Below, piece by piece: positions 1-64,000 of a stretch of DNA of 64,000 bases (position 1 is its first letter; each line of letters begins with the position of its first letter). The stretch comes from a virus. Taxonomy: Duplodnaviria; Heunggongvirae; Uroviricota; Caudoviricetes. A program made the translations under genes and the position numbers. The stretch is taken from the IMG/VR virus record IMGVR_UViG_3300042564_003265; one strand, written 5' to 3'. The notes beneath the pieces were generated by a model. It was not told the DNA's origin, searched no databases, and was given only the letters and a program-made list of their open reading frames with translations.

Positions 1-1
1 G

Positions 2-145
2 TTCAAAGGTAACTCGATTGAGAGACACCTTTTCGACCAATGGGTTATCAAGTCGAGTAAGAACAACGTTAATGTTCGTCAAGTGAATATCGAGAACATC
101 AACGAAATCACAATCGACCACACGAAGTACATTCGAGTAAGGTAG
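2..145 (+). CDS. 3' end of a hypothetical protein (partial; start lies upstream of the window)
   Basis: Frame open from the window edge to TAG at 143-145; a rho-independent terminator follows. Confidence 0.35.
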   Translation, partial: FKGNSIERHLFDQWVIKSSKNNVNVRQVNIENINEITIDHTKYIRVR

Positions 146-165
146 GGTAAAGTTGATAGGTTAAA

Positions 166-193
166 GGGGGTGTAGTAATACACCCCTTTTTTT
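166..193 (+). terminator. rho-independent terminator
   Basis: Hairpin GGGGGTGTAgtaaTACACCCC followed by T7. A near-identical terminator is at 6869-6895. Confidence 0.7.
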
Positions 194-195
194 AT

Positions 196-292
196 GTCCA
201 CAATCCATCTTGGTTCAGGACGTATCCAAATGTCCACCGGTTATTTGAAAGCTGTAAGACATTCTACCATCACAGAACCTTCGGGGGTTTTA
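196..292. repeat. GC-rich intergenic element, copy A (AATGTCCACCGG ... GTAAGACATTC)
   Basis: Shares AAATGT(T/C)CA-C and GTAAGACAT motifs with elements at 1600, 2683, 3876, 6896, 9150 and 10688. Confidence 0.6.
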
Positions 293-313
293 ACATTATC
301 ATAACAAAATAAA

Positions 314-346
314 TTTGGTAGTTAAATAAAAAGGTATTACCTTTAC
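314..346 (+). promoter_or_regulatory. Bacteroidetes-type sigma-A promoter (TTTGG - N - TAttaccTTTAC)
   Basis: -33 TTTG and -7 TAnnTTTG-like elements with correct spacing. The cassette aTTTGGtagttaaataaaa is reused upstream of many early genes. Confidence 0.6.
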
Positions 347-368
347 TCCATAATCAAACTACTACAAA

Positions 369-518
369 ATGGAAAACATTAACATCAAAAAATTGATTGA
401 CGACTTACAAGAATTATTAGACAGAGGAGAAACGACACTAAAATTCGAGGGTACAATTGTATGTATCGAACAAGACGGAAGTTGTAATTGTATTAGAAGT
501 ACTAAACCCCAAATGTAA
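369..518 (+). CDS. small early hypothetical protein (49 aa)
   Basis: ATG 23 nt downstream of the promoter; ORF MENINIKKLIDDLQELLDRGETTLKFEGTIVCIEQDGSCNCIRSTKPQM is too short for the ORF track. Confidence 0.35.
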   Translation: MENINIKKLIDDLQELLDRGETTLKFEGTIVCIEQDGSCNCIRSTKPQM

Positions 519-524
519 ACAAAA

Positions 525-719
525 ATGGAAACACTTATTATCACATCATCATCACCACAAGGTCTAAATGAGAAAATCGAAAAGTATTACAACGAGGGTT
601 ATAGAGTTGAGGGAAGTCATCAAGTTGTTGAAACACGTCACCAAAATCGTTTTCGTGGTACTCAACACGTTGATACGTTAATTGAACACGAATACTCAGT
701 TACCTTAACAAAGGTTTAA
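525..719 (+). CDS. hypothetical early protein
   Basis: ORF in a plus-strand operon downstream of the promoter at 314. Confidence 0.45.
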   Translation: METLIITSSSPQGLNEKIEKYYNEGYRVEGSHQVVETRHQNRFRGTQHVDTLIEHEYSVTLTKV

Positions 720-728
720 CAAGAAAAA

Positions 729-761
729 TTTGGTGGTCTCGTATAAAGGTTATACTTTTAC
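729..761 (+). promoter_or_regulatory. Bacteroidetes-type sigma-A promoter
   Basis: TTTGGtggtctcgtataaaggttaTACTTTTAC. Confidence 0.55.
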
Positions 762-780
762 ATTCTAAAATTAAAACACT

Positions 781-987
781 ATGACTTCTACATTTGTAAA
801 AATTGATGAACTACCAATGAAATGTTTTAGATTAACATTTCCTGAAAAAACTTATGATGTGTTTATCCCTGACACTACTGATAGTAGTAGTTGTGTAAAC
901 ATTACTGATGAAAACGGAGACCAAGTTCCATTCGAGGAGTGGGACAATATCCTAATGTTTTTGGGTCATCAAACACAAGAAATTTAA
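781..987 (+). CDS. hypothetical early protein
   Basis: ORF preceded by a promoter and followed by a terminator. Confidence 0.5.
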   Translation: MTSTFVKIDELPMKCFRLTFPEKTYDVFIPDTTDSSSCVNITDENGDQVPFEEWDNILMFLGHQTQEI

Positions 988-1009
988 GGTCGTAAAGATT
1001 CCTTAAACA

Positions 1010-1036
1010 CCCTCAACGAAAGTTGGGGGTTTTTTA
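1010..1036 (+). terminator. rho-independent terminator
   Basis: CCCTCAAC gaaa GTTGGGGG stem (one G-U pair) followed by a T-tract. Confidence 0.6.
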
Positions 1037-1059
1037 TTTCCAAGAAGAATGGTTCGAAA

Positions 1060-1105
1060 AAATCCGACTCCGAATGTTTAACAGCTTTCACCAAATAACC
1101 GGTGA
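1060..1105. repeat. short copy of the intergenic motif (AATGTTTAACAGC ... GGTGAACATTTC)
   Basis: 13-mer variant plus the reverse-complement of the GAAATGTTCACC motif. Confidence 0.45.
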
Positions 1106-1266
1106 ACATTTCTCTACCCCAACAGGTATGAGTCGTTAAAAAAAATTAACGGATTTTAACAAAACTTTTTATCAAAGTATTAGGAAATATCATTTTTATT
1201 CTCGTACTTTGTATTGTTATATTATTCAACACTACAACGGGGACGGGTTACCGAACAACTACTACT

Positions 1267-1557
1267 ATGTTAGAATTTGAATTTGGAATGGACGATGTAA
1301 GTGAGGACATTTATGTCGAGGGTGAGTTCACCGACACTATCACGGAAGAACACGTGTTAAATGTTCTACACTTTGTTAGAAACCAAGAATGGTTTAGTGA
1401 GGGGAACAAAACGGAAGGTGTGATTACCTTCTCCAAAGGAAGTACCGAGGTGATGTGGAACAAAGTCTTTATGGTTATCACGAATAGTGGTGATGTGTTC
1501 GATGAGGTGGAAGGTCCGGAGACCTACACAATCGACCGACAATTCTTCAAGTTCTAA
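1267..1557 (+). CDS. hypothetical early protein (acidic)
   Basis: ORF followed by a strong terminator. Confidence 0.5.
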   Translation: MLEFEFGMDDVSEDIYVEGEFTDTITEEHVLNVLHFVRNQEWFSEGNKTEGVITFSKGSTEVMWNKVFMVITNSGDVFDEVEGPETYTIDRQFFKF

Positions 1558-1569
1558 ACTTGACTACGA

Positions 1570-1598
1570 AACCCTCATCAGAAATGGTGAGGGTTTTT
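1570..1598 (+). terminator. rho-independent terminator
   Basis: AACCCTCA ... TGAGGGTT, perfect 8-bp stem followed by T5. Confidence 0.75.
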
Positions 1599-1599
1599 A

Positions 1600-1665
1600 T
1601 TTGGTGGACAAACCATCTTGGTTCACCGTCAGAGGGAAATGTCCAACAGCTTTTAGATATATCGT
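1600..1665. repeat. GC-rich intergenic element, copy B (GAAATGTCCAACAGC)
   Basis: Shares AACCATCTTGGTTCA with copy A, plus an AATGT(T/C)CAACAGC variant. Confidence 0.55.
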
Positions 1666-1688
1666 TAACAAATTTTTAACAAGAATTA

Positions 1689-1720
1689 TTTGGATATATC
1701 ATTTATATTGTTTTACTTTG
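1689..1720 (+). promoter_or_regulatory. Bacteroidetes-type sigma-A promoter
   Basis: TTTGGatatatcatttatattgttTTACTTTG. Confidence 0.55.
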
Positions 1721-1740
1721 TGGTATTAAATTATAACATT

Positions 1741-2007
1741 ATGAGTAAAAACATTGTTGATTTGTCAAATCTCGATACTTGGGATATGATTAAAGAGTTA
1801 CAAAGTCGTGGTTGGAACACGGAACTACTTTGGTGTAGAGATGATGTTCAAACACAATTAGACGACATCAATGAAGAAAAAAGTGAAGATGAGAAAATCA
1901 CTTTAACTGATGAGGACAAAGATGAAATCTTGGACGACTTGTCTTACGAGTGGTATTGTGAAAGAATAAATGAAGAAATCTATAATAAAATTTTAAACTA
2001 TGAGTAA
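1741..2007 (+). CDS. hypothetical early protein (acidic)
   Basis: Internal ATG 21 nt after the promoter (MSKNIVDLSNL...). The longer track ORF from 1690 would overlap the promoter. Confidence 0.5.
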   Translation: MSKNIVDLSNLDTWDMIKELQSRGWNTELLWCRDDVQTQLDDINEEKSEDEKITLTDEDKDEILDDLSYEWYCERINEEIYNKILNYE

Positions 2008-2233
2008 GAAAAAAGTAAGTAAAAAATGGAGAATTTTATCTCCCGATGGTTTTCCGATTGAGTTCGGAGTATCGTACTACACAAGTAGTGAGAAAATGTA
2101 TGAGAGTTTTGAGAAATGGAAACAACGATACGAACAACAAGGGTATTATAGTACAATTGAAGACGGAAGAAGGATACAAATTCCTTTGGACGAATTGGAA
2201 AACTATTGTTTTGTATCGTGTTTAGATAATTAA
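2000..2233 (+). CDS. hypothetical early protein
   Basis: ORF overlapping the previous gene by 8 nt (ATGA-type coupling). Confidence 0.5.
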   Translation: MSKKKVSKKWRILSPDGFPIEFGVSYYTSSEKMYESFEKWKQRYEQQGYYSTIEDGRRIQIPLDELENYCFVSCLDN

Positions 2234-2245
2234 AACCATAAAACT

Positions 2246-2599
2246 ATGTTAAAAGTTAAAGACCACAACAAGTATCGTCACTTCGACTACGAAAACGAAC
2301 CCAGTAATACGTACCAACTTGGAGATGTGTTACTCAAAAACTATGATGATGATTTAAGTCCTGAGATTGGAGTGGTGATACAAACATTCTCCGATGGTGA
2401 TTTTAGAACTGATATGTGGGGTATGAGTTCTTATAGTGAAGTGTTACGAGCTAAACTATCAGATGTTAAAGAATATAGACCTGACCTTCTATCAGATTTA
2501 ATTATTAACATAGGTGTTTACTTCACCACCGATGATAATGGTGAAATAACATTTGATGTTGAGGAAATGGAAAACGAGTTAGTCCACTTGACTATGTAA
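2246..2599 (+). CDS. hypothetical early protein
   Basis: ORF followed by a terminator. Confidence 0.5.
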   Translation: MLKVKDHNKYRHFDYENEPSNTYQLGDVLLKNYDDDLSPEIGVVIQTFSDGDFRTDMWGMSSYSEVLRAKLSDVKEYRPDLLSDLIINIGVYFTTDDNGEITFDVEEMENELVHLTM

Positions 2600-2654
2600 A
2601 AATAATTCACTATACTTTAATTAGTTTTAGTTTAGTGTTTGGTAGTAAGTTTAA

Positions 2655-2682
2655 AGGTGAACAGAAATGTTCACCTTTTTTC
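2655..2682 (+). terminator. rho-independent terminator
   Basis: GGTGAACA gaaa TGTTCACC, perfect 8-bp stem followed by T6. The same hairpin recurs at 10661. Confidence 0.75.
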
Positions 2683-2835
2683 GTTTCCAAGAATATCTCC
2701 CCGAAAGCCCGGTACAAATGTAATGTTCAACAGCTAAACGCCGTAAGACATCTCGGATTACCAGCGCTGGTCCAGGTAAACACTGGTAAAAACTATCGCC
2801 GTAAGACATTCGTCTGGTTTCGCGCCAGACCCTAA
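2683..2835. repeat. GC-rich intergenic element, copy C (AATGTTCAACAGC-N5-GCCGTAAGACATCT, plus a second GCCGTAAGACATTC)
   Basis: GC-rich island in an AT-rich context. Track ORF 2635-2835 is rejected as coding. Confidence 0.6.
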
Positions 2836-2887
2836 TTCATCTGTTAAAAAAATAATTTAAAATTTAACAAAAAAATATATCAATTTA

Positions 2888-2919
2888 TTTGGTTTATAAA
2901 ATCTCGTGTAGTAAATTTG
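2888..2919 (+). promoter_or_regulatory. Bacteroidetes-type sigma-A promoter
   Basis: TTTGGtttataaaatctcgtgtagTAAATTTG. Confidence 0.6.
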
Positions 2920-2937
2920 TATAAATAATTAAATCGT

Positions 2938-3804
2938 ATGACAGAACAAACTATCTCCACAGGTAACGAGATTACCGACATTTTGAATCAGACAGGTCTG
3001 AATTGGAATGTAAGAACAGAAGAATTACAAACCACATCAGGTATTATTATTCCTGACAAGATTGGTTTAATCCGTGATGACAACAACACTTGTCTTGGTG
3101 TTCACTCGGGTTCGTATGTTCCTTATCAAAATCAGGAACTACTTGAATTGTTATTCCGTATCTCTCAACAAACAGGATTGGAACTTCACACAGGGGGTTC
3201 ATTCAAAGGTGGTGAGAAGGTGTGGTTTCAATTAAAGTCAGAGGACTTGAAGTTATCTAATGACCGAATCGAAGGTTACATTAGTGGGTTCAACTCATTT
3301 GATGGAAGAACGTCATTAGCGTTTGGTAACTCCAACGTTACAGTATCTTGTCAAAATACTTTTTGGAAAGGATACCGAGATGTGGAAACCAAATTGAGAC
3401 ACTCGTCCGCGATGAAACCAAAGATTGAAGAAATTTTGAGAAAGATTGATGTTCTATTACAAGAAGAACAACAAACCTTTGACAACATTCAACGTCTTGG
3501 GAATGTAAGAATGACTGAACAAGTTAAAGACTTGGTTATCCGTAGATTGTTCGACATTCAAAAAGAAGAGAGATTAGATAGTGATGACTTATCAACGAAT
3601 AAGAAAAACAAACTATCTCGTTTCTACATTGACTTGAATGGTGAACTTCAACAAAAAGGTGATAACCTTTGGGGTTTATTTAGTGGTGTAACAAAATATA
3701 CTACTCATTCTATGAAGAAAGGTGATAACACGGAAGGTAAAATCTTCGGACAAGTTGGTTTCAAAGAGAGACAAATTTGGGACAACCTCGTAGAATTGGT
3801 GTAA
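2938..3804 (+). CDS. DUF932-like phage/plasmid-like protein (TIGR03299-type), tentative
   Basis: ~290 aa with an N-terminal ...ILNQTGLNWNV... motif reminiscent of that family, in an early-gene context. Called from memory only. Confidence 0.35.
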   Translation: MTEQTISTGNEITDILNQTGLNWNVRTEELQTTSGIIIPDKIGLIRDDNNTCLGVHSGSYVPYQNQELLELLFRISQQTGLELHTGGSFKGGEKVWFQLKSEDLKLSNDRIEGYISGFNSFDGRTSLAFGNSNVTVSCQNTFWKGYRDVETKLRHSSAMKPKIEEILRKIDVLLQEEQQTFDNIQRLGNVRMTEQVKDLVIRRLFDIQKEERLDSDDLSTNKKNKLSRFYIDLNGELQQKGDNLWGLFSGVTKYTTHSMKKGDNTEGKIFGQVGFKERQIWDNLVELV

Positions 3805-3845
3805 GACATTGATTTGAGGAAATCAATTGGTGACAACCTGTCGAA

Positions 3846-3875
3846 CCCTCGGACTTTTAGTTCGGGGGTTTTTTG
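3846..3875 (+). terminator. rho-independent terminator
   Basis: CCCUCGGAC uuuua GUUCGGGGG, 9-bp stem (2 G-U pairs) followed by U6. Confidence 0.6.
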
Positions 3876-4030
3876 TTTCCTGTGTACTGTACCTGCACAG
3901 GACCTGGACAGATGTTCAACGGCGAATGGCCGTAAGACATTCACCTGCTGCAGCGCTGCGCTGTTGCGCTGCTTTACTTATTTAACCGGTAGACATCTCA
4001 CCAGTTCAGGGCTGGGGAATTATTCTTCTT
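3876..4030. repeat. GC-rich intergenic element, copy D (GATGTTCAACGGC-gaatg-GCCGTAAGACATTC; ACCGGTAGACATCTC; CAGCGC repeats)
   Basis: Best-preserved copy. Motif pair is separated by 5 nt and can form an imperfect hairpin (AATGT...ACATT outer stem, ACGGC/GCCGT inner stem). Confidence 0.65.
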
Positions 4031-4061
4031 AAAAAACTTTAACACTTTTTAACAAAATAAA

Positions 4062-4093
4062 TTTGGTAGTTAAATAAAACTATATTACTTTTA
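4062..4093 (+). promoter_or_regulatory. Bacteroidetes-type sigma-A promoter
   Basis: TTTGGtagttaaataaaactataTTACTTTTAC. Confidence 0.6.
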
Positions 4094-4112
4094 CATCATT
4101 AAACAAAGAGAT

Positions 4113-4256
4113 ATGAAACTATATTATTATTTACCCAAAGGAGGTTCAGGTATTGGATTCAGTATTAGAGGAAATGATTTAGTAGAAATTAAAAAATCTA
4201 TTAAATCTATTTTAGGTGTTAAGACATTAAGAGGTGTACAAATTTGGGAGGGTTAA
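4113..4256 (+). CDS. small early hypothetical protein (47 aa)
   Basis: ATG 20 nt after the promoter; MKLYYYLPKGGSGIGFSIRGNDLVEIKKSIKSILGVKTLRGVQIWEG. Confidence 0.3.
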   Translation: MKLYYYLPKGGSGIGFSIRGNDLVEIKKSIKSILGVKTLRGVQIWEG

Positions 4257-4276
4257 CAAAAATTTAACTAAAATTA

Positions 4277-4309
4277 TTTGGTAGTTAAATAAAACTATAT
4301 TACTTTTAC
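4277..4309 (+). promoter_or_regulatory. Bacteroidetes-type sigma-A promoter
   Basis: Identical cassette TTTGGtagttaaataaaactataTTACTTTTAC. Confidence 0.6.
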
Positions 4310-4331
4310 ATCGTAATCAAAAACAACTACA

Positions 4332-4550
4332 ATGATAAAGTCAATCGAAGAAAAAGTAACTAAATTAGAAATCGACCTTACAGGTCCAGAGGGAAACTCA
4401 TTTGTCCTATTAGGTATGGTCAAAGATTTATCTAAACAATTAGGATTAGATGGTCAGAAAATTAGATTTGAAATGACAAGTGGAGACTATGAACACCTTG
4501 TCAATACGTTCGACAAGTATTTTGGTGAGTATGTAACATTATATCGTTAA
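4332..4550 (+). CDS. hypothetical early protein
   Basis: ORF 23 nt after the promoter. Confidence 0.5.
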   Translation: MIKSIEEKVTKLEIDLTGPEGNSFVLLGMVKDLSKQLGLDGQKIRFEMTSGDYEHLVNTFDKYFGEYVTLYR

Positions 4551-4566
4551 CAAAAATTTAAATCAT

Positions 4567-4935
4567 ATGGACAACATTAAAGAAATTATCAAAAAAACAA
4601 TGGTACCCAAAGGTTTCTTATCATCAAATGATAGACCTACACAAAGGGCGATAGAGATGTTTTTCATCTATCTCTCACATTTACCAAAAGGTTGGGATGT
4701 TAAAAAAATTAACCGGAATTCAATCGAAGAAGTTAGAAACTACTTTAGGGTTGATTATGGATTCGAGGCGATGATTGCTTGGGGTATAACTATTGGTTGT
4801 GCGAAATCTAACACTTCAAAAGGAAGGTACGAGGCGATGTCAGTTGCTTTCACAATTGCCCAAGGTATGATTGGACAAGGGGTTGTAGTTACTAAAAAAA
4901 CATTATGTCCTACCGAATATTTAAAAGTTGCTTAA
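4567..4935 (+). CDS. hypothetical early protein
   Basis: ORF in the operon. Confidence 0.5.
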   Translation: MDNIKEIIKKTMVPKGFLSSNDRPTQRAIEMFFIYLSHLPKGWDVKKINRNSIEEVRNYFRVDYGFEAMIAWGITIGCAKSNTSKGRYEAMSVAFTIAQGMIGQGVVVTKKTLCPTEYLKVA

Positions 4936-4955
4936 CAAAACTTTAACTAAAATTA

Positions 4956-4988
4956 TTTGGTAGTTAAATAAAACTATATTACTTTTAC
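4956..4988 (+). promoter_or_regulatory. Bacteroidetes-type sigma-A promoter
   Basis: Third copy of the TTTGGtagttaaataaaactataTTACTTTTAC cassette. Confidence 0.6.
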
Positions 4989-5018
4989 ATCATTAAATCA
5001 CAACTAATAAAAAAACTT

Positions 5019-5270
5019 ATGTCAGAGTTAAAAACTAAAACTGATGTCCTAACACATTGGACACAAAAATCGAAAGAGGTTTTACAGGGTAAAACTATTG
5101 TAGAAGTTCGTTATCTAAATGATGATGAAATGGAAATGATGGGTTGGTATAAACGACCTGTGTGTTTCTTCCTTAATGATGGTACAAGTTGTATCTTGTC
5201 CTGTGATGATGAAGGGAATGATGGTGGTGTATTATTTTATGGTAATGACGGAGTGTTACCAACATTATAA
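5019..5270 (+). CDS. hypothetical early protein
   Basis: ORF downstream of the promoter. Confidence 0.5.
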   Translation: MSELKTKTDVLTHWTQKSKEVLQGKTIVEVRYLNDDEMEMMGWYKRPVCFFLNDGTSCILSCDDEGNDGGVLFYGNDGVLPTL

Positions 5271-5289
5271 ACCTTTAAATCAAATCAAG

Positions 5290-5523
5290 ATGAGTTACCT
5301 AACATTAAGAGATTGGAGAGAGAACCACGTTAGAGTGTTGTTCGACCTCAACGGAAGTAAAGTAGAAGTTAAATCAACTGATAGTGATATAACTTACTTC
5401 AAAAGTACGGATAGAAAAATTGTTCAAGATTTTATTGATGATTCTTCAAAACAATTAACTACTATCTATCGACTTAACTTCGAAAACATTCAAGAAGATT
5501 TTTTAAAACTTTTAAATAACTAA
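5290..5523 (+). CDS. hypothetical early protein
   Basis: Internal ATG (MSYLTLRDW...) chosen to avoid overlap with the previous gene. The track ORF starts at 5176. Confidence 0.4.
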   Translation: MSYLTLRDWRENHVRVLFDLNGSKVEVKSTDSDITYFKSTDRKIVQDFIDDSSKQLTTIYRLNFENIQEDFLKLLNN

Positions 5524-5526
5524 GAA

Positions 5527-5976
5527 ATGGGATATACACATTATTGGAACTACAAAAAGAAATCACCGAATTTCGAACAAGAAATGATTAATGTTCATTT
5601 AGACATTCAAACAGGGTTGAAACATATCGACCGAGATAAGATTGTACTACGTGGTGGTGATGGAACAGGAAATCCTGAGTTTACAACCGAGTCCATCATA
5701 TTCAACGGCGATGGGAACGTAGGATTAGACCACGAGACATTTTACTTTGATGGAGAACCAACGGACTATACGTTTTGTAAGACCGTACATAAACCTTATG
5801 ACTTCGTTGTGTGTCTATGTTTATTATCACTATGTAATAGATTAGAAGGGTTTGAATTCAGTTCAGACGGAGGTATTACGGAATGGGAACCGGTTATTCT
5901 TTTCTATCAAAAGTTTATCGGAGAATTAAAACCCGAGGTCATACAAGACTTTATTAAAGTGGAAGAAAATTTTTAA
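5527..5976 (+). CDS. hypothetical early protein
   Basis: ORF. Confidence 0.5.
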   Translation: MGYTHYWNYKKKSPNFEQEMINVHLDIQTGLKHIDRDKIVLRGGDGTGNPEFTTESIIFNGDGNVGLDHETFYFDGEPTDYTFCKTVHKPYDFVVCLCLLSLCNRLEGFEFSSDGGITEWEPVILFYQKFIGELKPEVIQDFIKVEENF

Positions 5977-6006
5977 CACCTTTTAACAAAATTTTAATAA
6001 AAAAAA

Positions 6007-6037
6007 TTTGGTAGTTAAATAAAATTGTATAACTTTG
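6007..6037 (+). promoter_or_regulatory. Bacteroidetes-type sigma-A promoter
   Basis: TTTGGtagttaaataaaattgTATAACTTTG. Confidence 0.55.
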
Positions 6038-6099
6038 TAAACGTATTCATTATTCTATAACTAAATCGGGGACAGGAGTAAATCTGAACAACTACTATC

Positions 6100-6846
6100 G
6101 TGAATAAAATTCAAACAGGTAAAAAAGTAGGAGAAATCTTTGAGACCAAAGATTATTCAATCTTCAAGTTTCGTGATGACAATCGTATTGTGAACACGAA
6201 CCACGTTAAAAAACTTTCACAACGAATGAAAGACAATGGTTGGTTATCTACATCAGTTGTAACAATCAACGGAAGTGGAGAAGTAATTGACGGACAACAT
6301 AGAGTCAAAGCCGCGATGTCGGTGGGTTGTCCAATCCGTTACAAATGTGTAAGGGGAGCGGGTAGTGATGAAATGACATCAATGAACACACTTCAACGAA
6401 ATTGGAGTCCGTTTGACCACTTACATAAGTTTGTTAAGAAAGGAAATCCTAACTACATAACTTTCCAAAAGTTTACAGAGGAGTTTCCAATGTTTAAGTA
6501 CACGGAAATCGCGATGTTGTTACAAAATAGTACAACATCAATCAAAAGAGATAATTTTGATAGTGGTAATTATGTCGTGAGAAACGAAAAGAAAGGTCGT
6601 TTGTGGGGACAATACTTATTAGAGTTGAAACCATACTTTGAAAAGTATTACAACAAATCAATCTTTGTTAGAGGTTTCTTAAAAATCATCTCAAACAAAA
6701 AGGAGTTTGTATTTGAGGAGTTTTTACACAAAGTAAAATTGAGACCAAATATGTTGGTCGCGTGTGGAACTACCGAACAATATATTGAGATGATTGAGAA
6801 CATTTACAATTATAAGAGAAGTAATAAAGTGAATTTGAGATTTTAG
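6100..6846 (+). CDS. ParB/Srx-fold (ParB-like nuclease domain, DUF262-like) protein
   Basis: GTG start. N-terminal domain with ...VVTINGSGEVIDGQHRVKAA... resembling the DGQQR/DGQHR motif of ParB-like nuclease / DUF262 domains. Confidence 0.4.
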   Translation: MNKIQTGKKVGEIFETKDYSIFKFRDDNRIVNTNHVKKLSQRMKDNGWLSTSVVTINGSGEVIDGQHRVKAAMSVGCPIRYKCVRGAGSDEMTSMNTLQRNWSPFDHLHKFVKKGNPNYITFQKFTEEFPMFKYTEIAMLLQNSTTSIKRDNFDSGNYVVRNEKKGRLWGQYLLELKPYFEKYYNKSIFVRGFLKIISNKKEFVFEEFLHKVKLRPNMLVACGTTEQYIEMIENIYNYKRSNKVNLRF

Positions 6847-6868
6847 TAGTTGTAGATGATGAGTGAAA

Positions 6869-6895
6869 GGGGGTGTAGAAATACACCCTTTTTTT
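6869..6895 (+). terminator. rho-independent terminator
   Basis: GGGGGTGTAgaaaTACACCC followed by T7. Near-identical to the terminator at 166-193. Confidence 0.75.
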
Positions 6896-6990
6896 ATGTC
6901 CAAGAATTGTTGAACCCGCAGCGGGTTTGAATGTTCAACGGCGATAACACAAAAGCCGGAGGACATTTACCATCCAGGAACAGAAAAATT
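6896..6990. repeat. GC-rich intergenic element, copy E (GAATGTTCAACGGC ... GCCGGAGGACATTTACC)
   Basis: 13-mer perfect, second motif degenerate. Also an AACCCGCagcGGGTT hairpin. Confidence 0.6.
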
Positions 6991-7026
6991 CTTTAACAAA
7001 ATTTTTAGAAAAAAAAGTAAAATATA

Positions 7027-7059
7027 TTTGGAAATATCAAACTATTAATTGTATATTTG
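7027..7059 (+). promoter_or_regulatory. Bacteroidetes-type sigma-A promoter (consensus)
   Basis: TTTGGaaatatcaaactattaattgTATATTTG, a perfect TAnnTTTG. Confidence 0.65.
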
Positions 7060-7094
7060 TAGTGTAATAATTAATCATCTCAATTTATTAAAAA

Positions 7095-7355
7095 ATGAAA
7101 AAGAAAACCAAACACACATTATTGAAGGGTGAGGGAACAAACCAACATACCCTTTATGGTGATTTCTCAATCGAAGAAGTTACCGAGTATCCTTCATTAG
7201 AAGTAACAAAGGATAGTTTACTTAAACACGAACAACCTGATGGTTCATTTAGTAATGAACACCAAACTCTCAAAATCGAGAAGGGTGATTGGGTGATGGG
7301 TAAACAAGTAGAGTACAATCCATTTGAGGGCAGGGTAACACAAATTTGGGACTAA
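7095..7355 (+). CDS. hypothetical early protein
   Basis: ORF. Confidence 0.5.
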   Translation: MKKKTKHTLLKGEGTNQHTLYGDFSIEEVTEYPSLEVTKDSLLKHEQPDGSFSNEHQTLKIEKGDWVMGKQVEYNPFEGRVTQIWD

Positions 7356-7762
7356 CAATGGCGAACCCTTTAATACATTCAAAATCCAGTGTAAAGAGGT
7401 GGGGTGGAAAAGTAGAAGACTACATATCCATTCACGAATTAATTGATAGTCCGAAGGCGACTATGAATAATAATTCATCAAGATTATTAACACATAATAC
7501 TTGGTTCGCATATCACATTTGTCCAAAAATCTTTGGATACAACATTACCAACTCTGATGGTAGAAGTGTTGATGTGGTTGATATAGCGATGTTACATATC
7601 GCTGAGGACTTTCGTATGAAGTTCGTTCCTACACCACAGGATTACTTACAACACCTACAAGTCCAACCCTGGATGAACAATGGTGTAAAAGTTTTAGAGA
7701 GTGTAGAAGGTCAAGAAATCGTTAAACAATTAAATCAAAAATTACATTATGAAAACAACTAA
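7346..7762 (+). CDS. hypothetical early protein
   Basis: ORF overlapping its neighbours by a few nt. Confidence 0.5.
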   Translation: MGLTMANPLIHSKSSVKRWGGKVEDYISIHELIDSPKATMNNNSSRLLTHNTWFAYHICPKIFGYNITNSDGRSVDVVDIAMLHIAEDFRMKFVPTPQDYLQHLQVQPWMNNGVKVLESVEGQEIVKQLNQKLHYENN

Positions 7763-8399
7763 TGAAGAAATGATTGAGTTATGGAAAAAACTCAACATTG
7801 AACAATGTCTTATGGAGTTCTCTTGTGGTGGGGATAGTATGAACGAAACTGAATTTAAGTTTTTCAACTCAAAGAACGAAGAAGTAGATGGTGAGGAACT
7901 TGAAAGTTACTTTGAAAGTGAAGTATATAATCAAGTTGAGTTTTACGAAGTGTCAGACGGACATTATATGGGTGAGTTTGGTCAGGTGGTAATTACTTTG
8001 GAAGAAGAAGATGGTGAAGAACCTTTCTTTCAGTATGACAAACAATCTCAAAGTGAGTGGGAAGAAAGAGAAGTTCAAGTGATGGAGTATGAACTTACTG
8101 ATAGTGAGGTGAAGTTCCTTACAGAAAAGGTAGATAGTATTGTAGGTGGTGAAGATGGTGAGGCGATTAACTACAAAACCGATTGTGTTCTATCTGATGA
8201 AGAAGAAGAAATTTCTGAAAAGTTATTAAAGGATATTTCTGATACCGCAAATGATTTTGAATTTGAGAATGTTGATGGTGAACAACAAGATTGGTTTATC
8301 TTCACTACAAGAATTGATGATGAAGATGGAGTTATCATTGACGGAAATAAACTATCGGTGGAAGTAACAAGAAATTATTATCAAACAAGAGAAGACTAA
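7749..8399 (+). CDS. highly acidic early protein (candidate DNA mimic / anti-restriction)
   Basis: 216 aa, roughly one-third Asp/Glu and few basic residues, in an early operon. Composition only, no homology claimed. Confidence 0.45.
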   Translation: MKTTNEEMIELWKKLNIEQCLMEFSCGGDSMNETEFKFFNSKNEEVDGEELESYFESEVYNQVEFYEVSDGHYMGEFGQVVITLEEEDGEEPFFQYDKQSQSEWEEREVQVMEYELTDSEVKFLTEKVDSIVGGEDGEAINYKTDCVLSDEEEEISEKLLKDISDTANDFEFENVDGEQQDWFIFTTRIDDEDGVIIDGNKLSVEVTRNYYQTRED

Positions 8400-8410
8400 A
8401 ACTACAAAAA

Positions 8411-9094
8411 ATGAAAATAGTAATCAGTAATCAAAGATTTGACTACAACTTGGGAGTAAGATTGTTAAAGTCAAAATATAGAGAGTGTCCAGATTGGATT
8501 GACATTCAAGACATTTGGAACGACATTGAACCAATGACATTCAAAGAAGTCGCTAAGTCATTTAAGAATGTTGAGGAACGAAGAATTGCGATTGGGTGTT
8601 TGGGTATTACAAATATCGCAGAGGAATTAAATCCTGTGTTGGTTAAGAGTGAAACCTTAAATAAACAAACCACTTGGGTTAAACCTGATGGTGAGTTGTT
8701 TACCAAGAAGTTTGATGATACCTACGAACTTTACAAAGTGAAGAAGGAAGATTTGTTAGATGGTACTGAACGTAGTTGGGGTTTAGATGATGTGTACTTT
8801 TTGAAGTTCAAAGACACATCAACCGATAGGGAGTATATGTTGTGGATTGACAGGGATAGTGTCGCTCGGGTGAATAACAAACAACGACATTTTTCTTCTG
8901 ATATGAGAAACGAAATTACTCCAACCCAATGTATCGCTTGGACTATTCAGACAGATATTGTTGAAGGTGGGATTGAGAAGATTGTTCGTCAGGGTGATTG
9001 TATCTTAATTAAAAAGAAACCAACCGCAGAGAAGGGTAGTGTAAGACACATTACCGAAAGTGAGTATCGAAATTTATTGGTGTTAGAAAGTTAG
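8411..9094 (+). CDS. hypothetical early protein
   Basis: ORF followed by a terminator. Confidence 0.5.
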   Translation: MKIVISNQRFDYNLGVRLLKSKYRECPDWIDIQDIWNDIEPMTFKEVAKSFKNVEERRIAIGCLGITNIAEELNPVLVKSETLNKQTTWVKPDGELFTKKFDDTYELYKVKKEDLLDGTERSWGLDDVYFLKFKDTSTDREYMLWIDRDSVARVNNKQRHFSSDMRNEITPTQCIAWTIQTDIVEGGIEKIVRQGDCILIKKKPTAEKGSVRHITESEYRNLLVLES

Positions 9095-9117
9095 TAGTTC
9101 ATAGGTTTAATGGTTAA

Positions 9118-9147
9118 AACCCTTCGCTTTTAGTGAGGGGTTTTTTT
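9118..9147 (+). terminator. rho-independent terminator
   Basis: CCCUUCGC uuuua GUGAGGGG followed by U7. Confidence 0.55.
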
Positions 9148-9149
9148 AT

Positions 9150-9300
9150 GTATAATGATTTCCGACGCTGCGCTGAGGGTGAATGTTCAACAGCTTTTAA
9201 CCGGTAGACATCTCTACATTGCTGTGCAAAACCAGAAGAGTAAAAAAAAGCCCCGACATTGCTGTCGAGGCTCGGGACTTACTAACCATCCACAAAGAAA
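9150..9300. repeat. GC-rich intergenic element, copy F (GAATGTTCAACAGC-N6-CCGGTAGACATCTC)
   Basis: Also holds a CCCGA...TCGGG hairpin with an A/T-tract that can terminate the minus-strand gene 9308-9703. Confidence 0.55.
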
Positions 9301-9307
9301 CACTATA

Positions 9308-9703
9308 CTAAATCGTACCTTCTATTCCGTGTATTTTCTTGGTAATACGTTTACCCTTCTTTTCGTAGTTCTCGTATCCAATTAAGAAGTTGTCTTTTTG
9401 AGTTCCAATTAAACAAGAACCTTCAACTTTAACATTACCATAATTTACTTTCAACTGCTTCATAAAAGAATTGAAAGACTTTTCAAGTTTACGCCCTATG
9501 ACATCTGACGGAGGTACAGGTGCGTTTTCAATTCGGTAATGTGTTCCTATTCTTGAAAATTTAATTCCATACATAGACTTCTTTTCAAATCCCGGAACAC
9601 TTTGACTCAAGCAACTTCTCATAGAGTCGAGGGACTTCTTTAAAGTTTGTGTTGTGTCTTTTCTTGGTTTTTGTATCATAACAAATTTTGTTTGTTTCCA
9701 CAA
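9308..9703 (-). CDS. hypothetical protein; the only minus-strand gene inside the plus-strand early block
   Basis: 131-aa basic ORF in opposite orientation, flanked by a GC-rich element and a promoter-rich A/T tract. No recognisable motifs. Confidence 0.4.
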   Translation of the reverse strand: MWKQTKFVMIQKPRKDTTQTLKKSLDSMRSCLSQSVPGFEKKSMYGIKFSRIGTHYRIENAPVPPSDVIGRKLEKSFNSFMKQLKVNYGNVKVEGSCLIGTQKDNFLIGYENYEKKGKRITKKIHGIEGTI

Positions 9704-9756
9704 AAGTAATGCTAATATGTTAATAAAAAAAAAATAAAAAAAAAATATCCATAATA

Positions 9757-9789
9757 TTTGGGTATATCAAAGTAATAGCCGTATATTTG
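9757..9789 (+). promoter_or_regulatory. Bacteroidetes-type sigma-A promoter (consensus)
   Basis: TTTGGgtatatcaaagtaatagccgTATATTTG. Confidence 0.65.
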
Positions 9790-9829
9790 TACTCGGGATA
9801 TTTATCTATTACAATATAAACATCTGAAT

Positions 9830-10624
9830 ATGAAACTAACCGATATAATTAACGAGTCACCAGAGAGGGAAGTTGGTGAAGGGGGTTACTCCAGAGTAAT
9901 GACATCTATGAGAGGAGCCGTTCCTAAAATTAAAACCATAGGAATCCTAACCGCCCATAATCCTTGTGCAAATGAACTTTCGCCAGAGGAAAACAATAGA
10001 CGTAATGCTCGACTTGAAAAAGAATTGGGTAGTTACTTATTTGGATACAGGAAGGTGAAGGGTAAGTACGGGACAGAGGAAGATAGTTTCTTGGTAAACA
10101 ACATTACTAAAAAGCAATTGCTGCAACTTGGAAATGATTATGAACAAGAGAGTGTTATCTTTGGTGATTACTTTGAGGAGGGTGAAGAGTATGGTATGAA
10201 CTTCTCAATGATTAGGACTCATACTTGCGACACTGATGAACCGGTTGGTTCTATAATGGGTATCAGAAAAGTATTCATTGACAGAAACAACTCTGATAAC
10301 TTCTACTCCGAGATTAAGGGACGTAAATTCCAAATCCCATTCTTCGAAGTACCAACCTTTGATGATAAAGATGGAACACAGACAGGTGAGAAGTTCAAGC
10401 ATATGTATGATGACCATTATGATAATGCATCGTTTGATGGTGGTAAAGTAGTTGGTAGTATTAGAACATACCCAAACAAAAAAGATGTGGCAGATAAAAT
10501 ATCTGATGAGGACAAGAAAGAGATTGAGAAGTTAAATGACCAATCCTTAAATGAGAATAAGACTTTATCTAACGGATACAATAAAAGAGGTAGGATTATT
10601 AATATCCTTAACAAATATATGTAA
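9830..10624 (+). CDS. hypothetical early protein
   Basis: 264-aa ORF followed by a terminator. Confidence 0.5.
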   Translation: MKLTDIINESPEREVGEGGYSRVMTSMRGAVPKIKTIGILTAHNPCANELSPEENNRRNARLEKELGSYLFGYRKVKGKYGTEEDSFLVNNITKKQLLQLGNDYEQESVIFGDYFEEGEEYGMNFSMIRTHTCDTDEPVGSIMGIRKVFIDRNNSDNFYSEIKGRKFQIPFFEVPTFDDKDGTQTGEKFKHMYDDHYDNASFDGGKVVGSIRTYPNKKDVADKISDEDKKEIEKLNDQSLNENKTLSNGYNKRGRIINILNKYM

Positions 10625-10660
10625 GATTGTTTTTTAGTGGTTATGATTTAATCGAAGAAG

Positions 10661-10687
10661 GGTGGACAGAAATGTTCACCTTTTTTT
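10661..10687 (+). terminator. rho-independent terminator
   Basis: GGTGGACA gaaa TGTTCACC followed by T7. Confidence 0.7.
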
Positions 10688-10875
10688 GTGCTAATAATCG
10701 TCCGACGCACAGCTCGGCGACAAATGTTCAACGGCGAATAGCCGTATGACATCTACCATCGCAGCGCAAACGCCAGGCATTTCTGGTTTATTGCGCGCAA
10801 ATACCAGTTTTTACCAGGCACAGTCTCCAGCGCAACAGGGAGGATGTTCAACGGCTTAGTAGCCGATAAACTTTT
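10688..10875. repeat. GC-rich intergenic element, copy G (AAATGTTCAACGGC-gaata-GCCGTATGACATCTACC; second GATGTTCAACGGC; CAGCGC repeats)
   Basis: Two copies of the 13-mer within one element. Confidence 0.65.
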
Positions 10876-10896
10876 TTAAAAATATATAAAGATTTA

Positions 10897-10929
10897 TTTG
10901 GAATACGGTCCATATTGTATTACCTTTAC
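10897..10929 (+). promoter_or_regulatory. Bacteroidetes-type sigma-A promoter
   Basis: TTTGGaatacggtccatattgtatTACCTTTAC. Confidence 0.5.
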
Positions 10930-10952
10930 ACTGTTATAAAAAAAAGACACTT

Positions 10953-11078
10953 ATGTGGAAGATATTCAAGACCGCACTCAAGATTACCATCACCGTTTGG
11001 TTAATAAAATCCATATGGAATGATATTGGACAGGAGGATGTTGACAAGCTTAAGTCAGTCTTTAAACAAATCAATTAA
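10953..11078 (+). CDS. small hydrophobic early protein (41 aa)
   Basis: ATG 24 nt after the promoter; MWKIFKTALKITITVWLIKSIW... includes a TM-like stretch. Confidence 0.3.
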   Translation: MWKIFKTALKITITVWLIKSIWNDIGQEDVDKLKSVFKQIN

Positions 11079-11096
11079 AATAAAACAAACACAATT

Positions 11097-11606
11097 ATGG
11101 CCAGAAACAACAGACTTATTGAAGTCGTGTTCTCAAACGTTATCGGTAACGACGAACGTGTGAGTCAGTACGAGAAATTTTTAACTACAGACAAAGCCCT
11201 TGGTATTGAGGAGACTGAAGACATCAGAGACGCTAAAGCTTTGTATGCATCTATCATCAAGAATAACAAGACTGTTTTGGATGAACTTGCAAAGCTTGAG
11301 GAATCAATTGTACAGTTAAGATGTCGTGAGCAAGTGCTAAAGGAATTCAAATTGTCCAAGGTACGTGAGTATATCTATGCAAGAGCATTATTTTTTAGAC
11401 CCGGTCGTGAGGTGAAGGACATCCGTGTAGTGGTTGGTCGAACAGACGTCTACGGGGAGGACCTTCAGGACCTAATGTTCAACGGCGACTTTATGACGAT
11501 AGCCCGAGCTAAACTATCTGAGGCAATGGATTATGAGATTACTGAGAACAAATATTATATCAGAAATCTTAAGACGAAGTATGGGAAAAAAATGTTAGTA
11601 AAATAA
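11097..11606 (+). CDS. hypothetical early protein
   Basis: 169-aa ORF. Contains an in-frame copy of TAATGTTCAACGGC at 11473. Confidence 0.5.
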   Translation: MARNNRLIEVVFSNVIGNDERVSQYEKFLTTDKALGIEETEDIRDAKALYASIIKNNKTVLDELAKLEESIVQLRCREQVLKEFKLSKVREYIYARALFFRPGREVKDIRVVVGRTDVYGEDLQDLMFNGDFMTIARAKLSEAMDYEITENKYYIRNLKTKYGKKMLVK

Positions 11607-11627
11607 ATCTAGAATTATTTGGAATAT

Positions 11628-11649
11628 TCTAGAATATATTTTAATTTAC
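11628..11649 (+). promoter_or_regulatory. Bacteroidetes-type sigma-A promoter
   Basis: TTTGGaatattctagaatatattTTAATTTAC. Confidence 0.45.
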
Positions 11650-11668
11650 ACCCCTAAACCAAACACAT

Positions 11669-12022
11669 ATGAATTTCATATCTCAATTGAATACCATTAG
11701 GGATTCGATGCACCGTGAATTAGTTCAGGAAGCAACAGTACGTACATTTATAAAAGAAGATAGTACCGACGGTTTCATAGAACTGGTAGAACCATTTAGA
11801 TTTTATAAGGATGACTATCATCCGCTAAAAGGTAATTACACATACGAGTGTTACGTGATAGGAATTCATAGTTTGTCTGGTGATTTGATGGGAGAAGACA
11901 TTGACGGATTCCAAAGATGTATTAACTACAGGGACCTGAGTCTTGAGGAGATGTCAAAGCTCCACGAATATATTGTGCAACAAAAACAATTTAAATTTAG
12001 ACTGTATGACGAAAAGAATTAA
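11669..12022 (+). CDS. hypothetical early protein
   Basis: ORF. Confidence 0.5.
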   Translation: MNFISQLNTIRDSMHRELVQEATVRTFIKEDSTDGFIELVEPFRFYKDDYHPLKGNYTYECYVIGIHSLSGDLMGEDIDGFQRCINYRDLSLEEMSKLHEYIVQQKQFKFRLYDEKN

Positions 12023-12416
12023 AGTACGGTTCAATCTCGGACGAGGTCCTAATTACCTGAAGTGGAAGGTGTCATACCCGAACGGGGAGGTAATGTATTA
12101 CCATCCGACCGGTACACAGCTCACAATGAGGGGCTGTACACTGAAGAATAATAAAAGTGCAGCACAAAAGATATTCCGTGGTGAGACTAATAAGACAGTT
12201 TGTGCTTGGGTCCTATGTGAGGGTATCGATATTAAGTTTGATAACTTCGAACAGCACGACCTTGGTAAGAGCCCAAGGTTGAAGTATAATCCTCGGGTAG
12301 CTCCGTCTTGGATGATAGAGTACACACATATGCATCACTCCGACATCAGGGTTGACAATGAGTACTTCAATCAAATCTCCTCAGTGGATTACAGATTATT
12401 CATTACTAAAATTTAA
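12006..12416 (+). CDS. hypothetical early protein
   Basis: ATG at 12006 (MTKRIKVRFNLGRG...). The track ORF begins at an upstream TTG. Confidence 0.45.
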   Translation: MTKRIKVRFNLGRGPNYLKWKVSYPNGEVMYYHPTGTQLTMRGCTLKNNKSAAQKIFRGETNKTVCAWVLCEGIDIKFDNFEQHDLGKSPRLKYNPRVAPSWMIEYTHMHHSDIRVDNEYFNQISSVDYRLFITKI

Positions 12417-12418
12417 AT

Positions 12419-12568
12419 AATGGAAAATAACGAGCAACAAGAAATGTTCACATCAGATGAGGTGGACCATATAGTGAAGAAGGTAAGAAATTACCAAGCA
12501 AATATTGGTATACTCATTGCAGCAATTGTAATGGGTCTGTTATTCTTGAGGGACTACCTGATGAGATA
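12419..12568 (+). CDS. small membrane protein (49 aa)
   Basis: MENNEQQEMFTSDEVDHIVKKVRNYQANIGILIAAIVMGLLFLRDYLMR, with a C-terminal TM helix. Confidence 0.3.
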
Positions 12569-12613
12569 ACAGCACCGTCGTAAATGTTTAACGGCTAACT
12601 AATTTTTTTATAT

Positions 12614-12820
12614 ATGAAACGCACACTAAATCGTATCGGCTGGTGGTTTGACTACTACATCGCCTATTTCCTGTACCACCCAACTAAAAGGAAACGTTAC
12701 CACAGGTATATGTTCCACAAGTATGGTAAGTTATATGACCAACGATGTCCCAACTGCCATAAAGAGAAATCCCCGTATGAAAACTTAGAACAACTACGTC
12801 GAGGACGTTCAAAACATTAG
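12614..12820 (+). CDS. small basic protein
   Basis: ORF preceded by the TAAATGTTTAACGGC motif at 12581. Confidence 0.4.
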   Translation: MKRTLNRIGWWFDYYIAYFLYHPTKRKRYHRYMFHKYGKLYDQRCPNCHKEKSPYENLEQLRRGRSKH

Positions 12821-12821
12821 T

Positions 12822-13187
12822 ATGAGAATATTCCTCATTTTTGCAACGTTGTTTGCCTCCTTCAGTATTCTGTACCCCCCTTGGGGGACACAGTTACTTT
12901 CTGTTGCAGTTTTAAATCTGTGTCTACATCTGTTGGACCTGAAGACGGTGACAAATGTTCAACGGCCAAAACCAAGGGTCAAAAAGCCGGAAGACATTCC
13001 CAAGGCCCCTGTGCCTGAGTCACCTCCTCCACCCTACGTTCAGGATGTCCTTTCAGGACTTTCGAATATGGGACTTAAGAAGTCCGAAGCCGTTAGACTT
13101 GTATTACAGGTCCGTCGGGAGGAACCGTCCCTTCGGGACACAGGTGAAATTCTAAAGAGATGTATTACTCTATCCTATAAAAAATAG
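12822..13187 (+). CDS. questionable ORF in a GC-rich region: N-terminal TM helix, Pro-rich linker, RuvA domain III-like C-terminus
   Basis: C-terminus DVLSGLSNMGLKKSEAVRLVLQV...TGEILKRCI resembles the RuvA C-terminal helical domain. The region is ~50% GC and contains the AAATGTTCAACGGC ... GCCGGAAGACATTCC element and a GTCCC-UUCG-GGGAC hairpin, so it may instead be non-coding. Confidence 0.3.
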   Translation: MRIFLIFATLFASFSILYPPWGTQLLSVAVLNLCLHLLDLKTVTNVQRPKPRVKKPEDIPKAPVPESPPPPYVQDVLSGLSNMGLKKSEAVRLVLQVRREEPSLRDTGEILKRCITLSYKK

Positions 13188-13249
13188 TTCCGGCAAATTT
13201 GACTTTGTCATATTCTAATGTTATATTTTATATATAAACATTTATAGAA

Positions 13250-13444
13250 ATGGCAACTAAAAAAACAACAACCCTGAAAAAGACTCGTCGCACACCCGTA
13301 ACAACTTACGTTCCTGTGGCGAGCAATGTGTACTTCGACGGTACGTCATACCGTGTACGCGTTATTAAGAATGGCGTTCGCAACAGCAAGAACTTTTCTT
13401 CTAAGCGTGCAGCATTACAATACCGCAAACAGTTGTTAGGCTAA
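13250..13444 (+). CDS. small basic DNA-binding protein, AP2/integrase-arm-like fold (tentative)
   Basis: SNVYFDGTSYRVRVIKNGVRNSKNFSSKRAALQYRKQLL matches the Y.GV...G.(R/K)...F.T.(E/K)AA..Y pattern of AP2-like / arm-DNA-binding domains. Confidence 0.35.
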   Translation: MATKKTTTLKKTRRTPVTTYVPVASNVYFDGTSYRVRVIKNGVRNSKNFSSKRAALQYRKQLLG

Positions 13445-14053
13445 TCCCTACGACTCGATGTATGACCGAATTCCCTGGGGACTGATTGTCCCTGGGGATT
13501 TTTTATGCCCCTTCGGGGAAGTGATGTATGACTCATTTAGCCGTATGACATTCTGAGAATAGATGTATAAACAACTAAATTACGCCGTAAGACATTGTTT
13601 AATTCTGTTTAACTAAACCGTCCATTCCTTAAACAAAATAATGGGACCAGTAATCGGGCCTCCCTGCGGTCGGCCCTTCGGGGACGAGGTGTAGTACGTC
13701 GGGGAAAGGTCACGTATGACCGTATATGTGTATATGTATGTGTATAAATTGTGGATATAAATGTATGACCTTTATAAATTTTTTAAAACCAGGTCTCGTT
13801 TCACGGACAGGACAATCCCCCACTATTTACCACTTATCCCCACTTTTTCCCCAAAACTGGTTTCTCTGTATGACCAGGGGGAATTTTAGTCTGTAATACC
13901 TATATACTAATATAAAAATATACTACGACAAAAAGTATGACAAAATGTCTGGTTTTTTAGGGGTATTTTTATCCCTTTTTAGTATATCTGAGGGGGAAAA
14001 AATTTAGGGTGTTGCCGGAACCTGACATATAGGTCGGGGACTGTCGTCCCCTC
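13445..14053. other. ~600 bp non-coding convergence zone with GTATGAC iterons, (TG/TA)n tract and CCC-UUCG-GGG hairpins; candidate replication origin, packaging site or terminus
   Basis: At least 8 copies of GTATGAC / GTAAGAC within the zone (13459, 13526, 13543, 13587, 13714, 13764, 13868, 13935) and one more just inside the adjacent ORF at 14088. GC-rich hairpins at 13507 and 13683. Lies between convergent transcription units. Confidence 0.5.
13472..13504 (+). terminator. rho-independent terminator at the end of the early plus-strand block
   Basis: UCCCUGGGGAC ugauu GUCCCUGGGGA, 11-bp stem (2 G-U pairs) followed by U6. Confidence 0.7.
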
Positions 14054-14365
14054 CTAAGCTAGTAAAGATTGTAGTAAGTATGACAACTTATACCCTGTGA
14101 ATGCTCCGAGAGCTGAGGGGATGGGGAACACTATAAGTTTCCCTAAGTCTGTAACATATCGGGGTCTATTCTGAATTCTTCCTAACATATAGTAGTAACT
14201 CATATACCCTACTAAAACCATAACGTCTACTCTTGTGGAAATGAAAACCACGATGGTTGCTCCTAAGAATCCGAAGAAGAAATTATCTCTTACTCCTTCC
14301 CATACCTCTAAGGGTGTTGCCTCATTCCATTCCTTTACTATCTTTTGTAATCTCTTCTTTGCCAT
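14054..14365 (-). CDS. membrane protein (2 TM helices)
   Basis: Hydrophobic segments FFFGFLGATIVVFISTRVDVMVLVGYM and LIVFPIPSALGAFTGY. Confidence 0.45.
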   Translation of the reverse strand: MAKKRLQKIVKEWNEATPLEVWEGVRDNFFFGFLGATIVVFISTRVDVMVLVGYMSYYYMLGRIQNRPRYVTDLGKLIVFPIPSALGAFTGYKLSYLLQSLLA

Positions 14366-14366
14366 A

Positions 14367-14567
14367 TTATTTTATCTTACTCTCAGGGTAACACTCCAAA
14401 AGGAACCTCTTATTATATACATTAGTCCAACCTCTTCCATCAATTCCTGACACTGCTGCATCGTGTGCTGACCGTAGAGATTCCCTTACGTGTATCTTGG
14501 CAAACTCAATCATTAGTTCCTCAGTGGTGGAACCTTCCATCTTTTCAATTAGTTCTTTTGCTGTCAT
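14367..14567 (-). CDS. hypothetical protein
   Basis: ORF adjacent to the previous gene (1-nt gap). Confidence 0.4.
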   Translation of the reverse strand: MTAKELIEKMEGSTTEELMIEFAKIHVRESLRSAHDAAVSGIDGRGWTNVYNKRFLLECYPESKIK

Positions 14568-14889
14568 TATATATTAGTGGTTCTTCACAATGTGGACATT
14601 CTTCAATTACTATAAGATTATTCTTATGGAAACTCCATTTACTTACTATAGGGATTTCTTCACTGTTTAGTTCAGTATATCCTATACAACCTCTTTCACC
14701 ATTTATATCATAGTACTTACCTTTGTATCTGGTAATGATATGATTTTTATTCCAAGAAATATATGGGGTACAATTCTTATACATCTTTGATAGTAGGAGA
14801 TGAAACTTATAACATCCTCCTTCTGTGTAGATGTGTTTAATGTACCTATCACTATTCCTTAATTCCTCTATGAATGTTAGGATATCCAT
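14545..14889 (-). CDS. hypothetical protein with a C-terminal CPHC motif
   Basis: ORF. Confidence 0.4.
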   Translation of the reverse strand: MDILTFIEELRNSDRYIKHIYTEGGCYKFHLLLSKMYKNCTPYISWNKNHIITRYKGKYYDINGERGCIGYTELNSEEIPIVSKWSFHKNNLIVIEECPHCEEPLIYNDSKRTN

Positions 14890-14896
14890 CTTATTA

Positions 14897-15457
14897 CTAT
14901 ATTATATTCAGTTTATATTCTGTTCTATTAAAGTATTGAATATAGTTTGTTCTTGGAATAAGATATCCCCGGCTGTCACTTCCAGGGTCACCACCCACAC
15001 CAATTGGGAAATCATTCTCACTAATTAACTTCCTTAACCTATTTGTGGGTATTGTCCATATCTCCCTGAGATAATAGAAATTATATAACCATATGTCCGA
15101 TTTGGTGGTTACAATCCCCGATTCCTTTCCCCACGATGTGAACTCAATGAATATATTCCCCGTATCGGTCGATTTAATCATATCCATCCTCTTTGTTACA
15201 ATATTATAGTGAGGTCTCTCAGGTTTACATAACACATCAATCTTACATTCAAACTTCTTCGTCTTATCCCCATATGAACATAACAAATCAAACTCCTTCA
15301 ATACAGAATCATCAGGACCACCGAGGTATTTGTAACCAAGTTGTTCAACATATTGTTTGGCCAAATCCTCCCCGACCATACCCGCGTTTAGGTCAACCTT
15401 AAACTTTAGGTGACTCACCATCGATTCATCCTTCTCCTTTGTTATGTTAAAAACCAT
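14897..15457 (-). CDS. hypothetical protein
   Basis: 186-aa ORF. Confidence 0.45.
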   Translation of the reverse strand: MVFNITKEKDESMVSHLKFKVDLNAGMVGEDLAKQYVEQLGYKYLGGPDDSVLKEFDLLCSYGDKTKKFECKIDVLCKPERPHYNIVTKRMDMIKSTDTGNIFIEFTSWGKESGIVTTKSDIWLYNFYYLREIWTIPTNRLRKLISENDFPIGVGGDPGSDSRGYLIPRTNYIQYFNRTEYKLNII

Positions 15458-15458
15458 A

Positions 15459-15788
15459 TTATCTGTTAAACGCTATACTAAAATCTGATAACCTATGGAA
15501 TATATCTGTTTCTCTATCCTGTCTTTCCCACATATTCTTTAGATACTCAGCATTGGATTTACTTCTAAAATACCATAGAACATCATAGTCAGGTTTGAAT
15601 TTATCCTTATATATTGGGTGAATACATCTTTGTACTATAGTATATTTTGGAGTTACCTTTCTTTCTCCCGTATAGGTATACTTAACAATCTCCTCCTTAT
15701 TCATACTATAGAAGTATTCCCCCGGATATATATAACCGCCGTCGTGGGCCGTTATAATGGGATTCCTTAAGAACTTAAATGGTCTCAT
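15459..15788 (-). CDS. FKF-motif family small protein (N-terminus MRPFKFLRNP)
   Basis: Shares the N-terminal M-[KR]-[PED]-FKF-[FL] peptide with 10 other small ORFs. Confidence 0.5.
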   Translation of the reverse strand: MRPFKFLRNPIITAHDGGYIYPGEYFYSMNKEEIVKYTYTGERKVTPKYTIVQRCIHPIYKDKFKPDYDVLWYFRSKSNAEYLKNMWERQDRETDIFHRLSDFSIAFNR

Positions 15789-16137
15789 TGTTTCTTATTA
15801 CTCCTCTGAATATTAGTGGTCTATCCTTTGGCATATCATCAAAATTATCTTGGTTGTAATGTATCATATTACTTATATCCGCATTGTCCACGAATTCATA
15901 TGCAAATATAATCTTATCCCTGTTCATTTCCATAAATTGATTGTATGAATTGATGTATCTACTATAAACCGACACCGTCATTGATTTTATTTCCTCCGTA
16001 AACACACCATCATTATTTGTCCTTTCCATATAGAATATTACGCCCACCGGTCTATACATCCATTGTAGTTGACCGAGATACCTACTCTCTAACCATCTTC
16101 TTGTTATATTCTTTTGGAAGAATTTAAATGGTCTCAT
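15775..16137 (-). CDS. FKF-motif family small protein (MRPFKFFQKN)
   Basis: N-terminal family motif. Overlaps its neighbours by 4-14 nt. Confidence 0.5.
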   Translation of the reverse strand: MRPFKFFQKNITRRWLESRYLGQLQWMYRPVGVIFYMERTNNDGVFTEEIKSMTVSVYSRYINSYNQFMEMNRDKIIFAYEFVDNADISNMIHYNQDNFDDMPKDRPLIFRGVIRNNETI

Positions 16138-16472
16138 AGTCTTCGTGTTAAATAATCGTAGGTCTCATTTAATATTAGTCGAGCATCCATATGACTTATC
16201 TCATAATCCACACCGGTGATTCCCCTATAACTCAAATAAAGATATCTCCTCACCTCAGACGGACTTGTTATCTGTCCATCCCTAATAAAACCACTCGACC
16301 TATTGTAAAGGTCCCAAGCCGATTGACAATGTATATGACGAATGTCGGTTATCCCGTGATAACGAACATAATGATAGTCCAACCTCCTATTATATTCTCG
16401 AAGAAACTCAATGGTATTGCTACTCACCTCACCACGATTGTTGGTCAAGAATTTAAATGGTCTCATATCCAA
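16134..16472 (-). CDS. FKF-motif family small protein (MDMRPFKFLTNN)
   Basis: N-terminal family motif. Confidence 0.5.
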   Translation of the reverse strand: MDMRPFKFLTNNRGEVSSNTIEFLREYNRRLDYHYVRYHGITDIRHIHCQSAWDLYNRSSGFIRDGQITSPSEVRRYLYLSYRGITGVDYEISHMDARLILNETYDYLTRRL

Positions 16473-16966
16473 TACTGTTGATTGGTTAATCTTAAGAATA
16501 CCGTATAGGTTAGTCTTCCATTATCCTTACTATCACCAAATGATTCCTTTATTCTATGCAACGTGGTTGAAGGATATATCGTTAGTCTATTATATACATT
16601 CTCCACATAATCTATCTCTTCATTCTTATCATTATAAAATGCCGTTCCTGAATTTGGTGGTGGGTTTGGTGTTAAGTATAGAACACCGGCGAAGTCAAAT
16701 ACCCCATCCGTGTGAATAGTATTCGACATATCCTCATTTAATGTATAGTGAAAATAACACCTTAAAAACGAATTATCGAACTTCGGGTTCAACTCTGAGA
16801 GTTTATCCTTTACGAGTTCATATACCTCATCCCCCACCATATTGGTGTATAGACATCTATGTCCCCTCCAACCCGGTGAGTTGGGTTGTGCCTTGGTATA
16901 GGTCAACTCCAACGCATCCTCCCTGACTCTATCAGGGTCATTTAAAAAGTTATCAATTATAATCAT
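16463..16966 (-). CDS. 2OG-Fe(II) oxygenase superfamily protein (P4H/PhyH-like)
   Basis: Start placed at MIIIDNFL... Contains the HxD motif IHTDGVFDFAGVLYLT (the T.LLYLN-type strand of prolyl-hydroxylase-like enzymes) and a distal His in TTLHRI. Confidence 0.4.
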   Translation of the reverse strand: MIIIDNFLNDPDRVREDALELTYTKAQPNSPGWRGHRCLYTNMVGDEVYELVKDKLSELNPKFDNSFLRCYFHYTLNEDMSNTIHTDGVFDFAGVLYLTPNPPPNSGTAFYNDKNEEIDYVENVYNRLTIYPSTTLHRIKESFGDSKDNGRLTYTVFLRLTNQQYWI

Positions 16967-17039
16967 ATACAATAAAATGACAAAGTCGGAAGCAAAACAC
17001 GTCCAAACTCGGAAGTAAAAACGTGACAATCTCGGTAAT

Positions 17040-17345
17040 TTAGTCCACGAAGATGTACCTCGAATCCTTATAATCCCTTCTTGCCTGTTGTTCTTCCTTC
17101 CAATTATTTATAATATCCTCCGCCTGTGACTTGTGTTGAAATGGGTATGAACCCGATTTCCATACCTTGAATGGTAATGGAAAGTAATTTGTTTTATACC
17201 ATACCTTTTGTTGTGGCAAATAATAGGTTGTCCCATTATATACCCACGACTCAATACGATACTTCGGTTTTCCTTCTGTTGTCATCACTCCCAATAACAA
17301 CGATATTAATATAATAATCCTTTTCATTATATGTAAAATATACAC
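17040..17345 (-). CDS. small secreted protein (signal peptide)
   Basis: MKRIIILISLLLGVMTTEG signal-like N-terminus. Confidence 0.45.
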   Translation of the reverse strand: MYILHIMKRIIILISLLLGVMTTEGKPKYRIESWVYNGTTYYLPQQKVWYKTNYFPLPFKVWKSGSYPFQHKSQAEDIINNWKEEQQARRDYKDSRYIFVD

Positions 17346-17361
17346 AAAAATTCTTATTATA

Positions 17362-17667
17362 TCAAATTATATCAGGGAAATTCCACATCGGATGGTTAGA
17401 TTCTATTCTTTGTCCTTGTACCGTATTCCCCTCCTCAATATGTCTGAATAACATATGTTTATATGGTGTTAACCAAATAGGGTCAAACATAATTTGGGTC
17501 ACATCACAGAACACAAACTCATCCGTGTTATAATACTCAGGGTCTGTCGGTTCTAATGGTCTGGTTGGTTCTGTTGTTATCCCACCGAGAAAATAATCAT
17601 CCATCTGGTCCATCCAGTTGGAGAATACTCTCTCCGGTTTGTTTTGGAAGAATTTAAATGGTTTCAT
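17362..17667 (-). CDS. FKF-motif family small protein (MKPFKFFQNKP)
   Basis: N-terminal family motif. Confidence 0.5.
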   Translation of the reverse strand: MKPFKFFQNKPERVFSNWMDQMDDYFLGGITTEPTRPLEPTDPEYYNTDEFVFCDVTQIMFDPIWLTPYKHMLFRHIEEGNTVQGQRIESNHPMWNFPDII

Positions 17668-17888
17668 CGTCTGTTTAATTGTCTACCCATTGCAGAATTT
17701 GTTGATAGATAGTATTCATAACTCATCCTAAACTTTCTCTGTGTCTCCTGAACCGTATATACAAAATGATTCTGCAACATTCTGGTTACAGTACAATAGT
17801 ACCCACGATAATGAAACGATGAACCAATATCTAGTCGACACCTATTCTCATAAGGATTCCTACGAAAGAACTTGAACTCACTTACCAT
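17664..17888 (-). CDS. FKF-motif family small protein (MVSEFKFFRRNP)
   Basis: N-terminal family motif. Codons differ from the paralogs (ttc aag ttc ttt). Confidence 0.45.
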   Translation of the reverse strand: MVSEFKFFRRNPYENRCRLDIGSSFHYRGYYCTVTRMLQNHFVYTVQETQRKFRMSYEYYLSTNSAMGRQLNRR

Positions 17889-18343
17889 ATGTTTAATATT
17901 TTTGCAATAACTGAGGAAACGATAATTGTTATGAGTGTTGACAAAAAGATAATCCCAAATACTTCGTCACTTTGTAACAATATCTTTTGAAAGAACATTT
18001 TTATCTTCGTCTTCCAATTTGGATTTACTCTTGTTACTCTTGGACCACCGGTAAAGAATGGAATATAATCTATGTTGCCGTGATTATCATTATGAACTAT
18101 TCCTGTTGGTTGAGTAGTTTCAAAACGTCTTAACTCCCTATCATAGAAATATCTTTCCATTTCATTATTATTAGGAGGATTACGAAGTCTATCATATAAC
18201 TCACGGTCTGTGTGATATAAACGTCTTCTGTAAACGTGACCATCAGGAGTATCGGCATTGAATGATGCAGTTGCTCGAGTCATCCCCTCCAACATCTGTG
18301 GGTCATCCAATGTTCCCTTCTGAAAAAATTTGAACTCCTTCAT
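17882..18343 (-). CDS. FKF-motif family protein with a C-terminal TM helix (MKEFKFFQKG)
   Basis: N-terminal family motif. C-terminal IIFLSTLITIIVSSVIAKILNIW. Confidence 0.5.
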   Translation of the reverse strand: MKEFKFFQKGTLDDPQMLEGMTRATASFNADTPDGHVYRRRLYHTDRELYDRLRNPPNNNEMERYFYDRELRRFETTQPTGIVHNDNHGNIDYIPFFTGGPRVTRVNPNWKTKIKMFFQKILLQSDEVFGIIFLSTLITIIVSSVIAKILNIW

Positions 18344-18519
18344 TAACGTAAGAATTTAAATTCATTTATTGTTGGTTTCGGTACATCCTCAACAACAATA
18401 TTTTCTAAATAATCAATATAATCTTGTGTCATTGTTATCATTTCACTATACGTTTTATAAAAATCATATAATGAAAATGATAATGTAAGAGGTTCTGTAC
18501 TTATTTCTTTCATATCGTT

Positions 18520-18759
18520 CTATGTGTTAACATCTGGTGTTTCCGCAAACCAACCATCATCAAATATTAGTTTACTTCCGTTGCTTATTAAGTTTCTTCT
18601 GGTCCAATTATCTCTAGGGTTACCCATTCTAAAATTCAATACTCCACAAACGAATAACTCCCTTTGATAGTCTGTATTGTATTTGTTAGGTACAATGATT
18701 TCTCTCCCATCCTCTGGAATAAAAACAAATCCATTTCTTAAAAATTTAAATGGCTTCAC
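18520..18759 (-). CDS. FKF-motif family small protein (GTG start; V/MKPFKFLRNG)
   Basis: Start moved to GTG so the family motif is N-terminal. The track ORF starts 33 nt upstream at an ATG inside the preceding gene. Confidence 0.4.
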   Translation of the reverse strand: MKPFKFLRNGFVFIPEDGREIIVPNKYNTDYQRELFVCGVLNFRMGNPRDNWTRRNLISNGSKLIFDDGWFAETPDVNT

Positions 18760-19057
18760 TATATTGAATTTGTTCTTCAACAATCTCATCAATCATCGGT
18801 TGGTTCTCCAACTCCTCAATAACAATATTAATTGCTTCCGGATAATTGGTGTGACCTTTTTGGAAATAGATACCTGCAAGGCCTAATACTTCATTGTTAA
18901 TGTAGTGACGGTTCTTACCCTTACCATTCACAATTTCGTGGTCCATTGACACATCATCCCAATCTTCCAACACACACCTATGTCCACCTTTTATTTTGTA
19001 ATGTAATCTCACAATATTATTGTGAGAAAATTGTTTGATGAATTCCCCTAATTTCAT
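18746..19057 (-). CDS. hypothetical protein
   Basis: ORF. Confidence 0.45.
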   Translation of the reverse strand: MKLGEFIKQFSHNNIVRLHYKIKGGHRCVLEDWDDVSMDHEIVNGKGKNRHYINNEVLGLAGIYFQKGHTNYPEAINIVIEELENQPMIDEIVEEQIQYSEAI

Positions 19058-19387
19058 TTAAAAATTTTTAATTAGTCCAAATAAAAAACTGATTTGTACT
19101 TTAATACCTTGTCCCCATTCTATATAAAATAATGGGTGGCCATAATTGATTTCTAAAAAAGAAACCCAACTTCTTCCTACTTTGTAGTAGTCAAAAGCAA
19201 ATAGCTCAATGTTTAATCTCATTTTACTTAATTTTAATCTGTTATGTCAACGTGAAAAAATAATGAATCCCATTTCGAATGTGCAAGAAAACGTGAACCG
19301 TCTTTACATTCATAAAGATTAACATCTCGACCATTTACAACATCAGTAAATCGACGACTAATGAATTTTGCAAATAGTCTTTTCATT

Positions 19388-19648
19388 TTACAATTGTTGC
19401 ACTTTTAACATTACATCTGTAACATCTTCAGGTCTTAACCAACCAATCACATCTTCAGTGATGGGTGTGTCGTATGTTAAATCACCGTTTTCATTTAAAA
19501 CTGCCAATTCATATAGTCCTTTATCACCACCATAAGAATAGTCGTGTTTAACAACTGAAACCCCATACCCATTATCAAAAAAAGTACGAGACACAACACC
19601 ATTATTGAATGAGTGTGGTTTAAATTCTAAGTCTTTAAATGTTTTCAT
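19388..19648 (-). CDS. small conserved protein, paralog of 24187-24465
   Basis: KTFKDLEF ... GVSV ... GLYEL ... Y.TP ... VTDVMLKVQQL is shared with the ORF at 24187. Confidence 0.5.
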   Translation of the reverse strand: MKTFKDLEFKPHSFNNGVVSRTFFDNGYGVSVVKHDYSYGGDKGLYELAVLNENGDLTYDTPITEDVIGWLRPEDVTDVMLKVQQL

Positions 19649-19653
19649 ATGTT

Positions 19654-19824
19654 TTAGTTTTTGTCTTCTTTAATTGATTGAGCAAGAAAAAATAAAAAAA
19701 AGAAAGTGGTTAACGCCCATCTATATGGTTCAATCGGCGTGTTAAACTTATATTGGGATGTAACGTATCCACCCAAGACAAATGCTTGTAGGTATGTTAC
19801 TAACTTAATTAAATTCTTTCTCAT
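19654..19824 (-). CDS. small membrane protein
   Basis: Internal start MRKNLIKL... chosen to avoid overlap. Hydrophobic C-terminal half. Confidence 0.35.
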   Translation of the reverse strand: MRKNLIKLVTYLQAFVLGGYVTSQYKFNTPIEPYRWALTTFFFLFFLAQSIKEDKN

Positions 19825-19825
19825 A

Positions 19826-20020
19826 TTAATATCTTCTTTTAATAAACCAAAAAAATGAATTCGGTGATGAACCAATTCTAACTTGTTTTCTATGTTTACC
19901 CGGTTGGTATTTGTTTTGTGATAAGTTGTGATGTCTCATACCCGCACCGTTTATGTGTAACATCGGATTACAAGATACCAAAAATATTCCAGTTAATAAC
20001 AAAAAAAATATTCTTTTCAT
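19826..20020 (-). CDS. small secreted or membrane protein
   Basis: N-terminal signal-like MKRIFFLLLTGIFLVSC. Confidence 0.4.
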   Translation of the reverse strand: MKRIFFLLLTGIFLVSCNPMLHINGAGMRHHNLSQNKYQPGKHRKQVRIGSSPNSFFWFIKRRY

Positions 20021-20118
20021 AATTTAAAATTTACCCCATTGAGATTTGTGTCTGTTTTCTTCGGCAATCTTAAACCCTAACCATATTTCTTTGAAGAATG
20101 ATTTTATTTTATTCATAA

Positions 20119-20361
20119 TTAATATTTGTTTTTTTCTGATTTACCTAAATGTATTCGACCTTTAACAGTTCCATTAAAATTATCCTCTTCAATATTTCTA
20201 TCAACAATCAATGATGTACCATTTAGACTTATCATTTCTTGAAGTGTTTTCTTTGCAATTGAATTGGCATATTTTCTTTTGTGTTTGGTATTATCAGCAC
20301 CTAACAATGGTGCTTCAAATTCAACCTCCAACTCTAAATTAACTGTGTACTTAAATAACAT
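20119..20361 (-). CDS. hypothetical protein
   Basis: ORF with its own promoter at 20366-20396. Confidence 0.45.
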   Translation of the reverse strand: MLFKYTVNLELEVEFEAPLLGADNTKHKRKYANSIAKKTLQEMISLNGTSLIVDRNIEEDNFNGTVKGRIHLGKSEKNKY

Positions 20362-20365
20362 AGGA

Positions 20366-20396
20366 TAAAGTTATTACTTTTTTGGAATATTCCAAA
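20366..20396 (-). promoter_or_regulatory. Bacteroidetes-type promoter on the minus strand
   Basis: Reverse complement reads TTTGGaatattccaaaaaagTAATAACTTTA immediately upstream of gene 20119-20361. The core TTTGGAATATTCCAAA is palindromic. Confidence 0.45.
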
Positions 20397-20636
20397 TTAA
20401 TTTTTAAAAATATTAATCATAATACCCGCTGACCCCGAAGAGACGGTATAATTGTTAAATCTATTGTCATTAATCCACCCGAAGTCCTTGAATCTGAATA
20501 TGATACACAGTTTTCCCTCAAACGTTGCATATATTGCATTGTCTGCGTAGTCTATAGATGGGTGTTGGATGTGACCCATTTTCCAACTATTTCTAAACTC
20601 TTCTTCTAATTCATCAGGTGTGATTAGTATTGTCAT
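20397..20636 (-). CDS. hypothetical protein
   Basis: ORF. Confidence 0.4.
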   Translation of the reverse strand: MTILITPDELEEEFRNSWKMGHIQHPSIDYADNAIYATFEGKLCIIFRFKDFGWINDNRFNNYTVSSGSAGIMINIFKN

Positions 20637-20938
20637 AGGTCTTCTTCTTCGGTGAATTTATAATATTCAATTAATAATAGGTCTGAAGTAATATCAAATC
20701 CCCAACCATCATCATAACGACTAACACCGGTGTGTATCCTACCGTTACAAGTAATTGATTTAACAACCGCAATAAAATTATTAGGAAATTGATTTAAAAA
20801 TTGGTGAATGCCTTGATACTCCTCTACCACCGTGAAACAGTTAAGACCGTTCAAGTTCACAAATGTATCGAACATCCAACTCGGTGAGTCGTCTAATTCT
20901 AATTCATCACCGTTAGAGAAAAATTTGAAGTCCTTCAT
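20633..20938 (-). CDS. FKF-motif family small protein (MKDFKFFSNG)
   Basis: N-terminal family motif. Confidence 0.5.
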   Translation of the reverse strand: MKDFKFFSNGDELELDDSPSWMFDTFVNLNGLNCFTVVEEYQGIHQFLNQFPNNFIAVVKSITCNGRIHTGVSRYDDGWGFDITSDLLLIEYYKFTEEEDL

Positions 20939-21085
20939 ATTATAAAATATAATGAAGAAAAATTAAAATTCCAAAAATATATTATTAAAATAATATAGCT
21001 TTTATAATATGGTAAAGTAAGATACCTCCGGTCCAAAAAACCAAAGTACCAACACCTATAGCAATAATTAGAAATATAATTCTTG

Positions 21086-21778
21086 CTATATTTTCTTTTT
21101 TGTTTGTATCCATTGTTTGATTATTTTATATAAATCTTTTGCCAATTCTTTATGTCCATCTTCTGAATAATGACCATCATTCATTACACCTAACGTTTCG
21201 AGTGTTAGAGTTTCGTAATTATATAACGGAATCACATCTTCAAAAAAACTTTTAATATTCTCATCATCTTTCTCTCGACTTAAATCTGAAAAATACCAAA
21301 AGACAGGACAGATTTCCTCACCACAAATCTTTTTTATTACTTTTGTGTAGTTGGAAACCTCTTTATAATATATACTTGAGGAATTACGATTCACCCCAAT
21401 TTCCTCTAAACTTTTTTCGGACACAAATCTGTTGGGAGATTTACAACCGGCCTGAATCATCACCTTCTCAAACTTGTTGTTGTCATCTGCGATTCTGAAT
21501 CTGTTTGGATATGTCCAGTTGACGATTACGATATCCCCATCCTCAATTTTATCCATAACTTCTATGAAACTATGGAATATTTCATCATTAGAATTACCGG
21601 CAGATGCAAAGATTTCTATGTGACAATTTAATTTATCTCTAATAATTTCACCATAAGACAATGGTGAATAACCTTTCCAAATGTGGTATCTAACCCTATA
21701 ATCAACAGGGTCGTAAAGTTTCGCGTCGAAGTCACTAAACCTCTGACTGAATGAGTCTCCGAATATCCAAATTTTCAT
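21086..21778 (-). CDS. SGNH/GDSL hydrolase family protein, paralog 1
   Basis: Block I at the N-terminus (MKIWIFGDSFSQRF) and block V DxxH near the C-terminus (DGHYSEDGHKELA). Confidence 0.55.
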   Translation of the reverse strand: MKIWIFGDSFSQRFSDFDAKLYDPVDYRVRYHIWKGYSPLSYGEIIRDKLNCHIEIFASAGNSNDEIFHSFIEVMDKIEDGDIVIVNWTYPNRFRIADDNNKFEKVMIQAGCKSPNRFVSEKSLEEIGVNRNSSSIYYKEVSNYTKVIKKICGEEICPVFWYFSDLSREKDDENIKSFFEDVIPLYNYETLTLETLGVMNDGHYSEDGHKELAKDLYKIIKQWIQTKKKI

Positions 21779-22384
21779 TTATAACGAATGTATTCTAGTG
21801 TTTATTTCTTCATAAAATTTATCAGCCACAATCTGATTCCCAACCTCATCGAACATATTATCAATTACAGTTGCACCATTCTCCTCAAAATATTTAACCA
21901 AACAAGTTGTCGATTCATTACACAAGTAACTTCTCTTAGACTTAAATGATGGTCTGGCAGGATAAATCAATCTATCCTCATTACTCGACCAAAAGAATAG
22001 ACTAAATCTTTTTGTTTTAGCCAACTCATCTAAAATATTTTCATAGTAATAAATTTGTTCACACCATTTCTCCGATTGTCTATCTCTTGTGAGATTTTCA
22101 ATAAACAAAGAATCAATGTGTTCATCTCCTAAATCGTTTATATCATAACTAACAAACTCATTGTCTACCGCCATTCTGAAGTTAGTAACTTTACCCCAAC
22201 CAACAATCACAATATCATTTGAATTAATTAAATCACATACTCCACAAAAATCGTCGAATATTTGATAGTTGCAAGTTTTATTTTTCGATAAATTCTTAAC
22301 TTCATATCCAAACTTATCTCCCAATAATTTGGTCCAACTACTTGAACTAAAACTATCACCAAATATCCAAATTACTCTATTCAT
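21779..22384 (-). CDS. SGNH/GDSL hydrolase family protein, paralog 2 (possibly degenerate)
   Basis: VIWIFGDSFSSS N-terminus. Block V reads DNMFDEVGNQ with no His. Confidence 0.45.
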   Translation of the reverse strand: MNRVIWIFGDSFSSSSWTKLLGDKFGYEVKNLSKNKTCNYQIFDDFCGVCDLINSNDIVIVGWGKVTNFRMAVDNEFVSYDINDLGDEHIDSLFIENLTRDRQSEKWCEQIYYYENILDELAKTKRFSLFFWSSNEDRLIYPARPSFKSKRSYLCNESTTCLVKYFEENGATVIDNMFDEVGNQIVADKFYEEINTRIHSL

Positions 22385-23130
22385 ATTAATTTTGGTTTTA
22401 ACTTTTCTGAAATTTCTTTATAAAAAACTTCAGCTTGTATTTGATGTCCAATTTCTCCAAAGTGAACATCTTTAACCTCTCCTTTAGTTTCCACTTCGAT
22501 TTTCTTCGCACCTTTTTTTCTAATTAGGTGGGTTATGGTATCGTCAACAGAATCGCTACACAAATATCTTCTTTTATTTTTAAAATTTGAGGGTTCATTA
22601 TAAATAACTTCGGAGTCACTTGACCAAAAAAATATATCAAAACCTTTAAACTTTGATAGTTCTTCCATAACATCCTCTCTAAAATATATTTCCTCAACAT
22701 ATAATCTATCAGTTCTTTCCACCAAAAGAAAATCCAACACATCAGTTGTCATAAATGATGTTGTATCAACATTGGTGGTCATATTTGGGAGGACTGACAT
22801 AAATTTCGGTAACCCTCTCTCATCATATACTGCAGCTCGAAATCTTGATATTTGTGTCCAACCTACAATAACAATATCACCTTTAGAAATAAATTCACAA
22901 TTATCACAGAACTCTCCAAAAATATGGTCATTAGATGCACCACCCATACCTTTGTTTTCGACCTCCATACCTAACATTTTAGATAGTCTAGTTGGCCAAA
23001 TATCGGGTAGGGTACCACCTAACCATTCTCTATATAATGTATAATTGTTTTTGGTTCCATTTGCATTTATAGATTGGACAGGATGATATTCCGCAGTGTA
23101 ACTACAACCGAATGTCCACAATTTACTCAT
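22381..23130 (-). CDS. SGNH/GDSL hydrolase family protein, paralog 3
   Basis: MSKLWTFGCSYTAEY (G-C-S replacing G-D-S) and DVHFGEIGHQIQAE. Confidence 0.5.
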   Translation of the reverse strand: MSKLWTFGCSYTAEYHPVQSINANGTKNNYTLYREWLGGTLPDIWPTRLSKMLGMEVENKGMGGASNDHIFGEFCDNCEFISKGDIVIVGWTQISRFRAAVYDERGLPKFMSVLPNMTTNVDTTSFMTTDVLDFLLVERTDRLYVEEIYFREDVMEELSKFKGFDIFFWSSDSEVIYNEPSNFKNKRRYLCSDSVDDTITHLIRKKGAKKIEVETKGEVKDVHFGEIGHQIQAEVFYKEISEKLKPKLI

Positions 23131-23875
23131 TGTATAAATTGTTTCTATAACGATTTATATCTCTTAAAAAATATTCAGCCATCACTTTATGACCTACCTC
23201 ACCATAATGTTCATCATCTGGTAGTTCTCTAAGAGTTTCCTCGTGAAAACTTTTCGCACCATATTTGCGTAAAAATTTAGTCATATCAGTATCTGCTTCA
23301 GGAACCAAACACTTGAACTTTAACTTAAATTCTTTGTCTTCTTTATTTATGATATGTTTATCTGCCGACCAAAAATACAATTCAAATTGTTTGGCAAGAC
23401 TCAATTCTTTTATCAATTTCATAAAAGAATACACCTCATCACACCAAATCATATTGGTTCTATTAACCAATATTTGTTGCATAACTTTTAAATCGTATTG
23501 AATATGACTATGTGCTTCGGATGGAATTACAGAAACCCATTGGTGGTACCTTCCCATATTATTATTAACAATATCGAAACGTTCTTTTCTTGACCACTCA
23601 ATAATTACAGTGTCTCCCGATTGAATTCTATGACAATTTGCAACGAATCTATTGAATATTCGGTAATTAGAGAAACCGGGATATCCCATATTTTCTTTCT
23701 CTAAACCTAATTCTCTTGCGACAATAGTTGGCCACACATCAGTAACTTCTCCATTTCTTAAATTTCGATATCTGATGTTGTTATTCTCATTCTCTTCACT
23801 TTGGCCGGGTTTAATATACGATGTGAAATCGTACTCCGCAGTGAAACTACAACCAAATGTCCACAATTTACTCAT
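23123..23875 (-). CDS. SGNH/GDSL hydrolase family protein, paralog 4
   Basis: MSKLWTFGCSFTAEY and DEHYGEVGHKVMAE. The four paralogs 1-4 are tandem and overlap each other by 4-8 nt. Confidence 0.5.
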   Translation of the reverse strand: MSKLWTFGCSFTAEYDFTSYIKPGQSEENENNNIRYRNLRNGEVTDVWPTIVARELGLEKENMGYPGFSNYRIFNRFVANCHRIQSGDTVIIEWSRKERFDIVNNNMGRYHQWVSVIPSEAHSHIQYDLKVMQQILVNRTNMIWCDEVYSFMKLIKELSLAKQFELYFWSADKHIINKEDKEFKLKFKCLVPEADTDMTKFLRKYGAKSFHEETLRELPDDEHYGEVGHKVMAEYFLRDINRYRNNLYNE

Positions 23876-23890
23876 ATCAATAATTATCTT

Positions 23891-24190
23891 TTAAGCTGGT
23901 TCAACAACCTCTTCTACTTTATGCCAAGTCATTTCCTCTTCAGGGAAACAATTACGAAGTGCAAGTACGAAAGTCTTTAGATGGTTAATACAATCTTTGT
24001 CAGCTCTCAGTACTGCCTCACTTAAATTGTTCTTCACTACTGATTGAACAAAGTCACCACCTTGCCAACCAACGTTGTCTCTTGTTCTCATTACTGAAAC
24101 GATAATGTCCACAATGTGCTCACTAGCTTCGATATTATACCTCTTCAAGAAATTTCTAGCGGCTGGATAATACAATTCATCTGTTTTCAT
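23891..24190 (-). CDS. hypothetical protein
   Basis: ORF. Confidence 0.45.
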   Translation of the reverse strand: MKTDELYYPAARNFLKRYNIEASEHIVDIIVSVMRTRDNVGWQGGDFVQSVVKNNLSEAVLRADKDCINHLKTFVLALRNCFPEEEMTWHKVEEVVEPA

Positions 24191-24465
24191 ATTACATCTT
24201 TTTTTGGTAAATTTTGTACTTCTATCATTAGTTCTGTTACCTCATCTTCGGTAAGAAAACCAATGGGTCCTTTCAATGGTGTGTTATAAACAACATTAGT
24301 ATTTAAATCCAATGTCACCAACTCATATAGTCCTTGTTCAGCACCCAAAGAACAAGCAAAAGTTCTAGTAACACTAACACCCCACCTATTTTCAAACATT
24401 AACGTCGAATATTGACCATCTCTATCATAGGTAAATTCGATATCTTTAAATGTTTTATAACTCAT
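24187..24465 (-). CDS. small conserved protein, paralog of 19388-19648
   Basis: MSYKTFKDIEF ... GVSV ... GLYELVTL ... VTELMIEVQNL. Confidence 0.5.
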   Translation of the reverse strand: MSYKTFKDIEFTYDRDGQYSTLMFENRWGVSVTRTFACSLGAEQGLYELVTLDLNTNVVYNTPLKGPIGFLTEDEVTELMIEVQNLPKKDVI

Positions 24466-24674
24466 AGTGATTTCATATATTTCACGTGTTCTTCGATTCC
24501 TTTAAGTTTGGTTGAATACATTTCTCTAATAAACTCACCCAACTTTAAATCGGTTATTGTTTCATCTAAAATAATATCAGATGAAATCGTCAATGTCTTT
24601 TTAGATTCTTCGGACATTTCTATGATTTGTTTAACATAGATATTTCTATCCGATGATAAATTATTCTGTCCCAT
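24462..24674 (-). CDS. hypothetical protein
   Basis: ORF. Confidence 0.4.
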   Translation of the reverse strand: MGQNNLSSDRNIYVKQIIEMSEESKKTLTISSDIILDETITDLKLGEFIREMYSTKLKGIEEHVKYMKSL

Positions 24675-25002
24675 ATTCTATTAAATTAATCGATAATGGT
24701 TTTTCGTATTCGTGAATTAGTTGACCGACATTACTCACGGGTAGGTTATATTTTTTTGAGAACCATTGACCTAAAACTTCAGCAGCTTCATAGTTGTATA
24801 GTTCAAAATTATCTGAAACAAATTCAACGTCATTTTCTAAAACCCATAGGTTATTATCCACGCAAGATTCACCCTTTAATTCAAAAGACATTCTGAAGTG
24901 TTTGTTATCTTCAGTTAAGAATTTGGTAGGTCCTTTAGATTTAATCTTATACTTCTCAAATTTTTTATCTAACGCCTCAAAAATTAATTTATTCTGCTGC
25001 AT
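24661..25002 (-). CDS. hypothetical protein
   Basis: ORF. Confidence 0.45.
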   Translation of the reverse strand: MQQNKLIFEALDKKFEKYKIKSKGPTKFLTEDNKHFRMSFELKGESCVDNNLWVLENDVEFVSDNFELYNYEAAEVLGQWFSKKYNLPVSNVGQLIHEYEKPLSINLIEYGTE

Positions 25003-25549
25003 ATAATCTCATATGATTGTACTCGGCAACATCATTTTTTTCCGCAATTATTCCATATTCGTTTCGAACATTTTCATAAATGATGCCGGTTGGTTCGTTA
25101 ATATATTTACCAATGATGTTAACAAATCCATAATTAGATTCATCAACCGATTCTTGTTTTGTGTTAGGTAACCCACAATAAACCGCCTCACCTACTTCGC
25201 TGATGAACATTCCTGAATAGAATCCCTTCAACCCAAATAAGTCAACAAACTTATCAGCGTTACACCAAATAAACACATTATCCTTCTTCTGTTTTAAAAG
25301 TGGAACACAATGTTGGTCGATGATATAACCCGAATTTCTCCAACCCGAATATTTGAATTGACCCACGGAGAAGAGTCCACCCGGACTGCCGTGACCCATC
25401 ATCATTACTCGGTCGTGTTCTTCAATAAGGTTCATTACGTCCATTTTAGAGATACCACCTCTAACTACAGTCTTGTCTACAACGTCCTTATAAACAATGT
25501 CAAGAAACGAAGTACTATCGTCTTCAGGATGTATAATTAATGTTTTCAT
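24989..25549 (-). CDS. hypothetical protein
   Basis: 186-aa ORF with a promoter at 25554-25584. Confidence 0.45.
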   Translation of the reverse strand: MKTLIIHPEDDSTSFLDIVYKDVVDKTVVRGGISKMDVMNLIEEHDRVMMMGHGSPGGLFSVGQFKYSGWRNSGYIIDQHCVPLLKQKKDNVFIWCNADKFVDLFGLKGFYSGMFISEVGEAVYCGLPNTKQESVDESNYGFVNIIGKYINEPTGIIYENVRNEYGIIAEKNDVAEYNHMRLYAAE

Positions 25550-25553
25550 ATCA

Positions 25554-25584
25554 CAAAGATATTGATATTTTTGAATATTCCAAA
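25554..25584 (-). promoter_or_regulatory. Bacteroidetes-type promoter on the minus strand
   Basis: Reverse complement reads TTTGGaatattcaaaaatatcaaTATCTTTG (N18 spacer) 4 nt upstream of the ATG. Confidence 0.55.
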
Positions 25585-25619
25585 AAAATTAAAGATATTT
25601 TTATATAAATGATATTTTA

Positions 25620-25985
25620 TTATACTCTATCGTACATATCATCTAAAATTCGTTCTGTGACTTCAGTATATCTATCTTCATACTTACATCTTGAGTCATA
25701 GGTCTCAATAGAATGAATTGCAGTTGTGTGGTCTCGACCACTAATCATCTCACCAATACTCTTTAATGAATAATCGAATTCTCTTCTCATAATTGCACAG
25801 AATATGTGTCTAGCGTCACACATCTCACTTTTTCTGCGTCTTGAGAGGATGTCGGTTACCGTAACCCCACAATGTTTAGCAACTATCCCCATTACTTTTT
25901 CAGGTGTGATAATTGCTCTTTTCTTTTTTTTAACCGACGGTAATGAATTTTCTTTAATACCCGGATAAACGTAAGGACTAATCAT
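25620..25985 (-). CDS. DnaA C-terminal (domain IV, DnaA-box-binding HTH) domain-only protein
   Basis: VTVTDILSRRRKSEMCDARHIFCAIMRREFDYSLKSIGEMISGRDHTTAIHSI aligns closely with DnaA domain IV (...SKSRKREIVEARQIAMYLSRELT.LSLPEIG..FGGRDHTTVIHA...). No AAA+ domain. Confidence 0.6.
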   Translation of the reverse strand: MISPYVYPGIKENSLPSVKKKKRAIITPEKVMGIVAKHCGVTVTDILSRRRKSEMCDARHIFCAIMRREFDYSLKSIGEMISGRDHTTAIHSIETYDSRCKYEDRYTEVTERILDDMYDRV

Positions 25986-26006
25986 TTACATAGTTTTGAT
26001 TGTGAA

Positions 26007-26507
26007 TTAATATTTGATGTAACTTATACCACCTTGTGTACCATTAAGTGAATTGTTATATTTTTTTACAGCTTCACTTCTTGGAATAATTTTAGATTTT
26101 TTGTGATAGATTGCCCACTTCCATTCTTTCTCAGGTCGATAACCAGGGCCTTTCCAATGGTGGTGTAGTGATTTAGAATAGTTTTCTAATCTTACAACCT
26201 TACCCTCTAAAACGTTATTTTCAGATACTTCTAAGTACGGCATACCTTCATATAACTTTGTCTTGTTTGGACAATTGTACATAACCGCATATCCACAATC
26301 TAATGATGTTTCTAAATCATCATCACTTCTACCTGAAATTAAAAGTGCGGTGTCAGTAGGAACATTTGTTTCCTTTTTTACTTTTGATTGATATTCGATT
26401 AATCTTGCAAGATTCGAACCGAACTTCTTCATTGCCTCTTGTGGTGAGTTGAAAATATCTGAACAGATACCTTCTTTTAATTGAACTTTGTATTGTTTAA
26501 CTTCCAT
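26007..26507 (-). CDS. hypothetical protein
   Basis: ORF. Confidence 0.45.
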   Translation of the reverse strand: MEVKQYKVQLKEGICSDIFNSPQEAMKKFGSNLARLIEYQSKVKKETNVPTDTALLISGRSDDDLETSLDCGYAVMYNCPNKTKLYEGMPYLEVSENNVLEGKVVRLENYSKSLHHHWKGPGYRPEKEWKWAIYHKKSKIIPRSEAVKKYNNSLNGTQGGISYIKY

Positions 26508-26518
26508 AATATATTTGT

Positions 26519-27592
26519 TTATAATGATATTGAACCTGAGCCGGGTGATTGTGGTTGATTTTCCCTATCTTCATATTGACGCTCTTCATTTCTTTCGATA
26601 AGTTCACCCAGTAGTCTTCTTTCCCTTGCTCTTCTTTCTTCATTTCTTCTTTCAATTCTATTAAGAGTATCTTGGGTAGTGATTTCATTTATGTTGACTT
26701 CCATATTTTGAAGTTCTTGTGGTTCTTCCATCGCTACTGGTTCCATCGGTTGTTCCATCAGTGTTTCAACATCTCTAAATCCTCTATTCATTGAATCTTC
26801 AATTTTTCTTTCGTCATCAGATAGTAAGAATCTATTTGTTTTAGCCTTCTCATTTTTAGATTCCTTTTGAATTAATAATCTTACTTCGTCAGGTATCTCA
26901 GCATCTAATGAATCAATTCTACTATCCTTCTGATTCCAAAATGAAAACTCGGGGTCGTTCTTGTCTAATGAATAAAAACTTGCAACTTTATATCCTGTCT
27001 TTTTATTCAAACAATAAATCAAAACACCTTTACTACTATACTTTATGAAGTAATCAGGATTACCTTCAGAAGTGGTACACCATTTAGTGTTAGAACCATA
27101 TTTTTTAGATGCCAAGTATGTTAATGGTCTTAACACCAACCATTCATCAGTGTCCATTAGTTTTATGATTTGACTTTCCATTTGTTTTGCGTTGAATTTC
27201 AACTCTGCAAGACTGAGTTGATTCATAACATCGTCAAATGATTTATATGTACTTAAATCATTTTGTGGTATCAATCCTCTTTCATTGAAATCACAAAACT
27301 TTCTATATTTTTTTAGGTCCTCGAAATTAAAAAAGCTATCAAGGAAACGATACGTCATCATCAATTGAATATCCGAAAATTGATTTAAATCATCGATTCT
27401 AATAAAATCAAAACTACTCATTAAATTAGTTTTGATTTCCATTATATGTTCATCTAAATTTCGAGTATTTTTCATTAAACGAATTAATGTGTCAGTATAC
27501 TTCGATTTTTTTTCGGGACTGAACAATTCTAAAACATCAATAATGTTTATTGAATTTTGTGTGTTGGATTTTAGTTCCTTGATTTTTGACAT
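26519..27592 (-). CDS. hypothetical protein with a charged Arg/Glu-rich C-terminus
   Basis: 357-aa ORF immediately upstream of the RNA-repair gene set. Confidence 0.45.
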   Translation of the reverse strand: MSKIKELKSNTQNSINIIDVLELFSPEKKSKYTDTLIRLMKNTRNLDEHIMEIKTNLMSSFDFIRIDDLNQFSDIQLMMTYRFLDSFFNFEDLKKYRKFCDFNERGLIPQNDLSTYKSFDDVMNQLSLAELKFNAKQMESQIIKLMDTDEWLVLRPLTYLASKKYGSNTKWCTTSEGNPDYFIKYSSKGVLIYCLNKKTGYKVASFYSLDKNDPEFSFWNQKDSRIDSLDAEIPDEVRLLIQKESKNEKAKTNRFLLSDDERKIEDSMNRGFRDVETLMEQPMEPVAMEEPQELQNMEVNINEITTQDTLNRIERRNEERRARERRLLGELIERNEERQYEDRENQPQSPGSGSISL

Positions 27593-27604
27593 CTTGATAA
27601 ATTT

Positions 27605-28096
27605 TTACTCTGTGATATTATGGTTTCTATCCCATTTAGCCTTTCTTGCTTCAGGAGACAATAAATGACTTTCATCAATTGTATGAGGTATTTGTGCCCT
27701 GATACAAGTTTGTGGTAATCTTGAATTCATTAGGTAGTTATTAATATACCCCATCATATTCGCCGAACCGATTGGGTTAGCCGAATGTATGTAAATTTGT
27801 GGTAATGGAATCTTTTTATTCATACTTTCTGCAACCAACCATTTACAACAATCGTACCCGGTCTTTTCGTTAACTATGTTTTCATAGTTTAATGTGTAGT
27901 TGTTCTTTACATTAGTATAATATTCCACCATTGACTCTTCACCTAAATCGTGGTCTAAAGATATTACTTCAAAGTTCTCCAAACCTTCTAATCTTATTTT
28001 AGTTACAAACTCTGTGTAGTTTCTTACCACAACCCAGTCACCCTCGGTTGGTGTTCTTACGTCATCAAGATATAAGAATATTTTCTTTTTAGTCAT
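27605..28096 (-). CDS. receiver-like domain protein, candidate CPR (cyclic-phosphate-processing receiver) domain
   Basis: N-terminal FLYLDDVRTP and a VISLDHDLGEE motif. Overlaps the RNA ligase gene by 8 nt (translational coupling). The CPR assignment rests on remembered family motifs and operon context only. Confidence 0.35.
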   Translation of the reverse strand: MTKKKIFLYLDDVRTPTEGDWVVVRNYTEFVTKIRLEGLENFEVISLDHDLGEESMVEYYTNVKNNYTLNYENIVNEKTGYDCCKWLVAESMNKKIPLPQIYIHSANPIGSANMMGYINNYLMNSRLPQTCIRAQIPHTIDESHLLSPEARKAKWDRNHNITE

Positions 28097-29285
28097 CTTT
28101 TTTAAATGGTTTTGAATATTTTGGATATAGGTTTTTCCAAATCAATTCGGAACAATCCTTCCCATCCAATAATTTAAACAAAATAGATTGTATTTCCAAA
28201 TTTTGTTTCTTTATTATTTCGGCAGATTCTTTTCTTGTCATCTCAGGAGTGATATATTTCAAGAACGCCATCTCTGCCATTGTTTTAGTAATGACGAACA
28301 TTTGATTAAACTTATATTCTTCATTTTTAACCCAATCATAAAACTCATCAGGAACTTTATCTAATATCTCATCCATTGGTTTACCCGCTCTCAAATATTC
28401 CCATATGTCTCGATTAGATATGTTAGTTAAAATTCTATGAAGACGTTTGTATTCTTCTCCTTTGATTTTCATACGAAATCCATTTTTAAAACGGATTACA
28501 TAACCTTCTCTATCGTTACTGATTTCTTCTTTAAGTAAATCATAACCCTCACCCCAAGTTTTATAAACAGTAACAATGTTTAACTTCAAATTCTTTATTA
28601 AATTTTTCAATCTAATATCTTCATTGTTATCATTATGAATGTCCACTTCATCTCCTGTTGGTGTGTGTATCATTCCTAATAAAACCAAGTCTTCAAAATT
28701 GTAATTGCAAACTATTCTATTCTCGGGATAGATGATTTCAAATAGATAAGTGTAATCTTTAACTAGTCTATTGTAATCGTACTTCTCTAATAACTCTCTC
28801 CCTTTAATTGCTTGTGTTGATGTAAATGAACCTCTAGTTGCTAAAACCCACTCACCTTTTGTTTTTGGTGTTGGTTCATAATACGGGTCATCAAAATCAG
28901 GTAAATTGTTCGGGTCAAAGAACCTTTCCATACCTGTTTCATAATTGTTGTTAAACCAAATGTTATATCTCCTCTCATCACTCAATTCTTCTTCATAATA
29001 AAAAAGAATACCTAATGAACCGTCCATTTTTTCATATACAACAAAATCTTCGTTAGGTATTTCTTCTGGTTTATGTTCTTCGTAGTTAAAAAACTTTTTG
29101 AATGGTCTAGCAACAATTTCACCTTTTGAATTTGTAACCAATCCTCGACATTGCATAGTTATCTCATCCCACAACTTTTCATACTGAACCCTTGGTGAAT
29201 AATTCCAAATGGTTAAGTCTAAGGTTGGGTGTGTTTGTTTATGTAACAAACCGTCCTTGTGATATTTTTCTAATGTCTCTATCAT
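28089..29285 (-). CDS. ATP-dependent RNA ligase, Rnl1 (T4 RnlA)-like
   Basis: Nucleotidyltransferase motif I KxDG in VVYEKMDGSLGILFYY, resembling T4 Rnl1 KEDGSL. 398 aa. Coupled to the flanking phosphoesterase and receiver-like genes. Confidence 0.55.
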   Translation of the reverse strand: MIETLEKYHKDGLLHKQTHPTLDLTIWNYSPRVQYEKLWDEITMQCRGLVTNSKGEIVARPFKKFFNYEEHKPEEIPNEDFVVYEKMDGSLGILFYYEEELSDERRYNIWFNNNYETGMERFFDPNNLPDFDDPYYEPTPKTKGEWVLATRGSFTSTQAIKGRELLEKYDYNRLVKDYTYLFEIIYPENRIVCNYNFEDLVLLGMIHTPTGDEVDIHNDNNEDIRLKNLIKNLKLNIVTVYKTWGEGYDLLKEEISNDREGYVIRFKNGFRMKIKGEEYKRLHRILTNISNRDIWEYLRAGKPMDEILDKVPDEFYDWVKNEEYKFNQMFVITKTMAEMAFLKYITPEMTRKESAEIIKKQNLEIQSILFKLLDGKDCSELIWKNLYPKYSKPFKKDD

Positions 29286-29938
29286 TCTTTCATATGTTGT
29301 AACAAATCAATGTGGTGGTCTAATGCACCTAATTCGGAACCGGTTTTAAGTTTCTTTAATGGATTTAAACATTCCTTTAACAAATCATAAGGTCTGAATT
29401 CAGGGTGACCATCCATACCAACATCCATTCTTCTACCATTACTTATCTTAACTGCGTGTGGTAGATGACAATGTCCGTGTAAGTGAACCCTACCCTTACG
29501 AAGACCATTCCAACTTGATATTGGATAGTGCATCATTTCGATAGTCTCTCCTTGATATTGAAATTGTTCAAACCAACTCACACTTAAGAATAATCTTTTA
29601 ATGTTCTCTCTGTTTCTATCTATGTGATGGTCGTGGTTACCAAGAATAAGATGTATGTTCTTACATATTAATCTATCATAGAACTCTTCTATTTGTTCAA
29701 ATCCTCCGAATGACCAATCACCTAAATGAATTAGTACGTCATCCTGACCAACAACTTCATTGATGTTATTAACAATTGCACTATTCATTTTTTCTAAGTT
29801 TGGGAAATCTCTTGTCTGTGATTCAGGTAATGAACCATCGGGCATTCTCCAAGCAGTTACACCACGACATATGTTTGTGTGGTTATAATGTGTGTCGGAT
29901 GTTATCCAAACTTTTATATTATTTTCTATTTTTATCAT
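29282..29938 (-). CDS. calcineurin-like metallophosphoesterase
   Basis: All MPE motifs present: D-x-H (SDTHYNH), GD (HLGDWSFGG), GNHD (ILGNHDHH), GHxH (LHGHCHLPH). Confidence 0.8.
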   Translation of the reverse strand: MIKIENNIKVWITSDTHYNHTNICRGVTAWRMPDGSLPESQTRDFPNLEKMNSAIVNNINEVVGQDDVLIHLGDWSFGGFEQIEEFYDRLICKNIHLILGNHDHHIDRNRENIKRLFLSVSWFEQFQYQGETIEMMHYPISSWNGLRKGRVHLHGHCHLPHAVKISNGRRMDVGMDGHPEFRPYDLLKECLNPLKKLKTGSELGALDHHIDLLQHMKE

Positions 29939-30237
29939 CCTCTAAAAAATTTAAAATCTTTCTTTTCTTTTTTAACTTGTGATATTGGTGGTGGAGGTGG
30001 TATCGTAAAACCACGAGCTCTTATATGTCTATCACTATTCATATAATTCTTAATCGACTCCTCCTGAGTCCTTTCTTCGCTGACATCTTTCATAATTAAT
30101 GCCAATAATGGACCAAATAATAATGAAAGAATAACCACTTCAAATTTTAACTTATAATGTTTTTTATGATGGTACATTACATATGTTGCGGATGTCAGTT
30201 GAAAAACTATTAGTACAAAAATTAATTCATTACTCAT
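29935..30237 (-). CDS. membrane protein ending in a C-terminal FKF motif (…KKDFKFFRG)
   Basis: Two TM helices and a PPPPP linker. C-terminus matches the FKF family peptide, and the stop overlaps the ATG of the phosphoesterase gene. Confidence 0.4.
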   Translation of the reverse strand: MSNELIFVLIVFQLTSATYVMYHHKKHYKLKFEVVILSLLFGPLLALIMKDVSEERTQEESIKNYMNSDRHIRARGFTIPPPPPISQVKKEKKDFKFFRG

Positions 30238-30238
30238 A

Positions 30239-30430
30239 TTAATCTTTTAATAATGCGTTAATGATTCCTGTTGTTGCACTGAAGGAGAATAATAGATATA
30301 AGATTTTAGTGACCCAATGCCACATAAATAAATTTGGCTCATTACTCACGAACCAAAATATCAAATACCAAAACCCGAATCCAAATACTAATCCAATAAT
30401 GAAAAGTAATATTATTTTAATTGCTTCCAT
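30239..30430 (-). CDS. small membrane protein (2 TM)
   Basis: Hydrophobic 63-aa ORF fitting the gene spacing. Confidence 0.35.
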   Translation of the reverse strand: MEAIKIILLFIIGLVFGFGFWYLIFWFVSNEPNLFMWHWVTKILYLLFSFSATTGIINALLKD

Positions 30431-30434
30431 AATT

Positions 30435-30932
30435 TTAACAAAAATCTGTTGATGTACTCACACGAAGTCCATTGATTATTAAATCATCATATTCAGGTCT
30501 ATCAAAAAATGAACCCATACCATTTGTTCTTTGTTTTCTACGATATTCTTCATTAACAACTAACCCATCCGGTTCACCCCAATTCAAAGACATTAAAATA
30601 AATTCATTAACATCTTGTTCTTCACCATACTCATCAACAACTCGACCTGAACGAATGAATGAAAGTAGTTCTTCTTTGTCGGAGTAGTATTTGTTGTTAT
30701 GAAAATTCCAACAGAATTTCCAACCGCTACTTCGTTTACCTAAATGAATATTAGTATCTTCAATGAAAGAATCCCAAGGAGATTCGCTGGACCATTCATC
30801 AACTTGGATAACACGAAACCCCCTTTCAATATTAAATGGTGTTAATATTAAATCTTCAATGTGTTTTATTAGTTTTTCCTTTTTAGATTCCATCTCGTCT
30901 ACGGTTGGAATTCTATAGTAATTTGTACCCAT
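30435..30932 (-). CDS. hypothetical protein
   Basis: 165-aa ORF. Confidence 0.45.
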   Translation of the reverse strand: MGTNYYRIPTVDEMESKKEKLIKHIEDLILTPFNIERGFRVIQVDEWSSESPWDSFIEDTNIHLGKRSSGWKFCWNFHNNKYYSDKEELLSFIRSGRVVDEYGEEQDVNEFILMSLNWGEPDGLVVNEEYRRKQRTNGMGSFFDRPEYDDLIINGLRVSTSTDFC

Positions 30933-30990
30933 AATAATGTTAGTAAGTCTAAAACAAATTTAGATATTTTTATTGATATTGCAAAATTTT

Positions 30991-31021
30991 CGAAAAAAAA
31001 ATCCCCGATTTTTTCGGGGAT
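30991..31021 (-). terminator. rho-independent terminator (minus strand) downstream of the kinase gene
   Basis: Minus-sense ATCCCCGA aaaaa TCGGGGAT, perfect 8-bp stem followed by U9. Confidence 0.7.
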
Positions 31022-31026
31022 TCATT

Positions 31027-31461
31027 TTATAACTTGACATTGAAACGGTCTCTCATTTGTTTAACCTTTTCATCAGGTACTCCGTGAACATTCTCCCCTC
31101 CGTGGCGATTCTCAACAATTAACGTGTGAACACGATATTTGTATCTTTCCGCAATTTCAAAGTACTTCTCCATCTCCCATTCTTCGGTAAAGGTGTTGGC
31201 TACGACGATTCGACTGAACTCGTTCTTCATTCTCTCCGCACATTTCAACAGACAATCATTGTGGGCTTCTTTTAATTTTGTAGCATCAAAATTATAGGTT
31301 CCCTTTTCGTTTAGAAAGAAGTTGTCTGCCGATAAAACATCGGGATTATCACCTCTCACACATCTTAAAATAACCTCACCAACGGTGGTCTTTCCCGAAC
31401 CGGGAACACCCCTCAATAAGATTAATTCACCGATATATTCAATTTCACTCATAATACTCAT
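31027..31461 (-). CDS. P-loop kinase, polynucleotide 5'-kinase-like (AAA_33 / T4 Pnk kinase-domain type)
   Basis: Walker A LLRGVPGSGKTTVGEV. 144-aa single-domain kinase sitting with the RNA ligase and phosphoesterase. Confidence 0.5.
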   Translation of the reverse strand: MSIMSEIEYIGELILLRGVPGSGKTTVGEVILRCVRGDNPDVLSADNFFLNEKGTYNFDATKLKEAHNDCLLKCAERMKNEFSRIVVANTFTEEWEMEKYFEIAERYKYRVHTLIVENRHGGENVHGVPDEKVKQMRDRFNVKL

Positions 31462-31492
31462 TTTTTATAAATACCCAACAAAGATATTAATT

Positions 31493-32440
31493 TTATTGAA
31501 TATTCTTAAACATTTGTGGTACCGTCCCATAAACAGGTAACTTACCATCCCATTTGTTAATCCATTCTAATTGTAATAACATTGGGGTGATTGTCTTTTG
31601 TTTAAGACTATTCGCCTCAGCTTCCGCCTTAGCAGATGTTAGCATTGCCTGAGCATTACCTTGTGCAGTTGCAACTTTAATCTTGGCTTCCGCCTCGGCT
31701 TGTTTAACTTTGTTCTCAGCCATCAAAGCTCCCTGAACCGCATTATTCTTAGCCTCAATTGCTTTCTTGAATGTTTCAGGATATAAAAGGTTAGATGTGA
31801 ATTGTGTGATGATAAACCCTTCTTTACCTAACTCACCATCTAAAATTCTACGAACCTCAATTTCGAACTTCTGACGATTACTAATCAACTCATCTGCGGT
31901 ATAGACGTTGGTTGCTAATCTAAACGCATCAAACACCGCAGTCTTTAAAAACCCCTCTTCAATTTGGTCTAAACTTCTACGATACTTAGCAAAGATTTGT
32001 GGTACCTTCTCTCTTTGTACTGAGTAGTTAATGATTGGTGAAACGTGAAACTCACTACCATCTTTACTATTCACTACGAACGAATTCTCACCCGTGTATT
32101 CCTTGTGTTGAATGAATGTAGGGAACTCATAAATTGAGTGGGTAATAGGGTTAAAAAACACCATACCAGTCACTTCTACCACATCACTTACTCCTTTATT
32201 GTCACCATACTGATTAACTTTAACACCAACGTGTCCCGCGTCAATTCTCTCACAAGAGAAGAATAAAAAAGTTAATGTAAAAAATGCTGCTACTCCGATT
32301 AAAATGCTTCTCATAATTTTTGTTTGTTTTTCTTTTTGTTCATTATTAAATTCTTGTTCCATCCGGTCTAATTCTTCGACAGTCCTTGGTCTTCTTTCGT
32401 TAAAGTTCCATTGATTGTCGTATCTACTAAATTTTGCCAT
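31493..32440 (-). CDS. SPFH/band-7 (prohibitin/HflK-like) domain membrane protein
   Basis: N-terminal TM helix, SPFH-like core (HVGVKVNQYG...) and an Ala/Glu/Lys coiled-coil tail (KQAEAEAKIKVATAQGNAQAMLTSAKAEAEA). Confidence 0.5.
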   Translation of the reverse strand: MAKFSRYDNQWNFNERRPRTVEELDRMEQEFNNEQKEKQTKIMRSILIGVAAFFTLTFLFFSCERIDAGHVGVKVNQYGDNKGVSDVVEVTGMVFFNPITHSIYEFPTFIQHKEYTGENSFVVNSKDGSEFHVSPIINYSVQREKVPQIFAKYRRSLDQIEEGFLKTAVFDAFRLATNVYTADELISNRQKFEIEVRRILDGELGKEGFIITQFTSNLLYPETFKKAIEAKNNAVQGALMAENKVKQAEAEAKIKVATAQGNAQAMLTSAKAEAEANSLKQKTITPMLLQLEWINKWDGKLPVYGTVPQMFKNIQ

Positions 32441-32441
32441 A

Positions 32442-32831
32442 TTATTTGTTTTTAATTGGGTGGTGAGGGGGTAAAGGAAATTCTGATTTCTTTTTCTTTC
32501 TCGTCTTTACAAATTGTTCGTCACTTTTAACTCCATCGAATTGTTTAGGATTTCTTTTCCTTTTAGGTTTTAGTTCTTCAGGATTAATATAATCCAATTC
32601 AGTTTCACCCGGTTCGATTATCGGTTCGCTAAGTAAATCACTATCTTTCAAATAGAAAAATACAAACACCAAAGTGAACAACCCAACGACACCAGAAACG
32701 ATGTTAAAGATTGTACTTGGAGCTGTTAATCCGGGAAAAACAATAAATGTAAAAATTGCAAAGGTTCCCAAACCAATGAAGATTGGTGTGGTGATTTTGT
32801 TGTTAAATGTTTTTTTGAATAGTTCTTTCAT
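32442..32831 (-). CDS. membrane protein (2 TM) with a basic C-terminus
   Basis: Hydrophobic N-terminal half. Confidence 0.45.
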   Translation of the reverse strand: MKELFKKTFNNKITTPIFIGLGTFAIFTFIVFPGLTAPSTIFNIVSGVVGLFTLVFVFFYLKDSDLLSEPIIEPGETELDYINPEELKPKRKRNPKQFDGVKSDEQFVKTRKKKKSEFPLPPHHPIKNK

Positions 32832-32881
32832 AGTTAGTAAGGTTTTATAAAAATATAATTAAAATTTTTTGAGATTCCAAA

Positions 32882-33202
32882 TTATTGCTCAAGTTTTTTA
32901 TAGGTCATTCCATAAAAACCGTAATTACTTATTACTGATTCCTTATCACCCATAGACATCGCAACTTCTTCGGTAGGAAATATTGCATCGACCGGACATT
33001 CAGGTTCACAAGCACCACAATCAATACAAGTATCAGGATTTATGTAAAGTTGTTTACCCAGTAAATCTCCTTTAGACATTGTAGTTATTTCCGCACCTAA
33101 TCTATCGGTGAATATTGGTCCATTGATTGCATCCACGGGACAAACCGCAACACAACTGGTGTCCAAGCAATTAACACATTTTTTTCCTATAATATATGAC
33201 AT
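32882..33202 (-). CDS. 2x[4Fe-4S] ferredoxin
   Basis: Two CxxCxxCxxxCP clusters: [14 protein letters not shown] and [12 protein letters not shown]. Start placed at MSYIIGKK. Confidence 0.75.
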
Positions 33203-33212
33203 AAAATAATTT

Positions 33213-33626
33213 TTAACTATCAAACCAAAAGACAAATCGAGGTACCATTCCACGATTGTCAAGGGCTTTCATTATATCAAGTACAAGATGGTAATCAGTA
33301 CCAATGAATACATCTTCATCTTCTTTTTTAAGCATCTCCTCAATTAGCATTTCATATTCGTTGAGTGATAACCAAGAGGGTGTATGGGTATCTTCTTCTT
33401 TATATGCCTCCCTCACTTCATAACTAACAACACCTTTCGGTATACCCTTTGGATGAACTCCGAATTTGAGTTCGGGGTCATATCTGACTATCCCATCAGT
33501 AAGATAACCAAATAGATTATAGTTTCTACCTAAACTAAGTTCTTCCGATACTGAATACCAATGTGGTTCATCTCGTTTATCATCTTTATCTCTATACTCT
33601 ATGTATCCGTGGATGTCGCACCCCAT
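33213..33626 (-). CDS. hypothetical protein
   Basis: ORF. Confidence 0.45.
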
Positions 33627-34210
33627 AACTTTAAATTTTTTGAAATGTATATTGTTTTATTCATCCAAATGGTTTCTTTTTTTATTATATTATTAAAAAA
33701 AATCCATTCATTTGGATATTCGTTTTTTAATTTTTTTAATAATTCTTTTTTAGTTAAATGTAATTTGTTATTTAAGAAATCAAATTCAGTTCTATTATAT
33801 GGGAACTTATCCCCAAACAATTTTGATAGGTTTTTTAAATTAACAAACTCAAATACGGGTTTCTTTTTTTCTATATCACTATAGAGTGTTTCCCACATAT
33901 TAGTAGACCAATGTTCCGCGTAATTAGTTTTAAATGTATTAACCACCGGTTTCAAGTCTAACTCATCTAACATATTCTCTCTAGCATATGTTAAAACTTC
34001 AGTATGAAGTGCAGTAATAAAGTGTTCTTCAGGTTCGCGATAAATAAAATACGTTATCTTATTTTGGTCAAAATCTTGTTGACTTATTTCTGTGTGGCAC
34101 CCAAGTCTCGTCCAACCCAAAGGACTGGTATAGTCATTCAACCATCTTGTTCCGCACTTTAAAGGTGCTAGAATTGTGTAATTAGTATACCAATACCTCT
34201 TTAATACCAT
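33599..34210 (-). CDS. hypothetical protein (weak sulfotransferase-like PSB-loop resemblance)
   Basis: ILAPLKCGTRWL loosely resembles the 5'-PSB loop P(K/R)SGTTW. Confidence 0.3.
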   Translation of the reverse strand: MVLKRYWYTNYTILAPLKCGTRWLNDYTSPLGWTRLGCHTEISQQDFDQNKITYFIYREPEEHFITALHTEVLTYARENMLDELDLKPVVNTFKTNYAEHWSTNMWETLYSDIEKKKPVFEFVNLKNLSKLFGDKFPYNRTEFDFLNNKLHLTKKELLKKLKNEYPNEWIFFNNIIKKETIWMNKTIYISKNLKLWGATSTDT

Positions 34211-34867
34211 TTAATAAAATTTTCTCAAAACTTCAATCACATCCCAAGCGTCCTCAAGTGCGTCGTGAGTTACAACACCTTCAATACCTGCACGTTCTTT
34301 ACAAGTTGTTAAGTTTGGTAATGACTTATCGTTATTCCAATCAACCATTAAAATTGCCGGGTCCAATACTCTTTGACGAGTACGGATTAACTTTTGCCAC
34401 CAAGGTAGTTCTTGTAAGAATAATTTATCAAATGTTCCAAAGTTCTTACCTGCAACATTTAATGTGATTGGTTTAGATTTCCCGTCGATGATTGGTATTC
34501 CATTTACATCATTCAAAATTGACGGTGAATCCAAATGTGAGAATCCATTACACCAAAGAAATGTATAAAACTGTTTAATCACATCCTCTTCTCTATGGAA
34601 ACTATAATTAAGAATCGTGTCCATATTAAATCTAACATCATCAGTACCTTCTAAGTATTCCCCAATCATTGCAATTAAACCTTTGTTCATTGTAAGTGCT
34701 CGTGGTGAACCTGTGATTTCATTTTGAAGAATAACCGCATTGAACTTTGGACATTCTTCATACGGTAATTTCTTCTCAGTGTCTTCGATGATTGCACCGA
34801 TAGATAGTACTTTGTGTTTCTCGTGGTCAAGACCTGATGTCTCGATGTCTATTGATACATATATCAT
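34211..34867 (-). CDS. DEDDh 3'-5' exonuclease (DnaQ/oligoribonuclease-like)
   Basis: Exo I YVSIDIETSGL and Exo III VVTHDALEDAWDV motifs. Confidence 0.75.
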   Translation of the reverse strand: MIYVSIDIETSGLDHEKHKVLSIGAIIEDTEKKLPYEECPKFNAVILQNEITGSPRALTMNKGLIAMIGEYLEGTDDVRFNMDTILNYSFHREEDVIKQFYTFLWCNGFSHLDSPSILNDVNGIPIIDGKSKPITLNVAGKNFGTFDKLFLQELPWWQKLIRTRQRVLDPAILMVDWNNDKSLPNLTTCKERAGIEGVVTHDALEDAWDVIEVLRKFY

Positions 34868-35331
34868 AATCCTAATGATTTAAGTTGGTCAATTGTATGT
34901 TTTGTGTTGATGTGGTGAATACCGATACCACCAGCATCTCTCCATCCTTGAATGTTATCGATACGGTCATCTATCAATATCGATTTTGGTGCTGCAAAAT
35001 CTTTTTTATGTTTTGCACTTCTTAATATGAGATGAACACCGGGTAGTTCTTTGTAAACCCAATCAAGTTTAGCAACTCTTGACACCTCTTCTCTAGAAGG
35101 TGCCGATAATAATTCGGGTTTGTATTTTTCAATATACTTCCATAACCTCTTACCATCGTTCATCCATTCAAGGTTAATCCAAAAATCGTAACCCGCCGCA
35201 TTTATTGGGTCCCAAAAATGTTTATCATTTCTATGGGTACCATCCAATTGATGTCCGGTAAGTTCAAAATAGCCCTTGTCAAAATCGACAAGGACTCCGT
35301 CCATATCACAATATATTTTATATTCCGACAT
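34864..35331 (-). CDS. 5'(3')-deoxyribonucleotidase, HAD family NT5C type
   Basis: IYCDMDGVLVDFDKGY (DxDGVLxDF) and ILIDDRIDNIQGW, matching NT5C-family hallmarks. Confidence 0.7.
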   Translation of the reverse strand: MSEYKIYCDMDGVLVDFDKGYFELTGHQLDGTHRNDKHFWDPINAAGYDFWINLEWMNDGKRLWKYIEKYKPELLSAPSREEVSRVAKLDWVYKELPGVHLILRSAKHKKDFAAPKSILIDDRIDNIQGWRDAGGIGIHHINTKHTIDQLKSLGL

Positions 35332-35332
35332 A

Positions 35333-35515
35333 TTAATCTTTAGTATTATTTTTTATGAATTCAAATGTGTGGGTGACTGATGTTAAAAATATAAGGAAAA
35401 AAATCAATAATCCAAAATTGACATCGATATTTGGGTAAAAAATAATGAACAATCCAGGTAATGACATTACCAAGAGAGTGGAGAGGATTTTACTTGTATT
35501 TTTCATAATATTCAT
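35333..35515 (-). CDS. small membrane protein
   Basis: Hydrophobic 60-aa ORF. Confidence 0.35.
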   Translation of the reverse strand: MNIMKNTSKILSTLLVMSLPGLFIIFYPNIDVNFGLLIFFLIFLTSVTHTFEFIKNNTKD

Positions 35516-35551
35516 TTAAAATACAAATATAAAATATATTCTCGAATATCC

Positions 35552-35577
35552 AAAAAAAAACCTCACAAAGTGAGGTT
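35552..35577 (-). terminator. rho-independent terminator (minus strand)
   Basis: Minus-sense AACCUCAC uuug GUGAGGUU followed by U9, downstream of gene 35584-35826. Confidence 0.7.
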
Positions 35578-35583
35578 TAAATT

Positions 35584-35826
35584 TTACATAAATAATTGAT
35601 GTTTACTGTGTAGCTTTCTAACGTATTGACAATCAGGTAGATTATCCTTACCTTCGCACCATCTTAATGCAAAGTTAGTTAACATTCTAGCATCTTCTCT
35701 CGACATAGAAACCTCTCTTTGCTTTTCGTCGTTAAAGTTCTTCATCATTCTTTCGAAACTAATTTCCTCTTCCTCTTTAACTATTTTTTTAAGTTGTGAT
35801 TCTGTAATTACTATTTTCTTACTCAT
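35584..35826 (-). CDS. hypothetical protein
   Basis: ORF. Confidence 0.45.
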   Translation of the reverse strand: MSKKIVITESQLKKIVKEEEEISFERMMKNFNDEKQREVSMSREDARMLTNFALRWCEGKDNLPDCQYVRKLHSKHQLFM

Positions 35827-35855
35827 TTTATCTTACTTTTTAATTTTTTTGTTTA

Positions 35856-37178
35856 TTAATCCATTTTAGTAACATCACTTGGTTCGAACAATAATTTTTC
35901 AAGTACAGCATCTGGTTCAATTTCCAATATTTTATCAGTTAACTTTTGGAATAACTCAATGTATAAATTTTTGAATAGTTCTGTATTTTCAATGCAGTTC
36001 ATTGATTCTTTTGGGAATTCTCTTTCATCTCCCATTTCGTGTTCTACCCCCACTGTGATTGGGTTGAATAGGTTACCTCTTGTAGATGCATAAGTTGTGT
36101 TTACAGTTCTAACCGAATTAGTTGCACTGAAACGAGCAGTTAGAACATAAGAATTAGTGTCACCCTTTGTTACTACTTTACCCATCACAGTTAAATCGGA
36201 AATAACGTTGAATGCCTTTTCACCTTTTTGTACTGCTTGTTTATATAATTTATAAATTGGTGTTAATTCAAAATGAGGTTTGTCATATGCTCTTTGTTCT
36301 GGTGACCATTGACCTCCAGAATATACTTGTCCAGCATATTGTCTAACCATTTTACCTGGTTCAGGTCTTTTACCTTTAGGCTTCTCACCCATCTCAAGGG
36401 ATGCTCTGTAGTTAATAATTTTATCAATCGCATCTTGAATATCATCATCGTCACGTACTGTGTGATAATTGAAATAAATGTCAGGTCCACAGAATTTAGA
36501 TTCTTTATCTCTACGTGGAGACAAAACATTAATATTTGTGGTTGGTTCAGTAAATGTTGAACTTGCTTTTAATTCAGGAATACCACACTTATCCAAATGT
36601 GTAATAATACTTTTTTGACCGAAGAACTTATTGATAATAGGGTGCACCAATTTTCTCTTAGATTGTTCATCTTTTGCACTTAATTCAAGTCTTCCTCTAA
36701 CCATTTGTCTTTGATACTCATCTTCCTTATCCCAACCGGCTTGTTTTTGACGCTTTTGTAATTTCTCAATTCTTTTGTCAACTTTAGTTTCCATATCAAC
36801 AGGACCACCATAAGCAGTTCCGTATTTTTCAAGTCTTGGTGGGAATTTAAATGTGTTTACAGCATTACCGTTTCCGTCTATTTCAACATATCTCGTTTCT
36901 CTTTTACCATTCTCTAAGTTCATAAATTGTAACAATCTATGTTCAGTTGGTGATGTTCTCACCATATTACTTTTAATGGTACCAGGTTCTAATGGTTCGC
37001 CTGTGTTACTGTCAACAGCATTTACAGGTATACCACGGATACTATCAACATTTAAAGTTAATTGTTCAGGTAATTTAGAAGGTGCCCAAGCGGCATTAAG
37101 AGCCATTTCCGATAGTTCAAAGTTCTGAACTTCTTCGAAAATTAGTCTCGATATAAATTCTTTGGTTAAAAATTCCAT
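35856..37178 (-). CDS. hypothetical protein (440 aa)
   Basis: Large ORF with no recognised motifs. Confidence 0.5.
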   Translation of the reverse strand: MEFLTKEFISRLIFEEVQNFELSEMALNAAWAPSKLPEQLTLNVDSIRGIPVNAVDSNTGEPLEPGTIKSNMVRTSPTEHRLLQFMNLENGKRETRYVEIDGNGNAVNTFKFPPRLEKYGTAYGGPVDMETKVDKRIEKLQKRQKQAGWDKEDEYQRQMVRGRLELSAKDEQSKRKLVHPIINKFFGQKSIITHLDKCGIPELKASSTFTEPTTNINVLSPRRDKESKFCGPDIYFNYHTVRDDDDIQDAIDKIINYRASLEMGEKPKGKRPEPGKMVRQYAGQVYSGGQWSPEQRAYDKPHFELTPIYKLYKQAVQKGEKAFNVISDLTVMGKVVTKGDTNSYVLTARFSATNSVRTVNTTYASTRGNLFNPITVGVEHEMGDEREFPKESMNCIENTELFKNLYIELFQKLTDKILEIEPDAVLEKLLFEPSDVTKMD

Positions 37179-37413
37179 TATGTTTTGGTTTTATATTATA
37201 AATATACCAAAACGTACTTTAATTCTCGATAATAGTAAACCAATTGAGGATTTTTCTACTTTCTTTTCTTGAATAGGTCAGATAGTTTCTTACCGGGTTT
37301 AATGATTCTACCGGTTCTTTCATCCATCGTAGGTGCTCGATAGATTTCATACGCTGTCCAAAACCCAACCACAACCATAAAGATTCCAATGTAAGTTAAC
37401 ATAGTCTAAGGTT

Positions 37414-37704
37414 TTATTTTATTTTCCAAAATTGCCACCACTTCTTTTCTTTGGGTGGTAAACATTGTGAGAATGGATTGTCACCGAATGAAACCCTACC
37501 ATAATACTTTGAGGTCATCATATTTAAAAAGACTTCGTGGTATTTTTTAGGGATAGTAGCAAAATCGGCGGTAATTTTAACATCTAAAGTAATTTCTTCA
37601 GAGTCGTCTGTTAATTGAAGAGCACATCTCAATTCAACAGGGGTGGATGTGGTTACACCAACGTGGTCACCATTTCCTATGTGTCTTAAGTCGAAATTAT
37701 TCAT
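37414..37704 (-). CDS. hypothetical protein
   Basis: ORF. Confidence 0.45.
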   Translation of the reverse strand: MNNFDLRHIGNGDHVGVTTSTPVELRCALQLTDDSEEITLDVKITADFATIPKKYHEVFLNMMTSKYYGRVSFGDNPFSQCLPPKEKKWWQFWKIK

Positions 37705-37762
37705 ACACCAAATATAACAATATATTTGATAAATCCAAAATAATATTGAAAAAAATTAAGAT

Positions 37763-39343
37763 TTACGCCAAAGATGACGTTGAGGACATACTATTGGTGA
37801 TTTTCGCAATTTTAGGGGCTCCCTGAACAATTAAACTGTTGCCACTATTTTTTCTTCTATCAATAGCAACCTGTAATAATTCTTTAGGGTCTGTAACTCC
37901 CTGAGCAACTTTATCATTAATAGTTTTTGCAAATCTTTGGAACCAACCCGGTCCATTCCAAGTTGCATATGCGAAGTTAAATGTGAGTGGGGTATCATTC
38001 ATTACTATCTTTCTAGCCTCCTCACTCATATATCTACCTAAGTAATCTTGGAAATTAGGTTTCATAATTTCTGCAATCTTTTGTTTCAATTGAGGAGCGA
38101 TATTACCTCCCATATAATTCCAAGGCCAATTCTGTCTCGCGTTCTGAGCATCTATAATTGCCCAAAAGTCTCTACCAGCTTGAGTTGATTCGGTTTCACC
38201 TGTTTTTCTATCCATACCAAACATAGTCTCGCCAGAACCTCCATATCTTGAATCTTTAATTCTACCATCTTTTAACATATCAGGATGGTAATAACCACCC
38301 TCAAGGTTATCGACAATGATATCAATGATTTTTTCGAAATCAGTTGCGGCAACTCCTTCTAATGATGCTTCAGCACCGCCTTTAAGTCTAACTTTAGCTG
38401 CGTTAGTTAATTTTGAAATATCTTCTTTGGTGATGTTTTTAGCTTTAAGAAGTTCAATCATCTTAAGTAACATTTCCTTCGATGCTTTAACCATCGTTAG
38501 TGATGAACTACCACCACTAGAAGCAGAACCCGAACCTCCCGTTGCATTTGACAAACCTGTAGCATAATCGGCTAAGTTACCATATGAAAGTGCAACGTGA
38601 ACGTGTGACGGCATTCCAGGTAATGTCATAATCTTACCTATAACATCTCCTTCTTTAACATTATCACCTTGGTTTACCGTACCCTCAATGTGTGTATAAA
38701 AAACATCAGGACCACCATTACTTTGAACTTTTATTTGGTCTCCGTAGATTTTCTTAACCCCATCTTTCTTCATCGTACCATCACCCTTCTTAACTGCGGA
38801 AACGGTTCCACTTGTCAACGAACGAACGTCAGTACCAACAGGTGCGGCAACGTCCCAAGCGTTATTGTTTGCCCAACCAGGTGCACTGTGTGTACCCTGA
38901 CGCGGTCTACCAATAATACCTGAGCTAGAACCAACTAAACTAACCGCCTCATTAATAGTTTTACCACTATCTCCTGTAACATATTCGTTGGTGAATTTTT
39001 GAACCGCAGCTGCAGTTTCAGGACCAAATAGTCCATCGATACCGTAGTTTGGTAATTCGTATCCTAATAATTTTAATCCAATTTGCATTGATTCAACTTC
39101 ATTTTTAAATGACATTGAACCTTTTTCTTGTTGAGTTATCCCCTCGCCACTTGCGGCCTTTTCTAATGTTTCATAGAAATTCGATAAGTCGTCTTTAACA
39201 GTATCAGCCTTTTTAGGGTCTTCTCCCTCTTTAGCACCGTCTGATGAAGACGTTCCGAAAATCTTACCTAATAAGTTTTCAGATAATGTTCCGTAAGTTA
39301 AGGTGTGTATTCTACTAACCTCCTCAAGTAATGTTTTCTTCAT
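37763..39343 (-). CDS. multidomain peptidoglycan hydrolase: PG-binding domain + M23 (LytM) peptidase + C-terminal domain
   Basis: PG_binding_1-like LKLLGYELPNYGIDGLFGPETAAAVQKF. M23 core WDVAAPVGTDVRSLTSGTV ... YGDQIKVQS..GPDVFYTHI ... GDVIGKI ... SHVHVAL. Gly/Ser-rich linker. Confidence 0.6.
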   Translation of the reverse strand: MKKTLLEEVSRIHTLTYGTLSENLLGKIFGTSSSDGAKEGEDPKKADTVKDDLSNFYETLEKAASGEGITQQEKGSMSFKNEVESMQIGLKLLGYELPNYGIDGLFGPETAAAVQKFTNEYVTGDSGKTINEAVSLVGSSSGIIGRPRQGTHSAPGWANNNAWDVAAPVGTDVRSLTSGTVSAVKKGDGTMKKDGVKKIYGDQIKVQSNGGPDVFYTHIEGTVNQGDNVKEGDVIGKIMTLPGMPSHVHVALSYGNLADYATGLSNATGGSGSASSGGSSSLTMVKASKEMLLKMIELLKAKNITKEDISKLTNAAKVRLKGGAEASLEGVAATDFEKIIDIIVDNLEGGYYHPDMLKDGRIKDSRYGGSGETMFGMDRKTGETESTQAGRDFWAIIDAQNARQNWPWNYMGGNIAPQLKQKIAEIMKPNFQDYLGRYMSEEARKIVMNDTPLTFNFAYATWNGPGWFQRFAKTINDKVAQGVTDPKELLQVAIDRRKNSGNSLIVQGAPKIAKITNSMSSTSSLA

Positions 39344-39386
39344 AATAATATAAATATATGGACATCATTATTATGATTCATAAGGA

Positions 39387-39599
39387 TTAAAATTCCCCCT
39401 CATAATGTGATTTAGAGTTTCTCTCTTTTTGTTCAGATTTATCTTCTTTAATTGGGGGGATGTCGTCGTCCCAATTAAGAAAATCATCACCTTTATAATC
39501 AGGGTGATTCTTTTGCATATAGTCAATGCCATTTACCCATCTCCAAGATATTATCGCAACCACGACAAACATCAATCCAAAAACTGGTAAGTATTCCAT
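39387..39599 (-). CDS. small membrane protein
   Basis: N-terminal TM helix. Confidence 0.4.
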   Translation of the reverse strand: MEYLPVFGLMFVVVAIISWRWVNGIDYMQKNHPDYKGDDFLNWDDDIPPIKEDKSEQKERNSKSHYEGEF

Positions 39600-39600
39600 A

Positions 39601-40203
39601 CTATTTTTCGTTTAAATAATTTATAACCTTCTCTTTAATTCCTGTTTGTTTAATTCCTTCAGAACTTAATGGAGTCTCTACAAAGTTATCTAATCCCCAT
39701 TCGTGTTCATAAGGTATACTATAATCAAGTCCTGTTTTACCCATTCTCAAATCATCGATTGAAACCCAATGGGTAACTTCAGGATGGTCAACCAAGTATT
39801 GTTTAATTTCAATACTTCTAGTTTGTTCCAATTCCCAAGCACGAGACCAAATAAACCCGGCAGGATATGCTTCGATGTACCAAGTACACTGTCCTAAGTT
39901 TGGTGTGAAATCAATTGGTTTTTTAATGATACCCTGTTGTTCATAATATTCACCCATCTCCTCTACAGACGCCCATCTCTTCCAATCTGAACTAACAACA
40001 ATTTCAGCACCTGTTTCTTCTAAAATAGAATTTAATAGTTTAATCGCTTTCTTATCGAAATCATCAAAGCGACATTCCAATGGAACTTCACCATTCGTCA
40101 TTGACATCTTACGACCACCCCAACTCTTTTGTTTTTTGTGACGACCACCCCAATTGTTGGATAAACAGATTACACCATCGTGGTCAAGAAATATTACTTT
40201 CAT
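39601..40203 (-). CDS. HAD-superfamily phosphatase-like protein
   Basis: N-terminal MKVIFLDHDGVICL (DxDG motif I). Confidence 0.35.
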   Translation of the reverse strand: MKVIFLDHDGVICLSNNWGGRHKKQKSWGGRKMSMTNGEVPLECRFDDFDKKAIKLLNSILEETGAEIVVSSDWKRWASVEEMGEYYEQQGIIKKPIDFTPNLGQCTWYIEAYPAGFIWSRAWELEQTRSIEIKQYLVDHPEVTHWVSIDDLRMGKTGLDYSIPYEHEWGLDNFVETPLSSEGIKQTGIKEKVINYLNEK

Positions 40204-40513
40204 TTCTTTTTTTGATTATATTCCTAAATGTACTAAAAATTCCTAATAACATAAACATTTGTACTGGCCAAAATGGTAAGTTTTGTAGTTCGTGTAACAT
40301 CCAAAAGATGTTCATAAAGACCCAAGACAATAACGTTAAGTTAGATTTTCTATTCTCTTTTTCTGTTATAAAAATATAAAGTGTCAATACAGATGTGGGA
40401 ATGACCATAAATGTGGCCATCCACGTAAATTTAAGACACCAGAATATATCTTTAAACAGCCACGAAATTATATGAATTTCTTGTATATTCCAAATAATTT
40501 TAGGAATTTTCAT
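40184..40513 (-). CDS. membrane protein (3 TM)
   Basis: Hydrophobic ORF filling the gap between flanking genes. Confidence 0.35.
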   Translation of the reverse strand: MKIPKIIWNIQEIHIISWLFKDIFWCLKFTWMATFMVIPTSVLTLYIFITEKENRKSNLTLLSWVFMNIFWMLHELQNLPFWPVQMFMLLGIFSTFRNIIKKRNESNIS

Positions 40514-40925
40514 CGATATATTGCAATTGTGGAGACCAAGTACCTTCGGATATTATCGTCGGTTTACTGTTTCTATCAATCATCACCCACTCCACATTAA
40601 CAATACCCCAAGGTTCGAATTGTTCTAACACATCTGACAATGTGAAACATTTACAACTGTAGATATCAAATTGAGCCATTGCCGGTTGGTGGTGGTCCCA
40701 TATATGAATCGATGAATGAGATGTTGCAAGTGTTACTGTTCCTGTCAATCCTTCATTACCCGGATAATCCACGTAAACACTCGTTGGTCCACCAACTACT
40801 TCCATTTTAACTTTATGAACTAAATCAACAAACCACTTGTTGAGTGTGTCCACCTCTTTTGGTGGATTGGTAATCCAAATCTTCATTAGAAGATGTTGGT
40901 GATAAGGTACAAATTCTTCCTGCAT
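40500..40925 (-). CDS. pyruvoyl-dependent decarboxylase, S-adenosylmethionine decarboxylase (SpeH/SpeD class 1)-like
   Basis: GLTGTVTLATSHSSIHIWDHH ... FDIYSCK matches the G.sGvv.I.ESH(L/I)(S/T)IH(T/S)(W/F)PE ... D(V/I)(Y/F)(T/S)CG proenzyme cleavage and active-site region. Confidence 0.5.
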   Translation of the reverse strand: MQEEFVPYHQHLLMKIWITNPPKEVDTLNKWFVDLVHKVKMEVVGGPTSVYVDYPGNEGLTGTVTLATSHSSIHIWDHHQPAMAQFDIYSCKCFTLSDVLEQFEPWGIVNVEWVMIDRNSKPTIISEGTWSPQLQYIDENS

Positions 40926-40977
40926 TAATATGTTTTTACATTACATATATATTGCGGAAAATGGTATTTTTCTAATG

Positions 40978-41661
40978 TTACTTACTATATTTTTTAAAAT
41001 TTTTAATGAACCCATTTTCGTATTTCTCTATTTCTTTTGTGTCTAATCCATTATAAAGACCGGTTGATAAAAATGCGTGAGCTTCGTCATCTAATATCTT
41101 TCTATCGTTTACATAACCCATTTTAATAAGCTTCTTATCAATCTTATCCATAGTTTTTTTGGGTATTAAAGACAATTGATATTGTACCCTCATTCTATAT
41201 TCTCTATTTGTAAAATACAAAGCGTGAGCAATCTCGTGATTCATAGTTTTAACATCTTTACTACTTGCACCAATCAAATACCAATCACATCTAGTACCAT
41301 CATTTCTTTCCATTGCATCATTTGCACAATAGAAAACTATGTCATTCATAATTTCATCATATTCAGTTTCTTTATAAAAAGCGTCGTTTGACTTTTCTAA
41401 AACTGTTGATGGGATGTTATAACCTGACCAATCGATTGGGTATGTGAATGTATCCTTCTTCCAATGATTTTTATAATGTCTCATATACTCCATCCAAGTA
41501 AAATACTCTCCTCTAAACTTTTTTATTGGGGATTCGTAGAACTCTTGGTGTCGACAAAACAACATTGCTCTGTCATAATCATCATCAATAATTGCACAAT
41601 AGATTCTTGGTTGTATTTCTTTTACCTTACCCTTAACTAATGGGTGTTTAATTTTCAACAT
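40978..41661 (-). CDS. hypothetical protein with an HExxH motif (putative zinc metallopeptidase-like)
   Basis: MNHEIAHALYF. Confidence 0.25.
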   Translation of the reverse strand: MLKIKHPLVKGKVKEIQPRIYCAIIDDDYDRAMLFCRHQEFYESPIKKFRGEYFTWMEYMRHYKNHWKKDTFTYPIDWSGYNIPSTVLEKSNDAFYKETEYDEIMNDIVFYCANDAMERNDGTRCDWYLIGASSKDVKTMNHEIAHALYFTNREYRMRVQYQLSLIPKKTMDKIDKKLIKMGYVNDRKILDDEAHAFLSTGLYNGLDTKEIEKYENGFIKNFKKYSK

Positions 41662-42077
41662 ATAAGTAAATTTGTGATGTCGTTACCATCCTTATATATG
41701 TCAAGATACCCCACGACCTTGGGTATCTTTTCGTTATTCTCAAATTCAGTTGTTTTTGGCATCATACCAACCACCCATTCAGGTTCATTAATCTTCGATA
41801 GATTAAATGAAAAAATACCTTTAGGTGTTGAATTAATATAATATACGGACCCTTTCTGAATAAGGGAATCCCATTTTATTTTTTCTATCAATAAATCAGA
41901 ATAATCCGCTCGTCTACATTTTAGTTCGTAAATCTTTTTTCTTACAACACTAAACGCATCCGTCGGATTAAATTGGTCAGTCTTTTCCAAATCAGGAATC
42001 AACTTATCTTTAATAAGGTTGAAAAGTGATTCCTCATTAAGTCTAATAAGGAATCTTTTCTTTTCAAAGGGGGTCAT
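41655..42077 (-). CDS. hypothetical protein
   Basis: ORF. Confidence 0.45.
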   Translation of the reverse strand: MTPFEKKRFLIRLNEESLFNLIKDKLIPDLEKTDQFNPTDAFSVVRKKIYELKCRRADYSDLLIEKIKWDSLIQKGSVYYINSTPKGIFSFNLSKINEPEWVVGMMPKTTEFENNEKIPKVVGYLDIYKDGNDITNLLIC

Positions 42078-42358
42078 TATCTCAAGTATTTAAATTTCTC
42101 AGCAAGGCTGTTTATGAAATTTTCTTCCTCAAGAGATAGTAGGTCTCTACACTTTGCTAACTTATGGAGATTGTCCCAAAATCTTTGGTCATTAATGTTT
42201 GGTCGACGAACACCATTGTTACCATTTTTGGTGGCTTGGTCGGGTTCAATATCTCCATCCTCGATTAAGATTTCAATTAATCTAGCTTTTTCTCGTTGAC
42301 TACAAGAGTCTACAAACTCACTTGGGTCAATGTCTACTTCTGCTGTAAATTCAGGCAT
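42077..42358 (-). CDS. hypothetical acidic protein
   Basis: ORF. Confidence 0.45.
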   Translation of the reverse strand: MPEFTAEVDIDPSEFVDSCSQREKARLIEILIEDGDIEPDQATKNGNNGVRRPNINDQRFWDNLHKLAKCRDLLSLEEENFINSLAEKFKYLR

Positions 42359-42380
42359 AATATTCTATTTTAAAAATTAA

Positions 42381-42650
42381 TTATTCAGTGTTATGTGACA
42401 TCCATTCCTCAGCTTGTTTTGCCGCTTTAGGGTTAACTTCTTTTAGATGTTCCATCGTTATTTCATATCGACCAATGATGGTACCCTTAATGAAATCTTC
42501 ACTCTTAAGTGAATCTGCTTCGGCTTTAACTACCTTAACTTCAGTTCTTAATTTGGTCAATTCTTTTTGTTGTAAAAAACAAATCAGAAGAACTGATACC
42601 GCACCGGTACCTACAATTGCCTTCTGATATTTTGATATCCACTCTTTCAT
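42381..42650 (-). CDS. small membrane protein
   Basis: N-terminal TM helix. Confidence 0.4.
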   Translation of the reverse strand: MKEWISKYQKAIVGTGAVSVLLICFLQQKELTKLRTEVKVVKAEADSLKSEDFIKGTIIGRYEITMEHLKEVNPKAAKQAEEWMSHNTE

Positions 42651-42795
42651 AGTTTTGTTTTATAGTTCTTCAACAATACCTAACACCTCTGCCAACCCTA
42701 AAAGGATTGCGGTGTTACCGAATTGTTCATTAAATAAGAAGTAACAGGCTCCGATACGGACAACTGATTTAAACACACTTATATAAAAGTGTGAT

Positions 42796-43062
42796 TTACT
42801 TTTTGATTCTTTTGGTTGCATTTGTTTTTTTCTTAAAACTTTTTTTCAATGTATAAATTATCTCATCGATTTCATTAATGGCCATACCAAGTCCGAGTGA
42901 GACTTCTGTCGATAGTTGGAAATTTTCGTTATCTCCGAGTTTAAGATACCTCATCGATTCTTTACGAAACCCCAATGATTGTCTTTTGAGATTTTCTTTT
43001 TTTGCTCTTAACTCAGCATATACTTTGTTAAGTGTTCTTTGGTCGTAAGTAAGTGCTTTCAT
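42796..43062 (-). CDS. hypothetical basic protein
   Basis: ORF. Confidence 0.4.
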   Translation of the reverse strand: MKALTYDQRTLNKVYAELRAKKENLKRQSLGFRKESMRYLKLGDNENFQLSTEVSLGLGMAINEIDEIIYTLKKSFKKKTNATKRIKK

Positions 43063-43079
43063 AATAAAAATATAATAAA

Positions 43080-44066
43080 TTATTTTTTAGATTCCAAAAA
43101 ATTTACGGTCTTTTTTTTCAAATACTTCATAATGTATCCCGTAACATAGATTGACCACCCATTACCAATCATCTTAATTCTTGCGGTTTCTGATACACCT
43201 TTAACATTTGTGTAACCCGGTTCAAGACCCTGTAAAATTTCAGTTTGTTCAACTGTTAGTAATTTGGTTTTACCCTTTTTATCAAGATAGAATCCCGTAC
43301 CATACATCTTACCATCTTTTTTACCAACGGTACCTAAACTCGTAACCAAACAATTTGATTTCTTATCCGGTCTGATTGTTTGTGGGTAAGTATAGAAATC
43401 ATCCCCACCAACTTTCCTACCTCTAAAACCAGAACCTGTTACTGCACCTTTAATAACATCACCTAAAGTAATATTCATATCTTGTGGAACTTCGATTCGG
43501 TTAATGTTAGTCCAAAACAAACGAATACGACTCTGAGCACTTACAACTGCGGCATCGAAAAGAACTGGTTCGACACCAACTGCCTTACTAATAATATTCT
43601 CCCACTTCTTTGTCATTTTAACATTCTCTAAAAGAAACTTCGCTTCAGGTAAACCTGCCTTTCTTTGTAGTGAAGTTATCTCTTTGTAAAGTCTAACGAA
43701 CTCCCAAAAAAGATATGACTGACCCTCGAATTGAAATCCGTCTTTCTTTAATTGTAGATATTGTTTCAATGTGGTAATCTCGATATTAGTCTTTGTAACC
43801 ATACCTTTCTTCTTACCACAAAATGAAAATGATTGGCAAGGTGAACCGGCAGTAATCATATCAACATCAATAAAATCCTTAGCTTTTAGGTTTCTAACAT
43901 CACCAACAAATACTGCGTTGGGGTAATGTTTTCTCAACACTTTAAGTGCCGATTCATTAATCTCACTGATGTAACTTTTTTTAACTTTGATACCTGCGTG
44001 TTTTGCCGAAAGTTCAGCTCCACCATAACCTGCGAATAGGTCCAAGATAACGATACTTTTTTTCAT
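43080..44066 (-). CDS. DNA (cytosine-5)-methyltransferase
   Basis: Motif I DLFAGYGG, motif IV GSPCQSFS (catalytic PCQ), motif VI LLENV. Confidence 0.85.
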   Translation of the reverse strand: MKKSIVILDLFAGYGGAELSAKHAGIKVKKSYISEINESALKVLRKHYPNAVFVGDVRNLKAKDFIDVDMITAGSPCQSFSFCGKKKGMVTKTNIEITTLKQYLQLKKDGFQFEGQSYLFWEFVRLYKEITSLQRKAGLPEAKFLLENVKMTKKWENIISKAVGVEPVLFDAAVVSAQSRIRLFWTNINRIEVPQDMNITLGDVIKGAVTGSGFRGRKVGGDDFYTYPQTIRPDKKSNCLVTSLGTVGKKDGKMYGTGFYLDKKGKTKLLTVEQTEILQGLEPGYTNVKGVSETARIKMIGNGWSIYVTGYIMKYLKKKTVNFLESKK

Positions 44067-44170
44067 TGTGTTTGTGTTTAGTTAATAAGATTAAACAAAT
44101 CTAACAATAAAAAATTAAATTCAAAAAAATTTTGAAATCTTTTTTAATATATCATATAATAACCTGAAAA

Positions 44171-45568
44171 TCAATTAGTTATTATTTCGTATTTTTCTTT
44201 TTTCCATATTAAATATGGATATTTCTTTAATCGTTCACACAATATATCCATAGCATCTCCGAACATTTCCCTGTTTACCGGTGTGTTTGCTTTACCATAT
44301 GCTTGAACAAATGAACCTCTTCTGTATTGTAAGTTAATTCTTTTTCTACCTAATGACAAAGAAATATAGATATATAATGCTCCGTGTAAAAATTGTTTGG
44401 ACATACAGTTTTTCATAAGTGCACCTTCGAGAATAAAATCATCTTCAGATAATATTACTTTCGGTGTAAAAACTTTATCGTTAATCACTATAGGAGTTTC
44501 AATATCATTAACAATTTCATCGGGTATATTGTATTTTAGTTTATATCCAACTGTTAAATGTTTTTTAAGTAGTGACCAAAAACTAATGAGGTAATCAATA
44601 TCATCAGGACTCCTCAATTTAATTTTTAAATCGTGACCTTTATCCTCCAAATATTTTCTTAATGTAAATAAATCTTGGATAGTGCTGAAAGGACTTTCAA
44701 TTCTTTCATCATCACTCATCCACTTAATAAGAACTTTAACTATGGCTTCTTTTTCAGAATCGTTTTTACAAGTGAAAGTTTTTCTTGGAGTGTTATGTAC
44801 CATACAGATAGTTTTCCAATCAATCTTTTTGATATACTCAAGATAGTTCTCACCAAACAATTTACATAGAAAGCTCAGACATTTAATATTAACTTTTCCC
44901 TTTGTATTTGAGGATAGTTCCCCAACTATGTACTTTGATTTAATTCCGTAGGATTCTAAAACTGCGGGTAGAAATTTATTATCATTCAGTTTTAAGTACT
45001 TCTTTTTTGGATACTCATCCATAATATGTTGATACACATTATTATGGAACTTGATATTCTTTTTATGTAGATGAAAGTCAACAATCAAATCATATAATGG
45101 ATTAATACAATTTTTGTTTTCGTAATCTTTATTTTTAATAAACTCATCATCAACATTTAGTAGTAATTCATTTTTGATGTGAGTGTAGATTGTTTCAATA
45201 ATTCTTTTATACTTTACACCCCAATAGTTTAAACGCTTCTCACCATAATAAAATCCTCTATCAACTAAATCACATATCTTTTCAAAGTTATTCTTCTTAA
45301 CGAATATGGCGGATTTTAATGAGCTCCCATTTTTAAGTCTATCATTTTCTAAACGATAGGTTACTTGGATATCTCCGGTATGTTTATTGATTATTAGTTC
45401 GTGGAAAAATCTTAATTTATTTCCTACATCGTATCTTGAATAGTTTGTATAAAAATCTGCACAATAAATTATATTGTTCTCATCTGAACCAAGTCTTAAT
45501 TCACAAGTGGAACTTGACTGTTTGTTTCTCTCAACCTTTTCTTGAAAATAATGTTCGTGTGTTACCAT
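44171..45568 (-). CDS. large hypothetical protein (465 aa), paralog of 45607-47439
   Basis: Shares the block LPAVLESYGIKSKYIVGEL (vs AAILDRLGIKSKQTVRIL in the partner) and a C-terminal H.C ... Y.Q motif region with the upstream gene. Confidence 0.5.
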   Translation of the reverse strand: MVTHEHYFQEKVERNKQSSSTCELRLGSDENNIIYCADFYTNYSRYDVGNKLRFFHELIINKHTGDIQVTYRLENDRLKNGSSLKSAIFVKKNNFEKICDLVDRGFYYGEKRLNYWGVKYKRIIETIYTHIKNELLLNVDDEFIKNKDYENKNCINPLYDLIVDFHLHKKNIKFHNNVYQHIMDEYPKKKYLKLNDNKFLPAVLESYGIKSKYIVGELSSNTKGKVNIKCLSFLCKLFGENYLEYIKKIDWKTICMVHNTPRKTFTCKNDSEKEAIVKVLIKWMSDDERIESPFSTIQDLFTLRKYLEDKGHDLKIKLRSPDDIDYLISFWSLLKKHLTVGYKLKYNIPDEIVNDIETPIVINDKVFTPKVILSEDDFILEGALMKNCMSKQFLHGALYIYISLSLGRKRINLQYRRGSFVQAYGKANTPVNREMFGDAMDILCERLKKYPYLIWKKEKYEIITN

Positions 45569-45606
45569 CTACATAAAATGTAGACAATAACTATTACATT
45601 GTGTAG

Positions 45607-47439
45607 TTAAAAGTCCCCAAAAATATCAAGGACGGTGTTGGGTTTTTTTGCTACCTCAATTCCGTTTATGGTTAATGGAATTACTCTTTTTTCGGTTGAT
45701 TTGATTGAATACTTATAATTTGTGATTCTTCTTTTTAATGCATCTAAAGCATCCTCAAAGTGTTCGGGAGGTGTTTGATTACAGAAATATCTTGATTGAG
45801 TACAAGTCTTATCCCTAACATCGAATTCATTGGTCACTCTTTCAGTACCTACCGGACTATCCGCTCTCAATGATACGATTATGGATATTTCCTTATTAGA
45901 ATATGATGCAACACAATGATGCATATGTGAACCTTCTTCAGAATATTCCATCTCCTGTTTTAATAATACCGGATAGTACATTCTATACTTTTCACTATGA
46001 ACAATACCGTCTAACTCCCAAACTTTAATTGGTTCTTCAATCGTTGAAATTAGTTTCTCGTCGAAAACATATTCAATTACACTACCCTTTTTAATTAACC
46101 TATCAAGACGTGAAAGTTCCAAGTGTTCGTTATGAAATTCCTGCCAGGTCTTAGCCCTCATCATAATATCAGGGTAGTAATCCCTTAATTTCTTAATCAT
46201 ATGGAAGTGGTCATCAACTTGATTAAGTTGACTATTGAACACTGACTCCAACCTATGATTGTTTTCATTATTTTTTGAAAACTCTTCAAATAATTTGATG
46301 AGGTTGTACTTCTCAGTGTCGTTTAAATCAAATGTATTTTCATACGTTACTTTCTCTTTGTAGAAGTTATTGTTATATGGTGACACTTTTGTTGGTAACG
46401 TCTCATCAAAAAGTCTCACGTCAATGTTTGAGAGGTATTTAAATAATCCATCCCCAAAGTATCTTTTCAAACGAAACAATCCTCTAATATCTGCATTAGG
46501 TATCTGATGAAGAATTCTTACTGTTTGTTTTGATTTAATACCCAATCTATCTAAAATTGCTGCAATTAATTTATTATCATTTCTCTTAAGAAATGGTTTT
46601 GTTGGGTAACATATACTAATCAGTCTTCTATAATTGTTTGGTGTTTTAATACCTTTAATCAACACAAACAAATCAATAAGATTGTTATATACCCATTCTC
46701 TACATTCATCCTTTGAATTGTAGTTTGGTTCTTCGGTTCTGTGATTTTGAAATGTATTGAAAAAATGGTAGAGTGTTTGATGAAAAGTCTTATCATTAAA
46801 CTCCTCACCAATCTCATTTTTTATTCTTTTACAACTTTCAAAATCTGTATTGTTTATACATCTAACCGCTCTTTCATTAAACCAAGTGATTGGTGACTCC
46901 AAAGCCATCATAACATTGGCAAAGGTATTTTTCCTTGCTTTCATTTGAGACGAGTTATATGCTTTCTCAAATGTGGTAATGTCACCGGTTTTTAAGTTTA
47001 TGGAAATACCATTTATGGTTGAGGCTTTTTTAAAATATTTACAATTCACAAAACGTTTTTTTGTGTGTGTAAACAATTTAATTGTCAACTTATCACCATT
47101 TTGAATAATTGACCTTTCGTATACGTAAGTTTCAACAGAACTAAAAGCCCTACCAAAATGTCGTTTTATTTGTTTATCATTTTTTGTGAAGTATGCCCCA
47201 TTTTTGTGACTAAAAAATCCGGTTAATGATATGTTAATACCTGTGGCTTCGGGAGAATAAAAAAACTTAGTATTTTTTCTTCTTAGTTCTGATTTAGATT
47301 CTAATTCAATAGTGGTTTTTGTGAACACGTCGAACGTATTAAACCCAAGATTTTTGGGTTTTTCAGATAACTTACAATAGTCCCTAAATGGGTGGATTTC
47401 CGAAAATGTGTACCTCTGAACAAGTATTTCTTTTTTCAT
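45607..47439 (-). CDS. large hypothetical protein (610 aa), paralog of 44171-45568
   Basis: See partner. C-terminal GSHMHHCVASYS vs NCMSKQFLHGALY in the partner. Confidence 0.5.
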   Translation of the reverse strand: MKKEILVQRYTFSEIHPFRDYCKLSEKPKNLGFNTFDVFTKTTIELESKSELRRKNTKFFYSPEATGINISLTGFFSHKNGAYFTKNDKQIKRHFGRAFSSVETYVYERSIIQNGDKLTIKLFTHTKKRFVNCKYFKKASTINGISINLKTGDITTFEKAYNSSQMKARKNTFANVMMALESPITWFNERAVRCINNTDFESCKRIKNEIGEEFNDKTFHQTLYHFFNTFQNHRTEEPNYNSKDECREWVYNNLIDLFVLIKGIKTPNNYRRLISICYPTKPFLKRNDNKLIAAILDRLGIKSKQTVRILHQIPNADIRGLFRLKRYFGDGLFKYLSNIDVRLFDETLPTKVSPYNNNFYKEKVTYENTFDLNDTEKYNLIKLFEEFSKNNENNHRLESVFNSQLNQVDDHFHMIKKLRDYYPDIMMRAKTWQEFHNEHLELSRLDRLIKKGSVIEYVFDEKLISTIEEPIKVWELDGIVHSEKYRMYYPVLLKQEMEYSEEGSHMHHCVASYSNKEISIIVSLRADSPVGTERVTNEFDVRDKTCTQSRYFCNQTPPEHFEDALDALKRRITNYKYSIKSTEKRVIPLTINGIEVAKKPNTVLDIFGDF

Positions 47440-47513
47440 ATGTGTGTTATTAGTCCGAATTCAAAGATAAGAAAAAAACTGGAATATCACTATTTATTTA
47501 AAAAGTTTTTAAT

Positions 47514-47642
47514 ATGGCAAAAGCAAAAGGAAGCTCTTCATCTATGAAGGTATCATTCGGTAAAAAAAGTTCAGGTAAAGCTCGCAAATCTTACGGACCT
47601 AAAGACCAGAAACCAAAGAGATACAGAGGTCAAGGACGTTAA
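47514..47642 (+). CDS. small, very basic protein (42 aa)
   Basis: MAKAKGSSSSMKVSFGKKSSGKARKSYGPKDQKPKRYRGQGR. Lone plus-strand ORF convergent with the neighbouring gene. Below the ORF-track size cutoff. Confidence 0.3.
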   Translation: MAKAKGSSSSMKVSFGKKSSGKARKSYGPKDQKPKRYRGQGR

Positions 47643-47890
47643 TCTTCATCATATATAGGGTAAATGTGAATAGGGGTATATTCACCAACATATGCGTTTA
47701 GTATGTTGAAGTGTACCCATTCCAAAGCGTCTTCGAATGAGTAACCACTCGTTTGTTGTGTTATCGATATCATTTTATCGATATCGTATACCGCTTTGCC
47801 TAAATCGGTAAACCCAATAATTGCCGAATCCAATCCATCCCATAGAATTGCGTCAGGATTAACCTCCGCTAGTTTTTCTTTTACTGTCAT
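47639..47890 (-). CDS. hypothetical protein
   Basis: ORF. Confidence 0.45.
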   Translation of the reverse strand: MTVKEKLAEVNPDAILWDGLDSAIIGFTDLGKAVYDIDKMISITQQTSGYSFEDALEWVHFNILNAYVGEYTPIHIYPIYDED

Positions 47891-48420
47891 AGTCTACCTG
47901 CTCCTTTATATGATTTTTTATATTTTGGTTCACTTAATGAACTAATCTTTACCCCCTCATCTTTATTTGCTGCGTGTACAAATCTATCATCACCAATGTA
48001 AATCCCACAGTGCCAACCTGATGGACTTTGTCTACTTCTAAAAAAAACTATGTCACCAACAACCAAATTAGTTTTAGGGATTCTTTTGGTTTGATTCCAT
48101 TGTTTGTACGCCACATTCTCCAAACGTAAATTGTAAATTTCAGAATATAATCTTTTTGTAAATTGTGAACAGTCAATCCCTCTTTTGGTTGAGCCACCTA
48201 ATTTATATCTAACCCCTAACCAGTCTCTCACAAATGCGTCAAGTCTTGCACTATCGGTAAGTGGTATTTTCTCAGTTTTACCTTTAACCATTACATACAT
48301 AAAATTGGTGTCAACCAATGATTGTTTGTAGGTTACATAATCTGAAAATTGATTTTGTCCTAATGTTGAAATTGTTGGTAATATAATCAACAACAATGTT
48401 ATAATATTTTTCATACTCAA
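47887..48420 (-). CDS. NlpC/P60-family peptidoglycan endopeptidase with a signal peptide
   Basis: Signal-like MSMKNIITLLLIILPTISTLG. Catalytic core GIDCSQF ... GDIVFF ... WHCGIYIGDDRFVHA (Cys-His-His). Confidence 0.8.
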   Translation of the reverse strand: MSMKNIITLLLIILPTISTLGQNQFSDYVTYKQSLVDTNFMYVMVKGKTEKIPLTDSARLDAFVRDWLGVRYKLGGSTKRGIDCSQFTKRLYSEIYNLRLENVAYKQWNQTKRIPKTNLVVGDIVFFRSRQSPSGWHCGIYIGDDRFVHAANKDEGVKISSLSEPKYKKSYKGAGRL

Positions 48421-49511
48421 TTACTTAATGGTGCCTTAATCGGTGGATGTGATATATAGTTTTCCAAAATCACGTCGTGCTCACCAAATGAAAATATACC
48501 ATCTCTAACTTGTACAGTTGGTAAATCAAACGGTTCTCTTTTTATTTGTTCTTTGGCTTGTTCAATATGGTCAGAATAAAGATGAACATCACCTAAATTA
48601 CCGATTAACTCATCCGGTATCATATTCATTTCATCTGCTATCATCATCAATAATAAACCATAAGATGCAATGTTAAATGGTAAACCTAAAAACGTATCAA
48701 CACTTCTTTGATTCCACATTAATGAGATTGCTCTCTTAGGTATATTATTTGATTGTAGTTCTTCACTTAATCCTCCACCGAACGGTACAATATCTTCAAC
48801 CATCAAGTCGAATATTTCTTTACCGACTTTCTTTTCTAATAGTTCCCATCTTTCTTCACCACTCAACTCTCTTGTGTAAACTTGAAATCCATAATGACAA
48901 GGTGGTAAAATCATATAATCCAATTCACCCACATTCCAAGCAGATACCATTAATCTTCTACTATCCGGATTTGTTTTAAGTTCGTTGATTAGGTTTTGTA
49001 TTTGGTCAATCTGTTCACCGACCTTACTCCAACTTCTCCATTGCTTACCATAGATTGGTCCTAACTCACCCCACTTCTCCGCAAACTCATCATCGGTTTT
49101 GATATTCTCGATGAACTCTTCTTTTGTTAGTGGTGTAAGTTCATCGGCGTTACTAAACCATTTTTCAATGTGAGGTTGCATCCCCATAATGTCACCAGAT
49201 TTATAACCATCAATAACATCCTCGATTTTTTTACTGTAATTTTTGTAGGCATCACCATCCCAAATATGACATCCATTCATCACAAGGTATTTGATGTTGG
49301 TACTTCCGCTTAGGAACCATATTAATTCAGTAACCATCGTTTTCCAAGCCATCTTCTTAGTTGTTAACAATGGAAATCCTTCACTCATTTTATGACGGAT
49401 TTGTCTACCGAATACTGAAATTGTTCCTGTACCGGTTCTATCTTTTTTCTGCACACCCCAATGAAGAATGTCTTCTAGTAATGCTTGGTACCTCGGGTCT
49501 AAATTATTCAT
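48417..49511 (-). CDS. thyA: thymidylate synthase (ThyA) homolog with a ~100-aa insertion
   Basis: KKDRTGTGTISVFG, active-site ILPPCHYGFQVY, GLPFNIASYGLLLMMIA (Asn retained, so uracil-specific). 364 aa versus ~264 for canonical ThyA. A dUMP hydroxymethylase cannot be excluded from sequence alone. Confidence 0.75.
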   Translation of the reverse strand: MNNLDPRYQALLEDILHWGVQKKDRTGTGTISVFGRQIRHKMSEGFPLLTTKKMAWKTMVTELIWFLSGSTNIKYLVMNGCHIWDGDAYKNYSKKIEDVIDGYKSGDIMGMQPHIEKWFSNADELTPLTKEEFIENIKTDDEFAEKWGELGPIYGKQWRSWSKVGEQIDQIQNLINELKTNPDSRRLMVSAWNVGELDYMILPPCHYGFQVYTRELSGEERWELLEKKVGKEIFDLMVEDIVPFGGGLSEELQSNNIPKRAISLMWNQRSVDTFLGLPFNIASYGLLLMMIADEMNMIPDELIGNLGDVHLYSDHIEQAKEQIKREPFDLPTVQVRDGIFSFGEHDVILENYISHPPIKAPLSN

Positions 49512-49878
49512 AATTGTTTTTTTCTATTTTCAATCTTTTTTTATTTTCTCTCTCAAGTTCAGATGAATATCTTTCTTTCATTCCGATTATTCTATGGAAA
49601 TCTTTATACGCCGTTGGGTGGTAATCTTTAAGGTACGATATCCCCAATTCGTATTCAAATAAAACATCTTCATATCTAAGTTCCTTTTTAGACCAACCAT
49701 CCTCAGCAAATTGTAGTTCTGATTTTAATGAGTCAATTACATTTCTTAAAGAATCTTCTTTACTAATGTTAATTGGTGGGGGGACCATATTGTGTGGTTT
49801 GTTTACCGCAATTATTGTTAAAAGTAGTATAACGGCTATACCAATAATTAGACTAGTCGTTGTGTCTCTGTTATCCAT
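49504..49878 (-). CDS. membrane-anchored coiled-coil protein
   Basis: N-terminal TM helix followed by charged helical segments. Confidence 0.45.
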   Translation of the reverse strand: MDNRDTTTSLIIGIAVILLLTIIAVNKPHNMVPPPINISKEDSLRNVIDSLKSELQFAEDGWSKKELRYEDVLFEYELGISYLKDYHPTAYKDFHRIIGMKERYSSELERENKKRLKIEKNNYE

Positions 49879-50525
49879 TATATTAATTTGTTTTTAAGTT
49901 TCTCTGAAAAAATTGAAGCTAATTTTTTATGTGCGTTTTCACCATAATGATTATCTTCCACCACTTTAGTTTCCATTTTTATCGTTTCAAGTTTCAACAA
50001 CTTATTTACGTTCAGATTAACATTATCATCAAAAGGAGTCCAATGAATTATCTTATTATTTTTCATTGTGTGATTAATGAAATGAATCCAGGCGTTAACT
50101 TCGTTGTAATATAATAAATTATCTCTATTAACAAAAATTTCTTCGATAGTACTTCTTGAAAGGTCGGTGTGATGACTAATATGGAAGTCGGTGACTGTAC
50201 CCGGCACAAACTTTACCCAATCACCATCTTTTGCCGCCAATCTAAATCTAATAACACTTGACCAACCGATTATTACTATGTCATTTTCTTTAATTCTGTG
50301 TACATTCTTACATAGGGTTCCAAAAATAGAATAGTTATCATACCCACACACTCCACAATTTTCCGATTCAATACCTAACTCTTCACCTAAGAAATCGCAA
50401 TATACTTTTGGAGTGTATCCTTTGAATTCGATATAGTTTTTAGACCATTCGGAATTCATATCATACCTCTGAGTGTAACTATCACCAAAACACCAAAGTT
50501 TATTTTTCATTTGAGTAATATGCAT
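49878..50525 (-). CDS. SGNH/GDSL hydrolase family protein, paralog 5
   Basis: KLWCFGDSYTQRY and DNHYGENAHKKLA. True start may be the internal MKNKLW. Confidence 0.5.
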   Translation of the reverse strand: MHITQMKNKLWCFGDSYTQRYDMNSEWSKNYIEFKGYTPKVYCDFLGEELGIESENCGVCGYDNYSIFGTLCKNVHRIKENDIVIIGWSSVIRFRLAAKDGDWVKFVPGTVTDFHISHHTDLSRSTIEEIFVNRDNLLYYNEVNAWIHFINHTMKNNKIIHWTPFDDNVNLNVNKLLKLETIKMETKVVEDNHYGENAHKKLASIFSEKLKNKLI

Positions 50526-50718
50526 TTCTTTGAAATTGTACCCCCATAAAAAATGTTAACCATCTCATACTAAAACCGAACGCGGGTGTAAAAAGACCGG
50601 TTTCAAAGAACACATCTTTTCTGTAAAAAAATACCACCGTTGGTATAATAAACCAATGATACCTTTTATTATAAATAAAAAAATCTGTTAGATATTTTGG
50701 TTCTTTAATTTTTGTCAT
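50500..50718 (-). CDS. small membrane protein
   Basis: Hydrophobic ORF bridging neighbouring genes. Confidence 0.3.
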   Translation of the reverse strand: MTKIKEPKYLTDFFIYNKRYHWFIIPTVVFFYRKDVFFETGLFTPAFGFSMRWLTFFMGVQFQRNAYYSNEK

Positions 50719-51188
50719 ATGATTGTTTTTATTCTTTTTTGTTTAACGTATTTGTTCTTTATATGAATGTAAGAATCAAATAATGTCATATCTAATGGAA
50801 TGTTTAAATATTCACACAATTCATATAACGATTCTGATGGTTCGTCCTTAAAAATGTCTTCATAATAATAAATTTTATTATTACCTGCAACCGAATCAAA
50901 AATTGAAGTCCATTCGTTATTTATTTTTCTTTTAATGTAAATAACTTTGTCAAACTCTTTTATGATTCTATACGAATGTTCCAACAATGATTCACCATTT
51001 TTAAATAAAAGTGGGTCTGGTTCTTTTGAAAAAACTGTTTTAACAATACAATCGTCACCCCATTCAACTTCGGTTGTTCTTTTAAATGGTTCGTACATTG
51101 AAACGTAATGTTTTGGGAACGACTCCACAATAAATTTAAATAAAGAACTGGTACCTGAATTTTGGATTCCGAATATTAAAACTTTCAT
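50715..51188 (-). CDS. P-loop-like protein, weak sulfotransferase-like N-terminus
   Basis: MKVLIFGIQNSGTSSLFKF resembles the sulfotransferase PSB loop (G.P(K/R)SGTT.L). Confidence 0.3.
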   Translation of the reverse strand: MKVLIFGIQNSGTSSLFKFIVESFPKHYVSMYEPFKRTTEVEWGDDCIVKTVFSKEPDPLLFKNGESLLEHSYRIIKEFDKVIYIKRKINNEWTSIFDSVAGNNKIYYYEDIFKDEPSESLYELCEYLNIPLDMTLFDSYIHIKNKYVKQKRIKTII

Positions 51189-51191
51189 AAA

Positions 51192-51494
51192 TTACTCACC
51201 ATCACCGTCATCATCATAGTTACCGGTTGTTTTTCGCAATAATCTATCCACCTCATCTTCCTTTTCCCTCATCTCAATCATTCTAATATAGTAGGTTTCA
51301 GGACTATTGGTTTCTGACTTCATATTTTTATCAAACCATTTACTAAACCATTTTCCTTGGTATACCAATACTTGACATCTATCGGCAAATTCATTTGCAT
51401 CATCTTGGTCTAATAATCCTTCGTCAACTAACTTAGATAGTACTAAGTCTTTAACTTTGTTGTAATTTTCCATTTCACCTTTTAAATCAAACAT
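51192..51494 (-). CDS. hypothetical acidic protein
   Basis: ORF. Confidence 0.45.
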   Translation of the reverse strand: MFDLKGEMENYNKVKDLVLSKLVDEGLLDQDDANEFADRCQVLVYQGKWFSKWFDKNMKSETNSPETYYIRMIEMREKEDEVDRLLRKTTGNYDDDGDGE

Positions 51495-51705
51495 TGTCTT
51501 GGGTTTTAGGTTCTTCTTTTAATTTGTTTAAACACTTATAAAGTGTGTGGGACTCGGCCAGTGTGTACGCTCCCTGACTCTGTAAAGTCTCGATAGATAA
51601 CTCAATAATCTTCAACGAAGTCTCCTTATCAAGTTTATCCACCAAATAGTCATCCAGCTCTTGGGATGTCCTATATTCTAAAAATCCATTAAAAATACTT
51701 GCCAT
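51487..51705 (-). CDS. hypothetical protein
   Basis: ORF. Confidence 0.4.
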   Translation of the reverse strand: MASIFNGFLEYRTSQELDDYLVDKLDKETSLKIIELSIETLQSQGAYTLAESHTLYKCLNKLKEEPKTQDNV

Positions 51706-51752
51706 AGTTTAATATTACAAAATTATTTCGGAAAAACCAAATAATTATAGGT

Positions 51753-52112
51753 ATGTCAGTTTTAATTAATAACCAAACCTTTTCTGCTGAGTACCTAAGT
51801 GAACCCAATGATATCAGAAGGGGTATGATGGGTAGAGAAGAATTAAACGGTTGTATGGTCTTTAAAATGGGTATGGGGACACATTCATTTTGGATGAAGA
51901 ACTGTCTAATACCTCTTGACATTGTTTTCGTTAATAAAGATAGAATTAGTAACATACACCGTGATTGTCAACCCTGTGACGCTGATTGTAATCAAAGATA
52001 CGGAGGTATCGGTGACCACGTAATCGAATTCCCATCAGGTACCACTTCCAATTGGAAGATTGGTGATAAGGTTAAAATGTATCTTGGGACTCCTCAAAAC
52101 CCTGTTCGATAA
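51753..52112 (+). CDS. DUF192 (COG1430) family protein
   Basis: GMMGREELNGCMVFKMGMGTHSFWMKNCLIPLDIVFVNKD...GDHVIEFPSG matches the DUF192 core (GLM.R ... GMlF ... FWMkNt.iPLDiiF ... EL..G). Lone plus-strand gene inside the minus block. Confidence 0.55.
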   Translation: MSVLINNQTFSAEYLSEPNDIRRGMMGREELNGCMVFKMGMGTHSFWMKNCLIPLDIVFVNKDRISNIHRDCQPCDADCNQRYGGIGDHVIEFPSGTTSNWKIGDKVKMYLGTPQNPVR

Positions 52113-52773
52113 AATCCTCAACCTTCGTTAAAAATTCATACTTAACTTTGGGTTTAACCTTTTCAAATACCCAAAAATAGGAGTGGTATTTTCTAGCGTG
52201 TTCTTGTTTTGTCCATTTAGTACCGAAACTATTGATACGAACGTTAGATGTTAACACGAACATATCTTTAGGGTAAAATCCAATCTCCATCGCCATATTC
52301 ATAATTAAACAATGGGTAAAATGATTCTTACCACCTGAAACGGTATCTTGGCATTTGAATACCACGATTCCACCCTTTTCAGTTATTCTATATAACTCTT
52401 TTAATGTGTTATAATAGTTTCTAGTTAGGTGACCATAACTCTCATAACCTTCATATCTCTTTGCGATGATTGAACTTCCTTCTTTGTTACCTCGATAAGA
52501 TTTACCTGCAATAACGAATGGAGGGTCGTACATAACACTTTTCATTGAACCATCATCAAAAGGTAGATTCTCAGAATCTGCTTGGATAATAGTATCGTTC
52601 TTAGGAAACAAATCAGATTTAATCTTAGGTCCCTTTAAGTTTTTCCAAAAATTACCCGTGGAATATGTACAATCAAGGTCAAATTGTTCAATATTATACA
52701 ATTCCATTATGCTCTTGATAACTTCGTCGTTTGAGTTGTAAACGCTTTTAATTGGTTTGAAATCCTTTTCCAT
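52072..52773 (-). CDS. DNA methyltransferase, N6-adenine/N4-cytosine type (DPPF motif)
   Basis: VMYDPPFVIAG (motif IV DPP[YF]) preceded by an FxGxG-like segment. Target base not determinable. Confidence 0.45.
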   Translation of the reverse strand: MEKDFKPIKSVYNSNDEVIKSIMELYNIEQFDLDCTYSTGNFWKNLKGPKIKSDLFPKNDTIIQADSENLPFDDGSMKSVMYDPPFVIAGKSYRGNKEGSSIIAKRYEGYESYGHLTRNYYNTLKELYRITEKGGIVVFKCQDTVSGGKNHFTHCLIMNMAMEIGFYPKDMFVLTSNVRINSFGTKWTKQEHARKYHSYFWVFEKVKPKVKYEFLTKVEDFIEQGFEESQDTF

Positions 52774-52776
52774 TTT

Positions 52777-53475
52777 TTAAATTAAATTTTTTAGTTGCGG
52801 GTAAATAAATTCTTCAAATATTATTTTTTGTGATTCGTTTCCAAAGTGTGAATCTTTCGGTATTGGCGGTATGTTATTTTCTTTAACAAACTCATCCACC
52901 GTACCATAAAGTATACGTATTTTTTTTATCAATTCCAAATAACCGGATTTTTCTGCCAACTTATGTATATCCTCATACCAACTGAAGAAAACTACTTTCT
53001 TTCCATAACCCTCACATATTGTATTGATTGTCAATATAGTATGGAATATTTTTAGTTCTAAATTAAATCTTGAGATGACTGATTGTTCATATATGAAATC
53101 TAAAATTTTATCAGCATCGTATCTTTTACCAAACTCAGATTCAAACGCCGGTTTGTTTCTCATTGTGGTAAAATTAAAATATGTGTATCCATTGATTTGT
53201 GTTGGAGAGTGTAAACCTTTCTCATATGAATTTATCATTGACGCACCTACCATTGTTCTCGCGGGGTGTGTTAGTTGAACAACAAAGAAGTCTAAATCCG
53301 GATTGTTATCAATTATGTATTTTATTTTTTCAATGTTATATTCATTTGACCCTCCTCTTGAGGATGATGAAATTATCTCAGCACCATATTTTTCACCCAT
53401 ATGAAACCACCAAGGTTCTCCCCCATAATTTAATGAACTATGAGAACAACCTGTAACTCCAATTTTCATATTCAC
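52777..53475 (-). CDS. SGNH/GDSL hydrolase family protein, paralog 6 (divergent)
   Basis: MNMKIGVTGCSHSS and C-terminal DSHFGNESQKI. Confidence 0.4.
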   Translation of the reverse strand: MNMKIGVTGCSHSSLNYGGEPWWFHMGEKYGAEIISSSSRGGSNEYNIEKIKYIIDNNPDLDFFVVQLTHPARTMVGASMINSYEKGLHSPTQINGYTYFNFTTMRNKPAFESEFGKRYDADKILDFIYEQSVISRFNLELKIFHTILTINTICEGYGKKVVFFSWYEDIHKLAEKSGYLELIKKIRILYGTVDEFVKENNIPPIPKDSHFGNESQKIIFEEFIYPQLKNLI

Positions 53476-53563
53476 TTGATTTTAAAATAATTTTTAGTTA
53501 GATTTAATTAAAATATATACAATAAAAAACAATAAACCAAAATATTTATAAAAAAACAAAATT

Positions 53564-53752
53564 ATGGGCTGCGGATGTAAAAAAAGAAATGTTCAACCAC
53601 AAAACACTCCGTTACCAACTGAGGTAACATTAGATTTGTCTACGGAAACCACAAGTACTGAGTTGGGTCCGGTAACTGAGGAACAAAGTCAGTTAATTGA
53701 TGAGATAGCTAAAAAATTAAGAGAAATCAATTCTACTGAGGAAACTCAATAA
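53564..53752 (+). CDS. small hypothetical protein
   Basis: ORF followed by a terminator. Confidence 0.4.
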   Translation: MGCGCKKRNVQPQNTPLPTEVTLDLSTETTSTELGPVTEEQSQLIDEIAKKLREINSTEETQ

Positions 53753-53762
53753 TATTAAAATG

Positions 53763-53786
53763 TCGGACTATGTCCGATATTTTTTG
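53763..53786 (+). terminator. rho-independent terminator
   Basis: TCGGAC tat GTCCGA followed by a T-tract. Confidence 0.5.
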
Positions 53787-53818
53787 TCCTTATAATATAT
53801 AAGATTATATATACTAAT

Positions 53819-54016
53819 ATGAAAGCAGAAGTTAAATTAACAAGTGTAAACATTTTAGATGATGTTTACAAAAAATTCAAAATCAAATCAATCGACGGTT
53901 CTATCAACCTACAAAAACTTGTAAACAGGTCTTTAGATTTATACATTAAAGACGAAAATTTTAAAGATAAGATTGAAAATCATAACGGATTAGCGTCCAG
54001 CGGTTCAAAGTTTTAA
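53819..54016 (+). CDS. small hypothetical protein
   Basis: ORF immediately upstream of the glycosyltransferase gene. Confidence 0.4.
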   Translation: MKAEVKLTSVNILDDVYKKFKIKSIDGSINLQKLVNRSLDLYIKDENFKDKIENHNGLASSGSKF

Positions 54017-54019
54017 TTA

Positions 54020-55375
54020 ATGAAGAAAAAGATATTATTACTGTCTGATGATTTAAGAATGACATCAGGTATCGCCACTATGTCTAAAGAGTTAGTGTTG
54101 GGTACCATTCACAAATATGATTGGGTTCAATTGGGTGCGGCAATTCACCATCCTGAGATTGGTAAAATTGTTGATGTCAATGATGATGTTAGAGAAAAAA
54201 CAGGTGTTGAGGATGCTAGTTTAAAAATCTACACAAGTAATGGTTATGGTGATATTCATACATTAAGAAAAATTATTGATATCGAAAAACCGGATGCCAT
54301 TCTACACTTCACGGACCCACATTATTGGCAATGGTTATATGATAACGAACACGAAATAAGACAACAGGTTCCGATATTATATTACCATATTTGGGATGAT
54401 TTACCTGACCCGAAATACAACAGAGACTATTATGAAAGTTGTGATTGGATTGGATGTATTTCTAAACAAACATATGGTATTGTTCATAGAGTTGGTAAGA
54501 TGATTGACAAAGCAACTTACAAACCTTTAGAAGATTGGCAAATTAGTTATGTTCCTCACGGAATTAATCCAAATGTTTTTAAACCTTTGGAAACCGTTAG
54601 TGATGACATAAAGAAATTATTATTCGGAGACAAGGAATATGATTTTATTTTATTCTACAACAACAGAAACATAAGAAGGAAGCAACCATCTGATGTGATT
54701 TATTCTTATAAACTATTCTGTGATAGTTTAACAAAAGAACAATCTGAGAAATGTTTGCTATTGATGCACACAGCCGCGGTGGATGAGAATGGAACAGATT
54801 TACCTGCAGTGATTGAAGCGTTATGTCCTTACGATGTTAAGTTCACCGGTTTGAAATTAGAACAGGACAGATTAAATGAAATTTACAATCTTGTTGATTG
54901 TACTATCAATATTGCAAACAACGAAGGATTTGGTTTGACAACCGCAGAATCGTTGATGGCGGGTACACCAATCATAGTTAACGTAACCGGTGGATTACAA
55001 GACCAATGTGGTTTTAATTACACCGCAGACAACTATATAACATTTGGAACATTACACAATAGAAAAACACACGGTTCAACAATACACGGTGAGTGGGTTG
55101 TACCTGTTTGGCCATCTGCAATCAATTTAAATGGTTCTGTACCAACACCGTACATTTTCGATGATAGAGTAAATGATGAAGAAGTTGCCGGCGCGATTAG
55201 TAAAGTTTATGAATGGTCGAAAGAAGAAAGAAAAGAAAGAGGATTGAAGGGTAGAGAATTTATGATACAAAACCTTTCGTCAGAAATTATGGCAAATACT
55301 TTAATTAAAGGTATTGAACAAACATTTCAAAATTATAAACCAAAAAAGAGATTTGACTTATACAAGATAGTTTAA
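54020..55375 (+). CDS. glycosyltransferase, GT4 (group 1) family
   Basis: C-terminal EX7E-type signature NNEGFGLTTAESLMAGTPIIV. Confidence 0.65.
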   Translation: MKKKILLLSDDLRMTSGIATMSKELVLGTIHKYDWVQLGAAIHHPEIGKIVDVNDDVREKTGVEDASLKIYTSNGYGDIHTLRKIIDIEKPDAILHFTDPHYWQWLYDNEHEIRQQVPILYYHIWDDLPDPKYNRDYYESCDWIGCISKQTYGIVHRVGKMIDKATYKPLEDWQISYVPHGINPNVFKPLETVSDDIKKLLFGDKEYDFILFYNNRNIRRKQPSDVIYSYKLFCDSLTKEQSEKCLLLMHTAAVDENGTDLPAVIEALCPYDVKFTGLKLEQDRLNEIYNLVDCTINIANNEGFGLTTAESLMAGTPIIVNVTGGLQDQCGFNYTADNYITFGTLHNRKTHGSTIHGEWVVPVWPSAINLNGSVPTPYIFDDRVNDEEVAGAISKVYEWSKEERKERGLKGREFMIQNLSSEIMANTLIKGIEQTFQNYKPKKRFDLYKIV

Positions 55376-55376
55376 T

Positions 55377-56624
55377 ATGAAACCATTTTTATTATTTAGA
55401 GGACCAGTTAAAACAAGAAGTGGATATGGTGCACATTCGAGAGATTTATTACAAGCACTATATGAAATGGATATATTCGAAATTAAGATTGATAGTTGTA
55501 TGTGGGGGGTAACTCCGATGACTGCACTCGAAAAGGATAATCAATTCCATATGTGGATAGAATCAAACATTGTTAGGTCACTCAATACCACACCCGACAT
55601 CTATGTTCAAGTTACTGTACCAAATGAATTCGAGAGAAAAGGAAAATTTAACATAGGAATTACTGCAGGTATTGAGACCACGGTCGCTCCTAAAGATTGG
55701 ATTGACGGATGTAATAGAATGGATTTAATCATTACTACATCGAAATTCTCAAGAGATGTTTTATTATCAACAGTTTACAATGAGAATGAAAACAACACAG
55801 GTAAGTTAGTTAAACAATATAAGATAGAGAAACCGGTCGAAGTATTATTTGAAGGTGTTGATGTATCCATTTTCAATAATGAATTTAAAGGTATTGACAT
55901 TGATATAGAAGAAGACTTTGCATATTTGTTTGTTGGTCATTGGTTAAAGGGTTCACTTGGTCAGGATAGAAAAGATGTTGGTATGATGATTAAATGTTTT
56001 ATGGAAGCATTTAAAGATGAGGAAGACAAACCCGCATTGATTTTAAAAACATCATCAGCAACTTTCTCAGTTAAAGAAAGAGAAAATATGAGGAGAAAGA
56101 TTGAGGACATTACAAAGGGTTATGAAAATCCTCCATCGGTTTATCTATTGTTTGGTGAGTTAACGAACCAAGAAATGAATGAACTATACAATCATCCAAA
56201 GGTTAAGTCTATGGTGTCAATAACTAAGGGTGAAGGATTCGGTAGACCTCTATTAGAATTTTCAATGACAGGTAAACCAATCATCGCATCGAATTGGTCA
56301 GGACATAAGGACTTTCTTCCAATGGATAAAGCAATTATGATTGGTGGGACATTAACTGATGTTCACGAAAGTACTGTGGATAATTTCATTCTTAAAAATT
56401 CCAAATGGTTTACAGCAAACTATAATGAATTTGCTGAAGTGTTAAAATTAGTTAAGAAAGATTATCAAGAGTTTAAAGAAAAGTCTGAATTGTTAAGAGA
56501 GGAAAATAAGGAAAAGTTTTCTTTAAATAATATGAAAGAAGTATTCTCTAATTTACTTAAACCATACACAAATAAACCAAAAGAGCATAAATTAGTTCTA
56601 CCTAAATTAACAAAAATTAAATAA
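55377..56624 (+). CDS. glycosyltransferase, GT4 (group 1) family
   Basis: KGEGFGRPLLEFSMTGKPIIAS signature. Confidence 0.65.
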   Translation: MKPFLLFRGPVKTRSGYGAHSRDLLQALYEMDIFEIKIDSCMWGVTPMTALEKDNQFHMWIESNIVRSLNTTPDIYVQVTVPNEFERKGKFNIGITAGIETTVAPKDWIDGCNRMDLIITTSKFSRDVLLSTVYNENENNTGKLVKQYKIEKPVEVLFEGVDVSIFNNEFKGIDIDIEEDFAYLFVGHWLKGSLGQDRKDVGMMIKCFMEAFKDEEDKPALILKTSSATFSVKERENMRRKIEDITKGYENPPSVYLLFGELTNQEMNELYNHPKVKSMVSITKGEGFGRPLLEFSMTGKPIIASNWSGHKDFLPMDKAIMIGGTLTDVHESTVDNFILKNSKWFTANYNEFAEVLKLVKKDYQEFKEKSELLREENKEKFSLNNMKEVFSNLLKPYTNKPKEHKLVLPKLTKIK

Positions 56625-56884
56625 TGTCATTTAAATTTTTAAGAGGAGAAGAATACTTTACGACTTTAAATTTAGAACCGACACAAGTTTTATCATTACG
56701 ACCTCATAGATTTATCGATAATGTTGAATTTTGTTTTCAGTTTAATGATGAGGAACCAGTTGTATTTGCTACAGGCCCAAACGAATGTCATATAACAATA
56801 AACCCAACAGTTGATGGCAATATGACATTCACCGATAACGATAGAACATTTAAACTATTCGCAAGAGAAAGAGAAAATGATTAA
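56624..56884 (+). CDS. FKF-motif family small protein (MSFKFLRGEE)
   Basis: N-terminal family motif, on the plus strand within the glycosyltransferase cassette. Confidence 0.45.
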   Translation: MSFKFLRGEEYFTTLNLEPTQVLSLRPHRFIDNVEFCFQFNDEEPVVFATGPNECHITINPTVDGNMTFTDNDRTFKLFAREREND

Positions 56885-57092
56885 AGATTTTAAATTTTTT
56901 CACGGAATTGTTAACGTCAAAATGAGATTAGTTTGGCCTGAGGATATGGAAGACCTTAATACCCGTCAAGCCATCGACGCAGAAAATGAATTAACAAGAT
57001 TGTTAAGTGAGGAAATTGCCAGAAGTGTTGACGATGAAGTTTTACGAATGTTAACCAGAAGAATAAACGGAGGATATAATCAAATAGCATAA
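56877..57092 (+). CDS. FKF-motif family small protein (MIKDFKFFHG)
   Basis: N-terminal family motif. Confidence 0.45.
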   Translation: MIKDFKFFHGIVNVKMRLVWPEDMEDLNTRQAIDAENELTRLLSEEIARSVDDEVLRMLTRRINGGYNQIA

Positions 57093-57095
57093 AAT

Positions 57096-57716
57096 ATGAT
57101 ACTAAGTTACGCAATTACAATTTGTAATGAATTGGAAGAAATTAAAAGACTATTACCGTTCTTACTTGAGAAGAAAGGTGTTCAAGATGAAATCGTAATT
57201 CTTTTTGATGAGAAGAACGGGAGTCCTGAAGTTCTTGAATACTTGTTAACGTTTAATAAGTTACCGAATGTTCAAACTTGGAGAGGATTTGACTTTGAAA
57301 ACAATTTTGCTGATTGGAAAAATAAACTATCAGATTACTGCAAAGGTGATTACATATTCCAAATTGATGCGGATGAACTGATTAGTGAGATGTTTATGAT
57401 TAATATTAAATCTATATTGGAATCGAATCCTGAAGTTGATTTATATTATCTATCAAGAATAAACATAGTTGACGGTATAACCGATGAACATATTAGGAAA
57501 TGGGGATGGAGTGTGAACCAAAGAGGATGGATTAACTTCCCTGATAAACAAGGAAGAATCTTTAAAAAGAATTTAAGATGGTATGGTAGAGTTCACGAAA
57601 GAATAATGGGTGCCGAAACAGTAACCTCATTACCAAGTGATGAAGATTTCTGTATCATTCACCATAAGAATATTGAAAGACAAGAGAAACAAAATAATTT
57701 TTACACAACAATTTAA
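57096..57716 (+). CDS. glycosyltransferase family 2-like
   Basis: N-terminal SYAITICNE and the DxD motif QIDADE. Confidence 0.45.
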   Translation: MILSYAITICNELEEIKRLLPFLLEKKGVQDEIVILFDEKNGSPEVLEYLLTFNKLPNVQTWRGFDFENNFADWKNKLSDYCKGDYIFQIDADELISEMFMINIKSILESNPEVDLYYLSRINIVDGITDEHIRKWGWSVNQRGWINFPDKQGRIFKKNLRWYGRVHERIMGAETVTSLPSDEDFCIIHHKNIERQEKQNNFYTTI

Positions 57717-57717
57717 G

Positions 57718-58719
57718 ATGAAGATATTAATTACAGGAGTTGCCGGTTTATTAGGTTCAAGATTGGTTGACTATATTGTTGAGAATCACCCCGGTACTGA
57801 AATTGTCGGTATTGATGATTTAAGTGGTGGTTACTTTGAGAATGTTAACCCTAAGATAACCGAGTTTAGAAAATTTAATTTAGTTGATGGGAACATCTCA
57901 GGATGTTTTGAAGAACATAAATTTGATTACGTTTATCATTTCGCAGCATACGCTGCTGAAGGATTGTCACCATTCATTAGAACGTACAACTATCAAAACA
58001 ATTTAGTTGCAACTTCACGTATCATTACTGAATGTATAAAACACAACGTTAAGAGATTGGTGTTTACATCAACGTTAGCTGTGTATGGTCATCAAGATGG
58101 TAATATGTTTGATGAGGCCCAAGTACCAAAACCTATTGACCCATATGGTGTGGCGAAGTATGGTTGTGAAATGGATATACAAATTGCCGGTGAACAACAC
58201 GGATTAGATTGGTGTATCATTCGTCCACACAATGTGTTTGGTGTTAAACAAAACATATGGGACAAATATAGAAACGTATTGGGTATATGGATGTATCAAC
58301 ATATGATTGGTGAACCAATGACAATCTTTGGTGACGGTACTCAAACAAGAGCGTTTAGTTATATTGATGATAGTTTAGAACCATTATGGAAAGCATCACA
58401 AGATGAAAGAGCAAGTAAACAAATAATTAACCTCGGAGGTATTAAAGAATATTCAATTAACGAAGCCAATGAAATATTAAGAGAAGTAGTTGGTGGTGGT
58501 TCGGTTCAATATTATGAACAACGACACGAAGTTAAACATTCAATACCGACTTGGCAGAAGTCAATAGACCTATTAGACTTTGAGTTTAAGACGGATTTAA
58601 AAGATGGGTTAACAAAGATGTGGGAATGGGCAAAGAAACAACCTGTAAGAGAGAGATTCGTGTGGCCATCTTACGAATTAGATAAAGGAATTTATTCATT
58701 TTGGAAAACTAAAAAATAA
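57718..58719 (+). CDS. NAD-dependent nucleotide-sugar epimerase/dehydratase (extended SDR)
   Basis: MKILITGVAGLLGSRL (GxxGxxG Rossmann) and YHFAAYAAEG. The track ORF starts 81 nt upstream. Confidence 0.75.
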   Translation: MKILITGVAGLLGSRLVDYIVENHPGTEIVGIDDLSGGYFENVNPKITEFRKFNLVDGNISGCFEEHKFDYVYHFAAYAAEGLSPFIRTYNYQNNLVATSRIITECIKHNVKRLVFTSTLAVYGHQDGNMFDEAQVPKPIDPYGVAKYGCEMDIQIAGEQHGLDWCIIRPHNVFGVKQNIWDKYRNVLGIWMYQHMIGEPMTIFGDGTQTRAFSYIDDSLEPLWKASQDERASKQIINLGGIKEYSINEANEILREVVGGGSVQYYEQRHEVKHSIPTWQKSIDLLDFEFKTDLKDGLTKMWEWAKKQPVRERFVWPSYELDKGIYSFWKTKK

Positions 58720-58722
58720 TAT

Positions 58723-59346
58723 ATGATAAGTGTTATAATGCCGACGATGTTCGTGCCAGATGGTATTGTTGAATTAGTTAAAGAAGTTACCTCACATCCA
58801 TTAGTTAGTGAGTTAATTTTAATCGACAATACAAATGATGATGAGATTCACATTAAAGAATCAATACCTAAACTTGTTTACATTAAAGAAGGTAAGAATA
58901 CATACGTAAACCCTGCTTGGAACAAAGGGGTTACAATTGCCAAAGAAGATAAGTTGATGTTCTTAAATGATGACATCACAACAGATTGGTCATTAATCGA
59001 TACTATTCACGATAGTATAACCGAAGAAAAAGGAATCATTGGATTAGGTGAGGGTTGTTGGACAGAACCAAGAGGTAGATTTATGTTAACACCAATCTAC
59101 CAATTAATTGGTGGGTTCGCTTGTCTGTTCTTCATACATAAGAAATCTTATAGAATGATACCTCCTGATATTAAGGTATGGTATGGTGATAACTTTTTAA
59201 TCCATAAAGGACCAAAACAAGCATTTCAAATATTGAATTGGAAAATGGGTGGTCACATTTCAAAAACAGTTTTAAAACCTGAATTTAGTCCGGTCATTAG
59301 AGAAGATGGTGTGGCTTGGGCAAACGTAATATCAAGAATGAGATGA
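58723..59346 (+). CDS. glycosyltransferase family 2-like
   Basis: MISVIMPT ... LILIDNTNDDE. Confidence 0.45.
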   Translation: MISVIMPTMFVPDGIVELVKEVTSHPLVSELILIDNTNDDEIHIKESIPKLVYIKEGKNTYVNPAWNKGVTIAKEDKLMFLNDDITTDWSLIDTIHDSITEEKGIIGLGEGCWTEPRGRFMLTPIYQLIGGFACLFFIHKKSYRMIPPDIKVWYGDNFLIHKGPKQAFQILNWKMGGHISKTVLKPEFSPVIREDGVAWANVISRMR

Positions 59347-60455
59347 GTATATCCTTAGTGATGGCGGTCTACAATAAATTAGACCTAACAAAAAAATGTT
59401 ATGAAAGAGTTCGTGAACTTTATCCTGAATCACCATTTGTAATTAGTAGTGGTGGTTCAAGTGATGGAACAAAAGAATGGTTAGAATCATTAGATGATGA
59501 ACACCTATCTTATATACACGACGATGATAGATTAACATTTTCTGACACATACAATGCAGGTATTAAATTGGTTGATACTGATAAGTTAGTATTGATACAT
59601 AACGATATGGTGTTGGGTGAACAGTTTCTTGAAAATTTGGAAACTTTATTGGACGAGAATCCAAATACTTTAATCTCATATACAACAGTTGAACCTCCTA
59701 TTTTCAAGGGACATATGAGAGCTGGTAAAGTTCTCTTAGACTTGGGTTCGGGGTTTGATGATTTTAATTATTTCCATTTTAATAATTTTGTTAATCAATG
59801 GAAGGGTAGTAAAAATCTTTACAACGGTGCAGTATTTTTTATGTCAGGAACCAAAAAAATGTTTGATGATATTGGTGGTTTCGATGGGTTTAGTTTTGTA
59901 CCGGCATTTTGTGAAGATGATGACTTCTTACTTCGTGCGAAACTAAAAGGATATGAATTAAAAACTTGCGACTCTGCTATAGTTTATCATTTTGTTTCGC
60001 AGACATCAAGATTCAGTGATGACTACAAGAAAGATAGAATGTTATATGAAGTCTCATCAAATAGAAACTTTGTTAGAAAATGGGGCATACCATTCTCATC
60101 GTTTAATGAACTTAGATTTTGGGAGGAAAAAGATTTTAAATACAAGACATTCACTATGGGTTTAACAACCAATAGTCGAAACAGACTTATGGAGATTGAA
60201 CCATTCTTCGATAAAATCGAATTAGGGACGATTCCTGAGGATTACATTCAAAATGAACAGAAGAATACTCGTTATGATTTAAGGTCGAAATTTACGTTCA
60301 CAGACAACGTAGATGTGATGATTTATGAAACTTCACCATTCGATGACAATGACGTTAGAACATTACACAAATTAAGGTTATCTATACCTTACTACGAACC
60401 GGGTGAGTATGAAATTGGTAATATGTTAATAGAAATAAAAAAGGAGGTTATTTAA
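59316..60455 (+). CDS. glycosyltransferase family 2
   Basis: ISLVMAVYNKLDLTKKCYERV and SGGSSDGT (GT2 DxD region). Confidence 0.5.
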   Translation: MGKRNIKNEMSISLVMAVYNKLDLTKKCYERVRELYPESPFVISSGGSSDGTKEWLESLDDEHLSYIHDDDRLTFSDTYNAGIKLVDTDKLVLIHNDMVLGEQFLENLETLLDENPNTLISYTTVEPPIFKGHMRAGKVLLDLGSGFDDFNYFHFNNFVNQWKGSKNLYNGAVFFMSGTKKMFDDIGGFDGFSFVPAFCEDDDFLLRAKLKGYELKTCDSAIVYHFVSQTSRFSDDYKKDRMLYEVSSNRNFVRKWGIPFSSFNELRFWEEKDFKYKTFTMGLTTNSRNRLMEIEPFFDKIELGTIPEDYIQNEQKNTRYDLRSKFTFTDNVDVMIYETSPFDDNDVRTLHKLRLSIPYYEPGEYEIGNMLIEIKKEVI

Positions 60456-60468
60456 CCTCCTTATTTTT
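60441..60468. terminator. bidirectional rho-independent terminator between convergent genes
   Basis: AAGGAGGTTA ttt AACCTCCTT, 9-10-bp stem with T-runs on both sides. Confidence 0.6.
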
Positions 60469-60915
60469 AATTAGTCTAAATAGAACTAAGTAATTGTCAT
60501 TTGTTTTCCCTGCATTTTTTAAATCTTCTTTGGTGATTTCAGGATATTCAACTTCAATCTCCTTATCTAAAAGTTCACCAAATTCCTTATCGAACTCAAG
60601 ATAAACAGGATTAATTTTTCTACCGATTATTTCACCCAAGTCATTCTTTACATCAAGGTACATATTAACATAGATTCCTCCCTTTCCATCATCTTCACCA
60701 TATTTTTTCACCAATTCATCTTTAATTGAATCGACCTTTTTTCTTTCTTTTGTTAAGAACTCAATGGTTTCTCTTAAGTCGTATTTTAAAATGACTGATA
60801 GATTTTGATTAATGAATCCTTCGTAAAAAACTTCTCCGTTTTCAGGGTTTCTAAATCCGTTAAGTTCACTTTCTAATTGAAGTGCGTCTTTTAATTTTAA
60901 TGTTATCTTTTCCAT
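60448..60915 (-). CDS. hypothetical protein
   Basis: ORF. Confidence 0.45.
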   Translation of the reverse strand: MEKITLKLKDALQLESELNGFRNPENGEVFYEGFINQNLSVILKYDLRETIEFLTKERKKVDSIKDELVKKYGEDDGKGGIYVNMYLDVKNDLGEIIGRKINPVYLEFDKEFGELLDKEIEVEYPEITKEDLKNAGKTNDNYLVLFRLIKNKEVK

Positions 60916-60955
60916 AAACTAATAATACTAAAAATGATTGTAAAAGTCAATATTA

Positions 60956-61324
60956 TTATGACTCTTTAGGGAATTGAGTTTTAACATCATTTATTGTTTG
61001 AAACCATTCTCCTGTTGTTGTAATGGTACCATTCTGATTAATCTCGTGCCATAGCATATCTAATTGTTCTCCCAATTCAGGATAATGAATTCTTCTCATT
61101 GCATCATAAGGAGGGACAAATGATGGGTCAGGAAGTGGTGTGTATTCGAACTCTTGTTCTACCCAATCTTCCTCAGGTTCCACATCCGCCAAAATCGTGT
61201 GTATATCACCATTCGGTGCCACATATCTTTTATATTGGTCGATAACCTCAACCCAAGAATCTTGTGGAGTTTCTCCATCAAGTAAATGGTGCATAACACC
61301 TAAACTGTCTATAAATTTTCTCAT
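60956..61324 (-). CDS. hypothetical protein
   Basis: ORF. Confidence 0.45.
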   Translation of the reverse strand: MRKFIDSLGVMHHLLDGETPQDSWVEVIDQYKRYVAPNGDIHTILADVEPEEDWVEQEFEYTPLPDPSFVPPYDAMRRIHYPELGEQLDMLWHEINQNGTITTTGEWFQTINDVKTQFPKES

Positions 61325-61336
61325 ATATTTAAATTT

Positions 61337-61825
61337 TTATTGTACCGGTCCTCCGTAATAGTTACCACTATCACTTGTTTGAATTACTGAAATTATACTT
61401 ACGTTTGATTGTGTAACATCACTTCTAGTTGCATAAGCATTTAATGTAAATCCATTATAATAGTTACTACCATTTGCATATGCCCTTAACACAATGTAAC
61501 CATCAGATGCTACATACACTCCGTGTGCGGACATACCAGGGTATTGATTTCGTAATCCAATATTATATAAAAATCCATTAGTATACGGCATACCTGCAGT
61601 ACTAATGTGAAATCCCCAAGCACATCTGATAGGTGCTGCAACACCATAGTTATACCCAACAGCTTCAAACATCCACATATTATAAGTGGTTGCACCAATT
61701 AGGTTTGTCTTCATATGAATATACAATGGACTACCGGCAGTTGTGTTAAAGTTAAAAATGTACTTTTGTTGAAAGTACCAACTACTAACCGATGATATTC
61801 TAAAAGGTGGTGTTAAAATTGCCAT
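61337..61825 (-). CDS. Gly/Tyr/Asn-rich adhesin-like protein, tandem paralog 3
   Basis: Core FEAVGYNYGVAAPIRCAWGF shared with the two upstream genes. Confidence 0.5.
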   Translation of the reverse strand: MAILTPPFRISSVSSWYFQQKYIFNFNTTAGSPLYIHMKTNLIGATTYNMWMFEAVGYNYGVAAPIRCAWGFHISTAGMPYTNGFLYNIGLRNQYPGMSAHGVYVASDGYIVLRAYANGSNYYNGFTLNAYATRSDVTQSNVSIISVIQTSDSGNYYGGPVQ

Positions 61826-61828
61826 ATA

Positions 61829-62269
61829 TTAATAATAAGTTGCTGCCGATGTTTGAACCGCCGACACCACGGATGTTATGGTTCCATAACCATTTCCTGC
61901 AGTATTGTAAGCATTTAATGTGAATCCACAATAATACAAACTACTAGCGTATGCAACAATTACGATTTTATTATCTGCAGCAACATAGTGACTATGTGCC
62001 GTTAATCCATCATAAGCCGAGTTCTGAACATTACCAAAAAAGTAACTGTAACAGTAGAAATTCCAAGCACATCTAACAGGTGCAGAAACACCATAGTTAT
62101 AACCAACCGCCTCAATCATAATCATTGCATATGATTGGTGTGTGATGTTTAATTTCATATGGTAATATTGACCACCACCTGATGATAGATTGGCAACATT
62201 ATATATTCCCAACTGTTCTAAATAACCACCATCCGGATATATCCCCGTACCACTTGCTAAATTTGCCAT
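61829..62269 (-). CDS. Gly/Tyr/Asn-rich adhesin-like protein, tandem paralog 2
   Basis: IEAVGYNYGVSAPVRCAWNF. Confidence 0.5.
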   Translation of the reverse strand: MANLASGTGIYPDGGYLEQLGIYNVANLSSGGGQYYHMKLNITHQSYAMIMIEAVGYNYGVSAPVRCAWNFYCYSYFFGNVQNSAYDGLTAHSHYVAADNKIVIVAYASSLYYCGFTLNAYNTAGNGYGTITSVVSAVQTSAATYY

Positions 62270-62697
62270 TAATAATAATTTCCTGCGTTATCTGTTTGAA
62301 CACTAGCGGTCACACTAACTTCAAAATTATATCCTGTCGGATTTAAACAATAAGCATTTAACACCCAACCACTATAGTATGATGCACAGTTTGCTCTAAT
62401 TACCACATAACCATCTGATGATGTGTAAACTCCGTGAGCACTCATTCCACCATACACGTTTGATGTTCCGATACTAATCGTACTATTACTACCGGCGTAT
62501 GCGTAAAAACTCCAAGCACATCTAATTGCTTGATTCGCCCCATACGCATAACCAACAGCTTCGATAGTACACATAATATTATTCATATTAATGTTAGTCT
62601 TATAATGGAAATAGTTATTTCCACCATAGTACCTATCTTTAAAAAATCCCAACTGGACGCCAGGTGCTGGTCTGGTATTTCCTAGTAGGTTAGCCAT
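62269..62697 (-). CDS. Gly/Tyr/Asn-rich adhesin-like protein, tandem paralog 1
   Basis: IEAVGYAYGANQAIRCAWSF. Immediately downstream of the tail-fibre gene. Confidence 0.5.
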   Translation of the reverse strand: MANLLGNTRPAPGVQLGFFKDRYYGGNNYFHYKTNINMNNIMCTIEAVGYAYGANQAIRCAWSFYAYAGSNSTISIGTSNVYGGMSAHGVYTSSDGYVVIRANCASYYSGWVLNAYCLNPTGYNFEVSVTASVQTDNAGNYY

Positions 62698-64000
62698 TGT
62701 TCTTTAATTCGTTTATTTCTTTTTTCAAGTCTTTTATTGCCTCGATTAATACCGCAGTTATTCTTCCATAAGATACGGAATCTGGTTTACCTTCTGAATC
62801 GTAAAGTACAATATCAGGTAAAATTTCGGCAATTTCTTCAGCAATAACTCCGACTTCTTTTATATCATTTTCTTTTTTAAGGTATGTAACACCTCTCATT
62901 TGTAAAACCTTATCCAAACCATATGAAATGGTTTCAATGTCTTTCTTATATCGGATAGATGAGTTTTCAGTTAGTGTTCCACCAACTGTCATATTACCAG
63001 TATTATATGTATAATCATCCGCGATGTGGAATCTCAATGTTTGACTTGCTAACACGCCACCGGTCCAAAATTTATGTCCCTTACCCGATGAAATTGTTCC
63101 ACCATATTGATAATAGTTTGTATAATCCGCAGCGGTTCCATTTCTATCTCCCCTCATAATAATACTGTGGTTAGTGTCATTTGCATATATCCAACCATAC
63201 CCTCCATTGTTTAATACAAGATTTCCCTCAACCCCTGTAGAACCTTTAACGTGTAATTTATAAGATGGGTCACCCGCACTAAAGTTACCTATACCGACAT
63301 TATTTGATACAACGACTAAACCGTCCGTAGGTCTAGCGATATCTGCAGGTTCACCATTATAACCATTGGCCAGGAATATCATTCCACTATTATTCACAGT
63401 CCAAATTCTTAACTCAGCATCCGCATCATCGTGTTGTCTAATACCACATCTCCAAGTGGTAGATGAACCAAATAAAATTGAACCTTCATACGAACCTCCA
63501 TTAAGGTAAAGTCTATCTGTCAATGTTGCACCGGCAAATGTTGGTTGGTTACTCGTTCCAACACTTTGATTAATCGTGTAACTTGTAATGTTACCGGCAG
63601 TACCTGCGGTATCGGCATAACCTGCGTGTATTTTTCTCCAACTTCCAAATGAATTACTTTCATTAAATCTAACTGAAAGATAAGGTGTTGTAACATTTCT
63701 GTCAACTGCAAACATTGCACCATATGAACCTGCTCCTGTGGATGGGTAATCATTTCCTAAACCGATATACCAAGAATAAAATTGACCTCCACCTGTGCCA
63801 GGTCCATTTGTTGAACCTTGAACAAATCTAAAACCAAATCCGTATGTTGGTGTTGATGAGTCGAATCCTGTTCTTGTGCTATGGTTTTCACCCATATTGT
63901 TAAAGAACTGAACAGGAGTTAATCCACCAACTGTTCCTGCGTTTCCTGTAATGTTTGTTACACTTGTTAAGTAACCACTATTGTTGGTAAACTGAGATAT
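62690..64000 (-). CDS. tail fibre / tailspike protein with a C-terminal intramolecular chaperone (peptidase S74) domain; N-terminus lies outside the window
   Basis: C-terminal SSIRYKKDIETISYGLDKVLQMRGVTYLKK...EVGVIAEEIAEILPDIVLY...SVSYGRITAVLIEAIKDLKKEINELK matches the S74 chaperone domain. Frame stays open upstream of the ATG at 63895 to the window end. Confidence 0.75.
   Translation of the reverse strand: MSQFTNNSGYLTSVTNITGNAGTVGGLTPVQFFNNMGENHSTRTGFDSSTPTYGFGFRFVQGSTNGPGTGGGQFYSWYIGLGNDYPSTGAGSYGAMFAVDRNVTTPYLSVRFNESNSFGSWRKIHAGYADTAGTAGNITSYTINQSVGTSNQPTFAGATLTDRLYLNGGSYEGSILFGSSTTWRCGIRQHDDADAELRIWTVNNSGMIFLANGYNGEPADIARPTDGLVVVSNNVGIGNFSAGDPSYKLHVKGSTGVEGNLVLNNGGYGWIYANDTNHSIIMRGDRNGTAADYTNYYQYGGTISSGKGHKFWTGGVLASQTLRFHIADDYTYNTGNMTVGGTLTENSSIRYKKDIETISYGLDKVLQMRGVTYLKKENDIKEVGVIAEEIAEILPDIVLYDSEGKPDSVSYGRITAVLIEAIKDLKKEINELKNNG

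What the first reader, a model, noticed from the sequence alone, without database searches (positions are those of the whole stretch)
15459..20938. Eleven small, otherwise unrelated proteins share an N-terminal M-[KR]-[PED]-F-K-F-[FL]-[RQ]-x-[GN] peptide
Nine minus-strand ORFs (starts at 15788, 16137, 16472, 17667, 17888, 18343, 18759, 20938) and two plus-strand ORFs in the glycosyltransferase cassette (56624, 56877) begin with MRPFKFLRN, MRPFKFFQKN, MDMRPFKFLTNN, MKPFKFFQNKP, MVSEFKFFRRNP, MKEFKFFQKG, (V/M)KPFKFLRNG, MKDFKFFSNG, MSFKFLRG or MIKDFKFFHG. The same peptide (KKDFKFFRG-stop) ends the membrane protein at 29935-30237, right at the ATG of the phosphoesterase gene. Codons vary across copies (ttc aag ttc ttt, ttt aaa ttc tta, ttc aaa ttt ttt), so selection acts on the peptide rather than on a DNA or RNA element. 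Downstream of the motif the proteins (74-153 aa, one with a C-terminal TM helix) are not alignable by eye. A shared N-terminal tag on diverse small proteins suggests a targeting or processing signal. One analogy is the T4 capsid-targeting sequence MK.[YF]..F[IL].E on internal proteins, which is cleaved by the prohead protease; other options are a secretion or degradation signal or a signal for ejection into the host. Alternatively this is a fast-diversifying paralog family of early/accessory (possibly anti-defence) proteins. I do not recognise it as a described family.
Basis: seen in the sequence. Interest (0 to 1): 0.82.

Follow-up and report, generated by a model that had tools for sequence, protein, structure and literature searches.

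The report
Shared FKF end-tag on phage proteins
Fourteen small, otherwise unrelated proteins of this uncultivated large phage carry the same four-residue peptide (Phe-Lys-Phe-Phe/Leu) at one end, apparently an undescribed address label whose closest known parallel is the signal phage T4 uses to load proteins into its capsid.

Summary
In the window, FKF[FL] occurs 13 times in about 19,600 residues (0.63 expected), and every copy is at a protein end: 11 N-terminal and 2 C-terminal, plus one FKYL variant. Related uncultivated phage contigs (97-335 kb) hold arrays of 12-17 tagged genes. After trimming the tag, 124 tagged proteins fall into 36 families with almost no profile-level relationship.

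Codon use at the tag matches background, so selection acts on the peptide. One membrane-protein family keeps the tag at its C-terminus in 120 of 120 homologues. One N-tagged family keeps it in 112 of 120. AlphaFold places the tag outside the folded domain. Between phages, DNA identity falls from 93-100% to random exactly after the tag, so genes are swapped there.

What the tag binds is unknown. My preferred reading (about 0.35) is a counterpart of the T4 capsid-targeting sequence, which also has aromatic residues at positions 4 and 7. Three points count against it: there is no protease site after the tag, some tagged proteins are membrane-anchored, and the array has a host-type promoter. I could not retrieve the head genes of this clade. 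I found no description of the tag in the literature or family libraries searched.

The parts
15459..15788 (-). N-tagged protein, 109 aa, MRPFKFLRNP
   Evidence: Of 120 listed homologues, 112 keep the tag. The AF2 model has pLDDT 87, with tag residues 1-10 outside the fold.
15775..16137 (-). N-tagged protein, 120 aa, MRPFKFFQKN
   Evidence: It has 7 orthologues in related contigs.
16134..16466 (-). N-tagged protein, 110 aa from the ATG at 16466, MRPFKFLTNN
16463..17029 (-). Untagged DUF6445 protein (2OG-Fe(II)-oxygenase-like by its HxD...H pattern). It is a conserved resident of the tag arrays.
   Evidence: Pfam PF20043. It is 67-79% identical inside arrays of L007, L028, L040, L046 and L284. 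Any link to the tag is conjecture.
17362..17667 (-). N-tagged protein, 101 aa, MKPFKFFQNK
17664..17888 (-). N-tagged protein, 74 aa, MVSEFKFFRRN
17882..18343 (-). N-tagged, tail-anchored membrane protein, 153 aa, MKEFKFFQKG with a C-terminal TM helix
   Evidence: All 10 family members, including this protein, have both the tag and the TM segment.
18343..18513 (-). C-tagged protein, 56 aa, ends NEFKFLR*. Its stop overlaps the ATG of the next tagged gene.
   Evidence: The homologue L065_2266 also ends in the tag.
18520..18759 (-). N-tagged protein, 79 aa, GTG start, (M)KPFKFLRNG
   Evidence: GTG starts are also seen at the tagged genes that follow the same upstream gene in L004 and L048; those genes belong to a different family.
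20633..20938 (-). N-tagged protein, 101 aa, MKDFKFFSNG. First gene of the array.
20939..20985 (-). Bacteroidota-type promoter-like sequence (TTTGG, about 20 nt, TATATTTT) upstream of the array
   Evidence: The same motif precedes many other genes in the window. Function is inferred, not shown.
29935..30237 (-). C-tagged membrane protein, 100 aa: N-terminal TM, Pro-rich linker, ends KKDFKFFRG*
   Evidence: All 120 listed homologues keep the tag within the last 2-14 residues.
42077..42358 (-). Protein of 93 aa ending AEKFKYLR* (variant tag)
   Evidence: Not followed up further.
56624..56884 (+). N-tagged protein, 86 aa, MSFKFLRGEE, inside the glycosyltransferase cassette
   Evidence: Synteny is conserved in L162-L167.
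56877..57092 (+). N-tagged 'mini-capsid' protein, 71 aa: MIKDFKFFHG followed by the strand plus spine-helix segment of a gp23-type major capsid protein
   Evidence: Pfam Gp23, E 4.5e-6. tblastn hits major capsid proteins. The family has 49 members, and all 32 inspected begin with the tag.
7839..8399 (+). Possible N-tagged, very acidic protein, 186 aa, MNETEFKFFNSK. A longer ORF from 7749 would make the motif internal.
   Evidence: The start codon is unresolved and no homologues were found among the loci held.

Best explanation
Shown:
- x-F-K-F-[FL] is a portable terminal peptide tag. It is kept by selection on the peptide, lies outside the folded domain, and is attached to many unrelated small proteins of one clade of uncultivated large phages.
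- It usually sits at residues 4-7. Less often it sits at the extreme C-terminus after a flexible linker.
- Its coding DNA is the joint at which gene cassettes are exchanged between phages.

Inferred:
- The tag docks all these proteins onto one common, phage-specified partner.
- My preferred partner is the prohead scaffolding core. That would make this the functional counterpart of the T4 capsid-targeting sequence.
- Soluble tagged proteins, probably accessory or anti-defence factors, would then be packed into the capsid and delivered with the DNA.
- The two membrane-anchored families would hold that assembly at the cytoplasmic membrane.
- The tagged capsid-protein fragment would bridge core and shell.
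- Unlike in T4, the tag would not be cut off.
For: Evidence that it is a tag:
- Enrichment is about 20-fold and all copies are terminal.
- There are 124 tagged proteins in 36 clusters, with only 1-2 of 171 cluster pairs related.
- F, K and F are invariant, and K is present in 123 of 124.
- Codon use at the tag is at background.
- Conservation is 120/120 for the C-terminal tag and 112/120 for the N-terminal tag across homologues at 35-99% identity.
- In the AF2 model the tag has pLDDT 67 against more than 93 for the domain.
- DNA identity between phages is 93-100% upstream of the tag and 17-36% immediately after it.

Evidence for the capsid reading:
- T4 internal proteins are a diverse set sharing only a 10-19-residue targeting propeptide, whose determinants are residues 4 and 7 (PMC3012670; PMC9026906). 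Here the pattern is M-K-x-F4-K-F-[FL]7.
- T4 Alt also has a C-terminal propeptide, and one has long been expected for gp21.
- A 49-member family fuses the tag to a fragment of a gp23-type capsid protein.
- The tag is lineage-specific. It is absent from about 2.1 Mb of head-module loci from phages with related gp23-type capsid proteins. It was also absent as arrays in a scan of 185,579 species-representative genomes for one common variant of the tag. This favours a phage-encoded partner over a universal host partner.
Against: - There is no [LI]-x-E protease site near the tag.
- Signal-anchored membrane proteins cannot themselves be packaged.
- The array follows a host-type promoter and sits among early-type accessory genes.
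- No large enzymes carry the tag.
- The head module of the tag-bearing clade was never retrieved. A T4-type protease and scaffold in these phages is therefore assumed, not seen.
- No tagged genes were found next to any capsid gene sampled.
- AF2 of the mini-capsid protein gave no information about the tag.
Confidence: 0.35

Rival explanations
1. The tag is a short linear motif that binds a host hub protein. One option is a ring or clamp-like protein bound by strand addition. Another is an AAA+ unfoldase or protease, which would make the tag a shared degradation or timing signal for early proteins.
For: - The tag is terminal at either end, follows a flexible linker and lies outside the fold.
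- Its spacing x-Phi-x-Phi-Phi matches the bacterial clamp-binding pentapeptide QL[SD]LF, which also occurs at N- or C-termini (my own knowledge, not tested).
- The array has host-type early promoters.
- The tag sits on the cytoplasmic side of the membrane-anchored members.
Against: - The tag is restricted to one lineage. It is absent from about 2.1 Mb of head-module loci of related-capsid phages.
- There is no Gln at the clamp-motif position.
- Dozens of different proteins binding one host site is unusual.
- The capsid-fragment family has no rationale under this reading.
- Immuto, the nearest cultured phage by capsid-protein similarity, has no T4-type clamp in the annotated 1-50 kb that carries its PolA/DnaB replication genes, so the T4 gp45 analogy gives no support.
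Confidence: 0.2
2. The tag binds itself. F-K-F-F strands zip together, so all tagged proteins co-assemble into one platform. The two membrane-anchored families nucleate that platform at the membrane.
For: - It needs no separate partner.
- It explains use at either terminus and why the most conserved tagged families are membrane anchors.
- Alternating Phe/Lys peptides are strong strand formers (my own knowledge).
- AF2 leaves the tag unstructured in the monomer.
Against: There is no direct evidence. A four-residue homotypic contact is weak. The strict requirement for Lys over Arg is not obviously explained.
Confidence: 0.12
3. The tag is a recognition site for covalent modification of its invariant lysine, or of a neighbouring residue. 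Examples are hydroxylation by the 2OG-oxygenase-like DUF6445 encoded inside the arrays, possibly followed by glycosylation.
For: - K is never replaced by R, in 123 of 124 cases.
- DUF6445 is a conserved resident of arrays in six phages.
- Two tagged proteins are fixed members of a glycosyltransferase cassette.
- The clade encodes several more 2OG oxygenases.
Against: The link is by gene neighbourhood only. DUF6445 has no characterised relative. It is unclear why 36 unrelated proteins should need the same modification.
Confidence: 0.08
4. The tag is a generic membrane-targeting amphipathic peptide, like those of MinD, FtsA, MreB, Noc and SepF.
For: It is terminal and rich in basic and aromatic residues. 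It resembles the N-terminus of Noc, MKHSFSRFFG (my own knowledge). AF2 gives a short helical turn at residues 5-7.
Against: Lipid-binding helices tolerate K/R swaps and hydrophobic swaps, but here F-K-F is invariant. The tag is only 4-7 residues long. It also occurs on proteins that already have a TM helix.
Confidence: 0.07
5. The peptide has no function of its own. It is a scar of a fast-diverging paralogue family, or is kept only because its DNA is the recombination joint.
For: Cassette breakpoints lie exactly at the tag. Tandem C-terminal and N-terminal tag copies occur at some junctions.
Against: - Synonymous codons vary freely while the residues do not, including two-base Leu changes.
- The C-terminal tag is conserved in 120/120 homologues that are not in arrays.
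- The families are unrelated by profile comparison.
Confidence: 0.05
6. It is an RNA or DNA element, such as a translation-start enhancer or a slippery site, that happens to be read as FKF.
For: The core TTTAAATTYTT is AT-rich and lies at gene junctions.
Against: Variation is confined to third codon positions in a fixed frame, and TTC AAG TTC and CTC variants occur. No Rfam family matches. C-terminal copies are conserved as peptide.
Confidence: 0.03

Closest known systems
T4 capsid-targeting sequence (CTS) on internal proteins IPI, IPII, IPIII and Alt
   Same: - It is a short shared N-terminal peptide on otherwise unrelated small proteins.
- It starts M-K and has aromatic determinants at residues 4 and 7.
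- The cargo set differs between related phages.
   Different: - There is no [LI]-x-E cleavage site.
- The tag is also used at C-termini and on membrane-anchored proteins.
- There are 11-17 or more tagged genes per locus, against 3-4 in T4.
- There is no sequence similarity beyond the residue pattern.
- Packaging is untested.
Encapsulin cargo-loading peptides
   Same: They are short terminal peptides, usually C-terminal and sometimes N-terminal, placed after a flexible linker. They load diverse cargo into an HK97-fold shell.
   Different: The consensus differs (Gly/Ser/Leu-rich, as I recall it). The partner there is the shell protein of a bacterial compartment, not a phage. No shell interaction has been shown here.
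Bacterial sliding-clamp-binding motif QL[SD]LF, and PIP boxes
   Same: The hydrophobic spacing x-Phi-x-Phi-Phi is the same. These motifs sit at the extreme N- or C-terminus and bind by strand addition to a hub.
   Different: The conserved Gln is missing and a fixed Lys is present. The carriers are small accessory and membrane proteins, not replication or repair enzymes. This comparison rests on my own knowledge only.
Orphan cassettes of polymorphic toxin loci (CdiA VENN, Rhs) and T4 mobile promoter cassettes
   Same: A short conserved sequence at the module boundary acts as the joint for swapping variable modules.
   Different: Each cassette here is a complete gene with its own start codon. 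The conserved element is translated and selected as peptide.

Membership tests
T4 capsid-targeting sequence / internal proteins | A short N-terminal propeptide (10-19 aa) shared by otherwise unrelated small proteins | tested here: met
   With the tag trimmed there are 36 clusters and 1-2 of 171 cluster pairs are related. Definition from PMC9026906.
T4 capsid-targeting sequence / internal proteins | Targeting determinants at residues 4 and 7 (Y4 and F7 in MKTYQEFIAE) | tested here: met
   F is at position 4 and F/L at position 7 in 78 of 124 proteins, and shifted by one residue in 33. This is a match of pattern only, not of sequence.
T4 capsid-targeting sequence / internal proteins | A prohead-protease site ([LI]-x-E) that ends the propeptide | tested here: not met
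   The density of [LI].E in the 10 residues after the tag is 0.013, against about 0.015 elsewhere.
T4 capsid-targeting sequence / internal proteins | The phage has a T4-type head module (gp21 protease, gp22 scaffold, gp23 capsid protein) | tested here: inconclusive
   Only a gp23-derived mini-protein was seen. The head module of the clade was not retrieved.
T4 capsid-targeting sequence / internal proteins | The proteins are present inside virions and delivered to the host | not testable with these tools
   This needs virion proteomics. No cultured relative was found.
Encapsulin cargo-loading peptide | A terminal peptide after a flexible linker on diverse cargo | tested here: met
   A Pro/basic linker precedes the C-terminal tag. 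The N-terminal tag lies outside the fold.
Encapsulin cargo-loading peptide | The consensus cargo-loading sequence, plus an encapsulin shell gene nearby | tested here: not met
   The tag is F-K-F-[FL]. No encapsulin family appeared in the Pfam scans of window proteins.
Bacterial clamp-binding motif | Consensus Q-L-[SD]-L-F | tested here: not met
   The position before the first F is P, D, E or T and rarely Q (6 of 124). The middle residue is a fixed K.
Bacterial clamp-binding motif | Binding to the beta clamp | not testable with these tools
   No complex-prediction or binding assay was available.
Membrane-targeting amphipathic helices (MinD/FtsA/MreB/Noc type) | Conserved amphipathic character with a loosely conserved sequence | tested here: not met
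   F, K and F are invariant, and K to R occurs once in 124.
Membrane-targeting amphipathic helices (MinD/FtsA/MreB/Noc type) | Carried by otherwise soluble proteins that need membrane attachment | tested here: inconclusive
   Most carriers are soluble. Two conserved families already have a TM helix.
Ordinary paralogue family | Detectable homology along the whole protein | tested here: not met
   In hhalign comparison of 19 clusters, one pair scored 92.6%, one scored 58%, and all others were below 17%.

The most novel reading that the evidence does not exclude
A clade of uncultivated large phages runs a plug-and-play addressing system. A four-residue strand-forming tag, usable at either protein end, sends dozens of interchangeable accessory proteins to one phage-built assembly, either the prohead interior or a membrane-bound platform. 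These cargo proteins include two families of membrane anchors and a capsid-protein fragment. The tag's own coding DNA is the recombination joint that lets phages trade cargo genes. If the assembly is the capsid, this would be by far the largest known repertoire of injected proteins marked by a readable signal. Injected anti-defence candidates could then be listed straight from metagenomes.
Probability: 0.3. Interest if true: 0.88.

Novelty: new variant of a known kind. Interest (0 to 1): 0.72.

Why it matters
- A readable four-residue label would allow a whole class of phage accessory proteins, possibly injected anti-defence factors, to be picked out of metagenomes by sequence alone.
- It gives a directly testable handle. 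The tag can be fused to a reporter, or the tag peptide used in pull-downs, to find the partner and the destination.
- It would be a second, independent example of the T4 capsid-targeting principle in a distant lineage. It differs from T4 in having no cleavage site, working at either terminus, and including membrane anchors.
- It shows concretely how a translated motif can double as the recombination joint for modular gene exchange.
- If the tag loads capsids, it could be used to engineer cargo loading in phages of Bacteroidota-like hosts.

Tried and rejected
1. **Cultured relatives.** blastn and tblastn of the array and of four window proteins against GenBank phages gave nothing useful.

2. 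**Family libraries.** Pfam and PHROGs gave no family for any tagged protein except the mini-capsid protein.

3. **Retrieving the head module of the tag-bearing clade.** All routes failed:
   - A capsid-protein alignment scan returned only immuto-like contigs.
   - Walking rightwards from the window reached tail fibre and modification enzymes, not head genes.
   - Ranking by a capsid fragment from the same sample gave contigs with no demonstrable link to the clade.

4. **T4 late promoter TATAAATA.** Not enriched: 8 found against 10.5 expected. The sigma-70 consensus scan was uninformative.

5. **Clamp hypothesis through a T4-type replisome.** Immuto, the nearest cultured phage by capsid-protein similarity, uses PolA and DnaB, so there is no gp43 or gp45 to compare.

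6. **Structure.**
   - AF2 of the mini-capsid protein had low confidence (pLDDT 60).

7. **DUF6445.** No solved or NCBIfam relative was found.

8. **Bacterial genomes.** The scan of species-representative genomes gave 2 chance hits and no arrays.

9. **Literature.** FKFF retrieves only the synthetic cell-penetrating peptide (KFF)3K. No paper in the held library describes this tag.

10. **Single-copy pattern hits in viral contigs.** Almost all are signal peptides or internal Met residues, so they are chance. One, L024_1541, belongs to a tagged family.

Full report
**1. The observation**

Listing ORFs and scanning all six frames shows F-K-F-[FL] within the first 4-8 residues of eight minus-strand ORFs between 15459 and 20938 and of two plus-strand ORFs at 56624 and 56877.

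I found three more copies:
- a 56-aa ORF (18343-18513) ending NEFKFLR*;
- a 93-aa ORF (42077-42358) ending AEKFKYLR*;
- a possible N-terminal copy at 7839-8399, if an internal ATG is the true start.

In a non-overlapping ORF set of 19,640 residues the motif occurs 13 times against 0.63 expected, and all 13 copies are terminal. Residue shuffles of the same proteins give a mean of 0.045 N-terminal copies, and never more than 2, against 9 observed by the strict rule.

Two small corrections apply. Eight minus-strand starts are listed, not nine. The ORF given at 16472 more likely starts at the ATG at 16466.

**2. Peptide, not nucleic acid**

In the 12-nt core, all differences between the window's copies fall on third codon positions. 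Across 124 tagged genes from the window and related contigs:
- Phe is TTT or TTC and Lys is AAA or AAG in proportions close to the rest of the same genes.
- Leu at position 4 is encoded by TTA, CTA, CTC, TTG and CTT.

Rfam and tRNA scans of the window are empty. Selection is therefore on the amino acids.

**3. It is a clade-wide system**

A degenerate DNA pattern for M-[KR]-P-F-K-F-[FL] found 71 viral contigs. Many of these are 97-335 kb long and hold tandem arrays of 12-17 tagged ORFs within 6-14 kb.

I collected 124 N-tagged proteins, 52-189 aa long. The logo is M-[KR]-[PDET]-F-K-F-[FL]-[QRSK]-[KGN]-[NK]. F, K and F are essentially invariant, and K is present in 123 of 124.

With the tag removed, the proteins fall into 36 BLAST clusters, mostly one orthologue per phage. 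Profile-profile comparison of the 19 larger clusters relates only one pair with confidence, and a second weakly, out of 171 pairs. The alternative of a fast-diverging paralogue family is therefore rejected.

Controls:
- About 1.2 Mb and 0.96 Mb of head-module loci from phages with related gp23-type capsid proteins hold no tagged gene.
- About 1.08 Mb of tail-fibre and modification-enzyme loci from the same clade also hold none.
- A scan of 185,579 species-representative genomes for one common variant of the tag gave two chance hits.

No cultured phage is related.

**4. The tag works at either end and always faces the cytoplasm**

The window's C-tagged membrane protein has 120 listed homologues at 35-99% identity, on contigs of up to 330 kb.
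- Every one keeps [DEN]-F-K-F-[FL] within its last 2-14 residues.
- The tag follows a variable Pro- and Arg-rich linker.
- The N-terminal TM segment is followed by basic residues, so the tagged tail should be cytoplasmic (inference).

The 153-aa protein at 17882-18343 and its nine orthologues have the reverse layout, an N-terminal tag with a C-terminal TM helix.

At least five further unrelated families carry the tag at the C-terminus, some soluble and some with an N-terminal TM segment.

**5. The tag is outside the fold**

The family of the 109-aa protein (15459-15788) has 120 listed homologues:
- 112 keep the tag;
- four have single substitutions (FNFL, FTFL, FIFL, LKFL);
- two start after the tag.

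AlphaFold2 with a 119-sequence alignment gives a confident sheet-plus-helix domain. pLDDT is above 93 for residues 11-90 and 67 for residues 1-10, which pack against nothing. The fold has no informative neighbour in the PDB or BFVD.

An invariant segment that is unstructured and terminal is the signature of a docking motif.

**6. The tag is the cassette joint**

I compared phages that share the same upstream gene but have different tagged genes downstream. DNA identity is 93-100% (80-85% in pairs involving L064) up to the start codon, 76-95% across the start plus tag, and 17-36% (random) immediately after the tag. Fusion proteins made of two tagged families also occur. This resembles the hypervariable internal-protein loci of T-even phages.

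**7. Context**

- The window is an accessory region of a large phage with about 33% G+C.
- It contains an RNA-repair module, thymidylate synthase, DNA methylases, an SPFH protein, cell-wall hydrolases, a glycosyltransferase cassette and tail fibres.
- Most intergenic gaps, including the one before the first array gene, carry TTTG(G), then 19-21 nt, then TAnnTTTG. This is the promoter type of Bacteroidota (my own knowledge), which suggests early transcription by the host polymerase.
- One homologue comes from a MAG labelled Bacteroidota.

**8. The mini-capsid protein**

The 71-aa tagged protein at 56877-57092 matches Pfam Gp23 and the major capsid proteins of distant T4-like phages: Microcystis Mel-JY01, Flavobacterium immuto and Rhodothermus RM378. 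The match covers the strand and spine helix.

It belongs to a family of 49 small proteins, and all 32 inspected begin x-x-FKFF-[HS]-G. The gene always lies between two GT1 genes plus a tagged 86-aa protein on one side and a GT2 and epimerase genes on the other.

AF2 predicts only the helix, at pLDDT 60.

**9. What it most likely does**

The shown facts amount to a portable terminal docking tag. The partner is not identified.

I prefer the T4 capsid-targeting analogy, for these reasons:
- T4 internal proteins are a diverse set sharing only a 10-19-residue N-terminal propeptide whose targeting residues are 4 and 7. The tag here puts F at position 4 and F/L at position 7 after M-K.
- T4 Alt has a C-terminal propeptide as well, and one has long been expected for gp21.
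- A capsid-protein fragment is one of the tagged proteins.
- The tag is lineage-specific, which suggests a phage-encoded partner.

Against this reading:
- there is no [LI]-x-E site;
- there are membrane-anchored carriers;
- the promoters are early-type;
- the head genes of the clade were not seen.

I put this reading at about 0.35. The rivals are a host hub or degron, homotypic co-assembly, a lysine-modification site linked to the array-resident DUF6445, and a membrane-binding peptide. The codon and profile data essentially exclude a functionless scar or a nucleic-acid element.

**10. Novelty**

No family library, cultured phage or paper in the held literature describes this tag. It is best filed as a new variant of the shared-targeting-peptide principle known from T4. 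Membership in the T4 CTS family itself is not supported, because the cleavage site is absent.

Noticed in passing
56877-57092 (+), with 54020-60455: A 71-aa protein made of the tag plus a fragment (strand and spine helix) of a gp23-type major capsid protein. The family has 49 members. The gene always sits inside a glycosyltransferase cassette with the order GT1, GT1, tagged 86-aa protein, mini-capsid protein, GT2, epimerase. This may point to capsid glycosylation or to a capsid-protein decoy.
   Followed up: partly
27605-29938, 31027-31461, 39601-40203: An RNA-repair gene set: cREC_REC, T4 RnlA-type RNA ligase, metallophosphoesterase, AAA_33 kinase-like protein and a HAD_SAK_2 domain. It probably counters host anticodon nucleases. 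The C-tagged membrane-protein gene is directly upstream of the metallophosphoesterase gene here and in the two homologue loci examined (L285 and L286).
   Followed up: partly
16463-17029 (-): A DUF6445 protein with an HxD...H pattern (2OG-Fe(II)-oxygenase-like by eye). It sits inside the tag array here and in five other phages at 67-79% identity, far more conserved than the tagged genes around it.
   Followed up: partly
21086-23875, 49878-50525, 52777-53475 (-): Four tandem paralogues with SGNH/GDSL-type N-termini (for example MKIWIFGDSFS, MSKLWTFGCS), plus two more copies elsewhere in the window. Homologues in related contigs match Lipase_GDSL.
   Followed up: no
48417-49511, 43080-44066, 52072-52773 (-): A thymidylate-synthase homologue of 364 aa that matches a 266-position profile end to end, so it carries about 100 extra residues. 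It lies near a C5-cytosine methylase and an N6/N4 methylase. The phage may modify its DNA.
   Followed up: no
upstream of 4113, 4332 and 6100 (+), and most intergenic gaps: Bacteroidota-type promoter motifs (TTTG, 19-21 nt, TAnnTTTG) are widespread. Three near-identical copies of a roughly 40-nt promoter cassette (atttggtagttaaataaaactatattacttttaca) occur in the plus-strand block.
   Followed up: partly
L289:1-9700 (about 73-83 kb in window terms, beyond the right end): Next to the tail-fibre genes lie a Nol-like carbamoyltransferase, a tryptophan-halogenase-like protein, three 2OG-Fe(II) oxygenases and a kinase. After them comes a 496-aa protein that is 62-100% identical in 80 viral contigs. 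This is an unusual set of modification enzymes for a phage.
   Followed up: partly
52625-52654 (+): GPFKFFQKLP is encoded antisense to the methylase gene with no start codon nearby. It is probably chance, but it is a seven-residue match to the tag.
   Followed up: no
31493-32440 (-): A phage-encoded SPFH/Band 7 (stomatin/HflK-like) protein. It is also found near the C-tagged membrane protein in a 330-kb relative (L285).
   Followed up: no
L026:~260-701 (-): A natural fusion of two different tagged families. The body comes from the INWQLTGLL family and the C-terminal segment from the family of window 15459-15788.
   Followed up: no
9830-10624 (+), 40500-40925 (-): A protein with DUF3293 and S-adenosylmethionine-lyase-like matches, and an AdoMet-decarboxylase-like protein. 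These may deplete SAM or act in polyamine metabolism.
   Followed up: no

What the first reader, a model, noticed from the sequence alone, without database searches (positions are those of the whole stretch)
21086..23875. Six paralogous SGNH/GDSL hydrolases (four in tandem) alongside a phage-encoded glycan biosynthesis cassette
ORFs at 21086, 21779, 22381, 23123, 49878 and 52777 share an N-terminal block I ((K/I)(L/I)W(T/I/C)FG(D/C)S(F/Y)(T/S)) and, except for paralog 2, a C-terminal DxxH block, the architecture of SGNH esterases and acyl-transferases. Two copies carry G-C-S instead of G-D-S, and paralog 2 has lost the catalytic His, which may be neo-functionalisation or decay. Separately, 53.8-60.5 kb encodes two GT4 and three GT2 glycosyltransferases and an NAD-dependent sugar epimerase/dehydratase. 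Two weak sulfotransferase-like P-loop proteins (33599, 50715) are also present. A phage carrying its own polysaccharide-synthesis and (de)acylation toolkit could remodel host surface glycans (superinfection exclusion or seroconversion during infection), build or strip acetyl groups on a receptor polysaccharide, or glycosylate its own virion proteins.
Basis: partly seen in the sequence, partly recalled or inferred. Interest (0 to 1): 0.65.

Follow-up and report, generated by a model that had tools for sequence, protein, structure and literature searches.

The report
Phage SGNH esterase-like gene array
An uncultivated large phage carries six diverged copies (four in a row, one of them catalytically dead) of a small esterase/acyltransferase-type protein. 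In related environmental phages this protein family sits inside sugar-building gene clusters, so it probably trims or adds acyl groups on a phage-made glycan.

The parts
23123..23875 (-). p4, SGNH-fold paralog (250 aa). G-C-S, block II Gly, W-S...R, E-T, D-(D)E-H.
   Evidence: BLASTP to p3 gives 38% identity, E 4e-49. Signature residues are present. dN/dS is 0.06-0.11 against the L006-8 orthologues. Weak Pfam DUF6071 hit, E 1.7e-4.
22381..23130 (-). p3, SGNH-fold paralog (249 aa) and the reference copy. Key residues are S10, G64, N67, D85, W91, T92, R96, W169, E214, T215, D221 and H223.
21779..22384 (-). p2, catalytically dead paralog (201 aa). It lacks the 30-aa insert after block I, the block II Gly (K), T92 (G), R96 (N), T215 (N), H223 (M) and H229 (N).
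   Evidence: Orthologues in L006-8 carry K at the His position and GNS or GDG in block I. dN/dS is 0.08-0.09.
21086..21778 (-). p1, the most diverged member of the array (230 aa). G-D-S with a full signature (W169 is Y).
   Evidence: BLASTP to p5 gives E 9e-18 and to p4 E 2e-11. Signature. dN/dS is 0.06-0.08.
49878..50525 (-). p5, dispersed paralog (215 aa; the true start may be M6 at 50510). G-D-S with a full signature. Its reading frame overlaps a 124-aa membrane ORF, which in turn overlaps thyA.
   Evidence: BLASTP to p3 gives E 2e-23. Weak Pfam Lipase_GDSL hit, E 0.027. p5-type genes lie next to ThyA and the GT cassette in L053-L059.
52777..53475 (-). p6, remote SGNH-fold relative (the likely start is the ATG at 53469, giving 230 aa). 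G-C-S-H-S, G-G-S-N, L-T...R, D-S-H. It abuts the glycan cassette divergently.
54020..56624 (+). Two GT-B (Glycos_transf_1, GT4-type) glycosyltransferases: 54020-55375 and 55377-56624.
   Evidence: Pfam PF00534 scores 29.2 and 27.3 bits against a cutoff of 26.4.
57096..60455 (+). GT2 (57096-57716), SDR NAD-dependent epimerase/dehydratase (57637-58719), GT2 (58723-59346) and GT2 (59316-60455).
   Evidence: Pfam PF00535 scores 26.8, 28.5 and 50.4 bits against a cutoff of 23.3. PF01370 E 2.7e-40. The SDR is GalE-like but below the NCBIfam cutoffs.
50715..51188 (-). Sulfotransferase-like P-loop protein (157 aa). It is a shortened member of a 'pRSGSTSL' family that follows SGNH arrays in other phages.
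   Evidence: The family profile (A8) hits CurM sulfotransferase at E 4.8e-4 and NodH at E 7e-3. Pfam Sulfotransfer_3 is weak in 5 of 15 members. The window copy lacks about 60 aa. Adjacency is shown.
33599..34210 (-). Second P-loop-like protein (203 aa, 'APLKCGTRW'). Its membership of this system is tentative.
   Evidence: No Pfam, NCBIfam or PHROG hit. There are 7 homologues in loci near SGNH arrays (L025/26, L054, L064, L074, L084). The motif resemblance to the sulfotransferase PAPS-binding loop is my inference only.

Best explanation
The six ORFs are members of a phage-borne, previously undescribed branch of the SGNH/GDSL hydrolase superfamily. Five of them (p1, p3, p4, p5, p6) are most likely active cytoplasmic serine esterases or O-acyltransferases. 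Their inferred catalytic apparatus is a Ser nucleophile just after strand beta1 (G-[C/D]-S), a block II Gly for the oxyanion hole, and a D-x-H acid/base pair before the last helix. They most likely act on sugar, nucleotide-sugar or nascent-glycan intermediates of a phage-encoded glycan pathway. That is, they add, move or remove acyl (probably acetyl) groups. The diverged paralogs would then cover different positions or sugars. p2 is a catalytically dead copy kept by selection, probably as a binding or regulatory partner of the active copies.

Shown: the fold, the paralogy, the conservation of the residues, the loss of those residues in p2 under purifying selection, and the genomic association with sugar genes.

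Inferred: catalytic activity, the glycan-type substrate, the cytoplasmic site of action, and the role of p2.
For: - Sequence bridges. 15 of 100 family members weakly match Pfam Lipase_GDSL. hhalign to TesA 1IVN pairs S10 with S10 and G64 with G44. An array member in L022 passes the Pfam Lipase_GDSL_2 and Lipase_GDSL gathering scores, and jackhmmer seeded with it retrieves all six window ORFs. That bridging subfamily ends in GDYHPN, the block V 'HPN' motif with D-x-H spacing.
- Conservation over 100 members: G8 100%, S10 98%, G64 80%, N67 97%, D85 100%, W91 98%, R96 90%, E214 98%, T215 95%, D221 95%, H223 98%.
- Selection: dN/dS is 0.06-0.16 for all four array genes.
- p2 has lost G64, T92, R96, T215, H223 and H229. 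Its orthologues show GNS or GDG in block I and K at the His position. A second, independent dead lineage exists in L048-50.
- Context. In L022 the array lies between UDP-glucose/GDP-mannose dehydrogenase and GT25 on one side, and DUF5672, DegT aminotransferase, two SDR epimerases, GDP-mannose 4,6-dehydratase and a 2OG oxygenase on the other. All are on one strand.
- Across 35 dereplicated IMG/VR locus groups, 21 have tandem arrays, 16 have SDR/DegT/UGDH/GT genes within 10 kb (14 within 3 kb), and 12 have sulfotransferase-like genes.
- In the window, p6 abuts the GT/epimerase cassette and p5 lies 3.5 kb from it. Relatives L055/57/59 have cassette, MTase, two p5-type SGNH genes and ThyA close together.
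- No signal peptide: every member starts M-x-x-L-W-x-F-G-[CD]-S directly at beta1.
- Precedent for SGNH-type enzymes editing O-acetyl groups at the free-sugar or CMP-sugar level: the NeuA esterase domain and CASD1 (PMC8319020).
Against: - None of the six passes any curated family threshold.
- The block III Asn of the oxyanion hole is absent, and the Asp-His spacing is one residue shorter than canonical. Catalytic competence is therefore not guaranteed. I could not inspect active-site geometry because model coordinates are not exposed.
- The four-gene array itself has no sugar gene within 10 kb, either in the window or in its closest relatives L006-9. It sits among small hypothetical genes and a tRNA-repair-like module.
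- 10 of 35 locus groups show neither sugar nor sulfotransferase-like neighbours.
- No baseline frequency of sugar genes in random phage loci was computed. The 80 loci kept are the best tblastn matches to p3, so they are a biased sample.
- No experimental data exist for any member.
Confidence: 0.55

Rival explanations
1. The copies are general lipid or thioester hydrolases (lysophospholipase, acyl-CoA thioesterase or arylesterase type, like TesA or PAF-AH). The phage would use them for membrane remodelling, lysis or metabolic takeover, unrelated to glycans.
Against: Fold neighbours include carbohydrate esterases (CE2, CE3, CE16) and peptidoglycan O-acetyl enzymes at least as prominently. The recurrent neighbours in other phages are nucleotide-sugar enzymes and sulfotransferase-like proteins, not lipid genes. 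The conserved Trp, Arg, Glu and Thr residues fit a polar or sugar-type ligand better than an acyl chain, though this last point is inference.
Confidence: 0.15
2. They are receptor-modifying enzymes that act from outside the cell. They would be virion-associated or released deacetylases that strip O-acetyl groups from host LPS or capsule, like G7C gp63.1 or the Klebsiella prophage SGNH receptor-binding proteins.
Against: Each protein is only 200-250 aa and consists of the SGNH domain alone. There is no N-terminal anchor, no trimerisation domain and no signal peptide. The genes lie in non-structural regions, 9-40 kb from the tail-fibre gene. A dead copy and up to five tandem copies are hard to fit on a virion. 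No PHROG tail family matches.
Confidence: 0.1
3. They act on modified nucleotides or on phage DNA. For example, they could remove or transfer acyl groups during DNA hypermodification or glycosylation, with the GT cassette glycosylating DNA rather than a polysaccharide.
For: p5 is translationally coupled to thyA through a small ORF, and p6 abuts a DNA methyltransferase. Phage GTs are known to hypermodify DNA (Pyle et al. 2024, cited in PMC12619734).
Against: The ThyA homologue passes the NCBIfam thymidylate synthase equivalog cutoffs. There is no evidence of a hydroxymethylase. The recurrent neighbours (UGDH, DegT, GMD, SDR epimerases) are typical of polysaccharide-type sugar synthesis. No SGNH enzyme is known in DNA modification, to my knowledge.
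Confidence: 0.07
4. The copies are non-enzymatic or decaying duplicates. On this view the array is evolutionary debris, or a family of binding proteins that merely keeps the SGNH fold.
For: p2 and the L048-50 lineage show that the fold can persist without the catalytic residues. The canonical block III is missing from the whole family.
Against: S10, D221 and H223 are 95-98% conserved across 100 diverged members. All four array genes show pN about 0.1 against pS about 0.6. The four-gene order is conserved in relatives at 70-86% identity.
Confidence: 0.05

Closest known systems
SGNH/GDSL hydrolase superfamily (Pfam Lipase_GDSL, Lipase_GDSL_2; for example E. coli TesA 1IVN, CE2/CE3 carbohydrate esterases, PatB/OatA)
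   Different: There is no block III G-x-N-D; a conserved W-[T/S]-x3-R takes its place. The spacing is D-x-H instead of DxxH. Cys replaces Asp in G-D-S in about 60% of the close members aligned. There are extra invariant residues (W169, E214, T215) and a beta-hairpin insert after beta3. The six window proteins fall below all curated thresholds.
NeuA C-terminal O-acetylesterase domain and CASD1 (SGNH-type enzymes that edit O-acetyl groups on free or CMP-activated sialic acid)
   Same: These are SGNH-type enzymes that work at the monomer or nucleotide-sugar stage of glycan synthesis and are encoded within glycan loci (PMC8319020). This is the mode of action proposed here.
   Different: No sequence relationship was shown. 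No sialic-acid pathway genes were identified in the window. NeuA is a fusion to a cytidylyltransferase and CASD1 is a Golgi membrane protein. The proteins here are free-standing and multi-copy.
Phage tail-fibre or tailspike SGNH deacetylases (G7C gp63.1, 4qnl; Klebsiella prophage SGNH receptor-binding proteins)
   Different: Those are domains of large trimeric virion fibres. The proteins here are 200-250-aa single-domain proteins in non-structural regions, arranged in tandem arrays that include dead copies.
NanS-p sialate O-acetylesterases of Stx prophages
   Same: This is a phage-borne esterase family present in many paralogous copies per host genome (PMC10462455).
   Different: As I recall, NanS-p copies are spread over different prophages, one per phage, and belong to the SASA/DUF303-type branch with an N-terminal DUF1737. 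No Pfam match of that kind was found here. In the window the copies are tandem within a single virulent-type genome.
Glycan-synthesis clusters of large viruses and phages (for example mycobacteriophage virion glycosylation, giant-virus fibril glycans)
   Same: They combine virus-encoded GTs with nucleotide-sugar tailoring enzymes (DegT-type aminotransferase, 4,6-dehydratase, epimerases).
   Different: As far as I could find, tandem SGNH arrays, sulfotransferase-like genes and the multi-copy U400 family have not been described as parts of such clusters.

Membership tests
SGNH/GDSL hydrolase superfamily | Three-layer alpha/beta/alpha SGNH fold | tested here: met
SGNH/GDSL hydrolase superfamily | Block I: Ser nucleophile in G-D-S-(L) immediately after strand beta1 | tested here: met
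   G8 is 100% and S10 98% conserved. p3 S10 aligns to TesA S10. The middle residue is C in p3, p4 and p6, and D in p1, p2 and p5. The Ser is lost in the L008 orthologue of p2.
SGNH/GDSL hydrolase superfamily | Block II: oxyanion-hole Gly after beta2 | tested here: met
   p3 G64 aligns with TesA G44. It is G in 80% of members and A or S in 18%. It is K in p2.
SGNH/GDSL hydrolase superfamily | Block III: G-x-N-D with oxyanion-hole Asn after beta3 | tested here: not met
   After beta3 the family has G/E/Q-W91-[T/S]92-x3-R96. No Asn is conserved at positions 92-95. The same holds in the Pfam-passing subfamily, which has S-Y-P-x-R.
SGNH/GDSL hydrolase superfamily | Block V: D-x-x-H before the last helix | tested here: inconclusive
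   D221 (95%) and H223 (98%) are conserved in the right place, but with one spacer residue (D-x-H). A simple pattern count gave 98 of 148 D-x-H and 39 DxxH. The bridging subfamily has GDYHPN. The geometry could not be inspected. p2 has M at the His position.
SGNH/GDSL hydrolase superfamily | Score above the Pfam gathering threshold for Lipase_GDSL or Lipase_GDSL_2 | tested here: not met
   The best result for the six is p5 against Lipase_GDSL at 15.1 bits (cutoff 23.6). A homologous array member, L022:10720-11337, does pass (34.8 vs 32.9 and 24.5 vs 23.6).
SGNH/GDSL hydrolase superfamily | Ser-dependent esterase or acyltransferase activity | not testable with these tools
   This needs biochemistry: p-nitrophenyl acetate, acetylated sugars, and S10A/H223A mutants.
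Phage SGNH receptor-binding proteins (G7C gp63.1 type) | SGNH domain embedded in a large fibre or spike protein with an N-terminal virion-anchoring domain | tested here: not met
   The proteins are 201-250 aa and the SGNH domain spans the whole length. No PHROG tail family matches. The genes lie outside the tail-fibre region.
NanS / NanS-p sialate O-acetylesterase (SASA-type) | Match to the SASA/DUF303-type esterase domain (with DUF1737 in NanS-p) | tested here: not met
   No such Pfam family appears at E up to 1 for any of the six, nor among 100 family members.
PAPS-dependent sulfotransferases (for ORF 50715-51188) | 5'-PSB loop (P-[KR]-[ST]-G-[ST]-T) and 3'-PB motif (R...S), with a significant profile match | tested here: inconclusive
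   The family consensus is pRSGSTSL ... R.N..EQ.ES. The profile hits CurM ST at E 4.8e-4 and NodH at E 7e-3. Pfam Sulfotransfer_3 and _1 hits are weak and below cutoff. The window copy reads GIQNSGTSS and lacks the 3'-PB-like segment.
GT-B (Glycos_transf_1) and GT-A (Glycos_transf_2) glycosyltransferases, and SDR epimerase/dehydratase (cassette 54020-60455) | Score above the Pfam gathering threshold | tested here: met
   All six ORFs pass. Donor and acceptor specificities are not assignable, because all NCBIfam equivalog scores are far below cutoff.

The most novel reading that the evidence does not exclude
The SGNH arrays, the sulfotransferase-like proteins and the multi-copy unknown 'U400' proteins together form a phage-specific glycan-tailoring module. 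This module would build a heavily decorated (O-acylated, possibly sulfated) glycan during infection, for example on virion proteins or the host envelope. Each SGNH paralog would write or erase one acyl position. The dead copies (p2, and the independent L048-50 lineage) would serve as non-catalytic subunits of hetero-oligomeric complexes. That would be a combinatorial glycan 'decoration code' encoded by large environmental phages, using an SGNH branch with a non-canonical oxyanion hole.
Probability: 0.2. Interest if true: 0.75.

Novelty: new variant of a known kind. Interest (0 to 1): 0.5.

Why it matters
If the reading is right, large uncultivated aquatic phages carry a modular enzyme set that both synthesises and fine-tunes glycans by acylation and perhaps sulfation. 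This goes well beyond the single glycosyltransferases or tail-spike deacetylases known from cultured phages.

The family has thousands of cluster representatives in metagenomes. It is invisible to Pfam, PHROGs and NCBIfam, and has no tblastn match in GenBank phage genomes. Many 'hypothetical' genes in viromes could therefore be annotated at once.

The non-canonical active site (no block III Asn, D-x-H, G-C-S) and the repeated evolution of conserved dead copies are also of interest to SGNH enzymologists.

It is not a new kind of system. The fold and the chemistry are well known, and the substrate remains a guess.

Tried and rejected
- Pfam, PHROGs and NCBIfam on the six proteins gave nothing above threshold.
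- A profile of the family against PDB sequences gave only noise: cytochrome b5 at E 0.02 and rhamnogalacturonan acetylesterase at E 1.8.
- blastn of the array region and tblastn of p3, p5 and p6 against 50,697 GenBank phage records found no match.
One found nothing. One found a single weak relative on an Aquirufa MAG contig, which says little about the host.
- The literature has no paper mentioning DUF6071, and nothing on tandem SGNH paralogs in phages.
- The afdb50 fold library was unavailable.
- The idea that p1 is truncated in relatives (191 aa in L001/L004) was rejected. L001 is 100% identical to the window, so the difference is only a gene call.
- The idea that thyA is a hydroxymethylase feeding DNA glycosylation was rejected, because it passes the thymidylate synthase equivalog cutoffs.
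- Promoter and terminator scans were uninformative in this AT-rich DNA. Counts were at or below shuffle expectation, and no terminator-like site lies inside the array.
- There are no tRNA genes in the window.
- The U400 family could not be assigned by Pfam or by PDB sequence search. My first U400 alignment wrongly included two UGDH genes.
- The first count of 'sugar' neighbours (19 of 35) was inflated by drift of the 707-aa fusion query. It was recomputed strictly as 16 of 35.
Full report
**1. What is there**

The four ORFs in 21086-23875 (p1 230 aa, p2 201 aa, p3 249 aa, p4 250 aa) all lie on the minus strand. They are packed with an 8-nt overlap, a 4-nt overlap and a 0-nt gap. p5 (49878-50525) and p6 (52777-53475) are also on the minus strand.

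BLASTP shows that p1-p5 are true paralogs. p3-p4 share 38% identity (E 4e-49), p2-p3 give E 6e-30 and p1-p5 give E 9e-18. The weakest pair, p1-p2, gives E 4e-6. p6 has no significant BLASTP match to the others (E 6.8).

The window is phage DNA. It has a tail fibre with a T4-type distal C-terminus at 62690-63895, ParB and DNA methyltransferases. It also has T4 Rnl1, a Metallophos phosphoesterase and an AAA_33 kinase, and a bona fide thymidylate synthase. Positions 12381-33130 are 100% identical to a JGI metagenome contig, and the identical p3 protein occurs on contigs of up to 141 kb.

**2. Family assignment**

No curated model recognises the six proteins:
- Pfam gives only sub-threshold hints: p5 to Lipase_GDSL at E 0.027, and p4 to DUF6071 at E 1.7e-4.
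- PHROGs gives nothing and NCBIfam gives nothing.
- A family profile finds no significant match among PDB sequences.

The sequence-level bridges are weak but agree with each other:
- 15 of 100 family members match Lipase_GDSL (best E 5.7e-6).
- hhalign of the family against E. coli TesA pairs p3 S10 with the TesA nucleophile S10, and p3 G64 with the TesA oxyanion Gly44 (E 5.8e-4).
- A short array member in another phage (L022:10720-11337) passes the gathering scores of both Lipase_GDSL_2 and Lipase_GDSL. jackhmmer seeded with it recovers all six window ORFs and no seventh.

p6 is tied to the others by profile-profile comparison (93%, E 2.5e-7). It is also tied by the fact that p6-type genes are interleaved with p3-type genes in arrays elsewhere.

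**3. The active site is non-canonical**

Over 100 aligned members, the near-invariant positions (p3 numbering) are G8, S10, N67, D85, W91, [T/S]92, R96, W169, E214, T215, D221 and H223. G64 is Gly in 80%.
- Position 9 is Cys in 61% and Asp in 37% of these close members. G-C-S is therefore a normal family state, not an oddity of two copies. In the window it occurs in p3, p4 and p6.
- The block III Asn of SGNH enzymes is absent.
- The acid/base pair is spaced D-x-H, not DxxH. The Pfam-passing subfamily shows the same shortening inside an otherwise typical block V 'GDYHPN'.

I could not check side-chain geometry because model coordinates are not exposed. Catalytic competence is therefore inferred from conservation and position only.

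All members start directly at beta1 (M-x-x-L-W-x-F-G-[CD]-S) with no signal peptide. This points to a cytoplasmic site of action.

**4. Paralog 2 is a retained pseudoenzyme**

p2 lacks the 30-residue insert after block I. It carries K for G64, G for T92, N for R96, N for T215, M for H223 and N for H229. Its orthologues in four related contigs (81% identity) have K at the His position and GNS or GDG in block I, so in one of them even the Ser is gone.

Despite this, the gene is intact, its length is conserved, and it evolves under purifying selection as strong as that on its neighbours. pN is about 0.10 and pS about 0.6-0.65, giving dN/dS of 0.08-0.09. The other three array genes give 0.06-0.16. 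dS is near saturation, so these ratios are approximate.

Its nearest relatives outside the clade (L010-12, L016, L026) keep the Ser and His. The loss is therefore lineage-specific. A second, independent dead lineage (Ser to Asn, His to Asn) sits in the four- to five-copy arrays of L048-50.

**5. Distribution**

- The word-indexed protein search found only 14 clusters.
- The exhaustive profile search found 3,251 representatives at E <= 1e-3, and 283 at E <= 1e-30.
- All hits listed by the indexed searches are unnamed or 'hypothetical protein' from metagenomes. The exhaustive library itself carries no names.
- tblastn of p3, p5 and p6 finds nothing in 50,697 GenBank phage records.
- Pattern-limited scans of 185,579 species genomes gave one weak hit, on an Aquirufa MAG contig.
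- IMG/VR holds at least 216 confirmed loci, many on contigs of 100-335 kb.
- Foldseek against BFVD finds mostly uncharacterised proteins of uncultured Caudovirales, some labelled as SGNH hydrolase domain proteins.

The family therefore appears to be essentially phage-borne and environmental.

**6. Genomic context, the main new evidence**

HMM searches of the ORFs in 79 viral loci show that tandem arrays are the rule, with 2-5 adjacent copies in 21 of 35 dereplicated locus groups.

In L022 the three-copy array sits in a single-strand block with this order:
- a 707-aa epimerase fusion, GT25 and UDP-glucose/GDP-mannose dehydrogenase;
- the three SGNH genes;
- DUF5672, a DegT/DnrJ/EryC1 aminotransferase, two SDR epimerases, GDP-mannose 4,6-dehydratase, a 2OG-Fe(II) oxygenase and a TPP E1 component.

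The same neighbours recur across lineages. Counting only Pfam-anchored sugar genes, 16 of 35 groups have one within 10 kb of an array, and 14 have one within 3 kb. Twelve of 35 have a sulfotransferase-like gene, usually directly downstream. Ten have neither.

There are caveats. No random-locus baseline was computed. The loci kept are the best matches to p3. The window's own four-gene array, and that of its closest relatives (L006-9), has no sugar gene within 10 kb.

Within the window, p6 abuts the cassette across a divergent intergenic region, and p5 lies 3.5 kb from it. Close relatives (L055, L057, L059) pack cassette, methyltransferase, two p5-type genes and thyA together.

**7. The cassette and the P-loop proteins**

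All six cassette ORFs pass Pfam thresholds: two Glycos_transf_1, three Glycos_transf_2 and one NAD-dependent epimerase/dehydratase. Specificities cannot be assigned. The cassette is the only plus-strand block between about 14 kb and 64 kb, and the GC skew flips across it.

ORF 50715 belongs to a family with 30 other members in the fetched loci and the consensus M-K-I-L-I..pRSGSTSL...R.N..EQ.ES. The family profile hits CurM sulfotransferase (E 4.8e-4) and NodH (E 7e-3). Pfam Sulfotransfer_3 and _1 hits are weak. The window copy is about 60 residues shorter and lacks the 3'-PB-like segment.

ORF 33599 ('APLKCGTRW') has seven relatives near arrays but no database match.

**8. Interpretation**

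The best-supported mechanism is that the five intact copies are cytoplasmic Ser/His acyl-esterases or O-acyltransferases. They would tailor sugars, nucleotide-sugars or nascent glycan made by phage-encoded enzymes. The paralogs would be specialised for different positions or sugars, and p2 would be a non-catalytic partner.

There is precedent for SGNH-type enzymes editing O-acetyl groups at the monomer or CMP-sugar stage: the NeuA esterase domain and CASD1 (PMC8319020).

The rivals are generic lipid or thioester hydrolases, externally acting receptor deacetylases of the G7C gp63.1 or Klebsiella RBP type (PMC13123978), DNA-modification helpers, and inert duplicates. Each is less consistent with the size, the location, the lack of anchoring or signal sequences, the conservation pattern and the neighbourhoods.

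The final target of the glycan (host envelope, virion or DNA) is not constrained by my data.

**9. Verdict**

The family is a new, phage-specific variant of the SGNH superfamily with an unusual active-site signature, recurrent tandem arrays that include conserved dead copies, and a recurrent association with glycan-synthesis and sulfotransferase-like genes. It is of moderate interest: useful for virome annotation and for phage glycobiology, but not a new kind of system, and with no biochemical evidence yet.

Noticed in passing
L022:4641-5954, 7921-9213, 15188-16360, 19043-20236 (also L010, L013, L016, L025, L036, L047 and others): An unknown family of about 390-440 aa ('U400') occurs in 2-5 paralogous copies per locus, right next to the SGNH arrays, in about 33 loci. 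It has no Pfam hit and no PDB sequence hit. Its conserved C-terminal motif is SxVTET...SEKxxKPI...PF..G..L..L..GF..FD..ID.SYD. It is not present in the window.
   Followed up: partly
L017, L018, L038, L039, L048-L050, L056, L058, L073, L081, L083; window 50715-51188: A sulfotransferase-like 'pRSGSTSL' family sits directly downstream of SGNH arrays in 12 of 35 locus groups, often as two tandem copies. The window copy is about 60 aa shorter and lacks the 3'-PB-like segment, so it may be inactive.
   Followed up: partly
L048:1367-2044, L049:8781-9458, L050:10001-10678: A second lineage of catalytically dead SGNH copies (Ser to Asn and His to Asn), independent of the window's p2, lies within four- to five-copy arrays.
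   Followed up: partly
window 48417-50525: p5, a 124-aa predicted membrane ORF (49504-49878) and thyA (48417-49511) overlap by 1 and 8 nt, which suggests translational coupling. ThyA is 364 aa, with insertions relative to the 264-318-position models, yet it passes the NCBIfam thymidylate synthase cutoffs.
   Followed up: partly
window 27605-31461: A tRNA-repair-like gene set: cREC_REC (27605-28096), T4 Rnl1 RNA ligase (28089-29285), a Metallophos phosphoesterase (29282-29938) and an AAA_33 kinase-like protein (31027-31461). Band_7 (31493-32440) and a ferredoxin (32882-33262) lie nearby. The module is conserved in related contigs L086 and L087.
   Followed up: no
window 53476-60455: The GT/epimerase cassette is the only plus-strand block between about 14 kb and 64 kb, and the GC skew flips sign across it. 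This looks like an inverted, possibly acquired, module. A 12-bp-stem hairpin followed by a T run lies at 53757-53783, upstream of the cassette.
   Followed up: no
window 52777-53475 and 49878-50525: Start-codon corrections. p6 homologues begin MKIGVTGCS, so the real start is probably the ATG at 53469 rather than the GTG at 53475. p5 may start at Met6 (50510), as family members begin M-x-x-K-L-W.
   Followed up: partly
window 47887-48420: An NlpC/P60-type peptidoglycan endopeptidase (E 1.4e-30 to the MepS-like model, below cutoff) lies just downstream of thyA. It is a possible lysis or cell-wall remodelling enzyme.
   Followed up: no
window 51753-52112 (+) and 52072-52773 (-): A DUF192 protein on the plus strand converges on, and overlaps by about 40 nt, the 3' end of an N6/N4 DNA methyltransferase gene. 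That methyltransferase gene itself abuts p6.
   Followed up: no
L085:23-856 (Aquirufa sp. MAG contig JBMSJH010000004.1): This is the only relative found in 185,579 species genomes. It is a 278-aa distant homologue at the end of a 22-kb MAG contig (GC 40%). It may be a mis-binned phage fragment or a hint at a Bacteroidota host.
   Followed up: partly
L010-L016, L019-L037, L044-L047, L052 (for example L022:11340-12068): A DUF5672 protein immediately follows the SGNH array in about 30 loci, usually followed in turn by a conserved protein of about 555 aa of unknown function. Neither is present in the window.
   Followed up: no
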